NCBI GenBank assembly: GCA_017537405.1
Contig: JAFYKU010000056.1
Coordinates: 1 to 40,666 of the forward strand
DNA length: 40,666 bases
From: Clostridia bacterium
GTDB lineage: Bacteria; Bacillota; Clostridia; Christensenellales; UBA1242
Direction of reading: 5' to 3'
This document shows, piece by piece, positions 1-40,666 of this stretch. Under the pieces are notes generated by a model that had not been told where the DNA came from, searched no databases, and was given only the letters and a program-made list of their open reading frames with translations. Made by a program: the position numbers and the translations under genes. Positions within the stretch are counted from its first letter, which is position 1. The number at the start of each line of letters is the position of its first letter.

Positions 1-2
1 AT

Positions 3-692
3 TTGTTTATGAGTGATAATATAATTTATCCTAATACGAAGTCTTCTAACATTTTAAAGTTTGATGGTTTAAATACCAAGGAAGTCAAAAAAATATTTCT
101 ATTTATTGCAGACGAAATTCATGAAGCATTTTGTTGTTATTATATTTCTGGTAGCTTATATGATGAAATAGGTTATAGATATTTTAGAAAGCCTAATTCT
201 AATATAAAGCTTGAAAATAAATGGTATATATATGCAATTGATGCATTTGAAAAAAGACTGGAATTAATACTAGATAAATTATATGATAGCCAAAAAAACA
301 ATTATTCGATTTTTAATATATTAAATCATTTCGCAATTGAAGAAAATTTAAATAAAATTTGTAACACACAACAAAAAAAAAGTTTGTTTTTATCTTTACT
401 TGAAACTTATAACAATAAATGCTTGAATTTTAGAAAAAAATTAATGGATAGAAGAAATAATTTTAATGTACACATAGGTAATCGAATATTTGATGAAAAT
501 TTTAAGGAAAACCTTATATTTGGGACTCAAGAGTGTCTAGAATTATTATGCTATGCACATAATGCGTTATGCGAATTGTATCAATTTATGTTTGATGAAA
601 TATTATCTATATCTTCAGAATTTGAAGGGGAATTACATTATCAAATTAAAAAATTTATTTCAAACTTGAATGATAAAGGTAACCTAGAATAG
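3..692 (+). CDS. hypothetical protein, very AT-rich, possibly 5'-truncated at the window edge; weak HEPN-like Rx5H motif
   Basis: The ORF is open from the window edge (TTG at 3, first ATG at 9). It is visibly more AT-rich than the housekeeping genes. The motif MDRRNNFNVH lies at nt 450-473. The stop codon overlaps the hairpin ggtaacc-tagaata-ggttacc at 678-698. I recognise no family. Confidence 0.5.
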   Translation: MFMSDNIIYPNTKSSNILKFDGLNTKEVKKIFLFIADEIHEAFCCYYISGSLYDEIGYRYFRKPNSNIKLENKWYIYAIDAFEKRLELILDKLYDSQKNNYSIFNILNHFAIEENLNKICNTQQKKSLFLSLLETYNNKCLNFRKKLMDRRNNFNVHIGNRIFDENFKENLIFGTQECLELLCYAHNALCELYQFMFDEILSISSEFEGELHYQIKKFISNLNDKGNLE

Positions 693-824
693 GTTACCCT
701 ATGTTTTTGCGTTTGTGCATACTATAATTTTGTTTTCGCCTATGTGAAGGGTTGGTGCACCAAACACGAGGTAAAATGCAAAACACTTATCTAAAAAAAG
801 ACACCATTTCAGTGCCTTTTTTGA

Positions 825-1766
825 TTATTTTATTTTTCCTGCTTCCTGGATTAATAATTTCATTGCTGGAACCAATTCATTTAATACTTTTGGATTAGCC
901 CTAAGGCTTCTGATAAAATCTTCTTTTAAGTACGCAGAGTTAGTGTCAATGATTAAAGTTGTTTTCTTTTTTGTTTCTTTCTTCTCAATAGTGCGCAATA
1001 AAATTTCTTCCTCTTTAAATGCATGGTCTAAAAAGCTAAATTTTTTATTTTTTTTGCCATTCAATTTTTCACTTATCACACTGTTACCATATAAGTGATT
1101 TTGGTCTAGGTCATTTCTGTTTTCAATAAAAGATGAACAACCAACTGTATTTAAAGTTATTAAATCAATAGTCGTTGCTGTACCATTTCCTTCTAGGTTA
1201 ATTGATTTCGGCAAATCGTCCCAATTTAAAACTCGCCAAGAAATTTGTTTGTTTGTTTTTTTACCTGTATAAATATCAAACTCTTTACCAATTTTCATAC
1301 AATGACATTTTTTATGTTCATCTTCATATTCATATGGTAAATAATTATCATATTTTTCAACCAACGCTAAATAAGCCGCAAGGTCAACACGCATACACAA
1401 ACGCAACATGCGTATGGTATTCTTAAAATAATCATGAACACTTTCAATATCTGTTTTTTTCAGCGCAATCTTTTCAAAACAATAAACACCATCACGCATT
1501 ACGCGAATGGGAAGTTGATCGCCATCAACACCAACACAACCTTCCGCTTTTGAGCCCGAATAAATTTTCGTCAAAGCATCATTGCGCAACCAATAAGTGT
1601 TTAATGTTGGAATTTTATTATCGTATTCTTGTTTAACAATAAAATCTTTTGATGCAAAATTAAACTTTTCCTCAAGCTCTTCGTAGCTAGGCAAATATAT
1701 CCGATTTGTAACCTCACTATCACCAGAACCAACTTTTGTCGGTACAATAAAATCTCTTAATTCCAT
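825..1766 (-). CDS. DUF6273-like permuted paralog (shortest and most degenerate member, no ATPase)
   Basis: The N-terminal half carries IYLPSYEELE, YWLRNDA and LRLCMRVDLAAYLAL. The C-terminal half carries ISWRVLNWDDLPKSINLEGNGTATTIDL, a weakened LYGNSVISEKLNG and FLDHAFKEEE. A Shine-Dalgarno sequence (aaaaggat) lies upstream of the ATG. Confidence 0.8.
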   Translation of the reverse strand: MELRDFIVPTKVGSGDSEVTNRIYLPSYEELEEKFNFASKDFIVKQEYDNKIPTLNTYWLRNDALTKIYSGSKAEGCVGVDGDQLPIRVMRDGVYCFEKIALKKTDIESVHDYFKNTIRMLRLCMRVDLAAYLALVEKYDNYLPYEYEDEHKKCHCMKIGKEFDIYTGKKTNKQISWRVLNWDDLPKSINLEGNGTATTIDLITLNTVGCSSFIENRNDLDQNHLYGNSVISEKLNGKKNKKFSFLDHAFKEEEILLRTIEKKETKKKTTLIIDTNSAYLKEDFIRSLRANPKVLNELVPAMKLLIQEAGKIK

Positions 1767-1792
1767 ATGTTATCCTTTTAATTATTTTTCTC

Positions 1793-1822
1793 ATTTTAAC
1801 ATAATCACAAATCATTTTTCAA
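1793..1822 (-). promoter_or_regulatory. putative sigma-70 promoter of the 825-1766 paralog
   Basis: On the minus strand the -35 is TTGAAA (1817-1822). An 18-nt spacer follows, then an extended -10 TGtTAAAAT (-10 at 1793-1798). The -35 sits inside the conserved motif GACTCTTGAA. Confidence 0.5.
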
Positions 1823-1919
1823 GAGTCACAGCTTACTTTTTTTATTAATTTTTTAATTCTATCGTTTAAATGCAAATTTCCTTACCACTAAATCCAGTTT
1901 TGTGTATATTGGTTAAAAA

Positions 1920-3083
1920 TTAAAGTTGGTTTTCTTGGTTGGCATTAGTGATTTGTTCCGTATTTTGATAATTCTTAAAAACACTCGGATTCGCTTCAAT
2001 CGTCGGTATGAACTTTTTCTTTCCATAGAAACGAATAGCGCGGATATGTTCAATGAGACTATCCATAGCTTCGTTTATAAAATTTTGTTGTATAAAATTA
2101 CCACCACGCGGTGCACCGTAAACCTGTAAACCATTATGCTGAATATAATTAACATTATAGCCGTTTAAATAACCGCGTAATGTACTGTTTTGCCATAAAT
2201 GGTTGTGTTTATCTTCTGTGTTCGGATAAAAAGGAATTCCCGCTATAATCGCTGATTTCGTGCGTAATTTAATTGTATCTGCTTGGTTTGTACCTTTGGG
2301 GTTTAATGCCGTGGGCAAATCGTTCCAATTTTCAATTTCCCAAACAATCGGTTCAACCTTTACCCAATAACCATTGTTACCTCTGAAACCTTTATCAACA
2401 CGCACATACTTTTCGCCATCAATTTCATATTCGTCATATTGCGATAGACGCTGACGCTTATTATTATAGCGGCCAGTATAAGTTTTGCCGGTTGATTTTA
2501 AAATCCCATCTTCCCATTTTTTTTCTAACTCATAATTTATTTCATCACCTACATACGAAGTAGGGTATGTCCCCAAATTCATCTGACCTATACCCAAAGC
2601 AAAACAATTATTATGTTTGTTTTGTTTCGTTTGGTATTTTAAAACAGCCAAACATGCGTCAATTTCTAATTGCACACACGGACGAATTGCGTGTGGCAAA
2701 ATATTTTCTTTCATATTAACTGAATCAATCCGCCCAGACTCATCAATCACACTTACGCGGCGTAAATCATTGTCAAAAACATCTTGCTCCGCAGTACGCA
2801 GCCATGTACGGCAACCAACTCTTGATTTTGTTTGATTGATAGCCAGTTTTGCGTGTAAATCATTACGGTCTTCAAAATAAACTGCTTTGTTTAAAATCGC
2901 GTAATCTGTTGGAAAAGTTAAATTGGCTTTATCTCCTGATTTGTACTGAAACAAATGCATCGCAGCTTCATATTGCGAATCCAAATAAAAATAGTCATGA
3001 GTATCAAATCGATGATCAAACTCACAACCATAATTATCAGTATTACCTAAAGTCGTAATCGAAATTAAATCACAAAAATCCAT
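1920..3083 (-). CDS. DUF6273-like permuted paralog (no ATPase)
   Basis: Motifs are FYLDSQYEAA, TWLRTAEQ and IRPCVQLEIDACLAV. They are followed by PTGKTYTG...KYVRV...YWVKVEPIVWEIENWNDLPTALNP...IPFYPN...LWQNSTLRGYLNGYNV...NFINEAM. Confidence 0.85.
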   Translation of the reverse strand: MDFCDLISITTLGNTDNYGCEFDHRFDTHDYFYLDSQYEAAMHLFQYKSGDKANLTFPTDYAILNKAVYFEDRNDLHAKLAINQTKSRVGCRTWLRTAEQDVFDNDLRRVSVIDESGRIDSVNMKENILPHAIRPCVQLEIDACLAVLKYQTKQNKHNNCFALGIGQMNLGTYPTSYVGDEINYELEKKWEDGILKSTGKTYTGRYNNKRQRLSQYDEYEIDGEKYVRVDKGFRGNNGYWVKVEPIVWEIENWNDLPTALNPKGTNQADTIKLRTKSAIIAGIPFYPNTEDKHNHLWQNSTLRGYLNGYNVNYIQHNGLQVYGAPRGGNFIQQNFINEAMDSLIEHIRAIRFYGKKKFIPTIEANPSVFKNYQNTEQITNANQENQL

Positions 3084-3089
3084 TAAGAT

Positions 3090-3118
3090 AATTTATCAAA
3101 TTTTGCAATCAATTTCAA
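3090..3118 (-). promoter_or_regulatory. putative promoter of the 1920-3083 paralog, probably leaderless
   Basis: On the minus strand the -35 is TTGAAA (3113-3118). A 17-nt spacer precedes the -10 TAAATT (3090-3095). Only 6 nt separate the -10 from the ATG at 3083, and there is no Shine-Dalgarno sequence. Confidence 0.45.
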
Positions 3119-3134
3119 GTAGCGCCTTTTTTTA

Positions 3135-5261
3135 TCAGTTTTTTTCAAGACTTGGTTTTTCCGCTCTAACTTCTTGTTGTTTTAATTGCTTTAAAAAGAT
3201 TGCTTTTTCCGGGGTGTTTGCCCATGCTTCATCGAAAACCGCTAAAATTTCATGGTTGAATTCTTTATTAATAAATTGACGCACAGTAGCCACTTCATCC
3301 ATTTTCGCATAACGCCACATCATAGCCATCGCATATTGCATATCTAAATTATGGGGAATTTCGTGACGAGCATAATTACCACTGACGATGTCTTGTACCG
3401 TGAGGGCAGGTGTCTTTGCAAATGTCATAAATGTATCCGCTAACATCGGCCCAATTTTATTACGGATTAATTCTAAATAAATTGTATTACCGTTATCATA
3501 AATCATATCACTGATTTGTTGCCAACCACGCGGATCAATCTTATATTTAGGCGGATTATCCTGGTCATACTGTGGACAAAAACATTCCATACCAACCGAA
3601 GCCACAAAGGCCGCTACCAACGGGTGAATATTGAGACGACCTTGTTGCGCTTTATGGGGATCTTCATTAGGCTCGCTTGCCCATTCTAACCACTCCGGAA
3701 TGTTAGGCTTAATGTAAACATGACCGAAGAAACGACGCTCTAACGGTTCTGCCATTTGATAAGCGGCTAAACTTTCTTCTAAACTGTTACCCGCCGCCAC
3801 GACCGATACATTGGCTGGCAACTTACCAATATTTGGACCAATTGAGTGTTCCAAAATAATATGAAATACTGCAGATTGTTCTTGCTCGCGCACATTCGTA
3901 ATCTCATCAATAAACAACACATGTTGCTTGTTTGGCTCTTGCGCGCACTTTTCACACAAATCGTTATACCATGCTGGTGCCTGCCATTGAGCAGAGTTCA
4001 CATTCTTTTCATCAAGAAAAATATTCTTACCAATAATTTCTTCCGGCAACATTCCATTGCGTAAAGTAATAGAAACAAAGTCGGGATCAATTTTTTTCAC
4101 ACGATGTGATTTACCAATCCCACTGGGACCATGTAACATCACCGTGTGTCCGTTTTGGATATATTTTTGTAATTGCTCATTAATCGACAAAGGTTTTTCT
4201 TGGATTTTAATTCCCCAACCCAACCGAGCTTTTTGATAAATATCAATTGTTTTTAACAACTCAATTTCGCGTGTAAATGCTTGTTGGATAAAATTATAAT
4301 GCGTAAAATCGCCACCACACGGAGCAGTGTAATCAGTATTTCCATTTTCTTTAATGTTATTAACATTAATACCGTTCAAAAATCCACGCAGCGAACTATT
4401 TTGCCACAAGTTATTATTATCATCAGTAAGATTTGGATAAAAAGGAATTCCCGCCATTAATACATATTTTGACGCTAAATCTAAACATACTGCGGTACCG
4501 CTACCTTGCGGATTAATCGAAGTTGGTAAATCTTTCCAATTTTCAATTTCCCAAACCAAAGGCACAACTTCTACCCAATAACCATCATTGCGTGGTCCTT
4601 TATTCACCCGCACATAGCGTTTACCATTAACTTCGTATTCAAAATAATAATTTGGTTTGTCATTTTTTTTATCAAAACAACCAGTGTAAGTTTTCCCCGT
4701 CGGAACAATCACGCGATGTTCCAAAGCTTCTTCTAGTTGTTTGTTAAATTTATCGCCAACATATTTTTGCGGGTACTCACCAAACAGCAAAACACCGTTT
4801 TGACCTTCAACATGCTGAACACTTAAAGTCTGTTGGTCATCTTTTTGATTCTTGTCCAACCAACTTCGCACTTTCAAAAATTCTAACAAATCCATGCGCG
4901 TGCGCGGAGATATACCTTGCGATAAATTTCTTTCACTTGGTGTGACAAAAAATTTTTTACCTGCTTCATTGCGAATACAAACACGACCAATCCCTAAACC
5001 ATCTTGTCCACCTGTTCGCAACCAAACACGGCAAGACGGAAACTTACCCAAAACTTCAGGATTAAAATTTTCATCTTTCGTATTTAATGCTTTATTTAAA
5101 ATTGCAAAATCTGTGGCTTGCGTTAATTGTGGGTCATCATAATCTCCCTCAATAAAAAACATATCACGCGTATTAAAATCTTGGCTTCCCCAATATCCAC
5201 TTAAATCCGTATTTAATAAAACCTTGGGGTTTAACAAATCATTAATTAACATACCATCCAA
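3135..5261 (-). CDS. DUF6273-like permuted head fused to a C-terminal MoxR/AAA_5-like AAA+ ATPase
   Basis: The head (about 4190-5261) carries VWLRTGGQ, GISPRTRMDLLEF, VWEIENWKDLPTSINPQGSGTA, LWQNSSLRGFLNG and NFIQQAF. In the ATPase, Walker A GPSGIGKS is at 4107-4130 and Walker B VLFIDEI at 3900-3920. Sensor-1 is VVAAGN and the Arg-finger region is EPLERRF. A lid-like C-terminus follows. Confidence 0.9.
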   Translation of the reverse strand: MDGMLINDLLNPKVLLNTDLSGYWGSQDFNTRDMFFIEGDYDDPQLTQATDFAILNKALNTKDENFNPEVLGKFPSCRVWLRTGGQDGLGIGRVCIRNEAGKKFFVTPSERNLSQGISPRTRMDLLEFLKVRSWLDKNQKDDQQTLSVQHVEGQNGVLLFGEYPQKYVGDKFNKQLEEALEHRVIVPTGKTYTGCFDKKNDKPNYYFEYEVNGKRYVRVNKGPRNDGYWVEVVPLVWEIENWKDLPTSINPQGSGTAVCLDLASKYVLMAGIPFYPNLTDDNNNLWQNSSLRGFLNGINVNNIKENGNTDYTAPCGGDFTHYNFIQQAFTREIELLKTIDIYQKARLGWGIKIQEKPLSINEQLQKYIQNGHTVMLHGPSGIGKSHRVKKIDPDFVSITLRNGMLPEEIIGKNIFLDEKNVNSAQWQAPAWYNDLCEKCAQEPNKQHVLFIDEITNVREQEQSAVFHIILEHSIGPNIGKLPANVSVVAAGNSLEESLAAYQMAEPLERRFFGHVYIKPNIPEWLEWASEPNEDPHKAQQGRLNIHPLVAAFVASVGMECFCPQYDQDNPPKYKIDPRGWQQISDMIYDNGNTIYLELIRNKIGPMLADTFMTFAKTPALTVQDIVSGNYARHEIPHNLDMQYAMAMMWRYAKMDEVATVRQFINKEFNHEILAVFDEAWANTPEKAIFLKQLKQQEVRAEKPSLEKN

Positions 5262-5316
5262 TCCTTTCTTTATAGATTAACATTTCAATCACTCAAATTC
5301 AAGAGTCAAACCAAGT

Positions 5317-7308
5317 TTATTTTTCTAATTCAGATTTTATGTTTTTTACTACCAAAGCTCGCGCTCCATCATAAACGGATAAAATTTCCTCACCAAATTC
5401 CCGGCTAATAAATTCACGAATCACTGGAACTTGTTCTGGTTTCGCATAACGCCACGCCATGGCTAAAATATATTGCTGGTCAAACTTGCGTGGTATTTCA
5501 ATTTGTGAATAATTTTTGTTCACAATATCTTCTGCCGTCAGTGGTGGGTTCTTCGCAAACGCCACCAAAGCATTTGTCAATAACGGTCCGATTTTATTCG
5601 CGATGATTTCTTTGTAAATCATGCCACCGTTATCATAAATTAAATCACTCACTTGTTCCCAAGCGCGTGGGTCAATTTTATAATTATATTTCTTGGTATC
5701 ATCTGGGTCTGGCTGCGGACAGAAGACTGCATCTCTCATGGAAGCCACGAAAGCCGTCACTAATGGATGCACATTTAAATGTCCTTTATCTTCGTTCATA
5801 CGATTGGCCCAATCTAACCAATCCATGATGTTGGGTTCAAAATAAATGTGACCATAAAATCTTCGCTCTAACGGTTCCGCTATTTGATAAGCTGCCGTAC
5901 TTTTTTCCATACTATTACCCGCCGCCACAATGGAAACATTGTCTGGTAATTTGCCGCAGTTTGGCGTCACCGAACGATCTAATACAATATGAAACACCGC
6001 AGATTGTTCTTGTTCACGCACATTAGTTAATTCATCAATAAATAAAATATGGCGCTTGTGCGGTTCTTTGGCACATTTTTCACATAAATCTGTATACCAC
6101 GCTGGTGCTTGCCATTGTGCCGATTTTACATCTTTTTCATTAATAAAAATATTTTTGCCAATAATCTCTTCCGGCAACATTCCATTGCGCAAAGTTAATG
6201 AAACATAGTTTGGGTCAATTTCTTGCACGCGCCGCGATTTACCAATTCCACTGGGACCATGTAACATCACAGGATGTCCATGTTCAATATATTTGCGTAA
6301 CTGCTCGGTTTCATTTAAAGATTGTTGACTTAAATTCACACCCCAACCTTTGCGATTAATTTTATTTTGACATTCAATGGTTTGCAATAATTCTTTTTCT
6401 TTTGTAAAGGCTTCATCGATAAAATTGTGTTCAGTAAAATTACCAGCGTTCAACATCGACAAATCATAACCATTTAAATAACCACGCAGGGTACTATTTT
6501 GCCATAGCGTCTTATTATTTTTAAATTTAAACTTTGCCGGATCAAAATTACTCGTACGATAAAATGGAATACCAAAATTAATAACATTGCGCGTGATTAG
6601 CTTAATTGTTTGCGCTTTGCCATTTCCTTGTGCATTAATTTCGCGCGGCAGCTCGTGCCAATTCGTGACAATCCAAGCCAACGGTTTATTAGCTAAATAA
6701 TAGATTCGATTATTTGTGGCAACCTTGACATATTTTTGGCCATCTAATTCACGCTCAGAACACAAAACAGGTTGCCCAATAATTTTATCAAAAGCTAACA
6801 GATATTTACGATTTGTCTTCACTAAACGGTCTTTTTCATTTTCAAAATTCCTATCGCCGTTCACCACAACTTGCGGATATTCACCAAAATCCAATAATAT
6901 GTAATCATGTTCTTTATCTTCAGGGTCTCGATAAAAAGCGTATCTTTCATCATCATGACGCTTTTTCATAGCTTCTTGTAAATCTAAATAAGCATTAATG
7001 TCTAAATTCATGCACGGACGCAAACCAATATTTATATCATCATAAAAAGCTGAACGCAGTCCATAATTTACATCATAATAATTAATTTTATCCGTTTCAA
7101 ACGCCGCACGGTCCCGCGTCCAAAAAGAACCATTTTTCTCAAAACCTTGCGGATTATTTTTAAACCCAATTTCAGCTAAACCAACCGTTTTAATATCAAA
7201 TAAAATACTCTGCGCAATTTCATTTGTGGACGGTAAAAAAATGCGATCACTGATTTTTGCATCTTCTAAATTTGTCGAGACAATAATATCTTCTAAACGC
7301 ATACTCAT
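5317..7308 (-). CDS. DUF6273-like permuted head fused to a C-terminal MoxR/AAA_5-like AAA+ ATPase (second copy)
   Basis: The head carries RIFLPSTNEIAQ, FWTRDRA, GLRPCMNLDINAYLDL, LAWIVTNWHELPREINAQGNGKA, LWQNSTLRGYLNGYDL and NFIDEAF. In the ATPase, Walker A GPSGIGKS is at 6235-6258. It also has ILFIDELT, IVAAGN and EPLERRF. This half is very similar to the ATPase half of 3135-5261. Confidence 0.9.
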   Translation of the reverse strand: MSMRLEDIIVSTNLEDAKISDRIFLPSTNEIAQSILFDIKTVGLAEIGFKNNPQGFEKNGSFWTRDRAAFETDKINYYDVNYGLRSAFYDDINIGLRPCMNLDINAYLDLQEAMKKRHDDERYAFYRDPEDKEHDYILLDFGEYPQVVVNGDRNFENEKDRLVKTNRKYLLAFDKIIGQPVLCSERELDGQKYVKVATNNRIYYLANKPLAWIVTNWHELPREINAQGNGKAQTIKLITRNVINFGIPFYRTSNFDPAKFKFKNNKTLWQNSTLRGYLNGYDLSMLNAGNFTEHNFIDEAFTKEKELLQTIECQNKINRKGWGVNLSQQSLNETEQLRKYIEHGHPVMLHGPSGIGKSRRVQEIDPNYVSLTLRNGMLPEEIIGKNIFINEKDVKSAQWQAPAWYTDLCEKCAKEPHKRHILFIDELTNVREQEQSAVFHIVLDRSVTPNCGKLPDNVSIVAAGNSMEKSTAAYQIAEPLERRFYGHIYFEPNIMDWLDWANRMNEDKGHLNVHPLVTAFVASMRDAVFCPQPDPDDTKKYNYKIDPRAWEQVSDLIYDNGGMIYKEIIANKIGPLLTNALVAFAKNPPLTAEDIVNKNYSQIEIPRKFDQQYILAMAWRYAKPEQVPVIREFISREFGEEILSVYDGARALVVKNIKSELEK

Positions 7309-7319
7309 TTTTCATAAAC

Positions 7320-7349
7320 AGCATACCACTGATAACCCAACATTTTCAA
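7320..7349 (-). promoter_or_regulatory. putative promoter of the 5317-7308 gene
   Basis: On the minus strand the -35 is TTGAAA (7344-7349) inside the motif AACTCTTGAAAA. An 18-nt spacer precedes an extended -10 TGgTATGCT (-10 at 7320-7325). Confidence 0.4.
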
Positions 7350-7360
7350 GAGTTATCAAA

Positions 7361-7771
7361 TTATTCCGCTTGATAAAGCAAACAAAAATCTTTAATTACT
7401 GGGGATACATTATCAATCTGTTTCGCTGTTACAATGATTTGCGTTTCTTGCGGGAAAGCGAAACCATTTAAACCTTTATATTTTAAGATGCCACAAAACT
7501 TTGCTTGTTCACTGAATGGCAAAGCATCAATCCCATCGATACAAAGTAAAATTTTCTTTTTGGCGTGTGCTTTCATCATCAAAGTTAATAACCACTTCGG
7601 ATGTTGATAACCTTTATCTTGCGGAATAATACCCAATTCCGCTGACGGAGTAGTGGCAGGAAGCACAACAGCATCCGGAAAATTTTTCGCTGACACGCCG
7701 CCAATCACAAATGGCTGACTAGTTAGTTTAGTTAAAATATCACGGATAACTTTTTGCGATGCTTGTGTCAT
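7361..7771 (-). CDS. small degenerate AAA+ core remnant with no functional Walker A/B, translationally coupled to the upstream paralog
   Basis: It aligns by eye to the ATPase cores of the two fusions. VIGGVSAKN stands in place of LHGPSGIGKS. ILLCIDGIDALPFSEQAKF stands in place of VLFIDEITNVREQEQSAVF. IIVTAK stands in place of VVAAGN. It ends before the Arg-finger and lid. An ATGA start/stop overlap with the 7768-8952 gene lies at 7768-7771. Confidence 0.65.
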   Translation of the reverse strand: MTQASQKVIRDILTKLTSQPFVIGGVSAKNFPDAVVLPATTPSAELGIIPQDKGYQHPKWLLTLMMKAHAKKKILLCIDGIDALPFSEQAKFCGILKYKGLNGFAFPQETQIIVTAKQIDNVSPVIKDFCLLYQAE

Positions 7772-8952
7772 AATGATTTTCCTATTTCGGTTGCTTTTGA
7801 ATTCATTTTTAATGCGTTTTGTTTGATTGGGCGTTGTCGCGATTTTTTATTATCTTTTAATAAATTAATTTCTTGAATTAAACCCTTGACGCGTCCCATT
7901 GCTTCATTTAAAAAATTATGGTCTTTAAAATTTCCACCACACAAGGCAATGTGTTCAAGGTTTCTAATATTACGATTTTCAATACTGCGCAAATCATAAC
8001 CATTTAAATAACCACGCAATGAACTGTTTACCCATAAATTTGCATCAGGGTGGTTTTGATTAATATTAAAAGGAATACCACCGATAATTGCTTTTTGCGC
8101 GCGAAGTTTAATTACGGCAGCGGTGCCGTTACCTTCCGGATTAATCTCTTTGGGTAAATCAGACCAATTTTCAATATCCCAAAGAATTGGCTCTACATCA
8201 AACCAATAACCAACACTAGGGTTATCACAACCATATCGCACCATTTTAATAGGCCAGGGAAGATTGTATTCATATTCCACACCTTCACTAAATTTTCCCG
8301 TACTAGCATCATAACTACCAATAAAAGTTTTACCCGTTGGAATTAAATCACCAGCTCTTACTTGTTCTTCTTTTTCCTCATCACAATAATTGTAATTAAT
8401 TTCTTGATAAAAAGTTGTATTACGGCAGGAATGTGATTGGGGAAATTCTCCCAATTTCATTAATGGACCATTCCATTTTGAATCTTTACAAATCTGAAAT
8501 TCTGAACCCCAATAACCAATACGATCTAAACCTTTTCTGATTTGCAAAAAGGTTGGTATATCTAAAGATAAACAAGGACGAACTCCAATATTTTCTCCAT
8601 TTTCGTGTGAAGTTGAATATTTCATTTCACCTTCCGCATCAACAAGCGCAACTTGATTTTCATGATTAGAACGAAGATAATAATTACACGCTGATTTCAT
8701 TCCAGAAACTTTATTTTCCATTAATTTCCAATTCAAATCACCATGTCCTTTGTAAGGTATGGCATGATTAATCAAAGCATACGAGGTTGGGAAACATCGA
8801 TTTAAACTACTTTCTTCTGACGCATGGGCTTCAAACTCAGGGATTGATTCCACAAAAACTCGGTCTTGCGTATCCCAAGCAGAGTTACCAATACAACCAT
8901 ATGGTGTTGTGTTACTTAAATTTGTTTCAATAATTAAATTAGATAATTCCAT
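7768..8952 (-). CDS. DUF6273-like permuted paralog (no ATPase)
   Basis: Motifs are YYLRSNH, GVRPCLSLDIPTFLQI, PTGKTFIG, ILWDIENWSDLPKEINPEGNGTA, LWVNSSLRGYLNGYDL and NFLNEAM. I chose the start at the internal MELSNLIIETNL (8952). It matches the N-termini of the sibling genes and has the Shine-Dalgarno sequence AAGGAatttgatATG. The ORF track extends to 9009. Confidence 0.8.
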   Translation of the reverse strand: MELSNLIIETNLSNTTPYGCIGNSAWDTQDRVFVESIPEFEAHASEESSLNRCFPTSYALINHAIPYKGHGDLNWKLMENKVSGMKSACNYYLRSNHENQVALVDAEGEMKYSTSHENGENIGVRPCLSLDIPTFLQIRKGLDRIGYWGSEFQICKDSKWNGPLMKLGEFPQSHSCRNTTFYQEINYNYCDEEKEEQVRAGDLIPTGKTFIGSYDASTGKFSEGVEYEYNLPWPIKMVRYGCDNPSVGYWFDVEPILWDIENWSDLPKEINPEGNGTAAVIKLRAQKAIIGGIPFNINQNHPDANLWVNSSLRGYLNGYDLRSIENRNIRNLEHIALCGGNFKDHNFLNEAMGRVKGLIQEINLLKDNKKSRQRPIKQNALKMNSKATEIGKSL

Positions 8953-9037
8953 ATCAAATTCCTTAATATAGCATAAGCTCTTAATTTTCAATTTGCAATA
9001 CCCATTCAAAAAAAACTTTTATGAAATATTTTTCTGT

Positions 9038-10168
9038 TTAAATAATTTGATTATGTGTTTGGCTTGTTTGGTTAATTTTTAAACCTTGTCCATGATTAAT
9101 AACAATTCTTAATTTTTTTGGTTGTTGTTTATTTTTGATATCAATATCTCGAATCAATTCTTTTTCTTCTGCAAAAGCTTCGTTAATAAAATTTTGTTGA
9201 CTGAATTGATAATTATTACCCACCGCATAACGCGTGTTGATGTTCTTTTTTAACTGCTTCAAATCATATCCATTGAGGTACGCACGAATCGGACTGTTTT
9301 GCCATAAATGAGCATTGATTTCTTCGTGTGGGAAAAAGGGTATTCCTGCATTAACCACATAACTACAAACCAATTCAATATATTGTGCTGTTCCGTTTCC
9401 GTTTGGATTAATCGATTGCGGTAAATCATCCCAATTTAAAATATCCCATTCTAATGGTTCAACAGTAAACCAATAACTTTCTTTTTGTGTATCAAGATTG
9501 ACACGAACATAACGCGTATTGGTCAAATTTGAAACATATTCAGCATGGCGAATCGGTTTATTATTTTCACCAACAAAACAACCCAGATAAAACTTTCCTG
9601 TGGGAACTAAAAAACCATCATGCCTTAAATTTTCCAATTGCCAAGTATCACTTTCATCTAAAAGAGTTTTTGGATAATCACCCATTAAAAATGATTTAAT
9701 CAAAAAATCATTTTGAATCTTAAACTTTTCTGTATCTTGTTTTGTTTTAAAAAATTTATCTTGCACGGCTAAGAAAGCATCAATATCCATTTTTATTTGT
9801 GGGCAAATACCTTGTCCTAAATCGCGTTGCCATGGTTTTTGTAATTTGAACTCACTTTTCTCTAAATAACTATTGGGCTTACTACAATCTTCTACATTAA
9901 AAGTAAAAACTTTTTTTTCATCTTTTAAATCAACACCAGAACAAGTCCACATGTTCACAATTGAATTAGTATAAACCGTTTTTGTTTGTTGGTTATTTGC
10001 TATCCGAGCATTAATTCTTGCATAACCACTTGTATACCTTTTTTGATAAAAATCAACCTGTTTTAAAATATCTTCACGAGATGGCAGATAAAACATATCG
10101 GTCGTAACAAAGTGTTTATTTGTTGTGTTGTTTAATTTTACAGGAACGATTAATTCAGATATTTGCAT
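9038..10168 (-). CDS. DUF6273-like permuted paralog (no ATPase)
   Basis: Motifs are MFYLPSREDIL, GICPQIKMDIDAFLAV, PTGKFYLG...RYVRV...YWFTVEPLEWDILNWDDLPQSINPNGNGTA, LWQNSPIRAYLNGYDL and NFINEAF. The Shine-Dalgarno sequence is aagaggt. Confidence 0.85.
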   Translation of the reverse strand: MQISELIVPVKLNNTTNKHFVTTDMFYLPSREDILKQVDFYQKRYTSGYARINARIANNQQTKTVYTNSIVNMWTCSGVDLKDEKKVFTFNVEDCSKPNSYLEKSEFKLQKPWQRDLGQGICPQIKMDIDAFLAVQDKFFKTKQDTEKFKIQNDFLIKSFLMGDYPKTLLDESDTWQLENLRHDGFLVPTGKFYLGCFVGENNKPIRHAEYVSNLTNTRYVRVNLDTQKESYWFTVEPLEWDILNWDDLPQSINPNGNGTAQYIELVCSYVVNAGIPFFPHEEINAHLWQNSPIRAYLNGYDLKQLKKNINTRYAVGNNYQFSQQNFINEAFAEEKELIRDIDIKNKQQPKKLRIVINHGQGLKINQTSQTHNQII

Positions 10169-10178
10169 ATTACCTCTT

Positions 10179-10208
10179 ATTATATTATATTCAACCCACT
10201 AAATTCAA
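10179..10208 (-). promoter_or_regulatory. putative promoter of the 9038-10168 paralog
   Basis: On the minus strand the -35 is TTGAAT (10203-10208) inside the motif GGTCTTGAAT. An 18-nt spacer precedes the -10 TATAAT (10179-10184). The Shine-Dalgarno sequence AAGAGG follows. Confidence 0.5.
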
Positions 10209-10219
10209 GACCCAAATTT

Positions 10220-11527
10220 TTAACGCGTATAACCAAGGTCATCATTTTGATGTGATTGGCTTTCCTTAAACATTTGACGGATTTCATAAGGATCTACTTT
10301 TAAAACTTTTCCGCAACATGGAGTGAACTCAATATCACGCCAAACCAACCAAAATAAATTTTTAATTCTTCGGTTTTCTTCTTTATCGGTAACAACATCT
10401 AAGCCATCGGTAAAAATAATTTTATAAACATTTTGCATACGGTCTTTTGAAAAATGAGCAAGTGCTTCATCGAAACTGGTTCCGCCACGCCCTACAATTT
10501 GAAATTGGTCAATATCTGACACTTTTTTAATACTTTGAAATCCATAAAATTGGGTATCAAAACAACCAACCTTTAGCTCGGCATTACGCACTAGATTTTT
10601 AATCTCCCTTAAAAAACCACGCAACAAATTATCATCAACAGAGCCACTGGTATCCAACATGACTTCCACCAAAGCTTTGTCTTCACGATATTTATATTCA
10701 ACGCGTGGTTGCCAATCATTGTTGCGGTCAGCTCTGCGGTAAGACCAATAGGCTTGTTCTAATTCCTTAAATTTTCGTCTCAAAACTTTTTGCCAATTTT
10801 CAATCGGCTGCGCTTCACCAACAACTCCTAAATCAGTTTTCATAGCACCTTGATTTTCACCATGCGCCATACCTTTTTCAGCTTTCAAATCTTCCATGAT
10901 TTTTCGCGCCAATTTTTGTTTCAATTTTTCATTAACCTGTGTGAACTGTTTTTCGCGAGCATTGGATGATTCGTCTTTGGTTGTTTGTGTTTGATTATCG
11001 CTTTGTTCTTGTTCCAATCGTTTTAAGGCTGCTTCCCACAATTCATGGTTACCAACAGACATTTCTCCTGTGTTTTGATGCTTATCATGACCAGTGTCAT
11101 TTTGCGACTCTTCTTTGAATTGGTCTTTATGCATTAATATATATTCGTACATTTCTTCCGCTGATTTTCCGCGTGCATTAGGAAGATTAATTCCACCTTG
11201 GGGTAGTGGTAACCCTGCATCGATAATCATTTGATTAATCACAGCATCAGTGGCAATGTTCCAATAATATAAAATACGATTTTTACTACGGACAATATGA
11301 TCAAAAGCCACATGCATCACTTCATGCGCAAATAAAGCTATTTTTTCTTCAAAACTTAACTTCTCTAAAAATGAAGGTGATACCCGTACATTATTACCGT
11401 TCGTATCTGCCGTTTCTGTTTTATCTGTAACTTCAAAAACTAATTTTTGCATTACAGGCCCTAATAGCGGAAATTTACTTAATACGCCATTTTTCACTTC
11501 TTTTAAAGCTTGTACTTGCATCATCAT
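10220..11527 (-). CDS. VWA (MIDAS) domain protein with an N-terminal HExxH putative metallopeptidase domain (DUF2201_N + DUF2201/VWA-like architecture)
   Basis: HEVMH is at 11312-11326 within FAHEVMHVAFDH. The MIDAS-like DTSGS is at 10640-10654 within VMLDTSGSVDD. A Gln/Glu/Lys-rich linker lies between the two. It is the first gene of the paralog array and on the same strand. Confidence 0.8.
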   Translation of the reverse strand: MMMQVQALKEVKNGVLSKFPLLGPVMQKLVFEVTDKTETADTNGNNVRVSPSFLEKLSFEEKIALFAHEVMHVAFDHIVRSKNRILYYWNIATDAVINQMIIDAGLPLPQGGINLPNARGKSAEEMYEYILMHKDQFKEESQNDTGHDKHQNTGEMSVGNHELWEAALKRLEQEQSDNQTQTTKDESSNAREKQFTQVNEKLKQKLARKIMEDLKAEKGMAHGENQGAMKTDLGVVGEAQPIENWQKVLRRKFKELEQAYWSYRRADRNNDWQPRVEYKYREDKALVEVMLDTSGSVDDNLLRGFLREIKNLVRNAELKVGCFDTQFYGFQSIKKVSDIDQFQIVGRGGTSFDEALAHFSKDRMQNVYKIIFTDGLDVVTDKEENRRIKNLFWLVWRDIEFTPCCGKVLKVDPYEIRQMFKESQSHQNDDLGYTR

Positions 11528-11570
11528 GAGTAGTGTACACTAATCAATTCCGCATTGTAAATACATGACC

Positions 11571-12401
11571 TTATTTTTCGATTGGCATTGCCGCTTTAAT
11601 GCGTAAATATTCTTGCAAAATTTCAGTTATCGTCGCATTGTTATAAACATTGTGTTTGTCTTTAAAAACCAAATCTGTCTGCCATTGCTTTACTGTTTTT
11701 AATCGAATATACGGAAAGAAACGCCACGAAGCACAATAATGACGAATCACCGTATCGCGATTAATTCGGCGTTGGCGATTATAACGCGGATGCAAAATCA
11801 TTTTTTTCACAGCACATTTATTTAACGCTGTTTGGTCAGATAAAAATAAGTTTTTTTCGATACACATCTGACGCGCCTTTTCCATTAAATGTGTGGCGCG
11901 AATTTGTGGCATATTCATCAACAAAACACCCGAGTTGCAATAATTCCAACCAAAAAACCAATGCCCAAAATAATCACGGCAAGCTGCGTATTCATAATCT
12001 TTTAAATCAATCGCAAATAATTCGGTTAACGAACTTAATATTAAAACATCTGTATCTAAATATAAAATCTTGTCGGGAAGATCGGGAATTTCATTTGCGT
12101 AAAGACGCAACATCGCGTAAGGCGTAAATCGCTCACCACAGGTTAAGTCACCGTCTTTGCGGAAATTCTCAGTTAAATCAACTATACGACAAGAACTTTC
12201 TGTGTTAACGGTATGTAAAACATCTTCCAAAACTTTGCGTTGCATTTCACTGACTGGCAAAAATTTCGGATTATCCTCCGTTAAATCCATCGTTAAAATT
12301 ATAATGTTAATTGGTTCTGGATTATATTTCACTAACGAAATTACCGAACTCAACATCCCGTCAAACGCCGCAGCATTACCGGCATACATGATGTGATACA
12401 T
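11571..12401 (-). CDS. glycosyltransferase family 8-like protein
   Basis: The N-terminus YAGNAAAFDGMLSSVISL resembles GT8. The DxD motif appears as LYLDTDVLIL, and NSGVLLMN is also present. Confidence 0.65.
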   Translation of the reverse strand: MYHIMYAGNAAAFDGMLSSVISLVKYNPEPINIIILTMDLTEDNPKFLPVSEMQRKVLEDVLHTVNTESSCRIVDLTENFRKDGDLTCGERFTPYAMLRLYANEIPDLPDKILYLDTDVLILSSLTELFAIDLKDYEYAACRDYFGHWFFGWNYCNSGVLLMNMPQIRATHLMEKARQMCIEKNLFLSDQTALNKCAVKKMILHPRYNRQRRINRDTVIRHYCASWRFFPYIRLKTVKQWQTDLVFKDKHNVYNNATITEILQEYLRIKAAMPIEK

Positions 12402-12403
12402 TT

Positions 12404-13186
12404 TTAATCATTCTCCTTTTTGCGATAAATAATTTTTTGATAATTACTCATTTGGCTTCTAGCTACCATTTGTGCATAAATACGGTCGCGTAAGTCTTGG
12501 ATTTGCGTTTTGTGATCCAATTCGCGATTCGGATAAAAAGGTCCGTCTACATAAGTCACAATTTTAATTTTGTTTTTATGTTTATGATAAGTATTTGTAA
12601 AACAAAACGCTGGCACATTATATTTTACAGGATAACGAAACGAAGTCGCCACAAATGGACGGATACCAGTATAGTATGGCCAGATATGTGCTTCGGGGTA
12701 AATTAAGATTGGTTTTTTATCAGCTACAATATCATCAATCGCTTTGATAAATTTTTTTGTATTTACCATATCGGGTAAAATTGGTAACGCCCCCAAACGC
12801 CTTGCTAACCAACCAATCCCTGGTAAAGTAATATTACTTTCGTTGACAATCACATAACTATCTTTAGGAGCAATAATTTTACACATCGCAGCATCAAAGA
12901 AATTTTGCGTATGATTACCATATATAAAGTAACTAGATTTTTTAACTTGTTTGAAAGCTTTCTTGTTTACAATTTTCCAACGAAAACGAAACTTCGCATG
13001 ACACCAAGCGACAGGGGTACCAATCATACGGCACCAAAAGAAATGATGTAATTTATAAAAAGGATTACGGCGGTAATATGTGTAAGGACGCCCCCAAGAC
13101 TTTGTAGATTTAGTTTCACTGAAATCATCATTTAATTCATCACAATATTCAATTACTTGCGGTTCGTCTTGAATTGATGTTTTCAT
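12404..13186 (-). CDS. putative acyltransferase (PlsC/LPLAT-like)
   Basis: YGNHTQNFFDA is an HX4-5D-like motif, and IYPEAHIWP is a PEG-like motif. The assignment is tentative. Confidence 0.45.
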   Translation of the reverse strand: MKTSIQDEPQVIEYCDELNDDFSETKSTKSWGRPYTYYRRNPFYKLHHFFWCRMIGTPVAWCHAKFRFRWKIVNKKAFKQVKKSSYFIYGNHTQNFFDAAMCKIIAPKDSYVIVNESNITLPGIGWLARRLGALPILPDMVNTKKFIKAIDDIVADKKPILIYPEAHIWPYYTGIRPFVATSFRYPVKYNVPAFCFTNTYHKHKNKIKIVTYVDGPFYPNRELDHKTQIQDLRDRIYAQMVARSQMSNYQKIIYRKKEND

Positions 13187-13279
13187 GTTTTAATTATATA
13201 ATACCAATCTTTATTTGTAAAATTTTTACCCATTAAAAAAACTACAAAAAAAATTGTTGAAAAATTTTGTGTGAACTAC

Positions 13280-13307
13280 TTGATTTTATGTGGCGGTATG
13301 TTAAAAT
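13280..13307 (+). promoter_or_regulatory. sigma-70 promoter of the 13337 gene
   Basis: The -35 is TTGATT (13280-13285). A 16-nt spacer precedes an extended -10 TGtTAAAAT (-10 at 13302-13307). The Shine-Dalgarno sequence aaggggga lies before the ATG at 13337. Confidence 0.6.
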
Positions 13308-13336
13308 ATAAACAAATAAAAAAGGGGGACAATTAA

Positions 13337-14725
13337 ATGAACACATTTAAAAAAATCGGGCTCTTTTTCTGTATCGGAATCATCGGGGTAGTCTTCGGTG
13401 TTGTAGCAGCGATGCAATGGCACAACCTTGGAGCAGCGGATACTACCGCACATAAGCATCCATTGACCAAAGTTACTGGTCATGCGGCAACCTGCCAAGA
13501 AACAGGTATCAAAGATTACTGGGAATGCCCAGATTGCGCAAAGTATTTTGCGGACGCTGAAGGTTTGGTAGAAATGACATCTACTGAATTAGCAAATTGG
13601 AAAGTGATTAAAAAAGCTCATCACGAAACCAATGAACATCACCATGTAGCAGAAATTAAAGCAAACTGCGCACACGATGGTAATATCGAATATTACACTT
13701 GTATATATTGCGGCGATTATTTCGATGACGCAAATTGCAAAATACCGGTTAGTAACGATTTTATCAAATACAATAAAACTAACAATCATGAAATCATTTT
13801 TGTAAAAGCAACTACTGCAAAATGTAATCAACCAGGTATGGCAGCACACTATGAATGTCAAGTTTGCGGACAAAAATACACAGACAAAAACGGTGAAACA
13901 ACCACTACTGCGGAAGCATTGGTAATTACTGTCGAACACGAATTAATACCAGTAGCAGCAGTTGAAGCAACTTGTACCACAGAAGGAAATATTGCACACC
14001 ATCATTGTACTGAATGTGAACAAAACTTCAAAAATGAACAAGCTTTGAATCCAATTGATGTTACTGTTGGTAAACTTAATCACGAAATTGAATATGTTGA
14101 AGCTACACCTGCAACTTGTGAAACCGCTGGTAACCACGCATATTATCATTGCAGTGAATGTGACGGAAAATTCACAGATGAAGCTTGCACAAAAATAATT
14201 ACCGATTATGTTATCAATGCATTAGGACATAATCATGTAGCAGTTGAAAATAAAACAAAATCAACTAACCGTTACTTATATTTCGAAAACATTTGTAACC
14301 GTGATGGATGTAACCATTTTAATGGTGAATTCAAAAGAACTTTATTTGCTGAAAACAATGTAAATTTAAACAAAAATCTCGAGCTTTTTGTAAGCAATGA
14401 TGAACATATAGAAATAACTATTAAAGACGAAAATAATGAAGAAAAAACAATACTTAAATATTTCGATTTATACAGATTAGATTGGAATAACAGTCAAAAC
14501 AATGGTCAAACCGTTAAAATCAATTTGGTAATTCCAGATATCTACGATAGCGAAAATGCGCAATATAGCTATAATGGTGACATTGTAAAAGGAATTCTTA
14601 CAACATTAGAAATTAATCTTGATGATGTAAAAAAGAATAACGACTTAGAATGGTATTTTGATTGGAACGGTGATGGAATCTTTGAACAAACAATCCGCAT
14701 TCATGTAGAAAACTTTAATGCGTAA
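13337..14725 (+). CDS. membrane-anchored protein with tandem His/Cys3 repeats and a C-terminal non-repeat domain
   Basis: The N-terminal transmembrane or signal-anchor segment is IGLFFCIGIIGVVFGVVAAM. Five full repeats follow the pattern H-x(6-9)-(A/T)-x-C-x3-G-x4-(Y/H)-x-C-x2-C-x3-(F/Y)-x-D, and one degenerate repeat follows them. Confidence 0.85.
   Translation: MNTFKKIGLFFCIGIIGVVFGVVAAMQWHNLGAADTTAHKHPLTKVTGHAATCQETGIKDYWECPDCAKYFADAEGLVEMTSTELANWKVIKKAHHETNEHHHVAEIKANCAHDGNIEYYTCIYCGDYFDDANCKIPVSNDFIKYNKTNNHEIIFVKATTAKCNQPGMAAHYECQVCGQKYTDKNGETTTTAEALVITVEHELIPVAAVEATCTTEGNIAHHHCTECEQNFKNEQALNPIDVTVGKLNHEIEYVEATPATCETAGNHAYYHCSECDGKFTDEACTKIITDYVINALGHNHVAVENKTKSTNRYLYFENICNRDGCNHFNGEFKRTLFAENNVNLNKNLELFVSNDEHIEITIKDENNEEKTILKYFDLYRLDWNNSQNNGQTVKINLVIPDIYDSENAQYSYNGDIVKGILTTLEINLDDVKKNNDLEWYFDWNGDGIFEQTIRIHVENFNA
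13451..14326 (+). repeat. coding tandem repeats (about 45-50 aa units, 5 full plus 1 degenerate) with a conserved H...C...C-x2-C pattern
   Basis: The units are GHAATCQETGIKDYWECPDCAKYFAD, EIKANCAHDGNIEYYTCIYCGDYFDD, ATTAKCNQPGMAAHYECQVCGQKYTD, VEATCTTEGNIAHHHCTECEQNFKN and TPATCETAGNHAYYHCSECDGKFTD. The degenerate unit is ENICNRDGCNHFNGEF. Confidence 0.8.
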
Positions 14726-14742
14726 TTAATCAATCAAAAATA

Positions 14743-14773
14743 AAACCCGGGGCAGTGCGTTCCGGGTTTTTTG
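14743..14773 (+). terminator. rho-independent terminator after the 13337-14725 gene
   Basis: The stem aaacccgg (14743-14750) pairs with ccgggttt (14762-14769). A T-run extends to 14772. Confidence 0.75.
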
Positions 14774-14781
14774 TTATAAAA

Positions 14782-14810
14782 AAAACGCACCACTCGGGTA
14801 CGCTTTTTTT
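14782..14810 (-). terminator. probable terminator of pyk (imperfect hairpin flanked by A8 and T7, possibly bidirectional)
   Basis: cgcacc (14786-14791) pairs with ggtacg (14797-14802) with one mismatch. On the minus strand a T8 run follows. Confidence 0.45.
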
Positions 14811-14823
14811 AATTTCGATTGGC

Positions 14824-15858
14824 TTATTTACCGTATTTTTGGCTCCAAGCTTCGTTTGCAATCTTACGCATATATTGAATGGTTTCAATTGGGAATTCAC
14901 CCATAGCTGTTTCTTCCGAAGTCATAACTGCATCAGTACCATCATATACTGCATTTGCAACATCTGAAGTTTCGGCACGGCTTGGGCGTGGTTTTTGCAT
15001 CATATTCAACATCATTTCGGTTGCAACAACTACAAATTTATTTGCGGCGTTACATTTTTTAATAATGATTTTTTGAACAGTTGGCAATTTTTCTAATGGA
15101 TATTCAACACCCAAGTCACCACGAGCAACCATAATACCGTCTGCTTCAGCAATAATTTCATCTAAATTTTCAACGGCTTGTACACTTTCAATTTTTGCGA
15201 TAATTGGAGTATTACCTGTGATTTTACGCATTTCACGGATATCTTCAGCTTTATTTACAAATGAAGCTGCAATTAAATCAACTTTTTGTTCAACACCAAA
15301 TTTCAAATCTTCAACATCTTCTGGACGCAAGAATTGTAAATGAACATCAACACCAGGAACAGCCATACTTTTTTTGTCAGCCATTTTACCACTGTTTTCA
15401 ATTTTTACAACGATTTCTTTATTTTCAGCTTTAACTTCTTGAACTTTAGAAATAATTAAACCATTACAAATTAAAATGGTATCACCAGTTTTTACATATT
15501 TATATAAATCTGGGTGAGAAATAGCAACACCTTGTTGGTTACCAATACGATCATCTTGATCGCAATACAAAGAGAAAATATCTCCTGGGTTTACCATAAT
15601 ACTTCCGTTTTCAAATGTGCGTAAACGGATATCTGGTCCTTTGGTATCCAACATAATTTTAATGTCTTTACCAAATTTTTCATTAACTTCGCGAATGCGA
15701 GCGAATTTGCGGCCATGTTCTTCGTGGCTGCCATGGCTGAAGTTACAACGGGCAATGTTCATGCCTGCGTCAGCCAAACCTTTGATTTTATCTACTTCTT
15801 CAGTCGCAGGACCGATGGTGCAGATAATTTTGATTTCCTTTTTATTTGTGCTTTCCAT
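14824..15858 (-). CDS. pyk: pyruvate kinase, short form lacking the C-terminal domain
   Basis: Motifs are IICTIGPA, ARCNFSHG, MLDTKGPDIRL, KIES, MVARGDLGVE, ATEMMLNMMQKPRPSRAETSDVANAVYDGTDAVM and SEETAMGEFP. The protein ends about 24 aa after the last motif, at 344 aa. Confidence 0.9.
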   Translation of the reverse strand: MESTNKKEIKIICTIGPATEEVDKIKGLADAGMNIARCNFSHGSHEEHGRKFARIREVNEKFGKDIKIMLDTKGPDIRLRTFENGSIMVNPGDIFSLYCDQDDRIGNQQGVAISHPDLYKYVKTGDTILICNGLIISKVQEVKAENKEIVVKIENSGKMADKKSMAVPGVDVHLQFLRPEDVEDLKFGVEQKVDLIAASFVNKAEDIREMRKITGNTPIIAKIESVQAVENLDEIIAEADGIMVARGDLGVEYPLEKLPTVQKIIIKKCNAANKFVVVATEMMLNMMQKPRPSRAETSDVANAVYDGTDAVMTSEETAMGEFPIETIQYMRKIANEAWSQKYGK

Positions 15859-15862
15859 AACC

Positions 15863-16417
15863 TTAATTATATATAATTTGAATTATTTTGTCGATTGTTT
15901 TTTCAAGATTATCGTTAATTATTACATAATCAAAGTGTTGTGCTTCTTTCATACATTCATCATAATCTTTCATCCGCGCTTCAATATCCGCCAAAGCATC
16001 ACCACGGCGGTGTAAACGCTGTTCTATTTCATTTTTATCCGCGGTAATAAAAATCGTTGTAACATTCTTAAAACGCGATTTAAGGGCATTTACGCCGATT
16101 AAATTACAATCTTTTAACGGAATCTTGTTTTCTGTAAATAAGTCTTGAATATATTTTTCACTCATACCGCGTTTTTCGCCATGGCGCATGGTGTATTCAA
16201 AAATATCACCGCTGGCCACCATTTGGTCAAATTCTTCGTTACTAACAAAATGGTAAGGATTACCTTGGCTTTCATGCGGACGCATCGCGCGTGTTGCTAC
16301 CGAAATTAATTTGGCAAAACGGTCTGGATATTTTTGGGTTAAAGTTTTAATAATGGTATCTTTACCAGCTCCACTAGGTCCTTCAATAACAACAATTTGT
16401 TGATTAAATTTTTCCAT
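15863..16417 (-). CDS. gmk: guanylate kinase
   Basis: The P-loop is GPSGAGKDT. Size and overall layout are typical of Gmk, including TRAMRPHESQGNPYHFV. Confidence 0.85.
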   Translation of the reverse strand: MEKFNQQIVVIEGPSGAGKDTIIKTLTQKYPDRFAKLISVATRAMRPHESQGNPYHFVSNEEFDQMVASGDIFEYTMRHGEKRGMSEKYIQDLFTENKIPLKDCNLIGVNALKSRFKNVTTIFITADKNEIEQRLHRRGDALADIEARMKDYDECMKEAQHFDYVIINDNLEKTIDKIIQIIYN

Positions 16418-16484
16418 AAATTATCTTATTATGGTTTTTGCTTTTCGTCAAACTAACAAGGAACCCACAATTTTATCCCTTTGA

Positions 16485-16515
16485 TAAAAAAAAGTAACCA
16501 TTATCCACGGTTACT
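16485..16515 (-). terminator. rho-independent terminator after glyQS
   Basis: The stem agtaacc (16493-16499) pairs with ggttact (16509-16515). On the minus strand a T8-9 run follows (the plus-strand A-run at 16485-16493). Confidence 0.7.
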
Positions 16516-16549
16516 TTCAAAAAACTCACCAACACACAACACAAGTTAT

Positions 16550-17968
16550 TTATAAAATATTTTTTTTCTTATTATAGGCTGTAAATATGTCAATAACTTT
16601 TATTGGTAAATCCGCGATACTTACACGGGTTTGTTCCATAGTATCACGGTCGCGAATAGTGACTGTTTGGTCGTTTAAAGTATCATAATCCACTGTAATA
16701 CAGAGTGGTGTGCCGATTTCGTCTTGGCGGCGGTAGCGTTTACCGATTGAACCAGCATCATCATAGGTAACATTGAATTGTTGTTGTAAATCGCGATATA
16801 GTTTGGTTGCTGTTTCGGTTAAACCTTTCTTTTGTAACGGTAAAACACAAATTTGATAAGGTGCTAAATTAGGATTTAATTTTAAAACAACACGCGTATC
16901 GCCGTCTGCCAAACTTTCGGTATGATAAGCATCGCACAAAATTGCCAAGAATAAGCGTTCCAAACCTTGTGAACTTTCAATTACAGTAGGAATGTATTTT
17001 TGGTTTGTGATAGGGTCCAAATATTCCATTGATTTCTTGGATAAGTTTTGGTGATTGGTTAAATCATGCACACCGCGGTGGTGGGTCCCGTTCAGTTCAC
17101 CCCAACCAAATGGAAAGTTGTATTCCATATCGCAAGCGGCCTTCGCGTAGAAAACTAATTTTTCGTGGTCGTGGAAACGCAAATTTTCCGCACGGATTCC
17201 TAAGGTATTATTTACAAAGTTCCAAATTTTTTGTTTGTATTTTTCGTAAAAAGCCATTGCATCATCGGCATGACAGAATAATTGGTGTTCCATTTGTTCA
17301 AATTCCACCGTACGGAAAATAAAATTACCGGGTGTAATTTCATTACGGAAAGCTTTACCAATTTGACCGATACCGAAAGGTACTTTCAAACGCATACTGC
17401 GTTGCACATTAACGAAGTTAATAAATTCGCTTTGCGCGGTTTCTGGACGCAAGAAAATTTGGTCGGTGTTGTTTTTGGTAACACCGCGGTGCGTTTCAAA
17501 CATTAAGTTAAATTGACGAATATTGGTCCAATTAAACTTTCCACATTTCGGACAAACTAATTTATGTTCGTTGATGTAAGCTTCTAAAGCTTCGTTCGTC
17601 CAACCGTCTGCGTTAATTTTATCGTCATGGCTTTCGATTAATTTATCCGCACGCGTACGGGTTTGACAGTCTTTACAATCCATTAATGGATCAGAAAAAC
17701 CGCTGACATGGCCACTAGCCACCCAAACATTACGGTTCATTAAAATTCCACCGTCTAAACCAACACTGTTATCATTGGTCGTTACAAATTCGCGCCACCA
17801 TAATTGTTTAATACGGTTCTTTAATTCCACACCTAACGGACCGTAATCCCATGTATTCGCTAAACCATCGTAAATATCCGAACCCGGAAAAACAAAACCG
17901 CGATTTTTACACATCGCGATAATGGTTTCAATCGAAACTTTTTCGTTATTTGTCGTTTGCATTTTCAC
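16550..17968 (-). CDS. glyQS: glycine--tRNA ligase (alpha2 homodimeric type)
   Basis: Motifs are RGFVFPGSDIYDGLANTWDYGPLGVELKNRIK and FRNEITPGNFIFRTVEFEQME. A C-terminal anticodon-binding domain is present. Confidence 0.9.
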   Translation of the reverse strand: MKMQTTNNEKVSIETIIAMCKNRGFVFPGSDIYDGLANTWDYGPLGVELKNRIKQLWWREFVTTNDNSVGLDGGILMNRNVWVASGHVSGFSDPLMDCKDCQTRTRADKLIESHDDKINADGWTNEALEAYINEHKLVCPKCGKFNWTNIRQFNLMFETHRGVTKNNTDQIFLRPETAQSEFINFVNVQRSMRLKVPFGIGQIGKAFRNEITPGNFIFRTVEFEQMEHQLFCHADDAMAFYEKYKQKIWNFVNNTLGIRAENLRFHDHEKLVFYAKAACDMEYNFPFGWGELNGTHHRGVHDLTNHQNLSKKSMEYLDPITNQKYIPTVIESSQGLERLFLAILCDAYHTESLADGDTRVVLKLNPNLAPYQICVLPLQKKGLTETATKLYRDLQQQFNVTYDDAGSIGKRYRRQDEIGTPLCITVDYDTLNDQTVTIRDRDTMEQTRVSIADLPIKVIDIFTAYNKKKNIL

Positions 17969-17971
17969 TCC

Positions 17972-19255
17972 TTATTTCTTTTTTAACACCGTAATGCCGT
18001 GCATGTATTTATGTAAAGCTACGGGAATGTTAACACTGCCATCGGCATTTTGATATTGTTCTAAAATTGCCGGAATTAAACGCGAAGTAGCTAACCCCGA
18101 ACCGTTTAAAGTGTGTAATAATACGGTTTTACCTTCCGCATCTTTGGTGCGAATATTGGCACGGCGTGCTTGGTAATCGGTGGCATTGGAAACCGAAGAA
18201 ACTTCTTTGTAACCTTTCATCGACGGAATAAAAACTTCCACATCGTAAGTCTTTGCCATACTTGCCGAGCAATCACCCGCCGCCAGAGCAGTGGTTTGGA
18301 AATGTAAACCTAAACCTTCCAATAATTTTTCTGCGTTGCGTAATAATTCATTGAATAAAGCTGGACTTTGTTCGGCAGCACTGTAAATAAACATTTCAAT
18401 CTTGTTGAATTGATAGCCACGAATCATACCGCGTTCATCAGTACGGTATGAACCAGCTTCTTTACGGTAACAAGGTGAATAGCTAAAATATTTAATTGGT
18501 AATTGTGTATGATTGATGATTTCATCGCGGTGTAAGTTTAACAAAGCTGTTTCCGCAGTTGGTAACAAAAATTTACTTTTCTTGGGGTCTTTGTCAAAGT
18601 TAGTGATAAAAACATCGTCCACAAATTTTGGGAATTGCCCAGCCGCATAACCACTGTCCCAGTTTAATAAATGTGGTGGCAATATAAATTTGTAACCATT
18701 GGCAATATGGAAATCGATAAAATAATTCAACAACGCCCATTCTAACATCGCGCCCGCGCCAGTATAAACCCAGCTCTTCGCTCCGCTTAATTTGGCACCG
18801 CGTTCGTAATCAATTAAACCTAAACTGGTTGCCAATGTTACATGATCTTTCCATTCAAAATCCAAGGCTGGTTTTTTACCAAAAGTAGTCACCACGCGGT
18901 TTTTTTCTTTACCGCCAGCCACAACTTCGGGTAGTGGAATATTCGGTAAAGCCGCCAAAGCATTAAAAATTTTTTCGTTAATCTTGGTTAATTCGGCATC
19001 ACCGTTCGCAATTTTGTCGCCAATCGCTTTCATTTCAGCAATTTGTTTGGTTGCGTCTTTGCCTTCTTTTTTTAACTTCGCAATCATTGCGCTGTTTTCG
19101 TTGCGTTTTTGACGGCGTGCTTCGTTGCGTTGGATTAAATTACGGCGAGAGTTATCCAATTCAATAACCGTACTAAAATCCACTTGGCAACCGCGTTTCG
19201 CCAATTGTTCTTGCACCCATTGTGGGTTACTACGAATTAAATTTATGTCGAGCAT
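17972..19255 (-). CDS. serS: serine--tRNA ligase
   Basis: MLDINLIRSNP... is the typical SerS N-terminus, so I take the ATG at 19255. The ORF-track start at 19291 is a TTG. The class II motifs include FRKEAGS-like CYRKEAGSY, and GSGLATSR is also present. Confidence 0.9.
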   Translation of the reverse strand: MLDINLIRSNPQWVQEQLAKRGCQVDFSTVIELDNSRRNLIQRNEARRQKRNENSAMIAKLKKEGKDATKQIAEMKAIGDKIANGDAELTKINEKIFNALAALPNIPLPEVVAGGKEKNRVVTTFGKKPALDFEWKDHVTLATSLGLIDYERGAKLSGAKSWVYTGAGAMLEWALLNYFIDFHIANGYKFILPPHLLNWDSGYAAGQFPKFVDDVFITNFDKDPKKSKFLLPTAETALLNLHRDEIINHTQLPIKYFSYSPCYRKEAGSYRTDERGMIRGYQFNKIEMFIYSAAEQSPALFNELLRNAEKLLEGLGLHFQTTALAAGDCSASMAKTYDVEVFIPSMKGYKEVSSVSNATDYQARRANIRTKDAEGKTVLLHTLNGSGLATSRLIPAILEQYQNADGSVNIPVALHKYMHGITVLKKK

Positions 19256-19304
19256 AAATTTATTATACAATAATTTAGGGGAGCTCGGCAAGGTATATCA
19301 CAAG

Positions 19305-20021
19305 TTATTCGGCGTCTTCAAATGGATTAAGTGTATCTTTTTTGGTCATAATTTGTTTTATTTCATCTTTTAAAGCTTCTTCATTAAAATGTGGGTGAAT
19401 ATTTGACCATGTATATTTGATTTTGTAATTAGGTGAAATTTCAAAAGTTTCAAATTGTAAGCCGTCCATATAAGCCAACATTTTAATGGTCGGTTTCATA
19501 AAGCGGCGACAACGCTCCGGTAAGTTATTAATATACTTTTCCGATAAAGTAAATTCGTATGGTTTACCTTTGTTGTCTTGTGTAATAATCAAAGCTTTTT
19601 TGAACTTGCTGACTTCGGTGTTAAAAATTGAGAGTTTCATTTGTTCAATTTGTTTTTGTTCGTTTTTGCTTAAAGACAACATCATAGTTGGTTTAATTTT
19701 CGCTAATTCTTCTTTAATTAAAGGGTCTAACGAATTATTACCAACTTCACTTGCAAAGCGTGCAGAAATATTGGGAAATAAACGGTCTACATCATCGGGT
19801 GCGAAGTCCGAGGAACGCACAACAACCTCGTGCATATTGCGAATTTTTTTGCGTAATTTTTCGACTTCGCGTTCCGTAATATCGTAAAAAAATAAATTGG
19901 TAAAAATATATGCTCTTTGCATGGAATTTTTAACCAAAGTTTGTGTTAACATACATGCCACAGTCCCTTCGTCATTGACGGAGAAACTGCGGTTAATGGC
20001 TTCGCTGCTTTGATAATTCAT
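19305..20021 (-). CDS. hypothetical protein translationally coupled to dnaN
   Basis: A TAATG stop/start overlap with dnaN lies at 20019-20023. I recognise no motif and see no Walker A, so it is not RecF. Confidence 0.6.
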   Translation of the reverse strand: MNYQSSEAINRSFSVNDEGTVACMLTQTLVKNSMQRAYIFTNLFFYDITEREVEKLRKKIRNMHEVVVRSSDFAPDDVDRLFPNISARFASEVGNNSLDPLIKEELAKIKPTMMLSLSKNEQKQIEQMKLSIFNTEVSKFKKALIITQDNKGKPYEFTLSEKYINNLPERCRRFMKPTIKMLAYMDGLQFETFEISPNYKIKYTWSNIHPHFNEEALKDEIKQIMTKKDTLNPFEDAE

Positions 20022-21127
20022 TAACCTAACCTCACTGGCAAGACTAAGAATAAATAATCACCGCGTTTTGCATTGGTAATTACACATGGTGCCAATGGGG
20101 TAGTAAATGATAATTTAACGAATTCATCGTCAATTGTGTTTAAAGCATCAAACATATATTTCGAATTGAAAGCAATTTTAATACTGGTCCCGTCTAAATT
20201 TGCCGGAACGCGTTCGTTAATTTGACCTTTGTCATTATTGGCGTAGAGTTCCAAACTTTTGTCGGCGGTGGTAATAGTTAACAAGTTAATTTTGTTGGAA
20301 CCGGATAACAAACCAGCACGACTCACCGAAGCCAATAATGGAGCTGTTTCGACAACCACATTACAGTTAAATTCGGTCGGAATAATTTGGCGGTAGTTAA
20401 CAAAATCGCCATCAATTAAACGCGAAGCAAAAACTGTGCTGCCCACAGCAATTTGCACAAATTTCTTTTCGACGATTAAGCCAATTTCTTCTTTATCATC
20501 GGTTAACATACGGCGCATTTCTTCCAAAGCACGGCAAGGAATAATCAATTTTGCCGAACCGGTTGGACGAATTAACGGTTTGGTTATGCGTGCCAAACGA
20601 TAGCCGTCCAAAGCCACAGCTGTAATTGTGTTATTGTTATTATCAACATCAAACAAAGCACCGCGTAAAACAGGACGCGCATTATCTTGTGCGGTAAATG
20701 GCGTTGTTTTGTTAATAATTTCGCGTAAGTCGCCACCTTTCAAGAAAAATAGTGGTTTAGCTTCTAAATTAATTAAATCAGGATATTCTTCAACAGGCAT
20801 GCAAGAGAAGTTACCATCATTGCCTTCACCGTGTTCAATCACAGCCGAAGTGTCGCTGCTGGTAAATGTAATTTGACCTTTGCCGATTTTGCTAATGTAT
20901 TCACAAAATAATTTACCGGGTAATAAAGCTGTTCCATCTTGTTTGACATCAGCGTGGATAGTTTTGCGAATATACAATTCTAAGTCCGTCGCAAAAAAAG
21001 TAACTGTATTACCTTCCGCCACAATTTTAATGCCTTCCAAAATTTGATTTACAGTCTTGCTGTTTGTGCCGTGCGCCACAATTGCAACTGCACTTTTTAA
21101 ATCTTCACCATCACAAATAAATTTCAT
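20021..21127 (-). CDS. dnaN: DNA polymerase III beta sliding clamp
   Basis: The N-terminus is MKFICDGEDLKSAV. The three-domain length (368 aa), the position next to dnaA and the end LPVRLG all fit DnaN. Confidence 0.9.
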   Translation of the reverse strand: MKFICDGEDLKSAVAIVAHGTNSKTVNQILEGIKIVAEGNTVTFFATDLELYIRKTIHADVKQDGTALLPGKLFCEYISKIGKGQITFTSSDTSAVIEHGEGNDGNFSCMPVEEYPDLINLEAKPLFFLKGGDLREIINKTTPFTAQDNARPVLRGALFDVDNNNNTITAVALDGYRLARITKPLIRPTGSAKLIIPCRALEEMRRMLTDDKEEIGLIVEKKFVQIAVGSTVFASRLIDGDFVNYRQIIPTEFNCNVVVETAPLLASVSRAGLLSGSNKINLLTITTADKSLELYANNDKGQINERVPANLDGTSIKIAFNSKYMFDALNTIDDEFVKLSFTTPLAPCVITNAKRGDYLFLVLPVRLG

Positions 21128-21159
21128 ACTTTAATTATAACGGAATTTCGGGGTAGTGT

Positions 21160-21591
21160 CTATTGCTTTAATTCAACAGAGAGTAAAAATTTTTCCCCAC
21201 TACAATGAAATTCAATCAAATTATTGGTAAAGTAAGCGTTTAATTGTGTCGCAACCGCATCATCGATATAAGTCGCACATTCGTCCAGATTGTGTAATTC
21301 TAAACGGTCTAACTCGGTACGATTTTCATCGCCGTAGCCATAATCATGTTGCGTAATGTAACGAATAGTCGCAATGTTTTGAATTTTGGCTTCCTTTTGT
21401 TCGGGTGGTAAAGTATCCCGTGCCACTTTGGGGGCAGTAATCACACCCACAGAGCCATCTGTTAAATGTACATATAAAGTGTTATTTTCGCGTTCCACCT
21501 TGTTTGTAATTTCAGTACGCATAATCGCTTGTAAAAAATCGATGACAAAAGCTGGATTGGTACTGTTGTGTACTTCTTGAGTTTTGTTCAT
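21160..21591 (-). CDS. hypothetical protein inserted between dnaA and dnaN
   Basis: This is a 143-aa ORF with no recognisable motif. A TATAAT lies 7 nt upstream of its ATG. Confidence 0.5.
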   Translation of the reverse strand: MNKTQEVHNSTNPAFVIDFLQAIMRTEITNKVERENNTLYVHLTDGSVGVITAPKVARDTLPPEQKEAKIQNIATIRYITQHDYGYGDENRTELDRLELHNLDECATYIDDAVATQLNAYFTNNLIEFHCSGEKFLLSVELKQ

Positions 21592-21663
21592 ACCTTTATT
21601 ATATCGGAAAAGGGTATCGCGACCAACCGAAATCGTTTTACAAAATTCGACAAATTTCGCACA

Positions 21664-21690
21664 TAAAAAATACCCGTGATTATGGGTATT
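21664..21690 (-). terminator. rho-independent terminator after dnaA
   Basis: The stem aataccc (21669-21675) pairs with gggtatt (21684-21690). On the minus strand a T-run follows (the plus-strand A-run at 21664-21668). Confidence 0.6.
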
Positions 21691-21717
21691 TCTTCTTATA
21701 TATGTATATATTAAGAG

Positions 21718-23127
21718 TTACTTTTCAAGTTGTTTTAAAATATCTTCAACCGCGGTTTTTAATTTATTGCCTTCCACACTCATTAAATTAGCAATCTTGT
21801 CACGCGAATAAATTACTGAAGCGTGCGTGCGACCGCCTAAGATTTCACCGATTTCGGTTAATGGTACATCTTTCAAGCGTTCGGTTAATAAGTAAGCTGT
21901 GACCATACGCGCATCGGCTAGTTTTTCGGTTCGGCGTTTACCGGTAATTTCGTCCGGCGTGACACTAAAATAAGCGGCGACTGTGGCAATCACGCGGGCA
22001 GCAGTATCACCAATGCGCGCATTTTCTTCGTCACCCGAATTATCTGCCAAAGCTGCGGCACAATCTTCGATAGTTGGAATCGTGTGTCCGTTAAGTTCAG
22101 CGTAAACAATAATCTTAATTAAGTGACCTTCCATATCGCGAATGTTTTCGTTGACTTTGTTGGAATATTCCGCAATGTAAGATGCAACTTCGTTAGACAA
22201 GAATTTATCTTCCAAAGCGGCCTTCTTTTGCAAAATCGCGGTACGCATTTCAATGTCTGGGTTGCGAATATCTTGGAAAATTCCACTCTTCAAACGCGAC
22301 TGCAAGCGTTCGGATAAGGTTGCAATTTCGTTGGGGTGGCGGTCACTGGTTAAAACAATTTGTCTTTGGTGTTCAAATAAGTCATTAAAAGTGTGGAAAA
22401 ATTCTTCTTGGGTGGCTTGCTTGCTGGCTAACTCTTGCACATCATCGATTAATAAGACATCCACATTGCGATACTTTTCACGGAAAGCTCCGAAATCACC
22501 TTTTTGTTTAATCACATTCACATAGTCATCGGTAAATTTTTCAATCGTCGTTAAAACTAAACGGGTAGCTGGACTATCTTCCAAAATTTGGTTGGCAATC
22601 GCGTTTAATAAGTGGGTTTTACCTAAACCCGAACGCCCATAAATAAAGAGCGGATTAATTTTTTTACCCGGGTGTTTGGCGACAAATTCGGCCATGGCTG
22701 CCACTTCTTGATTAGATTTTCCCACGATGAAATTGGTGAAAGTTTGTTGTGGGTTAATGTTGTTATTGTAAATAATTGGTTCAGCAACTGGAACTTCCGG
22801 TGCGGGGTTGTTGCGTGCGTCACGGCGTTCTTTTTCCACCGCATCAATAATTTCCACTTTTTCTACTAATGGCGCCACAGCTTTAATTGCGTAATCAATG
22901 TGGGGGAAGTGTCTTTCATTGCGCGCATAATTCGCGTCGCGGGTTGAAAGTGCGCTTAAAATAAAAGTTCCGTCTTCAAAAGCTTCGGGCATTAACGGTT
23001 GAATGTATAAATCAAAAGAGATACTGCTAACATTGTTTTCAATAATTGGTAAAGCTTGTTTCCAAATTTCATTCACATCCATGATTGGTATAGTAACACA
23101 TTTTTCATAATTTTGTAAATAAATCAT
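21718..23127 (-). CDS. dnaA: chromosomal replication initiator DnaA
   Basis: The AAA+ core carries [11 protein letters not shown] and LLIDDVQ. The C-terminal DNA-binding domain carries [22 protein letters not shown]. An alternative start is the ATG at 23082 (MDVNEIWKQ). Confidence 0.9.
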
Positions 23128-23181
23128 TGCTTCATATATATATGTAAATGGAGAAGTCCGACAATTTTCGCAAAGTTAAGG

Positions 23182-23210
23182 TTGACGGCGGTGCTATGCT
23201 GTGATAGAAT
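23182..23210 (+). promoter_or_regulatory. sigma-70 promoter of rpmH-rnpA-yidC-jag
   Basis: The -35 is TTGACG (23182-23187). A 17-nt spacer precedes an extended -10 TGaTAGAAT (-10 at 23205-23210). The ATG lies 7 nt downstream. Confidence 0.65.
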
Positions 23211-23217
23211 AATCCTT

Positions 23218-23355
23218 ATGAAAAGAACTTGGCAACCTAGTAAAGTTAAGCGTCGTCGTACAGTAGGTTTTCGTAAGCGCATGAAAACCGCAGCTGGACG
23301 CAATGTTCTTCGCCGTCGTCGTGCACGCGGTCGTAAGCGTTTAACTACAAAATAA
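23218..23355 (+). CDS. rpmH: 50S ribosomal protein L34
   Basis: I translated it manually as [45 protein letters not shown] (45 aa). It is absent from the ORF track because it is short. Confidence 0.95.
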
Positions 23356-23357
23356 TT

Positions 23358-23690
23358 ATGTTACCTTTAAGGTATCGCTTAAAGAAGCGCAAAACATTTA
23401 ACTATTTACACCAACACGGTAAACGCGTCAGCGGACAATATGTGCTGGTGTATTTTTGTGCTGCTACGAACTTAAAAGTGGGTTTTAGTGCCAGTAAAAA
23501 AGTGGGTAATAGTGTGATTCGTCACCGTTCAGTGCGTTTACTGCGTGAAGCCATGCGTCCGTTGTTAAAACGCGTCAATCTGCGTACTAATATGATTGTA
23601 GTTGCTAAACCCGAATTGCCACAACAGCATCTCTTATATATTACATTGGATTTGGAAAACACTTTGAAGAAAGCTGGACTTGTGGTATAA
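23358..23690 (+). CDS. rnpA: ribonuclease P protein component
   Basis: It lies directly after rpmH. It is basic and 110 aa long, with VGFSASKKVGNSVIRHRSVRLLRE. Confidence 0.85.
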   Translation: MLPLRYRLKKRKTFNYLHQHGKRVSGQYVLVYFCAATNLKVGFSASKKVGNSVIRHRSVRLLREAMRPLLKRVNLRTNMIVVAKPELPQQHLLYITLDLENTLKKAGLVV

Positions 23691-23700
23691 TCAATCTATT

Positions 23701-24831
23701 ATGAATATTCAGTTCCCCTCAGGTAGTGGCATTAAAGGTTTTGTTTACTGGTTACTCTCCCAAATTATGGATTGGGGTTGGGTTTCCTATGGTTTTGCCA
23801 TTATTTTCTTTACCATTTTTATTAAATTAATTTTGTCGCCGTTGGATTTCTTTAACCGCTTTTTTGCGCGTCGTACGCAAATTAAACAACAAGCATTGTC
23901 TGCCGAAATTGCTGATTTAGAAAAAATTTACAAAAATGACCCGCTGGGATTCACTCGCGCGCGTCAAGCTTTGTACCAAAAACACGGTGTCGGTGGTTTA
24001 GGCGGTTCCTTAATTTCTTTGGTAAGTGTAATTGTAACCATGGTTGTCTTCTTTCAAGTCATGGGTGCGTTAAATAATATTTCACACCACAATATGCACG
24101 CACAGTACGAACAACTGCAAGGTGTGTACCGCGAATATGTGGAAGATAAAGATGCAGCCAATTTGACCGACGATCAAAAAAACGAGTTAAGTGCATTATT
24201 AAACCAAAAATACCAAGAAACGAAAGTTTCATTTGGTTGGATTAAAAACATTTGGCAACCGGACAGTCCGATGGCCAGTGCGGGTATGTCAGTTGATGCT
24301 TACAACAAAAATCAATCCGAAGATAATCGTTTAACTACGGACGAACAAAAAGCTGAATATAACACGATTTACAGCTATATCGAAGTTACCGAAAAACCCA
24401 ATGGTTTCTTTCTTTTGGCGGTACTTTCTGCGGTGACGATTTTCTTATCTATGAAAGTTAATAGCATTATGCAAAAACGCAATGCACCACAAAAGAAAGC
24501 AGTGCAAAAGGAAGAGCCAATTATAACATACTCAATGCGTGATGCAAAACAACAAAACACTAATGAGCAACCCATGATAGATCCAGCACAAATGGGTAAA
24601 ATGATGATGTGGATGATGCCCATTGTTTATGTTTTGTTTGCGACTATGCAAACTTCGGCTTTTGCACTTTACATGATTGCGTCATCTTTGATTTCAACTG
24701 TGATTTCTGTTAGTTTCTCGTTTATCATTGATGCTATCTTAAAACGGATGAAAAAGCCGGATATTACTCATGATTTCGATGCGAAAATTATTAATCCGCA
24801 TGCGAAGTATTTCAAAGGAGGAAAAAAATGA
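23701..24831 (+). CDS. yidC: membrane protein insertase YidC/Oxa1 family
   Basis: Conserved synteny and multiple transmembrane segments support the call. IFFTIFIKLILSPLD is the typical YidC TM1 motif. I prefer the ATG at 23701 over the TTG at 23680. Confidence 0.8.
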   Translation: MNIQFPSGSGIKGFVYWLLSQIMDWGWVSYGFAIIFFTIFIKLILSPLDFFNRFFARRTQIKQQALSAEIADLEKIYKNDPLGFTRARQALYQKHGVGGLGGSLISLVSVIVTMVVFFQVMGALNNISHHNMHAQYEQLQGVYREYVEDKDAANLTDDQKNELSALLNQKYQETKVSFGWIKNIWQPDSPMASAGMSVDAYNKNQSEDNRLTTDEQKAEYNTIYSYIEVTEKPNGFFLLAVLSAVTIFLSMKVNSIMQKRNAPQKKAVQKEEPIITYSMRDAKQQNTNEQPMIDPAQMGKMMMWMMPIVYVLFATMQTSAFALYMIASSLISTVISVSFSFIIDAILKRMKKPDITHDFDAKIINPHAKYFKGGKK

Positions 24832-25634
24832 AAGAAATTATTATTAGCGCGAAAACAGTGGATGAAGCAATTACCAAAGGCTGCGCCGAATTAGGTGTTG
24901 CGATGGATGAAGTCGATTTTGAAATTATCGATGAAGGCGGTGTTTTCCGTAAAATGCAAGTCAAATTAACGGTGAAAAATACCGACAATGCGGAAGTTGT
25001 AGCGACCCAAACTGCCACAGAAGCACAACCTGTGGAAGAAAAAGTAGTTGAAGAACAACCAGCCGAACCTGTGGTACAAGTACAAAAGGGTAAAGTGGAA
25101 GAATTTGAAATTGGCGGACAAGCTAAAAAAGAGCGCCCAGCTAAAGCACCACGCAAAGTCACTGAGTTCGACCTAAATTGTCCAAAGTTTACTAAGACCT
25201 TAGCTTTCGCGGAAGAGTTCTTTAAATTGATGGGCGATAACTTAAAAGTTACAACATCACACGATGACCAAGAATTTATTATTGCGGTTGAAGGTGATGA
25301 TGTTTCCCGTTTGATTGGTAAAAACGGACACACGATGGCAGCTATTAACTCAATTATTCATGCTATCGCGATTAACACTCACACAGATGAACCACGCCGT
25401 GTTTCGGTTGATATTGGCAATTACCGCGCAAAACGCAAAGAATACTTAATCGACTTAGCCAAACGCAAAGCCGAACAAGTCAAGGAAACGGGACGCTCGG
25501 TGCGTTTAAAACCCATGCCAGCGCGTGAACGCGTCATTGTGCACTTAACATTGCAAGATGTTGAAGGTATTATTACCGAAAGTGAAGGCACTGAACCGCA
25601 ACGCTATTTGGTGATTAAACCGGGTGCCAGATAA
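24828..25634 (+). CDS. khpB: Jag/KhpB RNA-binding protein (Jag_N + KH + R3H)
   Basis: An ATGA overlap links it to yidC. The N-terminus is MKEIIISAKTVDEAI. The KH-like region is VSRLIGKNGHTMAAINSI, and the C-terminus is R3H-like. Confidence 0.8.
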   Translation: MKEIIISAKTVDEAITKGCAELGVAMDEVDFEIIDEGGVFRKMQVKLTVKNTDNAEVVATQTATEAQPVEEKVVEEQPAEPVVQVQKGKVEEFEIGGQAKKERPAKAPRKVTEFDLNCPKFTKTLAFAEEFFKLMGDNLKVTTSHDDQEFIIAVEGDDVSRLIGKNGHTMAAINSIIHAIAINTHTDEPRRVSVDIGNYRAKRKEYLIDLAKRKAEQVKETGRSVRLKPMPARERVIVHLTLQDVEGIITESEGTEPQRYLVIKPGAR

Positions 25635-25663
25635 GCTTTTTCTAAAACGCTCAATAAAGCCGT

Positions 25664-25690
25664 AAAACCGCCCTGAAAAGCGGTTTTTTC
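25664..25690 (+). terminator. rho-independent terminator after jag
   Basis: The stem aaaaccgc (25664-25671) pairs with gcggtttt (25680-25687). A T-run follows. Confidence 0.75.
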
Positions 25691-25724
25691 ATGCCCATAT
25701 ATATAAGAAGATGTCCTAAATGCG

Positions 25725-25753
25725 TTGCAATTTTAAGGTGGAAATGTTATAAT
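25725..25753 (+). promoter_or_regulatory. sigma-70 promoter of gyrB-gyrA-leuS
   Basis: The -35 is TTGCAA (25725-25730). A 17-nt spacer precedes an extended -10 TGtTATAAT (-10 at 25748-25753). The ATG at 25762 is only 8 nt downstream, and there is no Shine-Dalgarno sequence. Confidence 0.7.
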
Positions 25754-25761
25754 TATTCATT

Positions 25762-27699
25762 ATGAGTAATGAAAAAGTAGGGCAGAAAAAAACTGCCGTA
25801 AGCACAAATTATGAAGCAAAAGACATTACCGTTTTGGAAGGGTTAGACCCTGTTCGTAAGCGTCCCGGTATGTACATTGGTTCGACCGATACTCATGGTT
25901 TGCACCACTTAATTACTGAGGTTGTTGATAACAGTGTTGACGAAGCTTTAGCTGGTTATTGTACTGAAATTAATGTCACGATTGAACGCGATGGCTCAGT
26001 TTCAGTTTTGGATAACGGGCGCGGTATTCCGACCGGTATTCACCCCACCGAAAAAATTTCTGCGGTTCAATTGGTTTTAACCAAACTGCACGCAGGTGGT
26101 AAATTTGGTAAAGGTGGGTATTCTATCTCGGGTGGTTTACACGGGGTTGGTGTTTCTGTTGTTAATGCTTTGTCTGAATGGTTGGAAGTTGAAGTTTATC
26201 AAAATGGTAAAATTCACCACCAAACCTATAACCGCGGTGTGCCACAAGCTCCGTTGCGTGAAATTGGTAAAACTGATAAACATGGTACCAAGGTTACTTT
26301 CTACCCAGATGCTGAAATTTTCGATACCATTGAATTTAACTACGAAACCATGAAAGTTCGTTTACGCGAATTGGCTTTCTTGAATAAAGGTCTTGTCATT
26401 AAATGTGTCGACTTGCGTCCGGGTCGTGAACACAAAGATACTTTCTGCTATAAAGGTGGGATTAAAGAATTCGTTGAAAGTTTGAACAAGGGTAAAGATT
26501 TAATTATCCCAGAAATTATCTATGTTCACAAAAAGAACAAAACGAACGAAGTTGATGTCGCTTTCCAATGGAACGATGGTTACAGCGAAAATATCCACAC
26601 TTACGCGAATAATATTAACACCGAAGAAGGTGGTGTGCACTTAATCGGTTTCCGTAATGCGTTAGCAAAAGCGATTAACGATTACGGCCAAAAAGCTAAC
26701 ATCTTAAAAGATAAAGATAAATTGTCGATTGAAGATGTCTTGGAAGGTGTGGTTGCGATTATTTCGGTTAAATTGGAAAATCCACAATTCGAAGGTCAAA
26801 CCAAAACTAAACTTGGTAACGCCTATATGCGTGGTGAAGTGGAAAAAGCCGTACAAGAAAAATTTGGTGAATTCTTGGAAGAAAATCCAAAATCCGCGAA
26901 AGAATTAATTTTGAAATGTCAAACTGCGCGTAACGCTCGTGAAGCAGCACGCCGTGCGAAAGATTTAGTTCACCGTAAAGGTGTTTTGGAAAATACCACA
27001 TTGCCAGGTAAATTGGCCGACTGTACCGAACGCGACCCGAAATTCTGTGAAATCTTTATTGTCGAGGGTGATAGTGCGGGTGGTACAGCGAAGCAAGGTC
27101 GTGACCGCCGTTTCCAAGCAATTTTGCCGTTGCGTGGTAAAATCTTGAATGTGGAAAAAGCTCGTTTGGCGCGTGTCTTGGAAAGCGAAACCATTAAGAA
27201 TATGATTACCGCGTTTGGTTGTGGTATCCAAGAAGACTTTGATATTACGCGTTTGCGCTACCACAAAATTATTACCATGTCCGATGCTGATGTGGACGGT
27301 AGCCATATTCGTATCTTGTTGTTAACATTCTTGTACCGTTTTATGCGTCCGTTAATTGAAGGCGGTTATGTTTATGCGGCTCAACCACCGTTGTATAAAA
27401 TTACACGCGGCGGGGAAGAACTTTATGCTTACAGCGATGCCGAATTAGAACAAATCACCGGTAAGGGTGGCCGTGGTAAAGCTAATGTTCAACGCTATAA
27501 AGGTTTGGGTGAAATGAATGCAGAACAATTGTGGGAAACAACCATGAACCCAGCTAATCGTACTTTGGTACAAATTACTTTGGAAGACGCGTTTGCCGCA
27601 GATGAAATATTCTCAACATTAATGGGTGAAAAGCCGGAATTGCGCCGTGAATATATCGAACGCAATGCTGCGAACTTCACACAGGATTTGGATATTTAA
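25762..27699 (+). CDS. gyrB: DNA gyrase subunit B
   Basis: Motifs are LEGLDPVRKRPGMYIGST, the GHKL ATPase motifs, Toprim EIFIVEGDSAGG and PLRGKILNVE. Confidence 0.95.
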   Translation: MSNEKVGQKKTAVSTNYEAKDITVLEGLDPVRKRPGMYIGSTDTHGLHHLITEVVDNSVDEALAGYCTEINVTIERDGSVSVLDNGRGIPTGIHPTEKISAVQLVLTKLHAGGKFGKGGYSISGGLHGVGVSVVNALSEWLEVEVYQNGKIHHQTYNRGVPQAPLREIGKTDKHGTKVTFYPDAEIFDTIEFNYETMKVRLRELAFLNKGLVIKCVDLRPGREHKDTFCYKGGIKEFVESLNKGKDLIIPEIIYVHKKNKTNEVDVAFQWNDGYSENIHTYANNINTEEGGVHLIGFRNALAKAINDYGQKANILKDKDKLSIEDVLEGVVAIISVKLENPQFEGQTKTKLGNAYMRGEVEKAVQEKFGEFLEENPKSAKELILKCQTARNAREAARRAKDLVHRKGVLENTTLPGKLADCTERDPKFCEIFIVEGDSAGGTAKQGRDRRFQAILPLRGKILNVEKARLARVLESETIKNMITAFGCGIQEDFDITRLRYHKIITMSDADVDGSHIRILLLTFLYRFMRPLIEGGYVYAAQPPLYKITRGGEELYAYSDAELEQITGKGGRGKANVQRYKGLGEMNAEQLWETTMNPANRTLVQITLEDAFAADEIFSTLMGEKPELRREYIERNAANFTQDLDI

Positions 27700-27708
27700 G
27701 GAGTTATC

Positions 27709-30189
27709 ATGAGAAAGAAAGATTACAGCGAAGAATTACAGGAAATTGTTGATAATACTAAATATGTCAAAGTTAAGATTGAAGACGAAATTCACAAGTC
27801 GTTTATGTCTTACGCGATGATGGTTAATATGAGCCGTGCGATTCCCGATGTTCGTGACGGTTTGAAACCAGTTCACCGCCGTATTTTGTACTCAATGAGC
27901 GAATTGGGCTTAACCCACGACAAACCATTCAAAAAATGTGCGCGTATCGTTGGTGAATGCTTGGGTAAATATCACCCACACGGTGACAGCTCGGTTTATG
28001 ATGCGTTAGTGCGTTTGGCACAACCATTTACGATTAATATGCCTTTGATTGATGGACACGGAAACTTTGGTTCTGTGGACGCGGACCCACCGGCTGCGAT
28101 GCGTTATACCGAAGCGCGTTTGTCGGCTGTGGCGAGTGAAATGTTGCGCGACATCGATAAAAACACCGTTGACTTCCGTCCGAACTTTGACGAAACCGAA
28201 CAAGAACCAATTGTTTTGCCATCGCGTTTCCCAAACTTGTTGGTTAACGGTAGTGATGGTATTGCGGTTGGTATGGCGACCAATATTCCGCCACACAACT
28301 TAAACGAAGTTATTGACGGTGTTGTGGCGTTAATTGAAAACCCAGACATCGAAATCGACCAATTATTGCGGATTATTCCTGCTCCGGATTATCCAACCGG
28401 CGGTATTATTATGGGGCGTGCAGCTTTGCGTCACGCATATAAAACCGGACACGGCAGCATTGTCTTGCGTGCAACGACCGAAATTGAAGAACATAACGGC
28501 CGTAACCGCATCATTGTGACCGAAATTCCATACCAAGTTAATAAAGCTAAATTGGTGGAAAGCATTGCCTTGTTAGTGCGCGACAAACGCATTGACGGTA
28601 TTACCAGCGTGGATGAAGAATCCGACCGTCATGGTATGCGTATCGTGATTACTTTGAAAAAAGATGCGCAAGCACAAGTTGTTTTAACCAATTTGTTTAA
28701 ATTAAGCCAATTACAAATTTCTATGGGTATCAATTTCTTGGCTTTGGTTGGTAACGAACCAAAAGTCTTGAATTTGAAAGAAATGTTGTACTACTACTTG
28801 GAACACCAAAAAGAAGTTGTTTTACGCCGTACCAAATTTGATTTGGAAAAAGCTGAAGAACGCGCTCACATTTTGGAAGGTTTAGTTAAAGCTTTGGCTA
28901 ACATTGACGAAGTTGTTGCTATCATCAAGAAATCAAAAGACAAAATTGAAGCTTGTGAAAAATTGATGAAGCGTTTCATTTTGACCGACCGTCAAGCGAA
29001 CGCAATTTTGGAAATGCGCTTACAACGCTTAACCAGTTTGGAAGTTGAAAAATTAAAAGCCGAATTGGAAGAATTACGCGTCTTGATTATCGAATTGAAA
29101 TCAATCATCGCCAGCCAACCAAAATTATTGGCTTTGATTAAAAAAGAATTGTTGGAAATTAAAGAAAAATACGGTGTGGAACGCGTAACAGAATTGACCA
29201 CTGACTACGGTGACATCGACATCGCCGACTTGATTGAAAAAGAAGATGTTGCTGTTTCGATGACCCACTGCGGTTATATTAAACGCTTACCATTGACCGA
29301 ATACAAAGCACAACGCCGCGGCGGTAAAGGTTCGAACACACACGCAACCAAAGAAGAAGACTTTGTGGAACGCATGTTTGTTACCAATACACACCATGAC
29401 TTATTGTTCTTCACGAACTTAGGTAAAGTGTACCGTATTAAAGCGTTTGAAGTGCCAGAAGCAGCGAAGGGTTCCAAAGGCCGTGCGATTGTTAATTTGT
29501 TACAATTGGCGAATGAAGAACGCGTGGCTGCCGTCATTCCAATGGAAGATTACGACATCGGTCACATCATGTTGGCAACGACTTACGGCATGATTAAGAA
29601 AACCAAATGTAGCGAATTTGCGCGTATTGCGCGTACTGGTAAAATTGCGATTGGCTTGAACGAAGGCGACCAATTAATTGCCGCTGCACATACGACTGGT
29701 GCTGATGAAATTATTATGGCGTCCAGCTCGGGTAAATGTATCCGTTTCAGTGAAGAAGATGTTCGTCCAATGGGACGCGGTGCAGCTGGTGTAAAGAGTA
29801 TGAACATTGACCGCGAAACCGAAACCATCGTGGATATGAGTGTCATTGAACCGGGTTGTGAAATCTTGACGGTATCGGCAAATGGTTACGGAAAACGCAG
29901 CGACCCAGACGATTATCGTTTGCAATCGCGTGCTGGTAAAGGTATTAAAGCTGGTGTGTTCAACGAAAAGACTGGACCATTGGTCAACTTGAAACAAGTC
30001 CGCGCTGACCAAGATATTATGTTAATTGGTGACAACGGAACTATGATTCGTACAAAAGCAAGTTATATTTCAAAAATTAGCCGTGATACCCAAGGCGTCC
30101 GCATCATGCGTGTCGGCGAAGGTGCGAAGATTGTGGCTGTGGCTGTGGCCGAACCACAAGAAGAAGACGAAGAAAACGGTGACGAATAA
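27709..30189 (+). CDS. gyrA: DNA gyrase subunit A
   Basis: Motifs are [19 protein letters not shown], the QRDR-type [18 protein letters not shown] and [10 protein letters not shown]. The C-terminus is a beta-pinwheel with an acidic tail. Confidence 0.95.
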
Positions 30190-30211
30190 AATTCGGGGAG
30201 TTTAAAAAAAT

Positions 30212-32602
30212 ATGGAAACCTATGATTTTCGTGCTATTGAAAAAAAATGGCAAGCCGTTTGGGCGCAAGACAAACGCTTTGAAACTAAAGACAAAGTTGA
30301 CGGGAAAGAAAATGCTTACATTTTGATTGAATTCCCGTACCCAAGCGGCAAAGGTTTGCATATCGGACATATGCGCAGTTATACGGCGCTCGATGCTTTG
30401 GCGCGCCGTCTGCGTTTACAAGGTAAGAATGTGTTGTTCCCGATGGGGATTGATGCTTTTGGCTTGGAAGCTGAGCGTACCGCCATTCGCGAACACATTC
30501 CACCACAACAAGTTGTTGCGCGTAATACCGCAACTTTCCGTGAACAATTATCGCGTGTCGGTTTGTCGATTGACTGGTCGCGTTTTATTTCGACTTGTGA
30601 CCCTGAATATTACAAATGGACACAATGGCAATTTTTGCAATTTTTCAAAAAGGGCATTGCTTACAAAGGAACTGCCAATGTTAATTACTGTCCGAACTGC
30701 GGTATTTTAGCCAATGAAGAAGTGGAAAGCGGCACTTGCTGCCAATGCCACGCGGAAACCGAACAAAAAACTATTCCGCAATGGATGATGAGAATGACAG
30801 CTTATGCTGACCGCTTGATTGATGACTTAGCGGAAACTGATTACTTACCGCACATTAAAACTAGCCAAATCAATTATGTCGGACGCAGCTACGGAGTGGA
30901 AGTTGATTTTAAAATTAAACAAGGCGGACAAATTAAAATTTTCACCACTTGTATTGAAACTATTTTTGGTTGTACATTCGTGGTCTTGGCGCCCGAACAT
31001 CCATTGTTAAAAGCTTTACAACCACAAATTAAAAACTGGGACGCAGTGCAAGCTTATTGTCAACAAGCCAGCCGTAAAAGCGAATTTGAGCGGTCCCAAA
31101 TGGTGAAAGACAAGAACGGTTGCTGTTTGGAAGGTATTACCGCAATTAATCCCGTGAATGGCCGCGAAGTCCCTGTCTATATTGCCGATTTCGTTTTATG
31201 CAATTACGGAACAGGTGCCGTTATGGCAGTTCCGTCACACGAACAACGCGATTACGAATTCGCAACAAAACATAAGATACCAATGATTCAAGTCATCGAA
31301 GGCAACATCGATGGTGCGGCTTTGGAAAAACAAGTCTACCTCGAACAAAAAGCCAAACTCATGAATTCGGAACAATTTAACGGTCAAACTGTGCAAGAAG
31401 CTAAAAACAATATTACGCAATGGTTGTCCGCACAAGGTGTGGCTCGTGAAACCAAAAACTATAAAATGCATGATTGGGTCTTTGCTCGTCAGCGTTACTG
31501 GGGCGAACCCATTCCAATTATTCATTGTCCAAAATGTGGTATGGTACCTGTTCCCGAAAAAGATTTGCCAGTCTTGTTGCCAACCACGCAAAGTTATGAA
31601 GCTACGCACGATGGTCAAAGTCCGTTAGCGAAAATTGCGGACTGGGTCAATGTTAAATGTCCGGAATGTGGCGCCGATGCAAAACGCGAAACCGACACGA
31701 TGCCAGGCTGGGCAGGCAGCTGTTGGTACTTTATCCGTTATTGCGACCCACACAACGACAAAGCTTTTGCCGACCCAGAAAAAATGAAAGCATGGTTGCC
31801 GATTACTTTGTATAACGGTGGTAACGAACATACGACACGCCACTTATTGTATGCGCGTTTCTGGACAAAATTCTTACATGACCAAGGTTTATTCCCGCTC
31901 AACGAGTTCTGTAAAGCCCGTATTTCACAAGGTATCATCTTGGGTGAAGGCGGCGTAAAAATGAGTAAGAGCTTAGGCAATACCGTGGATCCACGCGATG
32001 TCGCCGACCAATACGGTACCGATGCTTTGCGTCTGTGGGTTTTGTTCATTGGTGACTATCAAGAAGTCGCGGTTTGGAGCAATGATGGCGTCAAAGCTTG
32101 TCACCGTTTGTTACAACGCGTATGGGCTTTGCAAGACAAAGTTACCGCAGGCACGGAGTACAGTCCCGCTTTGAAATACATTTTCAATTATTCGATTCAA
32201 AAAATTACCGCCGATATGGAATCTATGAAGTACAACACAGCGGTATCTCAAATCATGATTTTGATGAACGCGATTGAAAAACAAGGCTCTTTGAACCGAC
32301 ATGAATATCAAACACTTTTGACTTTGTTAAATCCGTTTGCACCACACATTACCGAAGAACTTTGGCCCGCGATTAAAGACGCAACTTGGCCAAGCGTTGA
32401 TGCGGCGGCTCTGGTGCAAGATACAGTCGAAATTGTTGTGCAAGTTAATGCGAAGATTGTGGGACGCTTAACCATTAACACCAGCGATGACGAAGCAACT
32501 GTTGTGGAAAAATGTCGTGCGGCAATTAAAAATTTACCAACCGACATCAAGAAAACGATTTATGTTAAAAATAAATTGGTCAACTTTATCGTGGTAAAAT
32601 AA
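30212..32602 (+). CDS. leuS: leucine--tRNA ligase
   Basis: The HIGH motif is GLHIGH and the KMSKS motif is VKMSKSLGN. A CP1 editing domain is present. It starts 22 nt after gyrA, so there is no room for a leader. Confidence 0.95.
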   Translation: METYDFRAIEKKWQAVWAQDKRFETKDKVDGKENAYILIEFPYPSGKGLHIGHMRSYTALDALARRLRLQGKNVLFPMGIDAFGLEAERTAIREHIPPQQVVARNTATFREQLSRVGLSIDWSRFISTCDPEYYKWTQWQFLQFFKKGIAYKGTANVNYCPNCGILANEEVESGTCCQCHAETEQKTIPQWMMRMTAYADRLIDDLAETDYLPHIKTSQINYVGRSYGVEVDFKIKQGGQIKIFTTCIETIFGCTFVVLAPEHPLLKALQPQIKNWDAVQAYCQQASRKSEFERSQMVKDKNGCCLEGITAINPVNGREVPVYIADFVLCNYGTGAVMAVPSHEQRDYEFATKHKIPMIQVIEGNIDGAALEKQVYLEQKAKLMNSEQFNGQTVQEAKNNITQWLSAQGVARETKNYKMHDWVFARQRYWGEPIPIIHCPKCGMVPVPEKDLPVLLPTTQSYEATHDGQSPLAKIADWVNVKCPECGADAKRETDTMPGWAGSCWYFIRYCDPHNDKAFADPEKMKAWLPITLYNGGNEHTTRHLLYARFWTKFLHDQGLFPLNEFCKARISQGIILGEGGVKMSKSLGNTVDPRDVADQYGTDALRLWVLFIGDYQEVAVWSNDGVKACHRLLQRVWALQDKVTAGTEYSPALKYIFNYSIQKITADMESMKYNTAVSQIMILMNAIEKQGSLNRHEYQTLLTLLNPFAPHITEELWPAIKDATWPSVDAAALVQDTVEIVVQVNAKIVGRLTINTSDDEATVVEKCRAAIKNLPTDIKKTIYVKNKLVNFIVVK

Positions 32603-32623
32603 AAAATAATAAATATATAAAAA

Positions 32624-32655
32624 CACCTTAACCAAATGTTAAGGTGATTTTTTTG
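32624..32655. terminator. bidirectional rho-independent terminator between leuS and the convergent 32658 gene
   Basis: The stem caccttaac (32624-32632) pairs with gttaaggtg (32638-32646). An A-run lies upstream and a T7 run downstream. Confidence 0.8.
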
Positions 32656-32657
32656 TT

Positions 32658-33086
32658 TTATTTTTCTAATGTAGTATCTTTTGCAGATTGATTCAGTTCA
32701 AGCCATGCTTGATATTTTTCTGGAAATGTTTCTTTCACATATTCAAGAATCTCAGCGGTAAATTCAGGATATTTTTCCCTTGCTGCTTCGATTGAAAAAT
32801 GTTGATTACCAATGACTAACGAAATTTGTTGATCCGCGTGGTAAAGAATAGCAATTACTGGAGATTTTTGTGATGTTTTTTCTTCTTGATTATTTTCAAT
32901 CATCGATTCAGTAGTTGTATAACTTACTAGCTCATTTTGTTTAAGTTGTTGTGATTCCCCAAAATGCTTTTTTGAGTTATTTACTTCCATTAAAAAAGCA
33001 GAAGTGTAAGCCGCTGTGAATGCAGCACCGACGCAAATTCCTCGTATTGCTTTTTTATTAAATAAAGAAAGTTTACTTTTTTTCAT
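32658..33086 (-). CDS. hypothetical membrane-anchored protein
   Basis: The N-terminal hydrophobic segment is GICVGAAFTAAYTSAFL. I recognise no family. Confidence 0.5.
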   Translation of the reverse strand: MKKSKLSLFNKKAIRGICVGAAFTAAYTSAFLMEVNNSKKHFGESQQLKQNELVSYTTTESMIENNQEEKTSQKSPVIAILYHADQQISLVIGNQHFSIEAAREKYPEFTAEILEYVKETFPEKYQAWLELNQSAKDTTLEK

Positions 33087-33159
33087 AATAAAATGTTAAC
33101 ACACGAAAAACACAAAATCAATATATGACACAAAAAAAGTTTAATAATTTTTTTCGTGG

Positions 33160-33909
33160 TTAAGTATGATTATCTATATGTAAAAAATTTTTGATAAGTG
33201 AACTGGCTATGCTGTCATAAGTTGTCGGTTCGGTTAAGTAGTGGGTCAAAGCTGGGTTTTCTTTGCGGTACCAAGTGCGTTGGCGTTTGATAAATTGCAT
33301 CGTTTGGTGATACAGTTCGTCATAATAAGTTTCCAAATTAATTTCACCCTGTAAGTAACGCACATTCAAACGGTATTCCAAGCCCAGCTTATACAGAAAG
33401 TCGGTATTCACACCACGCGCTAACAAATTGCGTGTTTCGTCAAACATACCTTGTTCTACGCGTTCCACATTGCGTTGTTTCACTTTGGGCGCCAAAATCG
33501 TGTTCGGTGGTACTAAGCAAATTTGTAAAACATCATAGCGTGGGGCATTGGGTTGCCCATCAAAGCCATAACCGTTAATCACGGCACGCGAATATAACCC
33601 AGTTCCACCCACTAACATAGGCAATTTGCCGCGTGCAATAATTTCATCAATCTTGGCGTATGCATCACGCTGAAAATCGCCAACTGAGTAGCGCGTATTT
33701 TGTGCTGGGTCGACAATGTCTAAGCAGTGGTGTGGTACTCCTTGCATTTCATCTACGGTAATTTTCGCCGAGCCAATATCTAAACCTTGATAAACTTGAC
33801 GACTGTCCGCCGAGATAATTTCCGCGTTGAATCGTTTCGCTAACAAAATGGACAGAGCGGTTTTGCCGCTGGCTGTGACACCACTAATGACTACAATTTT
33901 TGGTTTCAT
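33160..33909 (-). CDS. miaA: tRNA dimethylallyltransferase
   Basis: Motifs are MKPKIVVISGVTASGKTALS (P-loop), SADSRQVYQGLDIGSAK and VGGTGLY. I take the start at 33909, which makes an ATGA overlap with the lepB stop. The ORF-track start at 33957 would overlap lepB. Confidence 0.85.
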   Translation of the reverse strand: MKPKIVVISGVTASGKTALSILLAKRFNAEIISADSRQVYQGLDIGSAKITVDEMQGVPHHCLDIVDPAQNTRYSVGDFQRDAYAKIDEIIARGKLPMLVGGTGLYSRAVINGYGFDGQPNAPRYDVLQICLVPPNTILAPKVKQRNVERVEQGMFDETRNLLARGVNTDFLYKLGLEYRLNVRYLQGEINLETYYDELYHQTMQFIKRQRTWYRKENPALTHYLTEPTTYDSIASSLIKNFLHIDNHT

Positions 33910-34826
33910 CGTTGCCAAGCCCAACCAAAGCCAACATAGTACACAAATTTTTGCCACAAATATTCTGCCAAAGAAATGTCTTCATTGATTACATCAACAC
34001 ACTTGCTGACATAGCTTGATGTTGGTAATGGTCCAAAGTAAGTTGAATCCCAACTGTGATTGTATTTTGAATCCGCGGAGCCGCGATTGTCGCCCATCAT
34101 AAAGTAGTGGTCTTTGGGAACAATCAACATATAACGACTGCTTTGTACATCACTGTCCGTTGATTTATGAAGATTGGTCATGATACAATCGTTGTAACTA
34201 ACAGTGACCCAGTCTTCCATATTAGCCGACTTTTTGTCGTTCAACACATTCCACAATTGTTTAAAATTCATGGCATCAGGTTGTGCAACCATGGGGTCTA
34301 AATAAGTTTCGTCTAATTTTTGACCGTTCAAATAAATATAGTAATTGTCATCCACACGAGTCATGCTGATTTGGTCACCGGGTTTGCCGATTAAGCGTTT
34401 AATGATGTACATATAATGACCGTTTTCATCAACCTTGTCATAGGTTTTTTCTACTTCGCGAATCACATCAATTGCGATAGGGTTGCCACAAGCGGCATCA
34501 ATATAATAATCACGATAGCGTGTATTTTGTTTGGCGTAGAGTTTGCAGACGATAATGTCACTGTGCTCTGGTTCACCTAAGATGCAAGTAATGGCGCTGT
34601 CGGTATTGTCACCAGTTGCATTTAAAGTTGTCATCATTGAAGTTCCGACAATTGGGCACATTGCAAAGATAAGACAAAAGGCAATAATGACTACGGAAAA
34701 CACAGTCACGATAATCGAGCCCGTGACAGTCAAGCGCGAAACAATACGCGAAGTTTTGGACTCTTGATGTAAGCCCTTGCCGCGCGTAGCCGCCATGTAC
34801 TCTTGACCGACAAATTCTTTTGCCAT
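33906..34826 (-). CDS. lepB: signal peptidase I
   Basis: An N-terminal transmembrane segment is present. The Ser box is VGTSMMTTL, the Lys box is IKRLIGKPGDQI, and GDNRGSADSKY is also present. Confidence 0.8.
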   Translation of the reverse strand: MAKEFVGQEYMAATRGKGLHQESKTSRIVSRLTVTGSIIVTVFSVVIIAFCLIFAMCPIVGTSMMTTLNATGDNTDSAITCILGEPEHSDIIVCKLYAKQNTRYRDYYIDAACGNPIAIDVIREVEKTYDKVDENGHYMYIIKRLIGKPGDQISMTRVDDNYYIYLNGQKLDETYLDPMVAQPDAMNFKQLWNVLNDKKSANMEDWVTVSYNDCIMTNLHKSTDSDVQSSRYMLIVPKDHYFMMGDNRGSADSKYNHSWDSTYFGPLPTSSYVSKCVDVINEDISLAEYLWQKFVYYVGFGWAWQR

Positions 34827-34833
34827 TGATTTA

Positions 34834-34861
34834 TTATTATCGCGATTGGCTTTTTTGTCAA
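34834..34861 (-). promoter_or_regulatory. putative promoter of lepB-miaA, apparently leaderless
   Basis: On the minus strand the -35 is TTGACA (34856-34861). A 16-nt spacer precedes the -10 TAATAA (34834-34839). The ATG at 34826 lies 7 nt downstream, and there is no Shine-Dalgarno sequence. Confidence 0.5.
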
Positions 34862-34914
34862 TATTTTAACTATGTTTCATTTTTGGATTTATCTTTCTAT
34901 TTGTTTGTCTTTGC

Positions 34915-35640
34915 TTATTTATGCGGGGTATTAGCTTTTAATTGGTCTAACAATCCACTCATATGGAACGAATAATCATGTTCGCCCGCAATAATGACAT
35001 GGTCTAAAAACTTGATGCCCAAATTTTGAAAAGTCAAACACAAACGGCGCGTTAATTGCATATCGTCCATCGATGGTCGCGGGTCATCGTTTAAATGATT
35101 ATGTGCTAACACAACTTGCGCGGTTTTTGTGGCGGTAATCATGGAAACAATTTCACGCACATTCACATGTACCATATCTAATTCGTGGTTCGTGATGTTG
35201 TGTACTTTCTTGACTTTGCCGGCCGTGTCCAAACAAACGACCACATATTGTTCCACAGTATAAGTCCGTAACAAAGGCGCTAAAAAATCTATGGCTTGTT
35301 GCGGAGAAGTAATCTTGGCTTTGGTGACCGTTTGTTTAGCTAGGTACGAAGTCAACTGTTTTAAAAAATGCAAAAAGACCGCAGCTTGTTCACCGATACC
35401 GTAAGCTTGGGTCAAGTCGGCTGGTTTGGCATCAATCACAGCTTGCAAAGATTCGAATTTGTCCAGCAAACTGTGGGCAGCGGGATTTGTATCTTGCCGC
35501 GGAATACAAAAGCCCAACGCAAATTCTAAAACTTCACATTCATTGAAAGTGTCTAAACCATTATCTAAAAAGCGGGTGCGCAATTTTTTACGCCGCCCAT
35601 GATGTATGTGCTGGTTCAAACTTTCTTTCGTATGTTCCAT
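34915..35640 (-). CDS. radC: RadC-like JAB/MPN domain protein
   Basis: The N-terminal HhH region is AYGIGEQAA. The C-terminal JAMM-like region is VLAHNHLNDDPRPSMDDMQLTRRL. Confidence 0.8.
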   Translation of the reverse strand: MEHTKESLNQHIHHGRRKKLRTRFLDNGLDTFNECEVLEFALGFCIPRQDTNPAAHSLLDKFESLQAVIDAKPADLTQAYGIGEQAAVFLHFLKQLTSYLAKQTVTKAKITSPQQAIDFLAPLLRTYTVEQYVVVCLDTAGKVKKVHNITNHELDMVHVNVREIVSMITATKTAQVVLAHNHLNDDPRPSMDDMQLTRRLCLTFQNLGIKFLDHVIIAGEHDYSFHMSGLLDQLKANTPHK

Positions 35641-35648
35641 GAAAATCC

Positions 35649-35873
35649 TTATTGGTTTTGATTGTCGGGGTTTTTCTCGTACTCAATTTCGGCGCGCAGT
35701 TCTTCAATTTCTTGTTGCATTTGTATGTTATTTCTTTCCAAATTTGTGAGTTGTGTATGATAAAAAGCAATGAATCCAAATTGAATTAACAAAGTCACAA
35801 TCAAGACCACAAAAGCCACAGTTGTCATGGTGGCAAATAATTGCATCCTTTTCAGTAAGTCTTCTTGTTGCAT
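35649..35873 (-). CDS. small bitopic coiled-coil protein, FtsB/DivIC/FtsL-like
   Basis: A single transmembrane segment (TVAFVVLIVTLLIQFGFIAF) is followed by a heptad-like LTNLERNNIQMQQEIEELRAEIE. The call rests on architecture only. Confidence 0.45.
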   Translation of the reverse strand: MQQEDLLKRMQLFATMTTVAFVVLIVTLLIQFGFIAFYHTQLTNLERNNIQMQQEIEELRAEIEYEKNPDNQNQ

Positions 35874-35930
35874 TACTTATAAGATACACTGCCAGCCATT
35901 TTTTGCCAAACGAAAACATAAACATAAAAC

Positions 35931-36677
35931 ATGGCATGGTATACTGCAATCTTTTTAGGATTGGTGCAAGGGTTGGCTGAATTTTTGCCGATTTCGTCCA
36001 GTGGACATTTGTTATTGTTTGAACACTTGTGTGGTATTACGGACGGTGGCTTATTATTAACCCTGATTTTGCATTTGGCAACTTTACTGGCGGTAGTTGT
36101 TGTTTACCGTCAACGCTTGTGGCAGCTGATTCGCCACCCGTGGCAAAAACAAACATGGCAACTGCTGTTGGCGACAGTTATAACTTGTGGCATGGTCATA
36201 TTATTTAAAGACATGATTGATAGTTTATTTTCATTGGCAGCCCTGCCTTATTTATTTTTATTATGTGGTTGCTATCTGTTGTTGCCAACTCTTTGGCGTC
36301 CGCACGAAACAGCACACCCGTGGGTGCAAAGCTTCGCCATGGGACTGGCGCAAGGAATTGCCGTGGTGCCGGGATTATCACGCAGTGGGGTCACAATTAC
36401 GACGGGGCGTTTAACAGGTATGAGCTCGGCGGCAGCCACCGACTTTTCATTTTTAATGTCAATTCCGATTATTTTAGCTTCGTTGGTGTATGAATTATTG
36501 CAAGGCGGTACAATTCAAATGTTGGGTTTCGGTAATGTGATGTTAGCGTTTGTAACGGCTTTTGTGTCGGGTATTGTTGCCATTAAAATGATGCTGAACA
36601 TGACAAAAAAAATAGACCTACGCTGGTTTGCGGTCTATTTATTTGTGCTGGGTGTCGGATTACTTATTTGGTTGTAA
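35931..36677 (+). CDS. uppP: undecaprenyl-diphosphate phosphatase (BacA family)
   Basis: Motifs are GLVQGLAEFLPISSSGHL and PGLSRSGVTITTG. The protein is polytopic. Confidence 0.9.
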   Translation: MAWYTAIFLGLVQGLAEFLPISSSGHLLLFEHLCGITDGGLLLTLILHLATLLAVVVVYRQRLWQLIRHPWQKQTWQLLLATVITCGMVILFKDMIDSLFSLAALPYLFLLCGCYLLLPTLWRPHETAHPWVQSFAMGLAQGIAVVPGLSRSGVTITTGRLTGMSSAAATDFSFLMSIPIILASLVYELLQGGTIQMLGFGNVMLAFVTAFVSGIVAIKMMLNMTKKIDLRWFAVYLFVLGVGLLIWL

Positions 36678-36679
36678 GT

Positions 36680-37126
36680 TTATAATTCGCGTGTAAAATC
36701 ACGAATTGATGTTTTGGCTTTGGTGGGTGTTGGTTGTGCTGTCGTTGTGGGACGATTGATATGTTGCGCCATTTCGGGAGCGCGGGTCGGTGTTTTTAAA
36801 TGTTTTAACAAGTCTTTGATTGAAGCTTTGCCTGTGCGTTTAGTCAACCATTCGGCCGCAAAGCGTTTGGCAATTTCGTCCGCACTTAATCCAGTACTGA
36901 GCGCCAAAATTTGCCAATTCAGCATGGCGTAACCCAAATATTCAACCATTTGTTTTTGGCGTTCTTCGTTATATGCATGTTGATTGAAGTTAATTCCGTA
37001 AGCAATGTCTGCGATATCGCCCGCGCTTTTATTCAAACCTAAGCTGGCCATTAAGATTGATGCTTTGGTTGAAATGCCTTCTTCTTGCAAAAATTTTTCT
37101 GCGATTTCTTTGATATGTTCGTTCAT
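36680..37126 (-). CDS. hypothetical protein (helical N-domain, Pro/Thr-rich tail)
   Basis: An ATGA overlap links it to the upstream phosphoesterase gene at 37123-37126. I make no confident family call. Confidence 0.5.
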   Translation of the reverse strand: MNEHIKEIAEKFLQEEGISTKASILMASLGLNKSAGDIADIAYGINFNQHAYNEERQKQMVEYLGYAMLNWQILALSTGLSADEIAKRFAAEWLTKRTGKASIKDLLKHLKTPTRAPEMAQHINRPTTTAQPTPTKAKTSIRDFTREL

Positions 37127-37881
37127 GCTAAACTCCCTTTATTTTTATCATCATCAAATGAAATACCAAAACAAAACGGAGCAAAAACTTCTTTGCCCGG
37201 CAAGTCGGCATTTTGCATTTTAGTGACGAATTTTTTGCGATTAAATTTGACATCGACGCGATAAATATTGAAATTATCGTCTACGCCGTAATTGTCAATT
37301 ATATCAAACAAAGTATAGAAAGTGTTGTCTGATTTTACACAGCCCGAACTGCCTTGTAAGATGTATGAATGTTTTTCTTCATCAATTAAGATTTTGCGTT
37401 TGTGTAAATGACCGAAGAAAACAACATCGCACTTTTTGTTTTTGAAGTGTTTTTGTAAATCTTTTTCGGTAAATTCAATTTGCGTATCCAAAACTTTTTC
37501 GTTGGAGTCGTGGCAGTAGTGCGTAAACAGAATATTGGCACCTTTGTAATTAATTTTAATTTCCAACGGCATTTGCGCAATAAATTCCAAATCTTCGCGA
37601 TCCAAAGATGCAAAAGTTTTTTCAATCAACTCTTTATCCGCATAAGTTTGTGCGGTTGCGGATTCATCATATTTTGTAATGCGTTGTTCGTGGTTACCTA
37701 AAACACATTTAACTTTGTGTTTGCGTAATAATTTTATACAAGCTGCACTGTCTGGGCCAAATACAATGGCATCGCCCAAATAATAAACATCTGTAATTTT
37801 ACGATTGCGTTTAATGTCTTTTAAAATTGCTTCCAAGGCTTCTAGGTTGCCATGAATATCTCCGAATACTGCAATAGCCAT
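37123..37881 (-). CDS. metallophosphoesterase (calcineurin-like)
   Basis: The canonical MPE motifs are present: AVFGDIHGN, YLGDAIVFGPD, LGNHE and FFGHLH. Confidence 0.8.
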   Translation of the reverse strand: MAIAVFGDIHGNLEALEAILKDIKRNRKITDVYYLGDAIVFGPDSAACIKLLRKHKVKCVLGNHEQRITKYDESATAQTYADKELIEKTFASLDREDLEFIAQMPLEIKINYKGANILFTHYCHDSNEKVLDTQIEFTEKDLQKHFKNKKCDVVFFGHLHKRKILIDEEKHSYILQGSSGCVKSDNTFYTLFDIIDNYGVDDNFNIYRVDVKFNRKKFVTKMQNADLPGKEVFAPFCFGISFDDDKNKGSLA

Positions 37882-37884
37882 AAC

Positions 37885-38601
37885 TTATTGTACAGGGTTT
37901 GCCGCTTTTTTACAATCACAATATCGACAAGTCAAATAAGTTATTACGCCTAACGCCGGTGCTGCCAACAAAATTAAAAGATAGGGAAGTAGTCGGTTGG
38001 GATATAAATCTGTGATTATAATTGGGTCTGTGTTTGTCCACATGTAAACGCTCGCACCAGAATTTTCATCTTCGGTAACTAACGCGGCGTTTGATGAGCT
38101 GTGGCGGCGTTCAAACATATAGGTGATACCGTAATCAAAATGTCCGTTTTCCGGTAACAACGATAACGGATTAAAAACAGTTTGTGTATATTCAATTTTT
38201 AACGGACTTACTTTTTTATCCACGGTTACTTCTGGCAAATTGGCAAAAGTAATTAACACAGGATAAGCTTGCACAGCTTCATTTTCCAAAAAAGTTAAGT
38301 CGCAATCAATGTCGACAATTTTGGGCATATCTGTTTGTCCCGCGGTTAAAGTTATCAAGCGTTCCACATCAGCTTGCCAAGCGGTCAAATTTTGTGTGGT
38401 AAAATCGACACCGTCTTCGGGATATAAAAAAACTATTGTTTCGTAAGGATTAGCTTGTGCGTAAAATTCTGTACTTTCATCGTTAAAAATTTTCCAGTCC
38501 GAAAACATGGAAGCTGCGGTTAACCCAAAAGCTAAAGCAATATCAGCCAACAAAATGACGATTACAATCATAACAAGTTTAATCGAACTGGGCTTTTTCA
38601 T
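37885..38601 (-). CDS. hypothetical membrane protein (N- and C-terminal transmembrane segments)
   Basis: The N-terminal segment is LVMIVIVILLADIALAFGL and the C-terminal segment is LLPYLLILLAAPALGVITYL. The tail is Cys-rich (CRYCDCKK). Confidence 0.55.
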   Translation of the reverse strand: MKKPSSIKLVMIVIVILLADIALAFGLTAASMFSDWKIFNDESTEFYAQANPYETIVFLYPEDGVDFTTQNLTAWQADVERLITLTAGQTDMPKIVDIDCDLTFLENEAVQAYPVLITFANLPEVTVDKKVSPLKIEYTQTVFNPLSLLPENGHFDYGITYMFERRHSSSNAALVTEDENSGASVYMWTNTDPIIITDLYPNRLLPYLLILLAAPALGVITYLTCRYCDCKKAANPVQ

Positions 38602-38640
38602 TTACTCTATCAATATGGCAAGATTTACCCAAAATGTCAA

Positions 38641-39078
38641 TTAGCGTAAAATTACATTGCTGGAACGCGCAGAAATTGTGTCACCTTCAGATAAAATTAA
38701 ATTGGTATTGTGTTGATATTCTTTTACATAGTTGTTCACGCGCAAAGTAAAACTACGGTTGTTTTCGTCAGTAGCCAAAACAGCGTATTCGCCTGGACGC
38801 ACAGTCCCGCGTTTTTTAACGACATATTCAACCCCACATTGTAAAACTAAATCATTTTTTTGTAAGTTTACACTTAAATTTTTGCGTTGTTTAGTTATAT
38901 GTGCCACCACAATCGCTAAAATAATTCCAATTAAATAACCAACACCGCAAACAATACCAGCAATCAAAATTAATAATTTTTTATCAATAGCGGTCACATT
39001 GGTTGCAAGGTAAGCTCCCACGGCTAAACCTAAAGCAATGCTGGCGCAAGTCAAAAATAAACTTCTTAAAAATTTCAT
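38641..39078 (-). CDS. hypothetical membrane protein (2 transmembrane segments plus a soluble C-domain)
   Basis: Two hydrophobic segments are present. The Shine-Dalgarno sequence is aggaga. An extended -10 TGcTATAAT lies at 39097-39105 (minus strand). Confidence 0.55.
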   Translation of the reverse strand: MKFLRSLFLTCASIALGLAVGAYLATNVTAIDKKLLILIAGIVCGVGYLIGIILAIVVAHITKQRKNLSVNLQKNDLVLQCGVEYVVKKRGTVRPGEYAVLATDENNRSFTLRVNNYVKEYQHNTNLILSEGDTISARSSNVILR

Positions 39079-39240
39079 AAGGTTATCTCCTAACTTATTA
39101 TAGCATAAACCCCGAACGAAAGCGAATAATTTTTGGAGTTAACATATAGTTCCAACCCGCAACGCGGATTTTTCATCTTCATTCACTTATTATATAATTA
39201 AGCCTGCAATTTGTAAATGACACGGAATTTAATGATAATT

Positions 39241-39276
39241 AAAAAAGTGTTGCTATCAAAAACAACACTTTCTTTT
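39241..39276 (-). terminator. rho-independent terminator after the sigma-region-4 gene (bidirectional shape)
   Basis: The stem agtgttg (39246-39252) pairs with caacact (39263-39269). A and T runs flank it. Confidence 0.65.
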
Positions 39277-39320
39277 AAATCGCATTTATGTAGACACTGT
39301 GCGAATCAAATTCAGAATCG

Positions 39321-40049
39321 TTACTTGTCAAGACCAAATTTGTTTATTTCCTCCGACGAAAAAGAATCACTCAAATAGCTACTTTTTTGGGGTTGTCTCA
39401 ACCTTCTTAATGCTTTCTGTTCTATTTGTCTAATACGCGCTGTACTAAGACCATGAATCTTCGCAACTTCATGTAGAGCAAGCGGATTGCCATCATCAAG
39501 ACCGAAGCGTAAGCGTAAAACCGTTTCTTCGCGCGGTGATAACATTTGCAATACTTTATTTATATCTTCAGTTAAGATATTGTTTTCGGCAATTTCAATG
39601 GCATCTTGGCGATTATTTAACAAGGTATAGTCATTGCTTTTCAAACTTGTTTCAGGAAATGAATTTTTATCTAAATTTTTTAATTTATCGATACTAACCG
39701 TATTTTTTTGTATTTTTACTTTTTCCGTAGTTTCTAAGCCCACAAAATTATCATTAATGCAAACAGAAACCGCTTCATCGATGTTTGATGTTAATTCGTA
39801 TGCACGACACAAGCTTTCACGACTAATACCATACATTTTTGCAATTTGATTGATTGTCATTTTTTGACCAAAAAAATCAAGGTACTTCACCGGACCATGT
39901 TGTGTTACTTTTAAATTTTCAACAGCCTCGTTAATATCTCCAATTTCCTTGTATTTATATGTTAATACTTGAAAATTAAGACCATTCAATTTAGCAATTT
40001 CTTTGACACTCAGCTTTTGACCTTGATAGTCAATTAAAATTTTATCCAT
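39321..40049 (-). CDS. sigma-70 region 4-only protein with a duplicated N-terminal HTH-like module
   Basis: The C-terminus LSPREETVLRLRFGLDDGNPLALHEVAKIHGLSTARIRQIEQKALRRLRQP closely mirrors primary-sigma region 4.1-4.2. No region 2 motifs are present. The N-terminus holds two repeats of about 45 aa: GQKLSVKEIAKLNGLNFQVLTYKYKEIGDINEAVENL and GQKMTINQIAKMYGISRESLCRAYELTSNIDEAVSV. The Shine-Dalgarno sequence is aaagggga. Confidence 0.75.
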   Translation of the reverse strand: MDKILIDYQGQKLSVKEIAKLNGLNFQVLTYKYKEIGDINEAVENLKVTQHGPVKYLDFFGQKMTINQIAKMYGISRESLCRAYELTSNIDEAVSVCINDNFVGLETTEKVKIQKNTVSIDKLKNLDKNSFPETSLKSNDYTLLNNRQDAIEIAENNILTEDINKVLQMLSPREETVLRLRFGLDDGNPLALHEVAKIHGLSTARIRQIEQKALRRLRQPQKSSYLSDSFSSEEINKFGLDK

Positions 40050-40241
40050 ATAATTTTATTCCCCTTTTTATTGTTATAATTATATAACACGGTAAAACAG
40101 GAATCAATACCGCGCCGACAAAAAAATAAAAATTTTCAAAAAAAAGCACCCAGAATTTTTCAAGGTGTTCATTTTAGTTTTTGCTTGGCAAAGGTAACGA
40201 CGCAAAGCGAACCAATTAACAAAAACAACTTCAATATTTGA

Positions 40242-40562
40242 TTAATTGTTCTTATTCTTTTCCCAAATTTTTCTAACAAACTTCAAAGATAATGTCGATA
40301 AAATAAAGCCAAAAACTGGAACCAGTGATGATAACCAGATATTAGAAAATTTACTTATAATAAAAGAATAAAAAACAACGACAAAATAAGTTATTAGTAC
40401 AATACAAATTTTTCTGGTCCAACTTGTTTCCCACGCTTTATCAGTTTCAACTCTTTGGTTTCTTTGTTTAATTAAACTTACTTCTTGTTCTAAATTGTTC
40501 TTTGTAATAGAATCATCTTTTTCCATATGATAATATATATCATTGATTAATGCCAAAGACAA
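40242..40562 (-). CDS. small hypothetical membrane protein
   Basis: This 106-aa protein is AT-rich. It has two C-terminal hydrophobic segments, ICIVLITYFVVVFYSFII and LVPVFGFILSTLSL. Confidence 0.45.
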   Translation of the reverse strand: MSLALINDIYYHMEKDDSITKNNLEQEVSLIKQRNQRVETDKAWETSWTRKICIVLITYFVVVFYSFIISKFSNIWLSSLVPVFGFILSTLSLKFVRKIWEKNKNN

Positions 40563-40636
40563 GTCCTACAACTAAATTGGCATAGCAAACAAAATTAGGT
40601 TAGGTTTGAATTTGTCTGTTCGGATTAGTTTATGAA

Positions 40637-40666
40637 TGGCAGGGGTAGCAGGATTCGAACCTACGA
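40637..40666 (-). tRNA. partial tRNA (3' portion: T-arm, acceptor 3' strand, encoded CCA), truncated by the window edge
   Basis: The reverse complement reads tcGTAGGTTCGAATCCTGCTACCCCTGCCA. It has a T-loop consensus GGTTCGAATCC and a 7-nt acceptor strand, and it ends in CCA. The anticodon lies outside the window. Confidence 0.6.

What the first reader, a model, noticed from the sequence alone, without database searches (positions are those of the whole stretch)
825..11527. VWA-metallopeptidase gene leading an array of six diversified paralogs, two fused to MoxR-class AAA+ ATPases: candidate undescribed NTPase/VWA system
Eight consecutive same-strand genes span about 10.7 kb with short gaps (about 25-150 bp) or an overlap.

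1. Gene 1 (10220-11527) is an HExxH + MIDAS/VWA protein.
2. Six paralogs follow. All share the block W-x-(I/V)-x-NW-x-(D/E)-LP-x-x-IN-x-x-G-x-G-(T/K)-A ... IPF ... LWQNS-x-LRGYLNG ... NF-x-x-EA(F/M). All also share an N-terminal (Y/F/V)W(L/T)R ... (R/S)P(C/R) ... (L/M)D block.
3. Two of them (3135-5261 and 5317-7308) carry complete AAA+ modules with Walker A GPSGIGKS, Walker B LFIDE, sensor-1 AAGN and ERRF.
4. One small gene is a dead ATPase core.

By established knowledge, MoxR/AAA_5-type ATPases are the canonical genomic partners of VWA proteins. A conserved NTPase engine combined with multiplied, rapidly diverging accessory domains is typical of conflict, sensing or remodelling systems. I do not know of a described system that fuses a DUF6273-type module to a MoxR-like ATPase and pairs it with a DUF2201-type VWA-peptidase. 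None of the paralogs has a signal peptide, so the system looks cytoplasmic.
Basis: partly seen in the sequence, partly recalled or inferred. Interest (0 to 1): 0.9.

Follow-up and report, generated by a model that had tools for sequence, protein, structure and literature searches.

The report
Variable lectin-head ATPase/VWA-peptidase system
This gut Clostridia chromosome carries an expanded copy of an undescribed three-part cytoplasmic machine (a lectin-like binding head fused to a motor ATPase, a small dead-ATPase fragment and a VWA-metallopeptidase); in relatives a mutagenic retroelement deliberately hypermutates the head, so it looks like a programmable recognition system, probably for fighting phages.

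Summary
Eight intact same-strand genes (825-11527) encode a DUF2201_N/DUF2201 HExxH-VWA protein (V), six paralogous heads of which two are fused to complete AAA+ modules (HA), and a 136-aa degenerate AAA+-like fragment (S).

- **Not a one-off.** HA-S-V is a conserved operon in 51 of 78 related loci, all from uncultured animal-gut Clostridia and gut Alphaproteobacteria.
- **ATPase.** The predicted structure is closest to the MoxR ATPases CbbQ and NorQ.
- **Head.** It is a circularly permuted DUF6273 domain, a fold the literature assigns to C-type lectins.
- **DGR link.** In 16 relatives a diversity-generating retroelement (Avd-TR-RT) sits directly upstream.
- **The window itself.** It has no RT, no TR and no VR-focused variation. 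It carries six diverged germline head paralogs instead.
- **Rate.** The locus evolves much faster than its flanks: 43-56% versus 89-94% identity. All genes are nevertheless under purifying selection.

Best reading: a cytoplasmic machine that recognises variable ligands and remodels or cleaves them, most likely a conflict or anti-phage system. It is a new variant of the known DGR/C-lectin MoxR-vWA conflict systems. The function is inferred, not shown.

The parts
10220..11527 (-). V: HExxH metallopeptidase-like domain (DUF2201_N) fused to a MIDAS-bearing VWA domain (DUF2201), 435 aa
   Evidence: Pfam gives 3e-27 and 2e-11, and phrog_1314 gives 2e-63. Across 56 family members H68/E69/H72, H77, D94 and the MIDAS residues D292/S294/S296/D374 are 100% conserved.
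11312..11326 (-). HEVMH zinc-binding motif of V (aa 68-72)
   Evidence: Found and invariant in the family.
10640..10654 (-). MIDAS DTSGS motif of V (aa 292-296)
   Evidence: Found and invariant in the family.
9038..10168 (-). H376: free head paralog (permuted DUF6273-like), 376 aa
   Evidence: It aligns with the other heads in A1. After re-permutation DUF6273 matches it colinearly over profile positions 27-150. dN/dS is 0.30-0.48.
7768..8952 (-). H394: free head paralog. ATG 8952 is the likely start; the mechanical ORF begins at TTG 9009. Its stop overlaps the S start by 4 nt, as HA does in canonical operons.
   Evidence: DUF6273 matches at 6.5e-9, above threshold. The NCBI product is 394 aa.
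7361..7771 (-). S: 136-aa degenerate AAA+-core-like protein with no P-loop and DG instead of Walker-B DE
   Evidence: hhalign to the ATPase family gives probability 70% and E 4e-5. S lies between HA and V in 51 loci. It is 100% identical in L005, with dN/dS 0.07 against L006.
5317..7308 (-). HA663: head (aa 1 to about 312) fused to a MoxR-like AAA+ ATPase (aa about 320-663)
   Evidence: DUF6273 matches at 4.2e-8, and phrog_1297 ATPase at 2.4e-37. Motifs were located.
6235..6258 (-). Walker A GPSGIGKS of HA663
6031..6048 (-). Walker B ILFIDE of HA663
7021..7113 (-). VR-equivalent segment of the HA663 head (aa 66-96, between WTR and RPC)
   Evidence: It is positionally equivalent to the DGR variable region of relatives.
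3135..5261 (-). HA708: head (aa 1-340), disordered linker (aa 342-351) and MoxR-like AAA+ ATPase with a helical C-terminal domain (aa 352-700)
   Evidence: The AF2 model has pLDDT 88. The top Foldseek PDB hits are CbbQ and NorQ. phrog_1297 matches at 8e-37.
4107..4130 (-). Walker A GPSGIGKS of HA708
   Evidence: Found. G378, G381, G383 and K384 are invariant in 99 homologs.
3903..3920 (-). Walker B VLFIDE of HA708
   Evidence: Found. D452 is invariant and E453 is at least 90% conserved.
4911..5015 (-). VR-equivalent segment of the HA708 head (aa 83-117, between WLRT and SPR)
   Evidence: The model shows beta-hairpins here.
1920..3083 (-). H387: free head paralog, closest to the HA708 head (44% identity)
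   Evidence: Identity. The AF2 model has pLDDT 88.4 and pTM 0.87.
825..1766 (-). H313: the most divergent free head. It is the ortholog of the head that follows V in the related operons L001, L007, L011 and L032.

Best explanation
**What it is.** The window holds an expanded, rearranged, DGR-free copy of a three-component cytoplasmic system whose canonical operon is HA-S-V.
- HA is a MoxR-like AAA+ ATPase carrying a circularly permuted DUF6273 head at its N-terminus. The literature assigns that domain a C-type-lectin-like fold.
- S is a roughly 130-aa degenerate AAA+ core fragment.
- V is a zinc-metallopeptidase-like domain fused to a MIDAS VWA domain.

**Specificity.** The head determines what the system binds. 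In relatives a diversity-generating retroelement rewrites about 110-119 nt of it. In this genome the same need is met by six diverged germline heads, two on ATPases and four free.

**Proposed working (inferred).**
1. HA forms a hexameric ring that displays the heads.
2. A head captures a variable ligand, most likely foreign (phage or mobile-element).
3. V docks on the ring through its VWA domain, as NorD does on NorQ and CbbO on CbbQ.
4. ATP-driven remodelling either presents the captured ligand to the HExxH peptidase or activates that peptidase. The outcome is either neutralisation of the ligand or a proteolytic signal.
5. S, an inactive paralog of the ring subunit, probably modulates or caps ring assembly.

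**Shown versus inferred.** Shown: the domain composition, the operon conservation, DGR targeting of the head in relatives, accelerated divergence and purifying selection. Inferred: ring formation, V docking, the identity of the ligand and a defence role.
For: - **Composition.**
- **Operon.** HA-S-V occurs in the same order and on the same strand in 51 of 78 loci from 185,579 species genomes. That is 27 of 30 alphaproteobacterial and 24 of 48 Clostridia loci.
- **ATPase class.** The HA model has pLDDT 88. Its best PDB matches are MoxR CbbQ (6l1q, 5e-9) and NorQ/NorQ-NorD (9qh4 and related, 2.5e-8).
- **Catalytic residues.** The ATPase, HExxH and MIDAS residues are invariant across homologs.
- **Permutation.** Natural heads match DUF6273 in reversed profile order. 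Swapping the halves gives one colinear match over positions 24-171 of 172, for example 3.3e-11 versus 4.2e-8.
- **DGR.** Sixteen of 16 loci with an upstream RVT_1 reverse transcriptase (4e-19) and a bAvd-like gene have a TR/VR pair. Of 340 mismatches, 273 are at TR adenines. The VR spans W(L/S)(R/A)S to RP(A)L in the head.
- **DGR distribution.** A DGR is present upstream in 14 of 25 alphaproteobacterial and 2 of 39 Clostridia loci that have enough upstream sequence. Clostridia instead carry several HA or H copies per genome.
- **Rate.** In genomes whose DnaA, DnaN, SerS, GlyS, Gmk and Pyk are 89-94% identical to the window, HA is 43-51%, V 52-56%, S 48-53% and the heads 30-46% identical. Within the window the heads are 37% and the ATPase modules 64% identical between the two HA genes.
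- **Selection.** dN/dS is 0.0-0.6 for all eight genes, and higher for the heads than for flanking genes.
- **Localisation.** No signal peptide or TM segment.
- **Precedent.** DGR-diversified C-lectin sensors coupled to MoxR-vWA conflict systems are described (PMC7159879, PMC10907252).
Against: - There is no experimental datum for any member.
- Nothing matched PADLOC.
- No classical toxic effector is present; the only enzyme besides the ATPase is the HExxH domain.
- No recurrent defence-gene neighbours appeared among the clustered flanking genes.
- In this clade the locus sits at a fixed chromosomal site next to housekeeping genes near oriC, rather than in an obvious mobile island.
- The window has no DGR. 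Its VR-equivalent segments are not consistently the most diverged part of the heads. Population variants show no VR-focused variation.
- The C-lectin fold of the head was not recovered by Foldseek against the PDB. BFVD gave only a weak hit to a DUF6273 protein.
- MoxR-VWA pairs characterised so far are chaperones or maturases, and the phage homolog pair has been proposed to be an assembly chaperone (PMC7824862).
Confidence: 0.55

Rival explanations
1. It is a dedicated chaperone or maturase system, like CbbQ-CbbO, NorQ-NorD or the phage MoxR/metallopeptidase-vWA pair. HA-S-V would remodel and proteolytically process particular endogenous client proteins. The heads would be client adaptors, with one paralog per client.
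For: The closest structures are CbbQ and NorQ. The A-V pair with the same V architecture occurs in phages and has been proposed as a chaperone-cochaperone pair for virion assembly (PMC7824862). In this clade the locus is chromosomal and syntenic next to housekeeping genes.
Against: A fixed client does not call for DGR hypermutation of the adaptor. It also does not fit 43-56% identity where the flanks are about 90% identical, or variable copy number with orphan HA genes across genomes. No conserved candidate client gene is linked.
Confidence: 0.2
2. It is a cytoplasmic sensor for signalling or regulation without a conflict role. Variable heads would sense changing small molecules, glycans or peptides from the gut environment, and the ATPase and peptidase would relay the signal, for example by cleaving a regulator.
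For: The literature assigns DUF6273 a lectin-type fold (PMC10743442; bioRxiv 10.1101/2024.10.15.618418). All hosts are gut organisms. Metallopeptidases related to HExxH regulators that cleave repressors exist (my own knowledge, not tested here).
Against: No DNA-binding or transcription-factor partner is conserved in the operon. Hypermutation at about 30-38 template adenines is more typical of arms-race recognition than of metabolite sensing.
Confidence: 0.15
3. It is a prophage or mobile-element remnant, or a decaying paralog array with no current function.
For: DUF6273 domains and DGRs are common in gut phages. The ATPase and V match the phage families phrog_1297 and phrog_1314. The left end of the window is AT-rich.
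Against: All eight ORFs are intact and conserved full-length in L005 and L006, with dN/dS of 0.07-0.6. There are no integrase, capsid or tail genes nearby. The IMG/VR scan found only distant, head-less A-V pairs at 24-40% identity. The neighbourhood is dnaA-dnaN-serS-glyS-gmk-pyk.
Confidence: 0.05

Closest known systems
DGR-associated MoxR-vWA ternary (VMAP) conflict systems (Kaur et al. 2020 eLife, PMC7159879; Dore et al. 2024 PNAS, PMC10907252)
   Same: A MoxR-type AAA+ ATPase is paired with a vWA protein and a third component. The variable module has a C-type-lectin fold and is diversified by a DGR. Targets are predicted to be cytoplasmic. Short lectin-only targets occur beside longer ones.
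   Different: Here the lectin-like module is DUF6273-type, circularly permuted, and fused to the N-terminus of the ATPase itself, not to the C-terminus of the vWA protein. The vWA protein carries an N-terminal HExxH domain (DUF2201_N). The third component is a small degenerate AAA+ fragment, not a VMAP with trypsin, caspase, TIR or EAD domains; no VMAP family was hit in Pfam. Hosts are small-genome gut MAGs that are not known to be multicellular, rather than cyanobacteria, actinobacteria or purple sulfur bacteria. The window's copy uses paralog multiplication instead of a DGR.
Phage MoxR AAA+ / metallopeptidase-vWA pair (Iyer et al. 2021, PMC7824862; phrog_1297 + phrog_1314; N4 gp24-like)
   Same: The ATPase subfamily is the same (phrog_1297, 1e-37), and so is the V architecture of an N-terminal HExxH domain plus VWA (phrog_1314, 2e-63). 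The two genes lie near each other in phages.
   Different: The phage ATPases are only 22-28% identical (reference phage genomes) or 24-40% identical (IMG/VR contigs). They lack any head, and no S gene was detected between A and V. No DGR link is known for them.
Characterised MoxR-VWA remodelling pairs: CbbQ-CbbO (Rubisco activase) and NorQ-NorD (cNOR maturation)
   Same: These are the best structural matches of the ATPase module (6l1q, 9qh4-9qhg). The partner has a MIDAS VWA domain. They offer a model for VWA docking on the hexamer.
   Different: Sequence identity is only 11-17%. Those systems serve one fixed client, have no variable head, no peptidase domain on the VWA partner, and no S.
DUF6273 DGR targets of gut phages (tentaclins and Mtd-like proteins; PMC10743442, bioRxiv 10.1101/2024.10.15.618418) and the DUF6273 N-terminal domain of IgA protease ThomasA (PMC12402451)
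   Same: The domain family is the same. The VR lies in the same WWLRS...GVRPA-type segment. The domain acts as a ligand-binding module.
   Different: Those proteins are virion or secreted proteins with the canonical domain order, where the VR is at the C-terminal end of the domain. Here the domain is permuted so that the VR half comes first. It is also cytoplasmic and welded to an ATPase.

Membership tests
MoxR-class AAA+ ATPase | AAA+ core with Walker A, Walker B, sensor 1 and an arginine motif | tested here: met
   GPSGIGKS, LFIDE, AAGN and ERRF are present. These residues are invariant or at least 90% conserved in 99 homologs.
MoxR-class AAA+ ATPase | Sequence-profile membership (Pfam AAA_5 / AAA_3) | tested here: inconclusive
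   AAA_5 scores 19.3-20.3 bits against a cut-off of 22, and AAA_3 scores 17.7-22 against 27. Some homologs pass AAA_5. The PDB sequence search gave only 2r44 at E 0.008.
MoxR-class AAA+ ATPase | Fold closest to MoxR members within the helix-2-insert clade | tested here: met
   The top Foldseek hits are CbbQ and NorQ with probability 1.0 and TM(target) 0.56-0.64, followed by McrB and dynein.
MoxR-class AAA+ ATPase | Genomic pairing with a VWA-domain protein | tested here: met
   V lies in the same operon in 51 of 78 loci.
DUF6273 (PF19789) | Profile match above Pfam's gathering score | tested here: inconclusive
   It is met for HA663 (33.7 bits) and H394 (36.3 bits) against a cut-off of 23.5. 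H387 (20 bits) and H376 (19 bits) fall below it. HA708 and H313 give no hit.
DUF6273 (PF19789) | Canonical colinear domain order | tested here: not met
   The N-terminal part of the head matches profile positions about 46-171, and the C-terminal part matches positions 27-69. The match is colinear (24-171 of 172) only after the halves are artificially swapped. The head is therefore a circular permutant.
DUF6273 (PF19789) | C-type-lectin-like fold | tested here: inconclusive
DGR target gene | Cognate TR/VR pair with adenine-specific mismatches and a nearby DGR-type RT | tested here: not met
   For the window there is no RT and no TR, the paralogs differ in length in the VR-equivalent segment, and variants show no VR-focused variation. 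The feature is met for 16 homologous HA genes in other genomes. The rest of this MAG could not be searched.
VMAP-ternary MoxR-vWA conflict system | A third component with a VMAP domain and an N-terminal effector or adaptor | tested here: not met
   The Pfam scan of all eight proteins returned no VMAP or effector family. The third component is the small S protein.
VMAP-ternary MoxR-vWA conflict system | Variable or effector domains fused to the vWA component | tested here: not met
   V carries only DUF2201_N plus DUF2201. The variable head sits on the ATPase.
DUF2201_N/DUF2201 VWA-metallopeptidase | Both Pfam domains above threshold, with intact HExxH and MIDAS motifs | tested here: met
   The domains score 96.3 and 44.4 bits. 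The motifs are invariant in 56 sequences.
Catalogued anti-phage defence systems (PADLOC-DB 2.0) | A significant match to any system component model | tested here: not met
   The only hit was PDC-S01 at E 0.0016 and 15 bits on the P-loop region. DefenseFinder was not available.

The most novel reading that the evidence does not exclude
HA-S-V would be an intracellular, antibody-like capture-and-destroy machine. A hexameric AAA+ ring displays hypervariable lectin heads that bind invading phage proteins, and hands them to a ring-docked VWA-metallopeptidase for remodelling and cleavage. One protein family would then show two routes to a recognition repertoire: somatic-style DGR hypermutation, mainly in gut Alphaproteobacteria, and germline paralog arrays, as in this Clostridia window. 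That would give a direct functional readout for cellular DGRs in gut bacteria not known to be multicellular.
Probability: 0.3. Interest if true: 0.85.

Novelty: new variant of a known kind. Interest (0 to 1): 0.72.

Why it matters
What cellular (non-phage) DGRs are for is a long-standing open question.

- **A compact test case.** This is a three-gene cytoplasmic module, conserved across two phyla, in which the DGR target is welded directly to a motor ATPase and partnered with a protease-VWA protein. That arrangement suggests a concrete and testable recognition-to-action pathway.
- **Host range.** DGR/MoxR-vWA logic was thought to be enriched in multicellular bacteria. Here it appears in small-genome gut commensals.
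- **Two strategies in one family.** Hypermutation and paralog expansion appear as alternative ways to build a repertoire within the same protein family.
- **Practical interest.** If the system is defensive, it adds a new system type for gut microbiome phage ecology. It might also offer a programmable binder-plus-unfoldase scaffold.

Tried and rejected
1. **PADLOC and NCBIfam scans of all eight proteins.** Nothing meaningful.
2. **A DGR inside the window.** Every ORF of 100 aa or more that I listed as a candidate gene (ORFs nested inside or antisense to a longer ORF were left out) was scanned, and direct repeats were searched. No RT and no TR/VR pair turned up.
3. **Ongoing hypermutation in this lineage.** Variation among members of the >90% clusters is spread evenly. 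The VR-equivalent segments are not consistently the most diverged part against L006. Rejected for the window.
4. **Foldseek of the head.** No significant PDB match. BFVD gave only a weak DUF6273 hit. Order-dependent search is probably defeated by the permutation.
5. **PDB sequence searches.** HA and V gave nothing useful. The S profile gave only sub-significant RFC/AAA-type hits.
6. **Phage origin.** IMG/VR holds only distant, head-less A-V pairs, with no S between them. In one reference phage (GAP31) the MoxR gene has no adjacent V.
7. **Extra conserved components.** Clustering 1,400 flanking ORFs gave only the DGR genes plus generic neighbours: ABC transporters, glycosyltransferases, an HU-like protein and a GNAT. 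The GT8 and acyltransferase genes upstream in the window are lineage-specific neighbours evolving slowly (dN/dS 0.02-0.13). I do not count them as parts.
8. **Promoter and terminator scans.** Uninformative.
9. **Alternative N-terminal domains of some ATPase homologs.** No Pfam match.

Full report
**1.

Eight intact minus-strand ORFs occupy 825-11527, with gaps of 28-153 nt and one 4-nt overlap.

- *V, the first gene (10220-11527).* It matches DUF2201_N at 3e-27 and the VWA-like DUF2201 at 2e-11. HEVMH is at aa 68-72 and the MIDAS motif DTSGS at aa 292-296.
Over the heads they are 31-46% identical.
- *The two ATPase modules.* Two genes (3135-5261 and 5317-7308) continue into complete AAA+ modules with GPSGIGKS, LFIDE, AAGN and ERRF. 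These modules are 64% identical, against 37% for the heads in front of them.
- *Localisation.* None of the eight products has a signal-like N-terminus or a membrane-spanning hydrophobic stretch.
- *Source.* The window is an NCBI MAG contig labelled "Clostridia bacterium" (MBR4418795-802). The locus is chromosomal, about 10 kb from dnaA-dnaN and next to serS, glyS, gmk and pyk.

**2. The canonical system is a three-gene operon, HA-S-V.**

The 708-aa protein has more than 120 homologs at E < 1e-108, mostly 650-850 aa and full-length. A scan of one genome for each of 185,579 species returned 129 relatives, of which 78 loci were kept.

All 78 come from uncultured animal-gut MAGs (human, mouse, rabbit, ruminant and others). 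Forty-eight are labelled Clostridia, Clostridiales, Eubacteriales, Christensenella or Lachnospiraceae (three only "bacterium"). Thirty are labelled Alphaproteobacteria, Azospirillum or Proteobacteria.

I called ORFs in these loci and searched them with the window's proteins.
- Fifty-one loci carry, on one strand and in this order: a head-ATPase gene (HA), a gene of about 125-160 aa homologous to the window's 136-aa gene (S), and a DUF2201-type gene (V).
- The other loci hold orphan HA genes. At least ten Clostridia genomes have two or more HA loci.
- The closest syntenic relatives (L001, L007, L011, L032) read HA-S-V-H.
- Only the window and its near relatives L005 (95% identity) and L006 (68%) have the expanded order V-H-H-S-HA-HA-H-H.
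- So the VWA gene "leading" the array is a local rearrangement. H394 overlaps the start of S by 4 nt, exactly as HA does in canonical operons.

An all-library HMMER search with the ATPase module found 206 50%-identity clusters at E ≤ 1e-30. Nearly all have a 250-450-aa N-terminal extension.

**3. What the parts are.**

*ATPase.* Pfam hits to AAA_5, AAA_3 and Sigma54 are just below threshold. An AlphaFold2 model of HA708 is confident: pLDDT 88, head above 90, and a disordered linker at aa 342-351. Its best PDB matches are the MoxR ATPases CbbQ (6l1q, 5e-9) and NorQ, including NorQ-NorD VWA complexes (2.5e-8). McrB and dynein follow. The catalytic residues are invariant across 99 homologs.

*V.* H68, E69, H72, H77 and D94, and the MIDAS residues D292, S294, S296 and D374, are 100% conserved in 56 sequences. 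Both activities are therefore predicted to be intact.

*S.* A family profile aligns S residues 55-115 with the ATPase's own W-P-WY...Walker-B...sensor-1 stretch (hhalign probability 70%, E 4e-5). S has no P-loop, and DG replaces DE. Pfam and PDB give only sub-significant hits, mostly to P-loop families. "Dead ATPase core" is plausible but not proven.

*Head.* In natural order, the N-terminal part matches DUF6273 profile positions about 46-171 and the C-terminal part matches positions 27-69. When I swapped the two halves artificially, DUF6273 matched in one colinear stretch over positions 24-171 of 172. The HA663 head improved from 4.2e-8 to 3.3e-11. The head is therefore a circularly permuted DUF6273.

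A head-only model is confident (pTM 0.87). Foldseek, which depends on residue order, finds nothing significant in the PDB, and only a weak hit to a phage DUF6273 protein in BFVD. The C-type-lectin assignment of DUF6273 comes from the literature (PMC10743442; bioRxiv 10.1101/2024.10.15.618418). The same domain is the N-terminal domain of the IgA protease ThomasA (PMC12402451).

**4. The key new fact: relatives hypermutate the head with a DGR.**

Clustering the flanking ORFs of the 78 loci exposed two gene families immediately upstream of HA in 16 loci.
- One is a protein of about 350 aa with IPLGNQTSQWF and YMDDF motifs. It matches RVT_1 at 4e-19.
- The other is a protein of about 200 aa with a bAvd-like match at 3.7e-5.

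Between these two genes lies a template repeat (TR). In 14 of the 16 loci the aligned pair spans 96-119 nt; in two the ungapped alignment recovered only 39 nt (L060) or 75 nt (L078). Its cognate variable repeat (VR) lies in the 5' part of HA. Of 340 TR/VR mismatches, 273 fall on template adenines. Most of the remainder come from two loci where an indel shifted my ungapped alignment. Fifteen of the TRs hold 26-38 adenines, and the short L060 segment holds 11.

For example, in L078 the VR covers aa 81-106, and in HA708 the equivalent segment is aa 83-117.

A DGR is present upstream in 14 of 25 alphaproteobacterial loci, but in only 2 of 39 Clostridia loci that have enough upstream sequence.

**5. 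The window's own copy is not DGR-driven.**

- There is no RT and no TR in the 40.7 kb.
- The six heads differ in length in the VR-equivalent segment.
- Variation among members of the >90%-identity clusters is spread evenly.
- Against L006, the VR-equivalent segment is more diverged than the rest in only some paralogs.

The window instead carries a germline repertoire of six heads.

The locus as a whole evolves fast. Where DnaA, DnaN, SerS, GlyS, Gmk and Pyk are 89-94% identical to the window (L001, L007, L032), HA is 43-51% identical, V 52-56%, S 48-53% and the heads 30-46%.

All eight genes are nevertheless under purifying selection. dN/dS is 0.0-0.6 against L005 and 0.07-0.30 against L006, and it is higher for the heads than for the neighbouring GT8 and acyltransferase genes. 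They are not pseudogenes.

**6. Most likely mechanism.**

*Shown:* a conserved cytoplasmic triad; a predicted-active MoxR-like ATPase; a predicted-active HExxH/MIDAS partner; and a ligand-binding-type head whose variable segment is deliberately diversified in relatives and multiplied here.

*Inferred:*
1. HA forms a hexamer that displays the heads.
2. V docks through its VWA domain, as NorD does on NorQ.
3. When a head binds a ligand, probably a foreign one, ATP-driven remodelling follows.
4. That remodelling feeds or activates the metallopeptidase.
5. S modulates the ring.
6. The free heads keep the linker helix (NF-x-x-EAF-x-x-E-x-ELL). They may exchange onto the complex or act as decoys.

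I put this conflict or surveillance reading at about 0.55. The rivals are a fixed-client chaperone (0.2), non-conflict signalling (0.15) and a mobile-element relic (0.05).

**7. Comparison with what is known.**

- *Closest kind.* DGR-associated MoxR-vWA ternary conflict systems (Kaur et al. 2020, PMC7159879; Dore et al. 2024, PMC10907252). In those, an FGS/C-lectin domain fused to the vWA protein is diversified by a DGR. The present system differs in which protein carries the lectin module (the ATPase, at its N-terminus), in the lectin family and its permutation, in the HExxH-vWA partner, in having S instead of a VMAP, in host biology, and in using paralog arrays.
- *Phage pair.* The A-V pair alone matches the phage MoxR plus metallopeptidase-vWA pair that Iyer et al. 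2021 proposed as an assembly chaperone (PMC7824862; phrog_1297 and phrog_1314). Those phage proteins are distant and lack heads.
- *Databases and literature.* I found no paper, PADLOC model or NCBIfam model describing this architecture.

**8. Verdict.**

I classify it as a new variant of a known kind. Interest is 0.72. The DGR link, the permuted head fused to the motor, and the contrast between DGR and paralog arrays in two gut phyla are new and testable. Function is unproven, and the hosts are uncultured.

Noticed in passing
window 13337-14725 (+): A 462-aa protein with an N-terminal membrane anchor and about six Cys-rich repeats (H..ATC..G...Y.EC..C.KYF.D). It has no Pfam family. It is a conserved divergent neighbour of the system in L005, L006, L007, L011 and L032. 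It evolves just as fast: 37-39% identity where housekeeping genes are about 90% identical, with dN/dS 0.3-0.6.
   Followed up: partly
L026, L028, L030, L031, L034, L036, L037, L038, L042, L051, L054, L059, L060, L065, L078, L080 (e.g. L031: Avd-like 7564-8157, TR 8197-8315, RT 8571-9620, VR 9823-9941 in HA): These loci hold complete DGR cassettes (Avd-like gene, TR, RT) directly upstream of HA homologs. Every VR ends ...CCCGCTTTGC where the TR has ...CCCGATTTGC, a fixed difference at the 3' boundary.
   Followed up: yes
window 7768-9009 and 3135-5261: Start codons need correcting. H413 most likely starts at ATG 8952, giving 394 aa as in NCBI record MBR4418800.1. The 708-aa TTG-start form of HA708 is absent from the protein collection, so an ATG a few codons downstream is probably used.
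   Followed up: partly
window 21160-21591 (-): A 143-aa gene sits between dnaA and dnaN, with a weak sub-threshold hit to the 2CompARG ADP-ribose glycohydrolase domain. A 142-aa gene occupies the same position in L001.
   Followed up: no
window 14824-15858 (-): The pyruvate kinase is barrel-only (344 aa) and lacks the usual C-terminal regulatory domain. The same short form (340 aa) occurs in relatives, consistent with a reduced genome.
   Followed up: no
window 1-2000: The left end is AT-rich (28% GC, against 33-44% elsewhere). It holds a 229-aa ORF (3-692, +) with no family match and the most divergent head, H313 (81% identical to L005 where the other genes are 91-100%).
   Followed up: no
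L074 9944-19200; also L068, L069, L081, L052, L067, L071: Some ATPase homologs carry N-terminal regions of 300-550 aa that match neither DUF6273 nor any other Pfam family. L074 has two such genes in tandem, each followed by an S-like gene. The ATPase seems to accept alternative heads.
   Followed up: partly
L005-L082 as a set: The same operon, at 35-45% identity, is shared by gut Clostridia and gut Alphaproteobacteria MAGs and by no other habitat in the scan. This points to cross-phylum transfer within the gut.
   Followed up: partly
window 11571-13186 (-): GT8 glycosyltransferase and acyltransferase genes lie on the same strand directly upstream of V. They are conserved in L005, L006 and L007 but evolve slowly (dN/dS 0.02-0.13), and they are absent in L001 and L032. 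They are probably unrelated neighbours.
   Followed up: partly

Follow-up and report, generated by a model that had tools for sequence, protein, structure and literature searches.

The paralog array and its neighbours

The window, that is the whole stretch of 40,666 nucleotides that was analysed, carries six tandem paralogs on the minus strand (G1 to G6, Table 1), next to a gene for a DUF2201 protein whose translation contains the motifs HEVMH and DTSGS (MIDAS-like). The start of G2 was set at the ATG rather than at the TTG (9009) that the ORF finder had given farther upstream, and its orthologs measure 394 and 393 aa. We call N-half and C-half the two parts of the unit as they lie in the window proteins; the six paralogs are 24% identical in the N-half and 39% in the C-half. 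In G1 the tail beyond the C-half is disordered. G6 lacks most of the beta extension that opens the C-half and matches the N-half and C-half HMMs at 1e-35 and 4e-30, respectively. Each intergenic spacer of the array holds a ribosome binding site (RBS) and a promoter-like site, with a (C)TCTTGAA core (repeat families D10 and D14) common to the sites before G1, G3, G4, G5 and G6; these sites are consensus matches only, such sites showing no enrichment over the whole region (58 vs 46 +/- 6.5).

Table 1. Coordinates of the array, its domains and its flanking features
Feature	Position	Strand	Description and basis
DUF2201 gene	10220-11527	minus	DUF2201_N zincin-like metallopeptidase + DUF2201 VWA-like domain; Pfam E 3e-27, 2e-11
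Promoter-like site before G1	10179-10208	minus	TTGAAT-18-TATAAT, within 51-bp spacer; consensus match
G1	10168-9038	minus	376 aa; stand-alone permuted DUF6273 unit; ORF, Pfam scan, AF2
G1 N-half	aa 1-128 = 9785-10168	minus	Lectin-core half
G1 linker helix	aa 129-149		Between halves
G1 C-half	aa 150-345 = 9134-9721	minus	Beta extension + W-x-I-x-NW...LWQNS.IR.YLNG...NFINEAF
Promoter-like site before G2	about 8956-8991		TTGAAA...TATTAA...AAGGAA; by-eye reading
G2	8952-7768	minus	394 aa from ATG at 8952; stand-alone permuted unit; Pfam, orthologs, start context
136-aa ORF	7771-7361	minus	Between G2 and G3; 4-nt overlap with G2 stop
Promoter-like site before G3	7320-7349		Consensus match
G3	7308-5317	minus	663 aa; permuted unit + MoxR-type AAA+ ATPase in one protein
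G3 permuted unit	aa 1-~325 = 6334-7308	minus	
G3 ATPase	aa ~336-651 = 5356-6303	minus	MoxR-type AAA+; AAA_5, AAA_3, Sigma54_activat near threshold (Pfam)
Promoter-like site before G4	5274-5304		Consensus match
G4	5261-3135	minus	708 aa; permuted unit + MoxR-type AAA+ ATPase
G4 permuted unit	aa 1-345 = 4227-5261	minus	
G4 linker	aa 342-347		Low model confidence
G4 ATPase	aa 363-708 = 3138-4175	minus	MoxR-type AAA+; Walker A GPSGIGKS, Walker B LFIDE
Promoter-like site before G5	3090-3118		Consensus match
G5	3083-1920	minus	387 aa; stand-alone permuted unit
Promoter-like site before G6	1793-1822		Consensus match
G6	1766-825	minus	313 aa; stand-alone permuted unit; most divergent paralog

Orthologous arrays at two other loci (L001 and L002) keep all the gene boundaries, those of seven ORFs, at 94% and 69% protein identity. 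Against L002, dN/dS lies between 0.09 and 0.30 per gene and, taken per half, does not exceed about 0.4 in any computable case (the N-half of G5 is synonymous-saturated). Both halves are thus under purifying selection, the N-half evolving faster than the C-half, with a higher dN/dS in most genes. G6 is 81% identical to its L001 ortholog and 23% to that of L002, while the 136-aa ORF is 100% identical to its L001 counterpart and shows a dN/dS of 0.07 against L002.

Order of the halves in the DUF6273 family

DUF6273 (Pfam PF19789) is a C-type-lectin-like domain that phage receptor-binding proteins ("tentaclins", Mtd-like targets of diversity-generating retroelements, DGRs) share with Firmicutes surface proteins, e.g. 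as the N-terminal domain of the ThomasA IgA protease (PMC10743442; bioRxiv 10.1101/2024.10.15.618418; PMC12402451). In a Pfam scan (cutoff 23.5 bits), the N-termini of G2 (HMM 46-171, E 6.5e-9, 36.3 bits) and G3 (aa 15-103, HMM 77-171, E 4.2e-8, 33.7 bits) exceed the cutoff, and that of G5 matches at 20 bits (aa 7-140, HMM 58-171, E 6.6e-4). In G1 and G3 the C-terminal part aligns with HMM 24-70, weakly (14-19 bits, below threshold). The late positions of the model therefore come first and the match is non-colinear, as the initial annotation had predicted when it read each gene as opening with the second half of DUF6273 and closing, or meeting its ATPase junction, with the first. Its assignment of all six paralogs to DUF6273 holds above the cutoff for G2 and G3; the Pfam scan finds no DUF6273 match on either G4 or G6 alone, and these two are placed in the family because of paralogy.

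For the first half, the weak Pfam match is made solid by three canonical-order proteins that join both halves (P0146, P0015 and P0020). These match DUF6273 colinearly (HMM 28-171, E 4e-18 to 2e-43), and a profile of the window C-half matches them at E 3e-22 to 1e-25 (search space of 1.8 billion proteins), directly upstream of a segment resembling the N-half. The alignment locates the joint: canonical P0146 stops just past LRPAVSVSL, whereas the window proteins run on from ...RPC..LDI through a helix into FGEYPQ. The beta-rich segment FGEYPQ...TGKTY...KYVRV...YW.VEP, initially taken for an insert between the halves, also lies upstream of W-x-I-x-NW in canonical-order relatives and therefore belongs to the first half as its N-terminal beta extension.

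The same architecture extends well beyond the window. An exhaustive profile search gave 741 matches; among the 151 best database representatives, about 130 carry the swapped N->C order in a single chain, 93 of them matching colinearly in one piece (87 of the 93 beginning within 40 aa of the N-terminus) and about 35 more as consecutive pieces. The unit starts mostly inside the first 10 residues of the protein, the proteins have no signal peptide, and the module is followed by an ATPase, by a BspA-type LRR domain or by nothing. Tandem forms include CNCN (P0015 and P0020), NCNC (P0032) and CNC (P0004 and P0010), and the permuted profile runs colinearly across the junction between the N-half of unit 1 and the C-half of unit 2 in tandem canonical proteins. 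The Pfam model sees only half of the permuted module, and most family members have no annotation. The swapped order is genuine and represents a widespread variant of a known domain that has escaped annotation.

The sizes of some relatives (P0010, 4282 aa; P0134, 4609 aa) and the NCNC and CNC forms of P0032 and P0004 recall another option of the initial annotation, namely that the array is what remains of an ancestral giant multi-repeat ORF after stop codons split it. We give it hardly any credence because: (i), the seven ORF boundaries are unchanged in both orthologous arrays, (ii) both halves are under purifying selection (dN/dS 0.1-0.4), (iii) every spacer has its own promoter-like site and RBS, (iv) the first residues of the window genes are the N-terminus shared with about 90 independent family members and, (v) the ATPase domains are intact in two of the genes.

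Probable packing of the halves within one chain

The AF2 model of G1 is compact and confident (pLDDT 85.1, pTM 0.86), with a linker helix of lower pLDDT (about 70). G4 serves as an internal control: its pLDDT is alike (83.5), but its pTM falls to 0.51 and model confidence is low at the hinge that separates the NC module from the ATPase, and if the G1 halves were independent bodies a G4-like pTM would be expected. Mean-field DCA, on a small sample of 114 sequences and with a shuffle control that does not preserve phylogeny, ranked 11 inter-half couplings in the top 50 and 24 in the top 100, against 1-3 and 2-7 in four pairing-shuffled controls. Three inter-half pairs that join core motifs exceed every control maximum (I52-F234, G120-V271 and D128-Y165), Y165 belonging to the FG.YP strand beside the ...RP...L strand. 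The pTM and the coevolution, rather than model coordinates, suggest that the G1 halves pack intramolecularly as one unit.

Could the halves instead be two independently folding units, one beta/helical and one a minimal lectin core, strung like beads in the opposite order? The joining helix of about 20 residues, the faster evolution of the N-half (in paralog identity as in dN/dS) and a Foldseek search of the whole G1 model against PDB and BFVD, which returned no significant match, C-type-lectin folds included, all fit such a swap of domains. We nevertheless consider it unlikely: besides the pTM contrast with G4 and the coupled core strands, canonical DUF6273 forms one globular, lectin-like domain in published AlphaFold models (PMC10743442), and the halves never separate in full-length family members. 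The lectin-likeness of the window proteins accordingly rests on Pfam homology and on the published canonical models (PMC10743442; bioRxiv 10.1101/2024.10.15.618418).

It had also been proposed that complementary halves abut across gene boundaries, about 50 bp apart, and that the products may complement head-to-tail in trans. In such a reading, the first half of one product would pair with the second half of a neighbour, or of another copy, into chains or rings. Halves do face each other from G1 to G2 (85 bp) and from G5 to G6 (153 bp); elsewhere the first half runs into an ATPase domain of 330-350 aa (G3 and G4) or the 136-aa ORF parts G2 from G3. Several loci carry arrays of NC paralogs (the window itself, L001, L002 and, with six genes, L011), AAA+ fusions would gather six copies, and swapping is compatible with a monomer prediction. 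However, solitary NC genes exist (L003, L008 and L012), the N-half of G1 has no upstream partner and the C-half of G6 no downstream one, and the compact G1 monomer and the within-chain coevolution point the same way. Pairing between neighbours is unlikely to be obligatory, and even as a domain swap we regard it as quite improbable.

Circular permutation, favoured by the HMM order, the conserved single-chain architecture, the pTM and the coevolution, is thus retained. Each of the six genes probably codes for a circularly permuted DUF6273 domain that is complete and self-contained and apparently serves as the sensor of the ATPase/VWA-peptidase module. The canonical chain runs from the beta extension through W-x-(V/I)-x, W..S.(I/L)R.(W/Y)LN, F..AF, D.(V/I)FLPS..E and W(W)LRS to G(V/I)RP...L. 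The permuted one begins right behind F..AF, passes through the lectin core to ...RP...L, crosses the helix, which links the former C- and N-termini, and continues from the beta extension to end at F..AF. A canonical unit was probably duplicated in tandem and its outer half-units then lost, a route suggested by the tandem canonical proteins, which hold the permuted unit internally. Natural circular permutants arise by duplication and truncation in DNA methyltransferases, saposin/swaposin and some lectins; here too, canonical, tandem and permuted forms occur side by side and a linker joins the old termini. We know of no report of circular permutation in DUF6273 or in DGR-type C-type-lectin folds, and a literature search that combined circular permutation with DGR and C-type lectin fold yielded no relevant paper.

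The ATPase/VWA-peptidase context and the diversity of the putative sensor

The NC-ATPase gene adjoins a DUF2201 VWA-peptidase gene in all seven informative loci. An ORF of about 130 aa is present in five of the seven NC-ATPase loci (it is missing from L017 and L020), and in L006, L013, L015 and L018 homologs of the 136-aa ORF separate the ATPase gene from the VWA gene (E 1e-8 to 1e-40). This ORF, which has no Pfam, PADLOC or NCBIfam match, is conserved as a partner gene of the module. In L013, NC and ATPase are separate genes. None of the defence-system models matched.

MoxR AAA+ hexamers such as NorQ and CbbQ work via a VWA partner, NorD or CbbO. The ATPase part of G4 finds its closest solved folds there (Foldseek: CbbQ2 6L1Q, 9.5e-9; NorQ 9QH4/9QHG, about 1e-7; TM 0.57-0.64 on target), its profile matches PDB 2R44 (E 4e-4), and a VWA/MIDAS protein gene likewise adjoins. 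In contrast, NorQ-NorD and CbbQ-CbbO remodel a metabolic enzyme, lack a lectin-like N-terminal module and have a VWA partner without a peptidase domain.

Another parallel in composition is offered by the MoxR-vWA "ternary" conflict systems, in which DGRs diversify FGS/CLec sensors (Kaur et al. 2020, PMC7159879; Dore et al. 2024, PMC10907252); CLec-AAA ATPase DGR targets in CPR bacteria are also cited there (PMC7159879/PMC10907252). Both associate a MoxR-class AAA+ ATPase, a vWA partner, a peptidase and a hypervariable lectin-fold sensor. In the ternary systems, however, the sensor is C-terminal on the vWA protein, and other domains are stressed to be always N-terminal to the lectin domain (PMC7159879, PMC10907252), whereas here the sensor is N-terminal on the ATPase, the vWA partner belongs to the DUF2201 type and brings a zincin domain of its own, and no VMAP component was seen. 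The hosts also differ: multicellular cyanobacteria/proteobacteria there, a small-genome gut Clostridia lineage here.

From its gene context, the permuted module apparently functions as the sensor of the ATPase/protease module. It shares with canonical DUF6273 an identical motif set and significant homology in both halves; unlike the canonical C-terminal or extracellular modules it is N-terminal and has no signal peptide, and it may be a cytoplasmic ligand sensor. Its new C-terminus would be free for fusion to, or joint work with, the MoxR-type ATPase, which would act with the conserved ~130-aa protein and the DUF2201 VWA-metallopeptidase.

As in canonical DUF6273, where the loop WWLRS...GVRP is the DGR variable region (PMC10743442; bioRxiv 10.1101/2024.10.15.618418; PMC12402451), a DGR diversifies the sensor in a relative, at one locus pair (L006/L007) among about eight contexts: a 109-nt TR/VR pair has all 18 of its mismatches at TR adenines, and the VR covers codons 84-120 of the N-half (W-C-R-S...S-C-P-x-L), i.e. 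the lectin loop. No such retroelement is present in the window; diversity would come instead, unlike in the ternary systems, from tandemly duplicated, separately promoted paralogs, six hard-wired copies whose lectin half diverges most.

Order and folding of the DUF6273 halves

By ORF calling, eight genes run in the same direction on the minus strand of region 825-11527 (table), and six of them, G1 to G6, are paralogs whose pairwise identity averages 24% over the N-terminal part and 39% over the C-terminal one. The initial annotation had read each paralog as a circular permutant of DUF6273 and predicted that late positions of the domain model would come first. This is what we find, weakly on the C-terminal side: the N-termini of G2, G3 and G5 align to positions 46-171, 77-171 and 58-171 of the Pfam model (PF19789, positions 1 to 172, gathering cutoff 23.5 bits), and the C-terminal parts of G1 and G3 to positions 24-70 (14-19 bits). 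Whole-protein scores are above the cutoff for G2 (36.3 bits) and G3 (33.7 bits), where only the second half of the model contributes, and below it for G5 (20.0 bits) and G1 (19.0 bits); G4 and G6 had no DUF6273 match in the Pfam scan, and no window protein matched positions 1 to 172 colinearly. In contrast, three relatives of canonical order (P0146, P0015 and P0020) match colinearly over positions 28-171 (E 4e-18 to 2e-43). A profile of the window C-half (the first part of the model with a beta extension) matches the same three proteins at E 3e-22 to 1e-25 in a search space of 1.8 billion proteins, directly upstream of a segment resembling the window N-half (the second part of the model, or lectin core). 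The late coordinates at the N-terminus and early ones at the C-terminus, set against these colinear relatives, therefore indicate that the window proteins are homologous but permuted.

Features of the array and of the retroelement in L006, a relative's locus
Feature	Position	Strand	Remarks
DUF2201_N metallopeptidase and DUF2201 VWA-like protein	11527-10220	-	Pfam E 3e-27, 2e-11
G1	10168-9038	-	376 aa
G2	8952-7768	-	394 aa
136-aa ORF	7771-7361	-	overlaps the G2 stop (ATGA)
G3	7308-5317	-	663 aa
G4	5261-3135	-	708 aa
G5	3083-1920	-	387 aa
G6	1766-825	-	313 aa
TR	L006:4921-5029		diversity-generating retroelement; likewise in L007
RT (RVT_1)	L006:5243-6271		directly upstream of the target gene; likewise in L007
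VR	L006:6589-6697		within gene 6340-8478 (NC-ATPase homolog P0152), near its 5' end; likewise in L007

The alignments locate the breakpoint. Canonical P0146 stops a few residues past LRPAVSVSL; the window proteins continue from ...RPC..LDI through a helix to FGEYPQ, and their N-terminus (M.LS.LI.PT.L.NT) pairs with the segment that connects F..AF to D.IFLPS in the canonical protein. The two halves are each homologous to one of the DUF6273 segments and stand in swapped order, as defines a permutant. The C-half match in the canonical relatives spans the whole FGEYP...TGKTY...KYVRV...YW.VEPI.W.I.NW stretch, so what had been taken for a beta-rich insert between the halves is instead a beta extension with which the first half begins in this DUF6273 subfamily, and not an insertion produced by the permutation. 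With the swapped Pfam coordinates and the bridging canonical proteins, circular permutation is the best-supported reading, and each gene probably encodes one circularly permuted DUF6273 unit.

The two halves could also be independent domains that merely exchanged places, an unlikely alternative against which two results argue, though indirectly. (i), the AlphaFold2 model of G1, built on a 72-sequence family alignment, has a pLDDT of 85.1 and a pTM of 0.86, with values above 90 for residues 1-30 and for the final helices. Full-length G4, whose two modules serve as an internal control, reaches a pLDDT of 83.5 and a pTM of 0.51, its permuted unit being set off from the ATPase by a hinge of low confidence at 342-347; a G1 made of independent halves would be expected to give a similar pTM. 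(ii), mean-field DCA on 114 non-redundant family sequences, a small sample whose control does not preserve phylogeny, places 11 inter-half couplings in the top 50 and 24 in the top 100, against 1-3 and 2-7 in four controls with shuffled N-half/C-half pairing; three inter-half pairs exceed every control maximum. The analysis recovers hairpins of the model inside the C-half (e.g. 190/191-210, 196-208, 218-235 and 221-236). The coupled residues lie in core motifs. The DYA..N helix is paired with the YW.VEP strand; the FG.YP strand is the partner of the W.RS strand and, together with W.I, of the ...RP...L(D) strand. Pair 128-165 links the old C-terminal strand with its old N-terminal counterpart, as a permutable fold demands.

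Published models of the canonical domain show one globular, C-type-lectin-like unit (PMC10743442; bioRxiv 10.1101/2024.10.15.618418). Foldseek of the G1 model against the PDB and BFVD returned nothing at E < 0.05, a search that depends on sequence order and that a permutant may escape; lectin-likeness therefore rests on DUF6273 homology and on the published canonical models. PDB sequence and profile searches with the NC profile (NC denoting the swapped order in one chain) and with the VWA protein gave nothing useful. The ThomasA crystal structure 9QDH covers residues 323-878 and leaves its N-terminal DUF6273 domain outside, so that there is no solved canonical reference.

The permuted family, its origin and its diversification

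An exhaustive profile search gave 741 matches, and the architecture was read on the best 151. Among these, 93 align as one colinear piece running from the N-half into the C-half, of which 87 begin no more than 40 residues from the protein start (most within 10), and about 35 further proteins show the same colinearity over consecutive pieces. The swapped order within one chain extends across the family. A word-indexed homolog search had returned only 2-6 relatives; scans of further collections added four genome loci and two metagenome loci, and that of a viral collection none. Current annotation shows at least about 130 clusters (50% identity) as half a DUF6273 or as nothing, and a permutation-aware model would annotate them.

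According to another reading, neighbouring products would complement each other head to tail in trans. The halves had been described as abutting across gene boundaries, which holds only for G1 to G2 and G5 to G6; the other halves are kept apart by an ATPase domain or by the 136-aa gene. Solitary NC genes are found among housekeeping genes (L003, L008 and L012), and the unit is therefore complete without any neighbour, which makes trans-complementation very improbable. The NC unit is an N-terminal module with varying partners, a MoxR-type ATPase in 35 of the 151 representatives, BspA-type leucine-rich repeats in others and none in many. In a second fusion class (P0068, P0115 and P0037, 575-942 aa), the N-terminal permuted unit precedes BspA-type repeats (Pfam LRR_5), and these proteins too lack an obvious signal peptide. 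In the locus L011:2485-10747, from another Clostridia MAG, six NC paralogs of 397-459 aa stand in tandem, and none in that stretch is fused to an ATPase; arrays of paralogs of the module are therefore recurrent.

The permutation probably arose by duplication followed by trimming of the ends, for which tandem canonical proteins would be the expected intermediate. The canonical form is a C-half followed by an N-half (P0146); tandem canonical proteins read CNCN (P0015, P0020) or CNC (the 4282-aa P0010), and a tandem permuted one reads NCNC (P0032). In tandem proteins the permuted profile is colinear across the junction between the lectin half of unit 1 and the first half of unit 2. An 'E..ELI' motif at both termini was considered as a duplication relic and discarded: over 72 family members, the N-terminal 16-mer is no closer to the C-terminal tail than shuffled sequence (mean 14.5 vs 14.7, p = 0.9). 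As a separate observation, the disordered K/Q/N-rich tail of the stand-alone paralogs (G1, 9038-9133) aligns with the G3/G4 linker into the ATPase (...LRIVINHGQGLKINQ and ...WGVNLSQQSLNETE), a hint that ATPase fusions gave rise to the free paralogs or the free paralogs to the fusions.

In the relative L006/L007, a 109-nt template repeat (TR) upstream of the reverse transcriptase gene (RT) matches codons 84-120 of the target gene, and 18 of the 18 mismatches fall at TR adenines: the element is a bona fide diversity-generating retroelement (DGR). Its variable region (VR) extends from W-C-R-S to S-C-P-x-L; this is the loop that canonically varies in DGR lectin folds, and it lies here within the N-terminal permuted lectin half. 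Since the lectin fold is permuted, the rule that the VR lies at its end still holds. Among the ORFs and repeats of the window there is no RT and no A-biased TR/VR-like repeat, and comparison with the orthologs revealed no hypervariable hotspot. The six window paralogs differ most in the lectin half, the one that the DGR targets in L006 and L007. The two situations allow sensor diversity driven by a DGR to be compared, in nature, with diversity driven by paralogs, and the natural breakpoint with its linker is a ready-made design for DGR scaffolds with free C-termini.

ATPase fusion, conserved partners and a possible function

G3 and G4 continue into an AAA+ domain whose motifs, read from the translations, are GPSGIGKS, LFIDE, AAGN and ERRF, with Walker A and B kept. 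Pfam AAA_5 falls just under its cutoff (19-20 vs 22 bits); the ATPase family profile matches the MoxR-family structure 2R44 at E 4e-4 and CbbQ at 0.01, and the closest Foldseek neighbours of the G4 model are CbbQ2 (6L1Q, E 9.5e-9) and NorQ in NorQ-NorD complexes (about 1e-7, target TM 0.6). The C-terminal part of G3 and G4 is a MoxR-class AAA+ ATPase. The ATPase-linked NC form adjoins a DUF2201_N/DUF2201 gene in all seven informative loci, and the window DUF2201 protein retains an HExxH motif (HEVMH) and a DxSxS MIDAS-like motif. A homolog of the 136-aa ORF stands between the two genes in five of the seven loci (all except L017 and L020). This ORF is 100% identical in the relative whose proteins are 94% identical and has a dN/dS of 0.07 against the distant one; it has no Pfam match and no family or fold assignment, and the suspicion by eye that it is a degenerate AAA+ fragment was not borne out (BLASTP against the G4 ATPase, E = 3.2). 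In L013:3-3766 the NC unit, a MoxR-type ATPase, an ORF of about 140 aa and a DUF2201 protein are four separate consecutive genes, the fission counterpart of the G3/G4 fusion.

No signal-peptide-like start is seen in the translations of the window NC proteins. We propose, with somewhat less than even confidence, that the NC unit is a cytoplasmic ligand sensor: ligand binding by the permuted lectin-like unit would be coupled to a MoxR-type hexamer, which would act on the VWA-metallopeptidase as NorQ does on NorD, and the free paralogs would serve as adaptors or as alternative sensors. It is tempting to speculate further that the permutation is adaptive and that the module is an intracellular recognition or conflict system of gut Clostridia, although we hold these ideas, taken together, to be rather unlikely. 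Permutation would bring the hypervariable ligand-binding loop to the front of the protein and free the other end of the domain, permitting fusion of the sensor upstream of a MoxR ATPase that gates the VWA-metallopeptidase. Diversity could then come in two modes, somatic hypermutation by a DGR as in L006, or, in the window, a germline set of six sensor paralogs, each with its own promoter, of which two are fused to the motor and the other four share it as free adaptors.

The proposed module is analogous to described MoxR-vWA systems in which a DGR diversifies the lectin sensor (Kaur et al., PMC7159879; Dore et al., PMC10907252). In contrast to these, the sensor here is N-terminal, on the ATPase, the VWA partner, a DUF2201-type protein, carries a zincin of its own, and no VMAP component was noticed. 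The VMAP/iSTAND ternary systems (Kaur et al. 2020) have a third component and effector domains on the vWA protein, whereas the third conserved gene here is an unrelated-looking ORF of about 130 aa without Pfam match; PADLOC and NCBIfam matched no system model or family name. We treat the window module as an analogue of the VMAP/iSTAND systems rather than a member. The DUF6273 domain and the MoxR-vWA-lectin theme are already known; to our knowledge, within the literature searched, the permuted form and this wiring were previously undescribed. The theme, so far found mainly in multicellular cyanobacteria and proteobacteria, would extend to small-genome gut Clostridia with a different wiring.

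Gene boundaries and chromosomal setting

It had also been suggested that the array is a fragmented ancestral giant ORF. We give this almost no credence. Every gene boundary is kept in the orthologous arrays of two related MAGs (94% and 69% protein identity), and dN/dS against the distant ortholog is low, 0.09-0.30 per gene and at most about 0.4 for both halves where computable (the N-half of G5 is synonymous-saturated). The short spacers each carry an RBS and a TTGAA(A/T)-17/18-TAnnnT promoter-like site with a common TCTTGAA core; a fixed-spacing promoter pattern matched only one spacer, and the promoter claim rests on a looser consensus scan and on the common core. The regular spacing of about 50 bp is therefore what tandem duplication of gene-plus-promoter units would yield, and not the scar of a broken ORF. 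The (C)TCTTGAA(A/T) core is common to spacers 10169-10219, 7309-7360, 5262-5316, 3084-3134 and 1767-1919, where it serves at the same time as a -35-like box, 17-18 nt before the TAnnnT box, and it may form a regulatory element that the paralogs share.

The window, from a lineage of uncultured gut Clostridia, has a chromosomal setting beside dnaA, dnaN, gyrB and gyrA. Cumulative GC skew has its minimum at about 22000-24000, at the divergent dnaA / yidC-jag-gyrB junction, consistent with a replication origin there, which would place the array about 12-22 kb from oriC. Between dnaA and dnaN lies an unusual tenant of that spacer, a 143-aa ORF (21160-21591, minus strand) with a weak, below-cutoff match to the two-component-system ADP-ribose glycohydrolase domain PF22545 (E 7.6e-4). 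The pyruvate kinase gene (14824-15858, minus strand) encodes the barrel domain only (344 aa), without the C-terminal domain, and its orthologs are likewise barrel-only (340/344 aa).

Follow-up and report, generated by a model that had tools for sequence, protein, structure and literature searches.

The mechanism of MoxR–vWA pairs such as NorQ–NorD and CbbQ–CbbO has been described (PMC9976466, PMC13036017). Kaur, Burroughs, Iyer and Aravind (2020; PMC7159879) described MoxR–vWA ternary conflict systems, in which the third component is a VMAP, iSTAND, FtsH or beta-propeller protein and C-type-lectin-fold FGS domains, often diversified by DGRs, are fused to the vWA component. A further family, DUF6273 (PF19789), is described as a C-type-lectin-like scaffold for variable binding and includes the DGR-targeted phage tentaclins and Mtd-like receptor-binding proteins (PMC10743442; bioRxiv 10.1101/2024.10.15.618418). 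Our literature search found no experimental work on DUF2201.

The window analysed here is a 40 666-nucleotide stretch of a Clostridia genome (G000). The ORF list places two minus-strand genes, A and B, exactly where a sequence-only reading of the window had put them. Each encodes an N-terminal head fused to an ATPase engine, and both lie in an array with head-only paralogs (table 1). The head of A is a single compact unit made of headN (residues 1–150) and headC (151–341); its engine comprises an AAA+ core and a helical C-terminal region. The three-species comparison includes G000, its 96 per cent relative G009, and G002. The orthologues of A are 96 per cent identical in G009 and 68 per cent in G002, and B also has orthologues in both.

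Table 1. Features of the fusion array, in positions of the window.
Feature	Position	Strand	Evidence
h4, head-only paralog, divergent	825..1766	-	
h3, head-only paralog	1920..3083	-	closest paralog of A head, 44%
gene A, head + MoxR-class AAA+ engine fusion, 708 aa	3135..5261	-	ORF; AF2 model mean pLDDT 86
engine of A, residues 342-708	3135..4238	-	motifs; fold matches CbbQ 6l1q, NorQ 9qh7, E 1e-8
most similar DNA tract in A	3735..4142	-	encodes Walker A to Walker B + sensor 1; two 23-mers common to B
phylogenetic switch region, A residues ~330-349	4215..4274	-	last head helix + low-confidence linker; breakpoint, pLDDT, site flip
head of A, residues 1-341	4239..5261	-	AF2 pLDDT 92.6, pTM 0.92; groups with G018 fusion head 96/96
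gene B, head + MoxR-class AAA+ engine fusion, 663 aa	5317..7308	-	ORF; Pfam DUF6273 33.7 bits, residues 15-103
engine of B, residues 315-663	5317..6366	-	A-engine sister 100/100, clade kept to C-terminus; catalytic motifs intact
partner tract in B	5863..6270	-	2128 bp offset from A tract 3735-4142; 73-85% identity ungapped
head of B, residues 1-314, long-branch head lineage	6367..7308	-	head tree stem 0.83; not sister to A head, AU p = 0.0012
136-aa conserved third component, P-loop-less, collinear with AAA+ core	7361..7771	-	kept between fusion and DUF2201; weak reciprocal HMM hits to engine core
h2, head-only paralog	7768..9009	-	DUF6273 36.3 bits; end overlaps 136-aa gene start by 4 nt
h1, head-only paralog	9038..10168	-	missing from a 96%-identical strain
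DUF2201_N metallopeptidase-like + DUF2201 vWA-like protein, presumed MoxR partner	10220..11527	-	Pfam 96.3 + 44.4 bits; HEVMH, DTSGS motifs readable

The engine is a MoxR-class AAA+ ATPase by its motifs and by its closest folds, CbbQ and NorQ. Like NorQ–NorD, CbbQ–CbbO and RavA–ViaA, it combines Walker A and B with a sensor-1 Asn and a pair of Arg residues, arranged as ...AAGN...Y.M.EPL.RRF. Walker A (GPSGIGKS) lies at residue 378 of A and 351 of B. Among 82 sequences, Walker B (LFIDE) is invariant or nearly so; A490 of the AAGN motif is invariant, with G491 and N492 nearly invariant, and in PLERRF R510 is invariant and R509 nearly so. By analogy, the Asn of AAGN would be sensor 1 and the Arg pair of ERRF the arginine finger(s). 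In the PDB, Foldseek ranks CbbQ (6l1q) and numerous NorQ chains highest (E 9e-9 to 1e-7, TM 0.57–0.63 on the target), among them the NorQ–NorD vWA complex 9qh7 and related entries at E ~1e-8; MCM, McrB and dynein follow. Unlike the described pairs, the engine is too divergent in sequence for the Pfam thresholds of AAA_5 (19.3 for A and 20.3 for B, cut-off 22) and AAA_3 (22.0 and 17.7, cut-off 27). Sigma54_activat is the only AAA profile to pass, for A only (23.3, cut-off 20.2), and NCBIfam gave no match for the engine fusions. It also differs from these pairs in bearing a head of ~340 residues at its N-terminus and a helical C-terminal region of ~190 residues.

As in MoxR–vWA pairs, the cluster also encodes a vWA-like protein that bears a DxSxS motif, but here its N-terminus carries a HExxH metallopeptidase-like domain (DUF2201_N). 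Two further differences are the P-loop-less mini-AAA-like protein, present as a constant third gene, and the client enzyme (NOR, Rubisco), of which none is apparent. The third protein, of 136 residues, resembles the AAA+ core weakly (hhalign E 0.012 and reciprocal HMM hits) and has no match in Pfam, NCBIfam or PADLOC. The single-copy relatives have the order fusion, 136-aa gene, DUF2201, as do about 50 of the 79 loci of the family drawn from a species-representative genome collection; in about 50 of the 79, DUF2201 adjoins the fusion or is separated from it only by a small gene. A and B belong to an uncharacterised three-gene ATPase/vWA-peptidase system, present in MAGs of gut Clostridia and gut Alphaproteobacteria, for which PADLOC reported no noteworthy match at this locus.

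The fusion, the ~136-aa protein and DUF2201 recall the MoxR, vWA and third protein of the ternary conflict systems (PMC7159879), as do the peptidase effector-type domain on the vWA component and the attached variable binding domain. Unlike in those systems, the variable module is carried by the ATPase, not by the vWA protein, and is multiplied as paralogs, without retroelement-driven diversification; a search of the 83 per cent complete genome for PF00078 yielded no reverse transcriptase and, with it, no sign of a DGR. The hosts also differ: the locus is vertically inherited beside dnaN-serS-gmk-pyk in reduced gut Clostridia, not in multicellular bacteria.

The head is a ~340-residue, apparently DUF6273-related unit and probably a binding module. 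B, h2 and other family members pass the PF19789 threshold over part of the profile: B with 33.7 bits and h2 with 36.3 (cut-off 23.5), covering only profile positions 77–171 or 46–171. h1 and h3 fall below the cut-off, and A has no PF19789 match at E ≤ 0.01; its head is tied to the DUF6273-matching heads through BLAST or phmmer only. Unlike in the DUF6273 receptor-binding proteins, the order of the profile halves is reversed, with positions 77–171 matching N-terminally and 27–69 near residues 283–350; the proteins have no signal peptide and are joined to a cytoplasmic ATPase. The confident AF2 model of the head has no Foldseek neighbour in the PDB or BFVD, so that the binding role draws no support from structural neighbours, and a C-type-lectin-like fold was not recovered in that search.

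The proteins A and B are 50 per cent identical across 598 residues (BLASTP, E = 0), far above chance. In sliding windows of their global alignment, residues 1–340 of A show 15–45 per cent identity to B and residues 346–708 show 50–85 per cent, with a peak at residues 365–460; identity is thus strongly non-uniform along the length. The claim that conserved engines are joined to strongly diverged heads is borne out, and all the identical engine peptides named in its support are found in this alignment. The DNA-level likeness of the engines also stands: 4043–4142 and 6171–6270 align without gaps at 85 of 100 positions. The 19-mer cited for it is confined to 4043 and 6171, where it lies inside a 23-mer common to 4039 and 6167; another 23-mer is common to 4120 and 6248, and no exact match between A and B is longer than 23 bp. 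On the diagonal of 2128 bp, identity is 73–84 per cent over 3735–4134 and falls to a background of 21–32 per cent outside it, because indels shift the frame of comparison. The heads, said to be unalignable in DNA by eye, have a codon-aligned nucleotide identity of 38–54 per cent except at the WQNS motif (~71–74%).

Between G000 and G009, dN/dS is 0.07 for the engine of A and 0.25 for that of B, 0.14–0.45 for parts of the A and B heads, and 0.26–0.62 for the head-only paralogs h1–h3. Every part is under purifying selection, relaxed in the heads relative to the engines; purifying selection on the engines was one suggestion of the sequence-only reading. Its other suggestion, gene conversion on the engines, does not hold for recent or ongoing conversion. 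Synonymous sites between the two engines are saturated (pS 0.69, dS ~1.85; 0.64–0.68 between orthologues), and identity at third codon positions is 0.45–0.65. The maximum nucleotide identity of A and B inside G000 (0.86) is about that of A from G000 with B from G002 (0.84), so that within-genome and between-genome values agree. In G000, G009 and G002, paralogs of one genome are not closer to each other than orthologues are, synonymous sites included. The species order (G002,(G000,G009)) is recovered within both the A and B groups of the engine tree and within every paralog group of the head tree; the two engines form clean orthogroups, each monophyletic over the three species. Site patterns in residues 384–460 (four orthologous, eight concerted, seven other) favour neither orthology nor concerted evolution. 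Both genes were present in the common ancestor of the three species and have since been separate, stable orthologues under purifying selection; what likeness the engines keep in DNA is therefore a leftover of amino-acid constraint on the ring-forming ATPase core, not fresh homogenisation. The saturation of synonymous sites wipes out the direct trace of any old conversion tract.

The phylogenies of the two parts of the fusion disagree. The engines of A and B are sisters in the engine tree (100/100) on an exclusive stem of 0.91, and the clade persists at 96/96 in the less constrained C-terminal 108 residues. The head of A joins the head of a single-copy relative, G018, with 96/96. AU tests, which like the maximum chi-square test are sensitive to head/engine rate asymmetry, reject the topology of each domain on the data of the other (p = 0.0012, for a clade of the A and B heads, and 8e-52). 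The maximum chi-square breakpoint falls at A residues 330–334; phylogenetic affinity switches near residue 330 and similarity changes at residues ~330–350. Informative sites flip from 88 : 22 to 42 : 74 across the switch region, and pLDDT drops below 50 in the linker (residues 344–348) of the AF2 model of A. Such a sharp change of affinity at a domain boundary resembles domain-limited gene conversion of tandem paralogs. The anomaly lies in the engine of A, which is 52–55 per cent identical to the single-copy relative G018, G011 and P0038, while these three are 65–74 per cent identical to one another. The head of A (46, 39 and 40%), the 136-aa protein and DUF2201 are not anomalous in the same comparison. 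The DUF2201 protein of G000 does diverge a little more from its relatives than these do from each other.

We lean, by a little, towards the following account. A and B would be tandem paralogs of long standing, copies of a modular gene whose ~340-residue head is joined to a MoxR-class engine through a short flexible linker; they would have been shaped by an ancient exchange limited to the engine and would work in a machine of MoxR/vWA type. Before the split of the three species, a single event would have left the same engine lineage in both genes and heads of different lineages. Engine-limited gene conversion or domain-level recombination, with a breakpoint at the end of the head (~A residue 330), is the most likely event, and probably a B-type engine overwrote that of A. 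We found no B-like gene with a different engine outside the three species, so the donor lineage is undocumented. An unambiguous recent case of engine-limited conversion occurs elsewhere in the family: the paralogs L040 and L041 of MAG SIG384 are 95–100 per cent identical in nucleotide sequence over ~1 kb of the engine and 43–84 per cent in the head.

Plain tandem duplication of the whole gene, without recombination, is a tenable alternative to which we give appreciable but lesser weight. The ancestral engine would have accelerated first and the head of B alone would have diverged in a burst of neofunctionalisation after the duplication, which would make the conflict between head and engine trees a long-branch artefact. 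The long stem of the B head (0.83) agrees with this, and its best non-orthologous matches are heads of the A clade (P0003, P0002, P0001). The B protein of G002 retains a NVNNIKENG loop identical to that of A, and B is about equidistant from A and G018 across the whole head, as expected if its own branch dominates. The reading nevertheless requires two domain-limited accelerations, in the engine before the duplication and in the B head after it. The extra divergence of DUF2201 in G000 hints at some acceleration of the whole lineage, but nothing matching is seen in the head of A, the small protein or most of DUF2201. The AU rejection of a joint head clade and the exchange observed in L040/L041 also count against duplication alone.

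Recurrent conversion, with direct repeats spaced by 2.1 kb that actively delete and duplicate, is very improbable here and was largely refuted for the window by saturation, monophyly and the lack of junction variants on the listed contigs. The recent conversion in MAG SIG384 speaks for it, as does array copy number, which differs between close strains; this variation is due to the loss of the head-only gene h1, in which the ATPase repeats are not involved. Gene order matches among G000, G009 and G002, with B then A in all three. B lies immediately upstream of A on all 10 metagenome contigs listed (13 read), so no junction variant was seen on these. Numerous short metagenome contigs end within B; this too speaks for recurrent conversion, as it could reflect repeat-induced assembly problems. 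The single-copy relatives branch outside the A + B clade and therefore represent the ancestral state, not deletion products. With no exact match above 23 bp, identity of at most 86 per cent and the order intact, the repeats find no support as an effective substrate for deletion or duplication. The proposed mosaic stands in the phylogenetic sense and fails as a recombination hotspot: the pair is an old, stable mosaic whose copies, unlike those in ongoing concerted evolution, behave as ordinary orthologues, the presumed old event having been followed by synonymous saturation. That constraint on the MoxR core alone makes the engines of two independently acquired family members alike is almost certainly wrong. 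The best-conserved tract (residues 377–514) does coincide with the family-wide invariant columns, but the long exclusive A + B stem, the clade kept by the C-terminal residues and an engine identity of 64 per cent, against 48–55 per cent to every other family member, argue against it.

Under the favoured account of an ancient engine exchange, and by analogy with NorQ–NorD and CbbQ–CbbO, both engines would be active ATPases working with the P-loop-less protein and the DUF2201 vWA/metallopeptidase protein. The need to fit the same partners, and possibly each other, probably keeps the engines similar; we infer that A and B may possibly form hetero-hexamers. Different target specificities are proposed to come from the heads, both the fused and the free-standing ones. 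A wider reading, which we hold to be speculative and rather unlikely, sees in the array a recognition machine that can be expanded. A single MoxR-type ring, perhaps a hexamer of A and B mixed, would act with the AAA-like subunit, the vWA-metallopeptidase and interchangeable heads whose fold has no known structural neighbour; duplicated heads, grafted onto the engine at a recombination-permissive linker, would bring new specificities. The machine would amount to a counterpart, based on paralogs and free of retroelements, of DGR-diversified MoxR–vWA sensors, retained even in gut Clostridia with ~0.8-Mb genomes and present in gut Alphaproteobacteria as well.

Modular evolution often leaves tandem paralogs with a conserved engine and diverged heads, and the pattern is modest in itself. 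Here it would single out the linker between head and engine as the place of exchange in a widespread, uncharacterised family (79 loci), and it offers a natural experiment on the specificity of MoxR ATPases, with two engines, six heads and orthologues in three species. An array of ~10 kb in a genome of ~0.8 Mb suggests that it matters to the host. Reuse of the same engine with different binding modules gives the best clue so far that targets of the MoxR/vWA/metallopeptidase machine are selected by the heads. In some family loci the head is doubled, halved or missing altogether; in others the engine comes with C-terminal extensions or BspA-type LRRs.

The two fusion genes, A and B, each combine an N-terminal head of about 340 residues with a C-terminal MoxR-class AAA+ ATPase engine. 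They lie in a tight array that also encodes four head-only paralogues (h1–h4), a 136-aa protein and a DUF2201 protein; its genes are listed below in the order of transcription. All the head homologues of this genome, a MAG of 822 kb that is 83 per cent complete, are located within the array. Genes for a GT8 glycosyltransferase, an acyltransferase, pyk, gmk, two class II aminoacyl-tRNA synthetases and dnaN are found upstream. The close relatives originate from animal and human gut samples, with NCBI titles such as 'MAG: Clostridia bacterium'.

Genes of the array in the order of transcription
Feature	Coordinates	Strand	Comment
DUF2201_N + DUF2201 protein	10220-11527	-	metallopeptidase-like with HEVMH; vWA-like with DTSGS
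h1, head-only paralogue	9038-10168	-	
h2, head-only paralogue	7768-9009	-	
136-aa gene	7361-7771	-	start overlaps h2 end by 4 nt
fusion B, 663 aa	5317-7308	-	
fusion A, 708 aa	3135-5261	-	
h3, head-only paralogue	1920-3083	-	
h4, head-only paralogue	825-1766	-	

The position of the A start codon (window 5252–5261) is uncertain: TTG 5261 opens the longest ORF (708 aa), the 705-aa length of the database protein points to the Met three codons further on, and in the related species G009 an upstream start would give the orthologue 713 aa. Beyond h4 (window 1–820), the close relatives differ. The window has an AT-rich ORF (3–692, GC 0.26), contig L027 carries a DpnII-type restriction–modification set and an AAA_23/AAA_21 protein (12393–17622), and G009 has three small unrelated ORFs (L018:12206–13905); the array thus abuts a variable region.

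The contrast between conserved engines and diverged heads, first noticed by eye, is accurate. Global alignment gives 15–45% amino acid identity over the first 340 residues or so and 50–85% thereafter, with a peak of 75–85% at A residues 365–460; the BLASTP match has 50% identity over 598 residues. The gapless DNA match between 4043–4142 and 6171–6270 is likewise real (85 of 100 positions identical). The 19-mer quoted from it occurs only in these two tracts, inside a shared 23-mer; a second shared 23-mer lies at 4120/6248, and no exact match between A and B exceeds 23 bp.

The sequence-only reading suggested purifying selection or gene conversion as the cause of the likeness of the engines. Purifying selection stands, but conversion is neither recent nor ongoing. 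Two other species of the genus have orthologous arrays in which the gene order is unchanged; their A orthologues are 96% (G009) and 68% (G002) identical. The engine tree separates the A sequences from the B sequences as two clades, both branching as (G002,(window,G009)), the key nodes having support of at least 99/95; the engines have therefore not been homogenized since the species split. At synonymous sites, the A and B engines have reached saturation (pS 0.69, versus 0.64–0.68 for orthologues of the window genome and G002), and third-codon-position identity is 0.45–0.65. The nucleotide identity between A and B of the window genome is not above that between its A and the B of G002. At A residues 384–460, where conservation is highest, the three two-by-two site patterns number 4, 8 and 7, a signal neither way, and the 'concerted' sites are all third positions. 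Most invariant columns in the 82-sequence family alignment fall within this tract, including Walker A, Walker B, AAGN and the RR pair. Recent gene conversion was rejected, as there is no within-genome excess of similarity, no concerted site pattern and no low dS. We conclude that the DNA similarity of the A and B engines is a residue of amino acid constraint.

The heads and engines have different trees. The engines of A and B form a sister pair (100/100) with a shared stem of 0.91, with the fusion of the single-fusion relative G018 outside, and this clade is also recovered from residues 520–600 and 601–708 taken separately. In the head tree, the six paralogues of the array correspond to six orthogroups; the A head groups with the G018 fusion head (96/96) and the B head stands alone on a branch of 0.83. 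AU tests rejected both an A + B head clade (p = 0.0012) and an A + G018 engine clade (p = 8e-52). Sites at which A agrees with G018 against B are to the converse pattern as 88:22 in residues 1–345 and as 42:74 in residues 346–708. A maximum chi-square scan placed a highly significant switch at residues 330–334, in the last head helix of the AF2 model, ahead of a low-confidence linker (344–348). A second breakpoint within the engine was considered and rejected: the raw counts are even at residues 601–708 (14:16), yet the tree unites A and B there (96/96), so there is a single switch only.

The mosaic is ancient and probably due to exchange limited to the engine. A whole-gene duplication followed by a rate burst in the B head, with no exchange, also fits the data. 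Such a burst yields an equal maximum chi-square signal, which we therefore do not count as proof of recombination, and the incongruence tests do not separate the two explanations, because a long B-head branch mimics recombination. Two findings speak against exchange: no closer relative of the B head is present among the 120 best database homologues or in the genus members G004 and G007, and the loop NVNNIKENG is still common to A and the B protein of G002. Exchange is nevertheless favoured by the anomalous position of the A engine, which is only 52–55% identical to the engines of the relatives G018 and G011 and the database homologue P0038, these three being 65–74% identical among themselves. 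No such excess divergence is seen in the A head (46/39/40%), the 136-aa protein or most of DUF2201, whose distances to these three do not exceed the distances among the three. The similar lengths of the shared engine stem and the B-head stem would be expected if a generally divergent B gene had donated its engine to A. An engine-limited event is also seen within the family. Two paralogues on different contigs of MAG SIG384 (L040 and L041) have 95–100% DNA identity over about 1 kb of the engine and 43–84% in the head; at the protein level, the values are 98% and 59%. The tract (L040:4955–5955) begins in the last part of the head and represents either a recent engine-limited conversion or, this being a MAG assembly, an assembly chimera. 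Downstream of L040 lie the small gene and DUF2201, which are both missing downstream of L041.

The ATPase repeats, spaced by about 2.1 kb, had also been proposed as substrates for deletion or duplication. They are a poor substrate, with 73–86% identity over about 400 bp and at most 23 exact bases in common, and the junction variants anticipated in metagenomes did not appear: of the 13 assembled contigs read that encode an A protein of 95% identity, all 10 listed have B, or the 3' part of B, directly before A. The single-fusion relatives G018, G011 and G005 branch outside the A + B engine clade and thus represent the ancestral state rather than deletion products. The copy number of the array varies elsewhere. 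In a strain whose nucleotide identity is about 96% (JGI contigs L027/L028), h1 is absent apart from a relic of 82 bp, 83% identical to the 3' part of h1, between DUF2201 and h2 (window 9035–10219 versus L027:4141–4297); the array is thus polymorphic for the presence or absence of h1. The A/B repeats are not an active copy-number substrate.

All regions compared between the window genome and G009 are under purifying selection; it is relaxed in the heads, where dN/dS, calculated from small counts, is not globally above 1.

Nei–Gojobori dN/dS, window genome versus G009 (dS about 0.05–0.25; counts small)
Region	dN/dS
A engine	0.07
B engine	0.25
A head, N part	0.45
A head, C part	0.24
B head, N part	0.31
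B head, C part	0.14
h1	0.48
h2	0.62
h3	0.26
GT8 neighbour	0.13
DUF2201 neighbour	0.20

The divergence of the heads is patchy. Between the window genome and G002, the N-terminal 150 residues of A are 28–58% identical and residues 180–230 are 85–91% identical; the B head has the opposite pattern. Exchange of segments among the six heads of the array was rejected, since the best match of every segment is its orthologue, with no paralogue-to-paralogue patches. Diversification driven by a diversity-generating retroelement (DGR) was rejected too, as the 83%-complete genome contains no reverse transcriptase.

Modelled alone, the A head (4239–5261) is a single compact unit of 341 residues (pLDDT 92.6, pTM 0.92). 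Foldseek searches of PDB (best E 0.11) and of BFVD (best E 0.039) gave no structural neighbour. Pfam DUF6273 is above threshold in B and h2, where only the C-terminal half of the profile matches, at the N-terminus of the protein; the N-terminal part matches near residues 283–350 of h1. These swapped halves suggest a circular permutation in which about residues 147–250 of the A head form a beta-rich insert. DUF6273 has been described as C-type-lectin-like and reported as a DGR target in receptor-binding proteins of gut phages (PMC10743442; bioRxiv 10.1101/2024.10.15.618418); the fold searches in PDB and BFVD did not confirm the lectin likeness for the head. On reading the sequences, no head has an N-terminal hydrophobic signal, which accords with their being fused to a cytoplasmic ATPase.

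In PDB, the structures most similar to the AF2 model of A (pLDDT 86) are CbbQ (6l1q) and many NorQ and NorQ–NorD chains (E about 1e-8, target TM 0.57–0.63), followed by MCM, McrB and dynein. Together with the motif pattern and the vWA neighbour, these matches identify a MoxR-class engine; its Pfam AAA_5 and AAA_3 scores are under the thresholds. PDB sequence searches with A and with DUF2201 gave nothing meaningful, NCBIfam and PADLOC searches gave nothing (the system is absent from PADLOC), the homologue clusters have no recorded names, and we found no experimental literature on DUF2201.

In single-copy relatives, the gene order is fusion, a protein of about 138 aa, DUF2201 and head-only paralogue(s). 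The triad of fusion, small protein and DUF2201 also occurs beside distant homologues and in about 50 of 79 loci of species-representative genomes, including many gut Alphaproteobacteria MAGs. The lineage of the window is rearranged: DUF2201 leads the array, whereas in single-copy relatives the small gene lies between the fusion and DUF2201. In the P0038 contig, the triad shares the dnaA–dnaN–serS–gmk–pyk neighbourhood of the window, which points to vertical inheritance and not to a mobile island. Conserved across Clostridia and Alphaproteobacteria gut MAGs, the 136-aa protein is a constant third subunit; a remnant left when a fusion split within this lineage is rejected as its origin. It has no P-loop but is collinear with the engine core, with a WxxPxWY segment, a Walker-B-like LCIDG and a sensor-1-like VTAK; the support is weak (hhalign E 0.012; reciprocal HMM matches of E < 1e-3 at several loci).

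By analogy with MoxR–vWA pairs such as NorQ–NorD (PMC9976466, PMC13036017) and with the MoxR–vWA ternary systems of Kaur et al. (PMC7159879), the engines may form hexameric rings for which the vWA/metallopeptidase protein is either the substrate or the intermediary, with the P-loop-less protein as a putative structural or regulatory subunit and with heads that would recruit targets. Engines might then be held alike by their fit to common partners, perhaps to each other, leaving the heads free to specialize. The evolutionary pattern of the A/B pair is fairly ordinary; its value is that it points to an exchange-prone linker and a putative target-selecting role of the heads in an uncharacterized MoxR/vWA-peptidase system.

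The reuse of the engine with varied partner modules supports the view of the heads as exchangeable binding modules. Some engines carry only the second half of the head, some have no head (347–394 aa) and others have C-terminal extensions of 400–560 residues with no Pfam match. In one Alphaproteobacteria gut MAG (L111:2522–5059), the usual head is replaced by an N-terminal BspA-type LRR region (PF13306, 88 bits). The database homologue P0006 (L044:3563–6811, 1082 aa) has two complete tandem heads, 36% identical, on one engine; the small gene and DUF2201 come next.

Tandem fusion pairs are also found in other lineages. In MGBC144555 (L077:990–5608), the two proteins, of 714 aa and 692 aa, show the same contrast: the engine is 57% identical, the C-terminal part of the head 35%, and the N-terminal part is not alignable. 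In L078, the second copy of a tandem pair is apparently split into ORFs of 440 aa and 219 aa.
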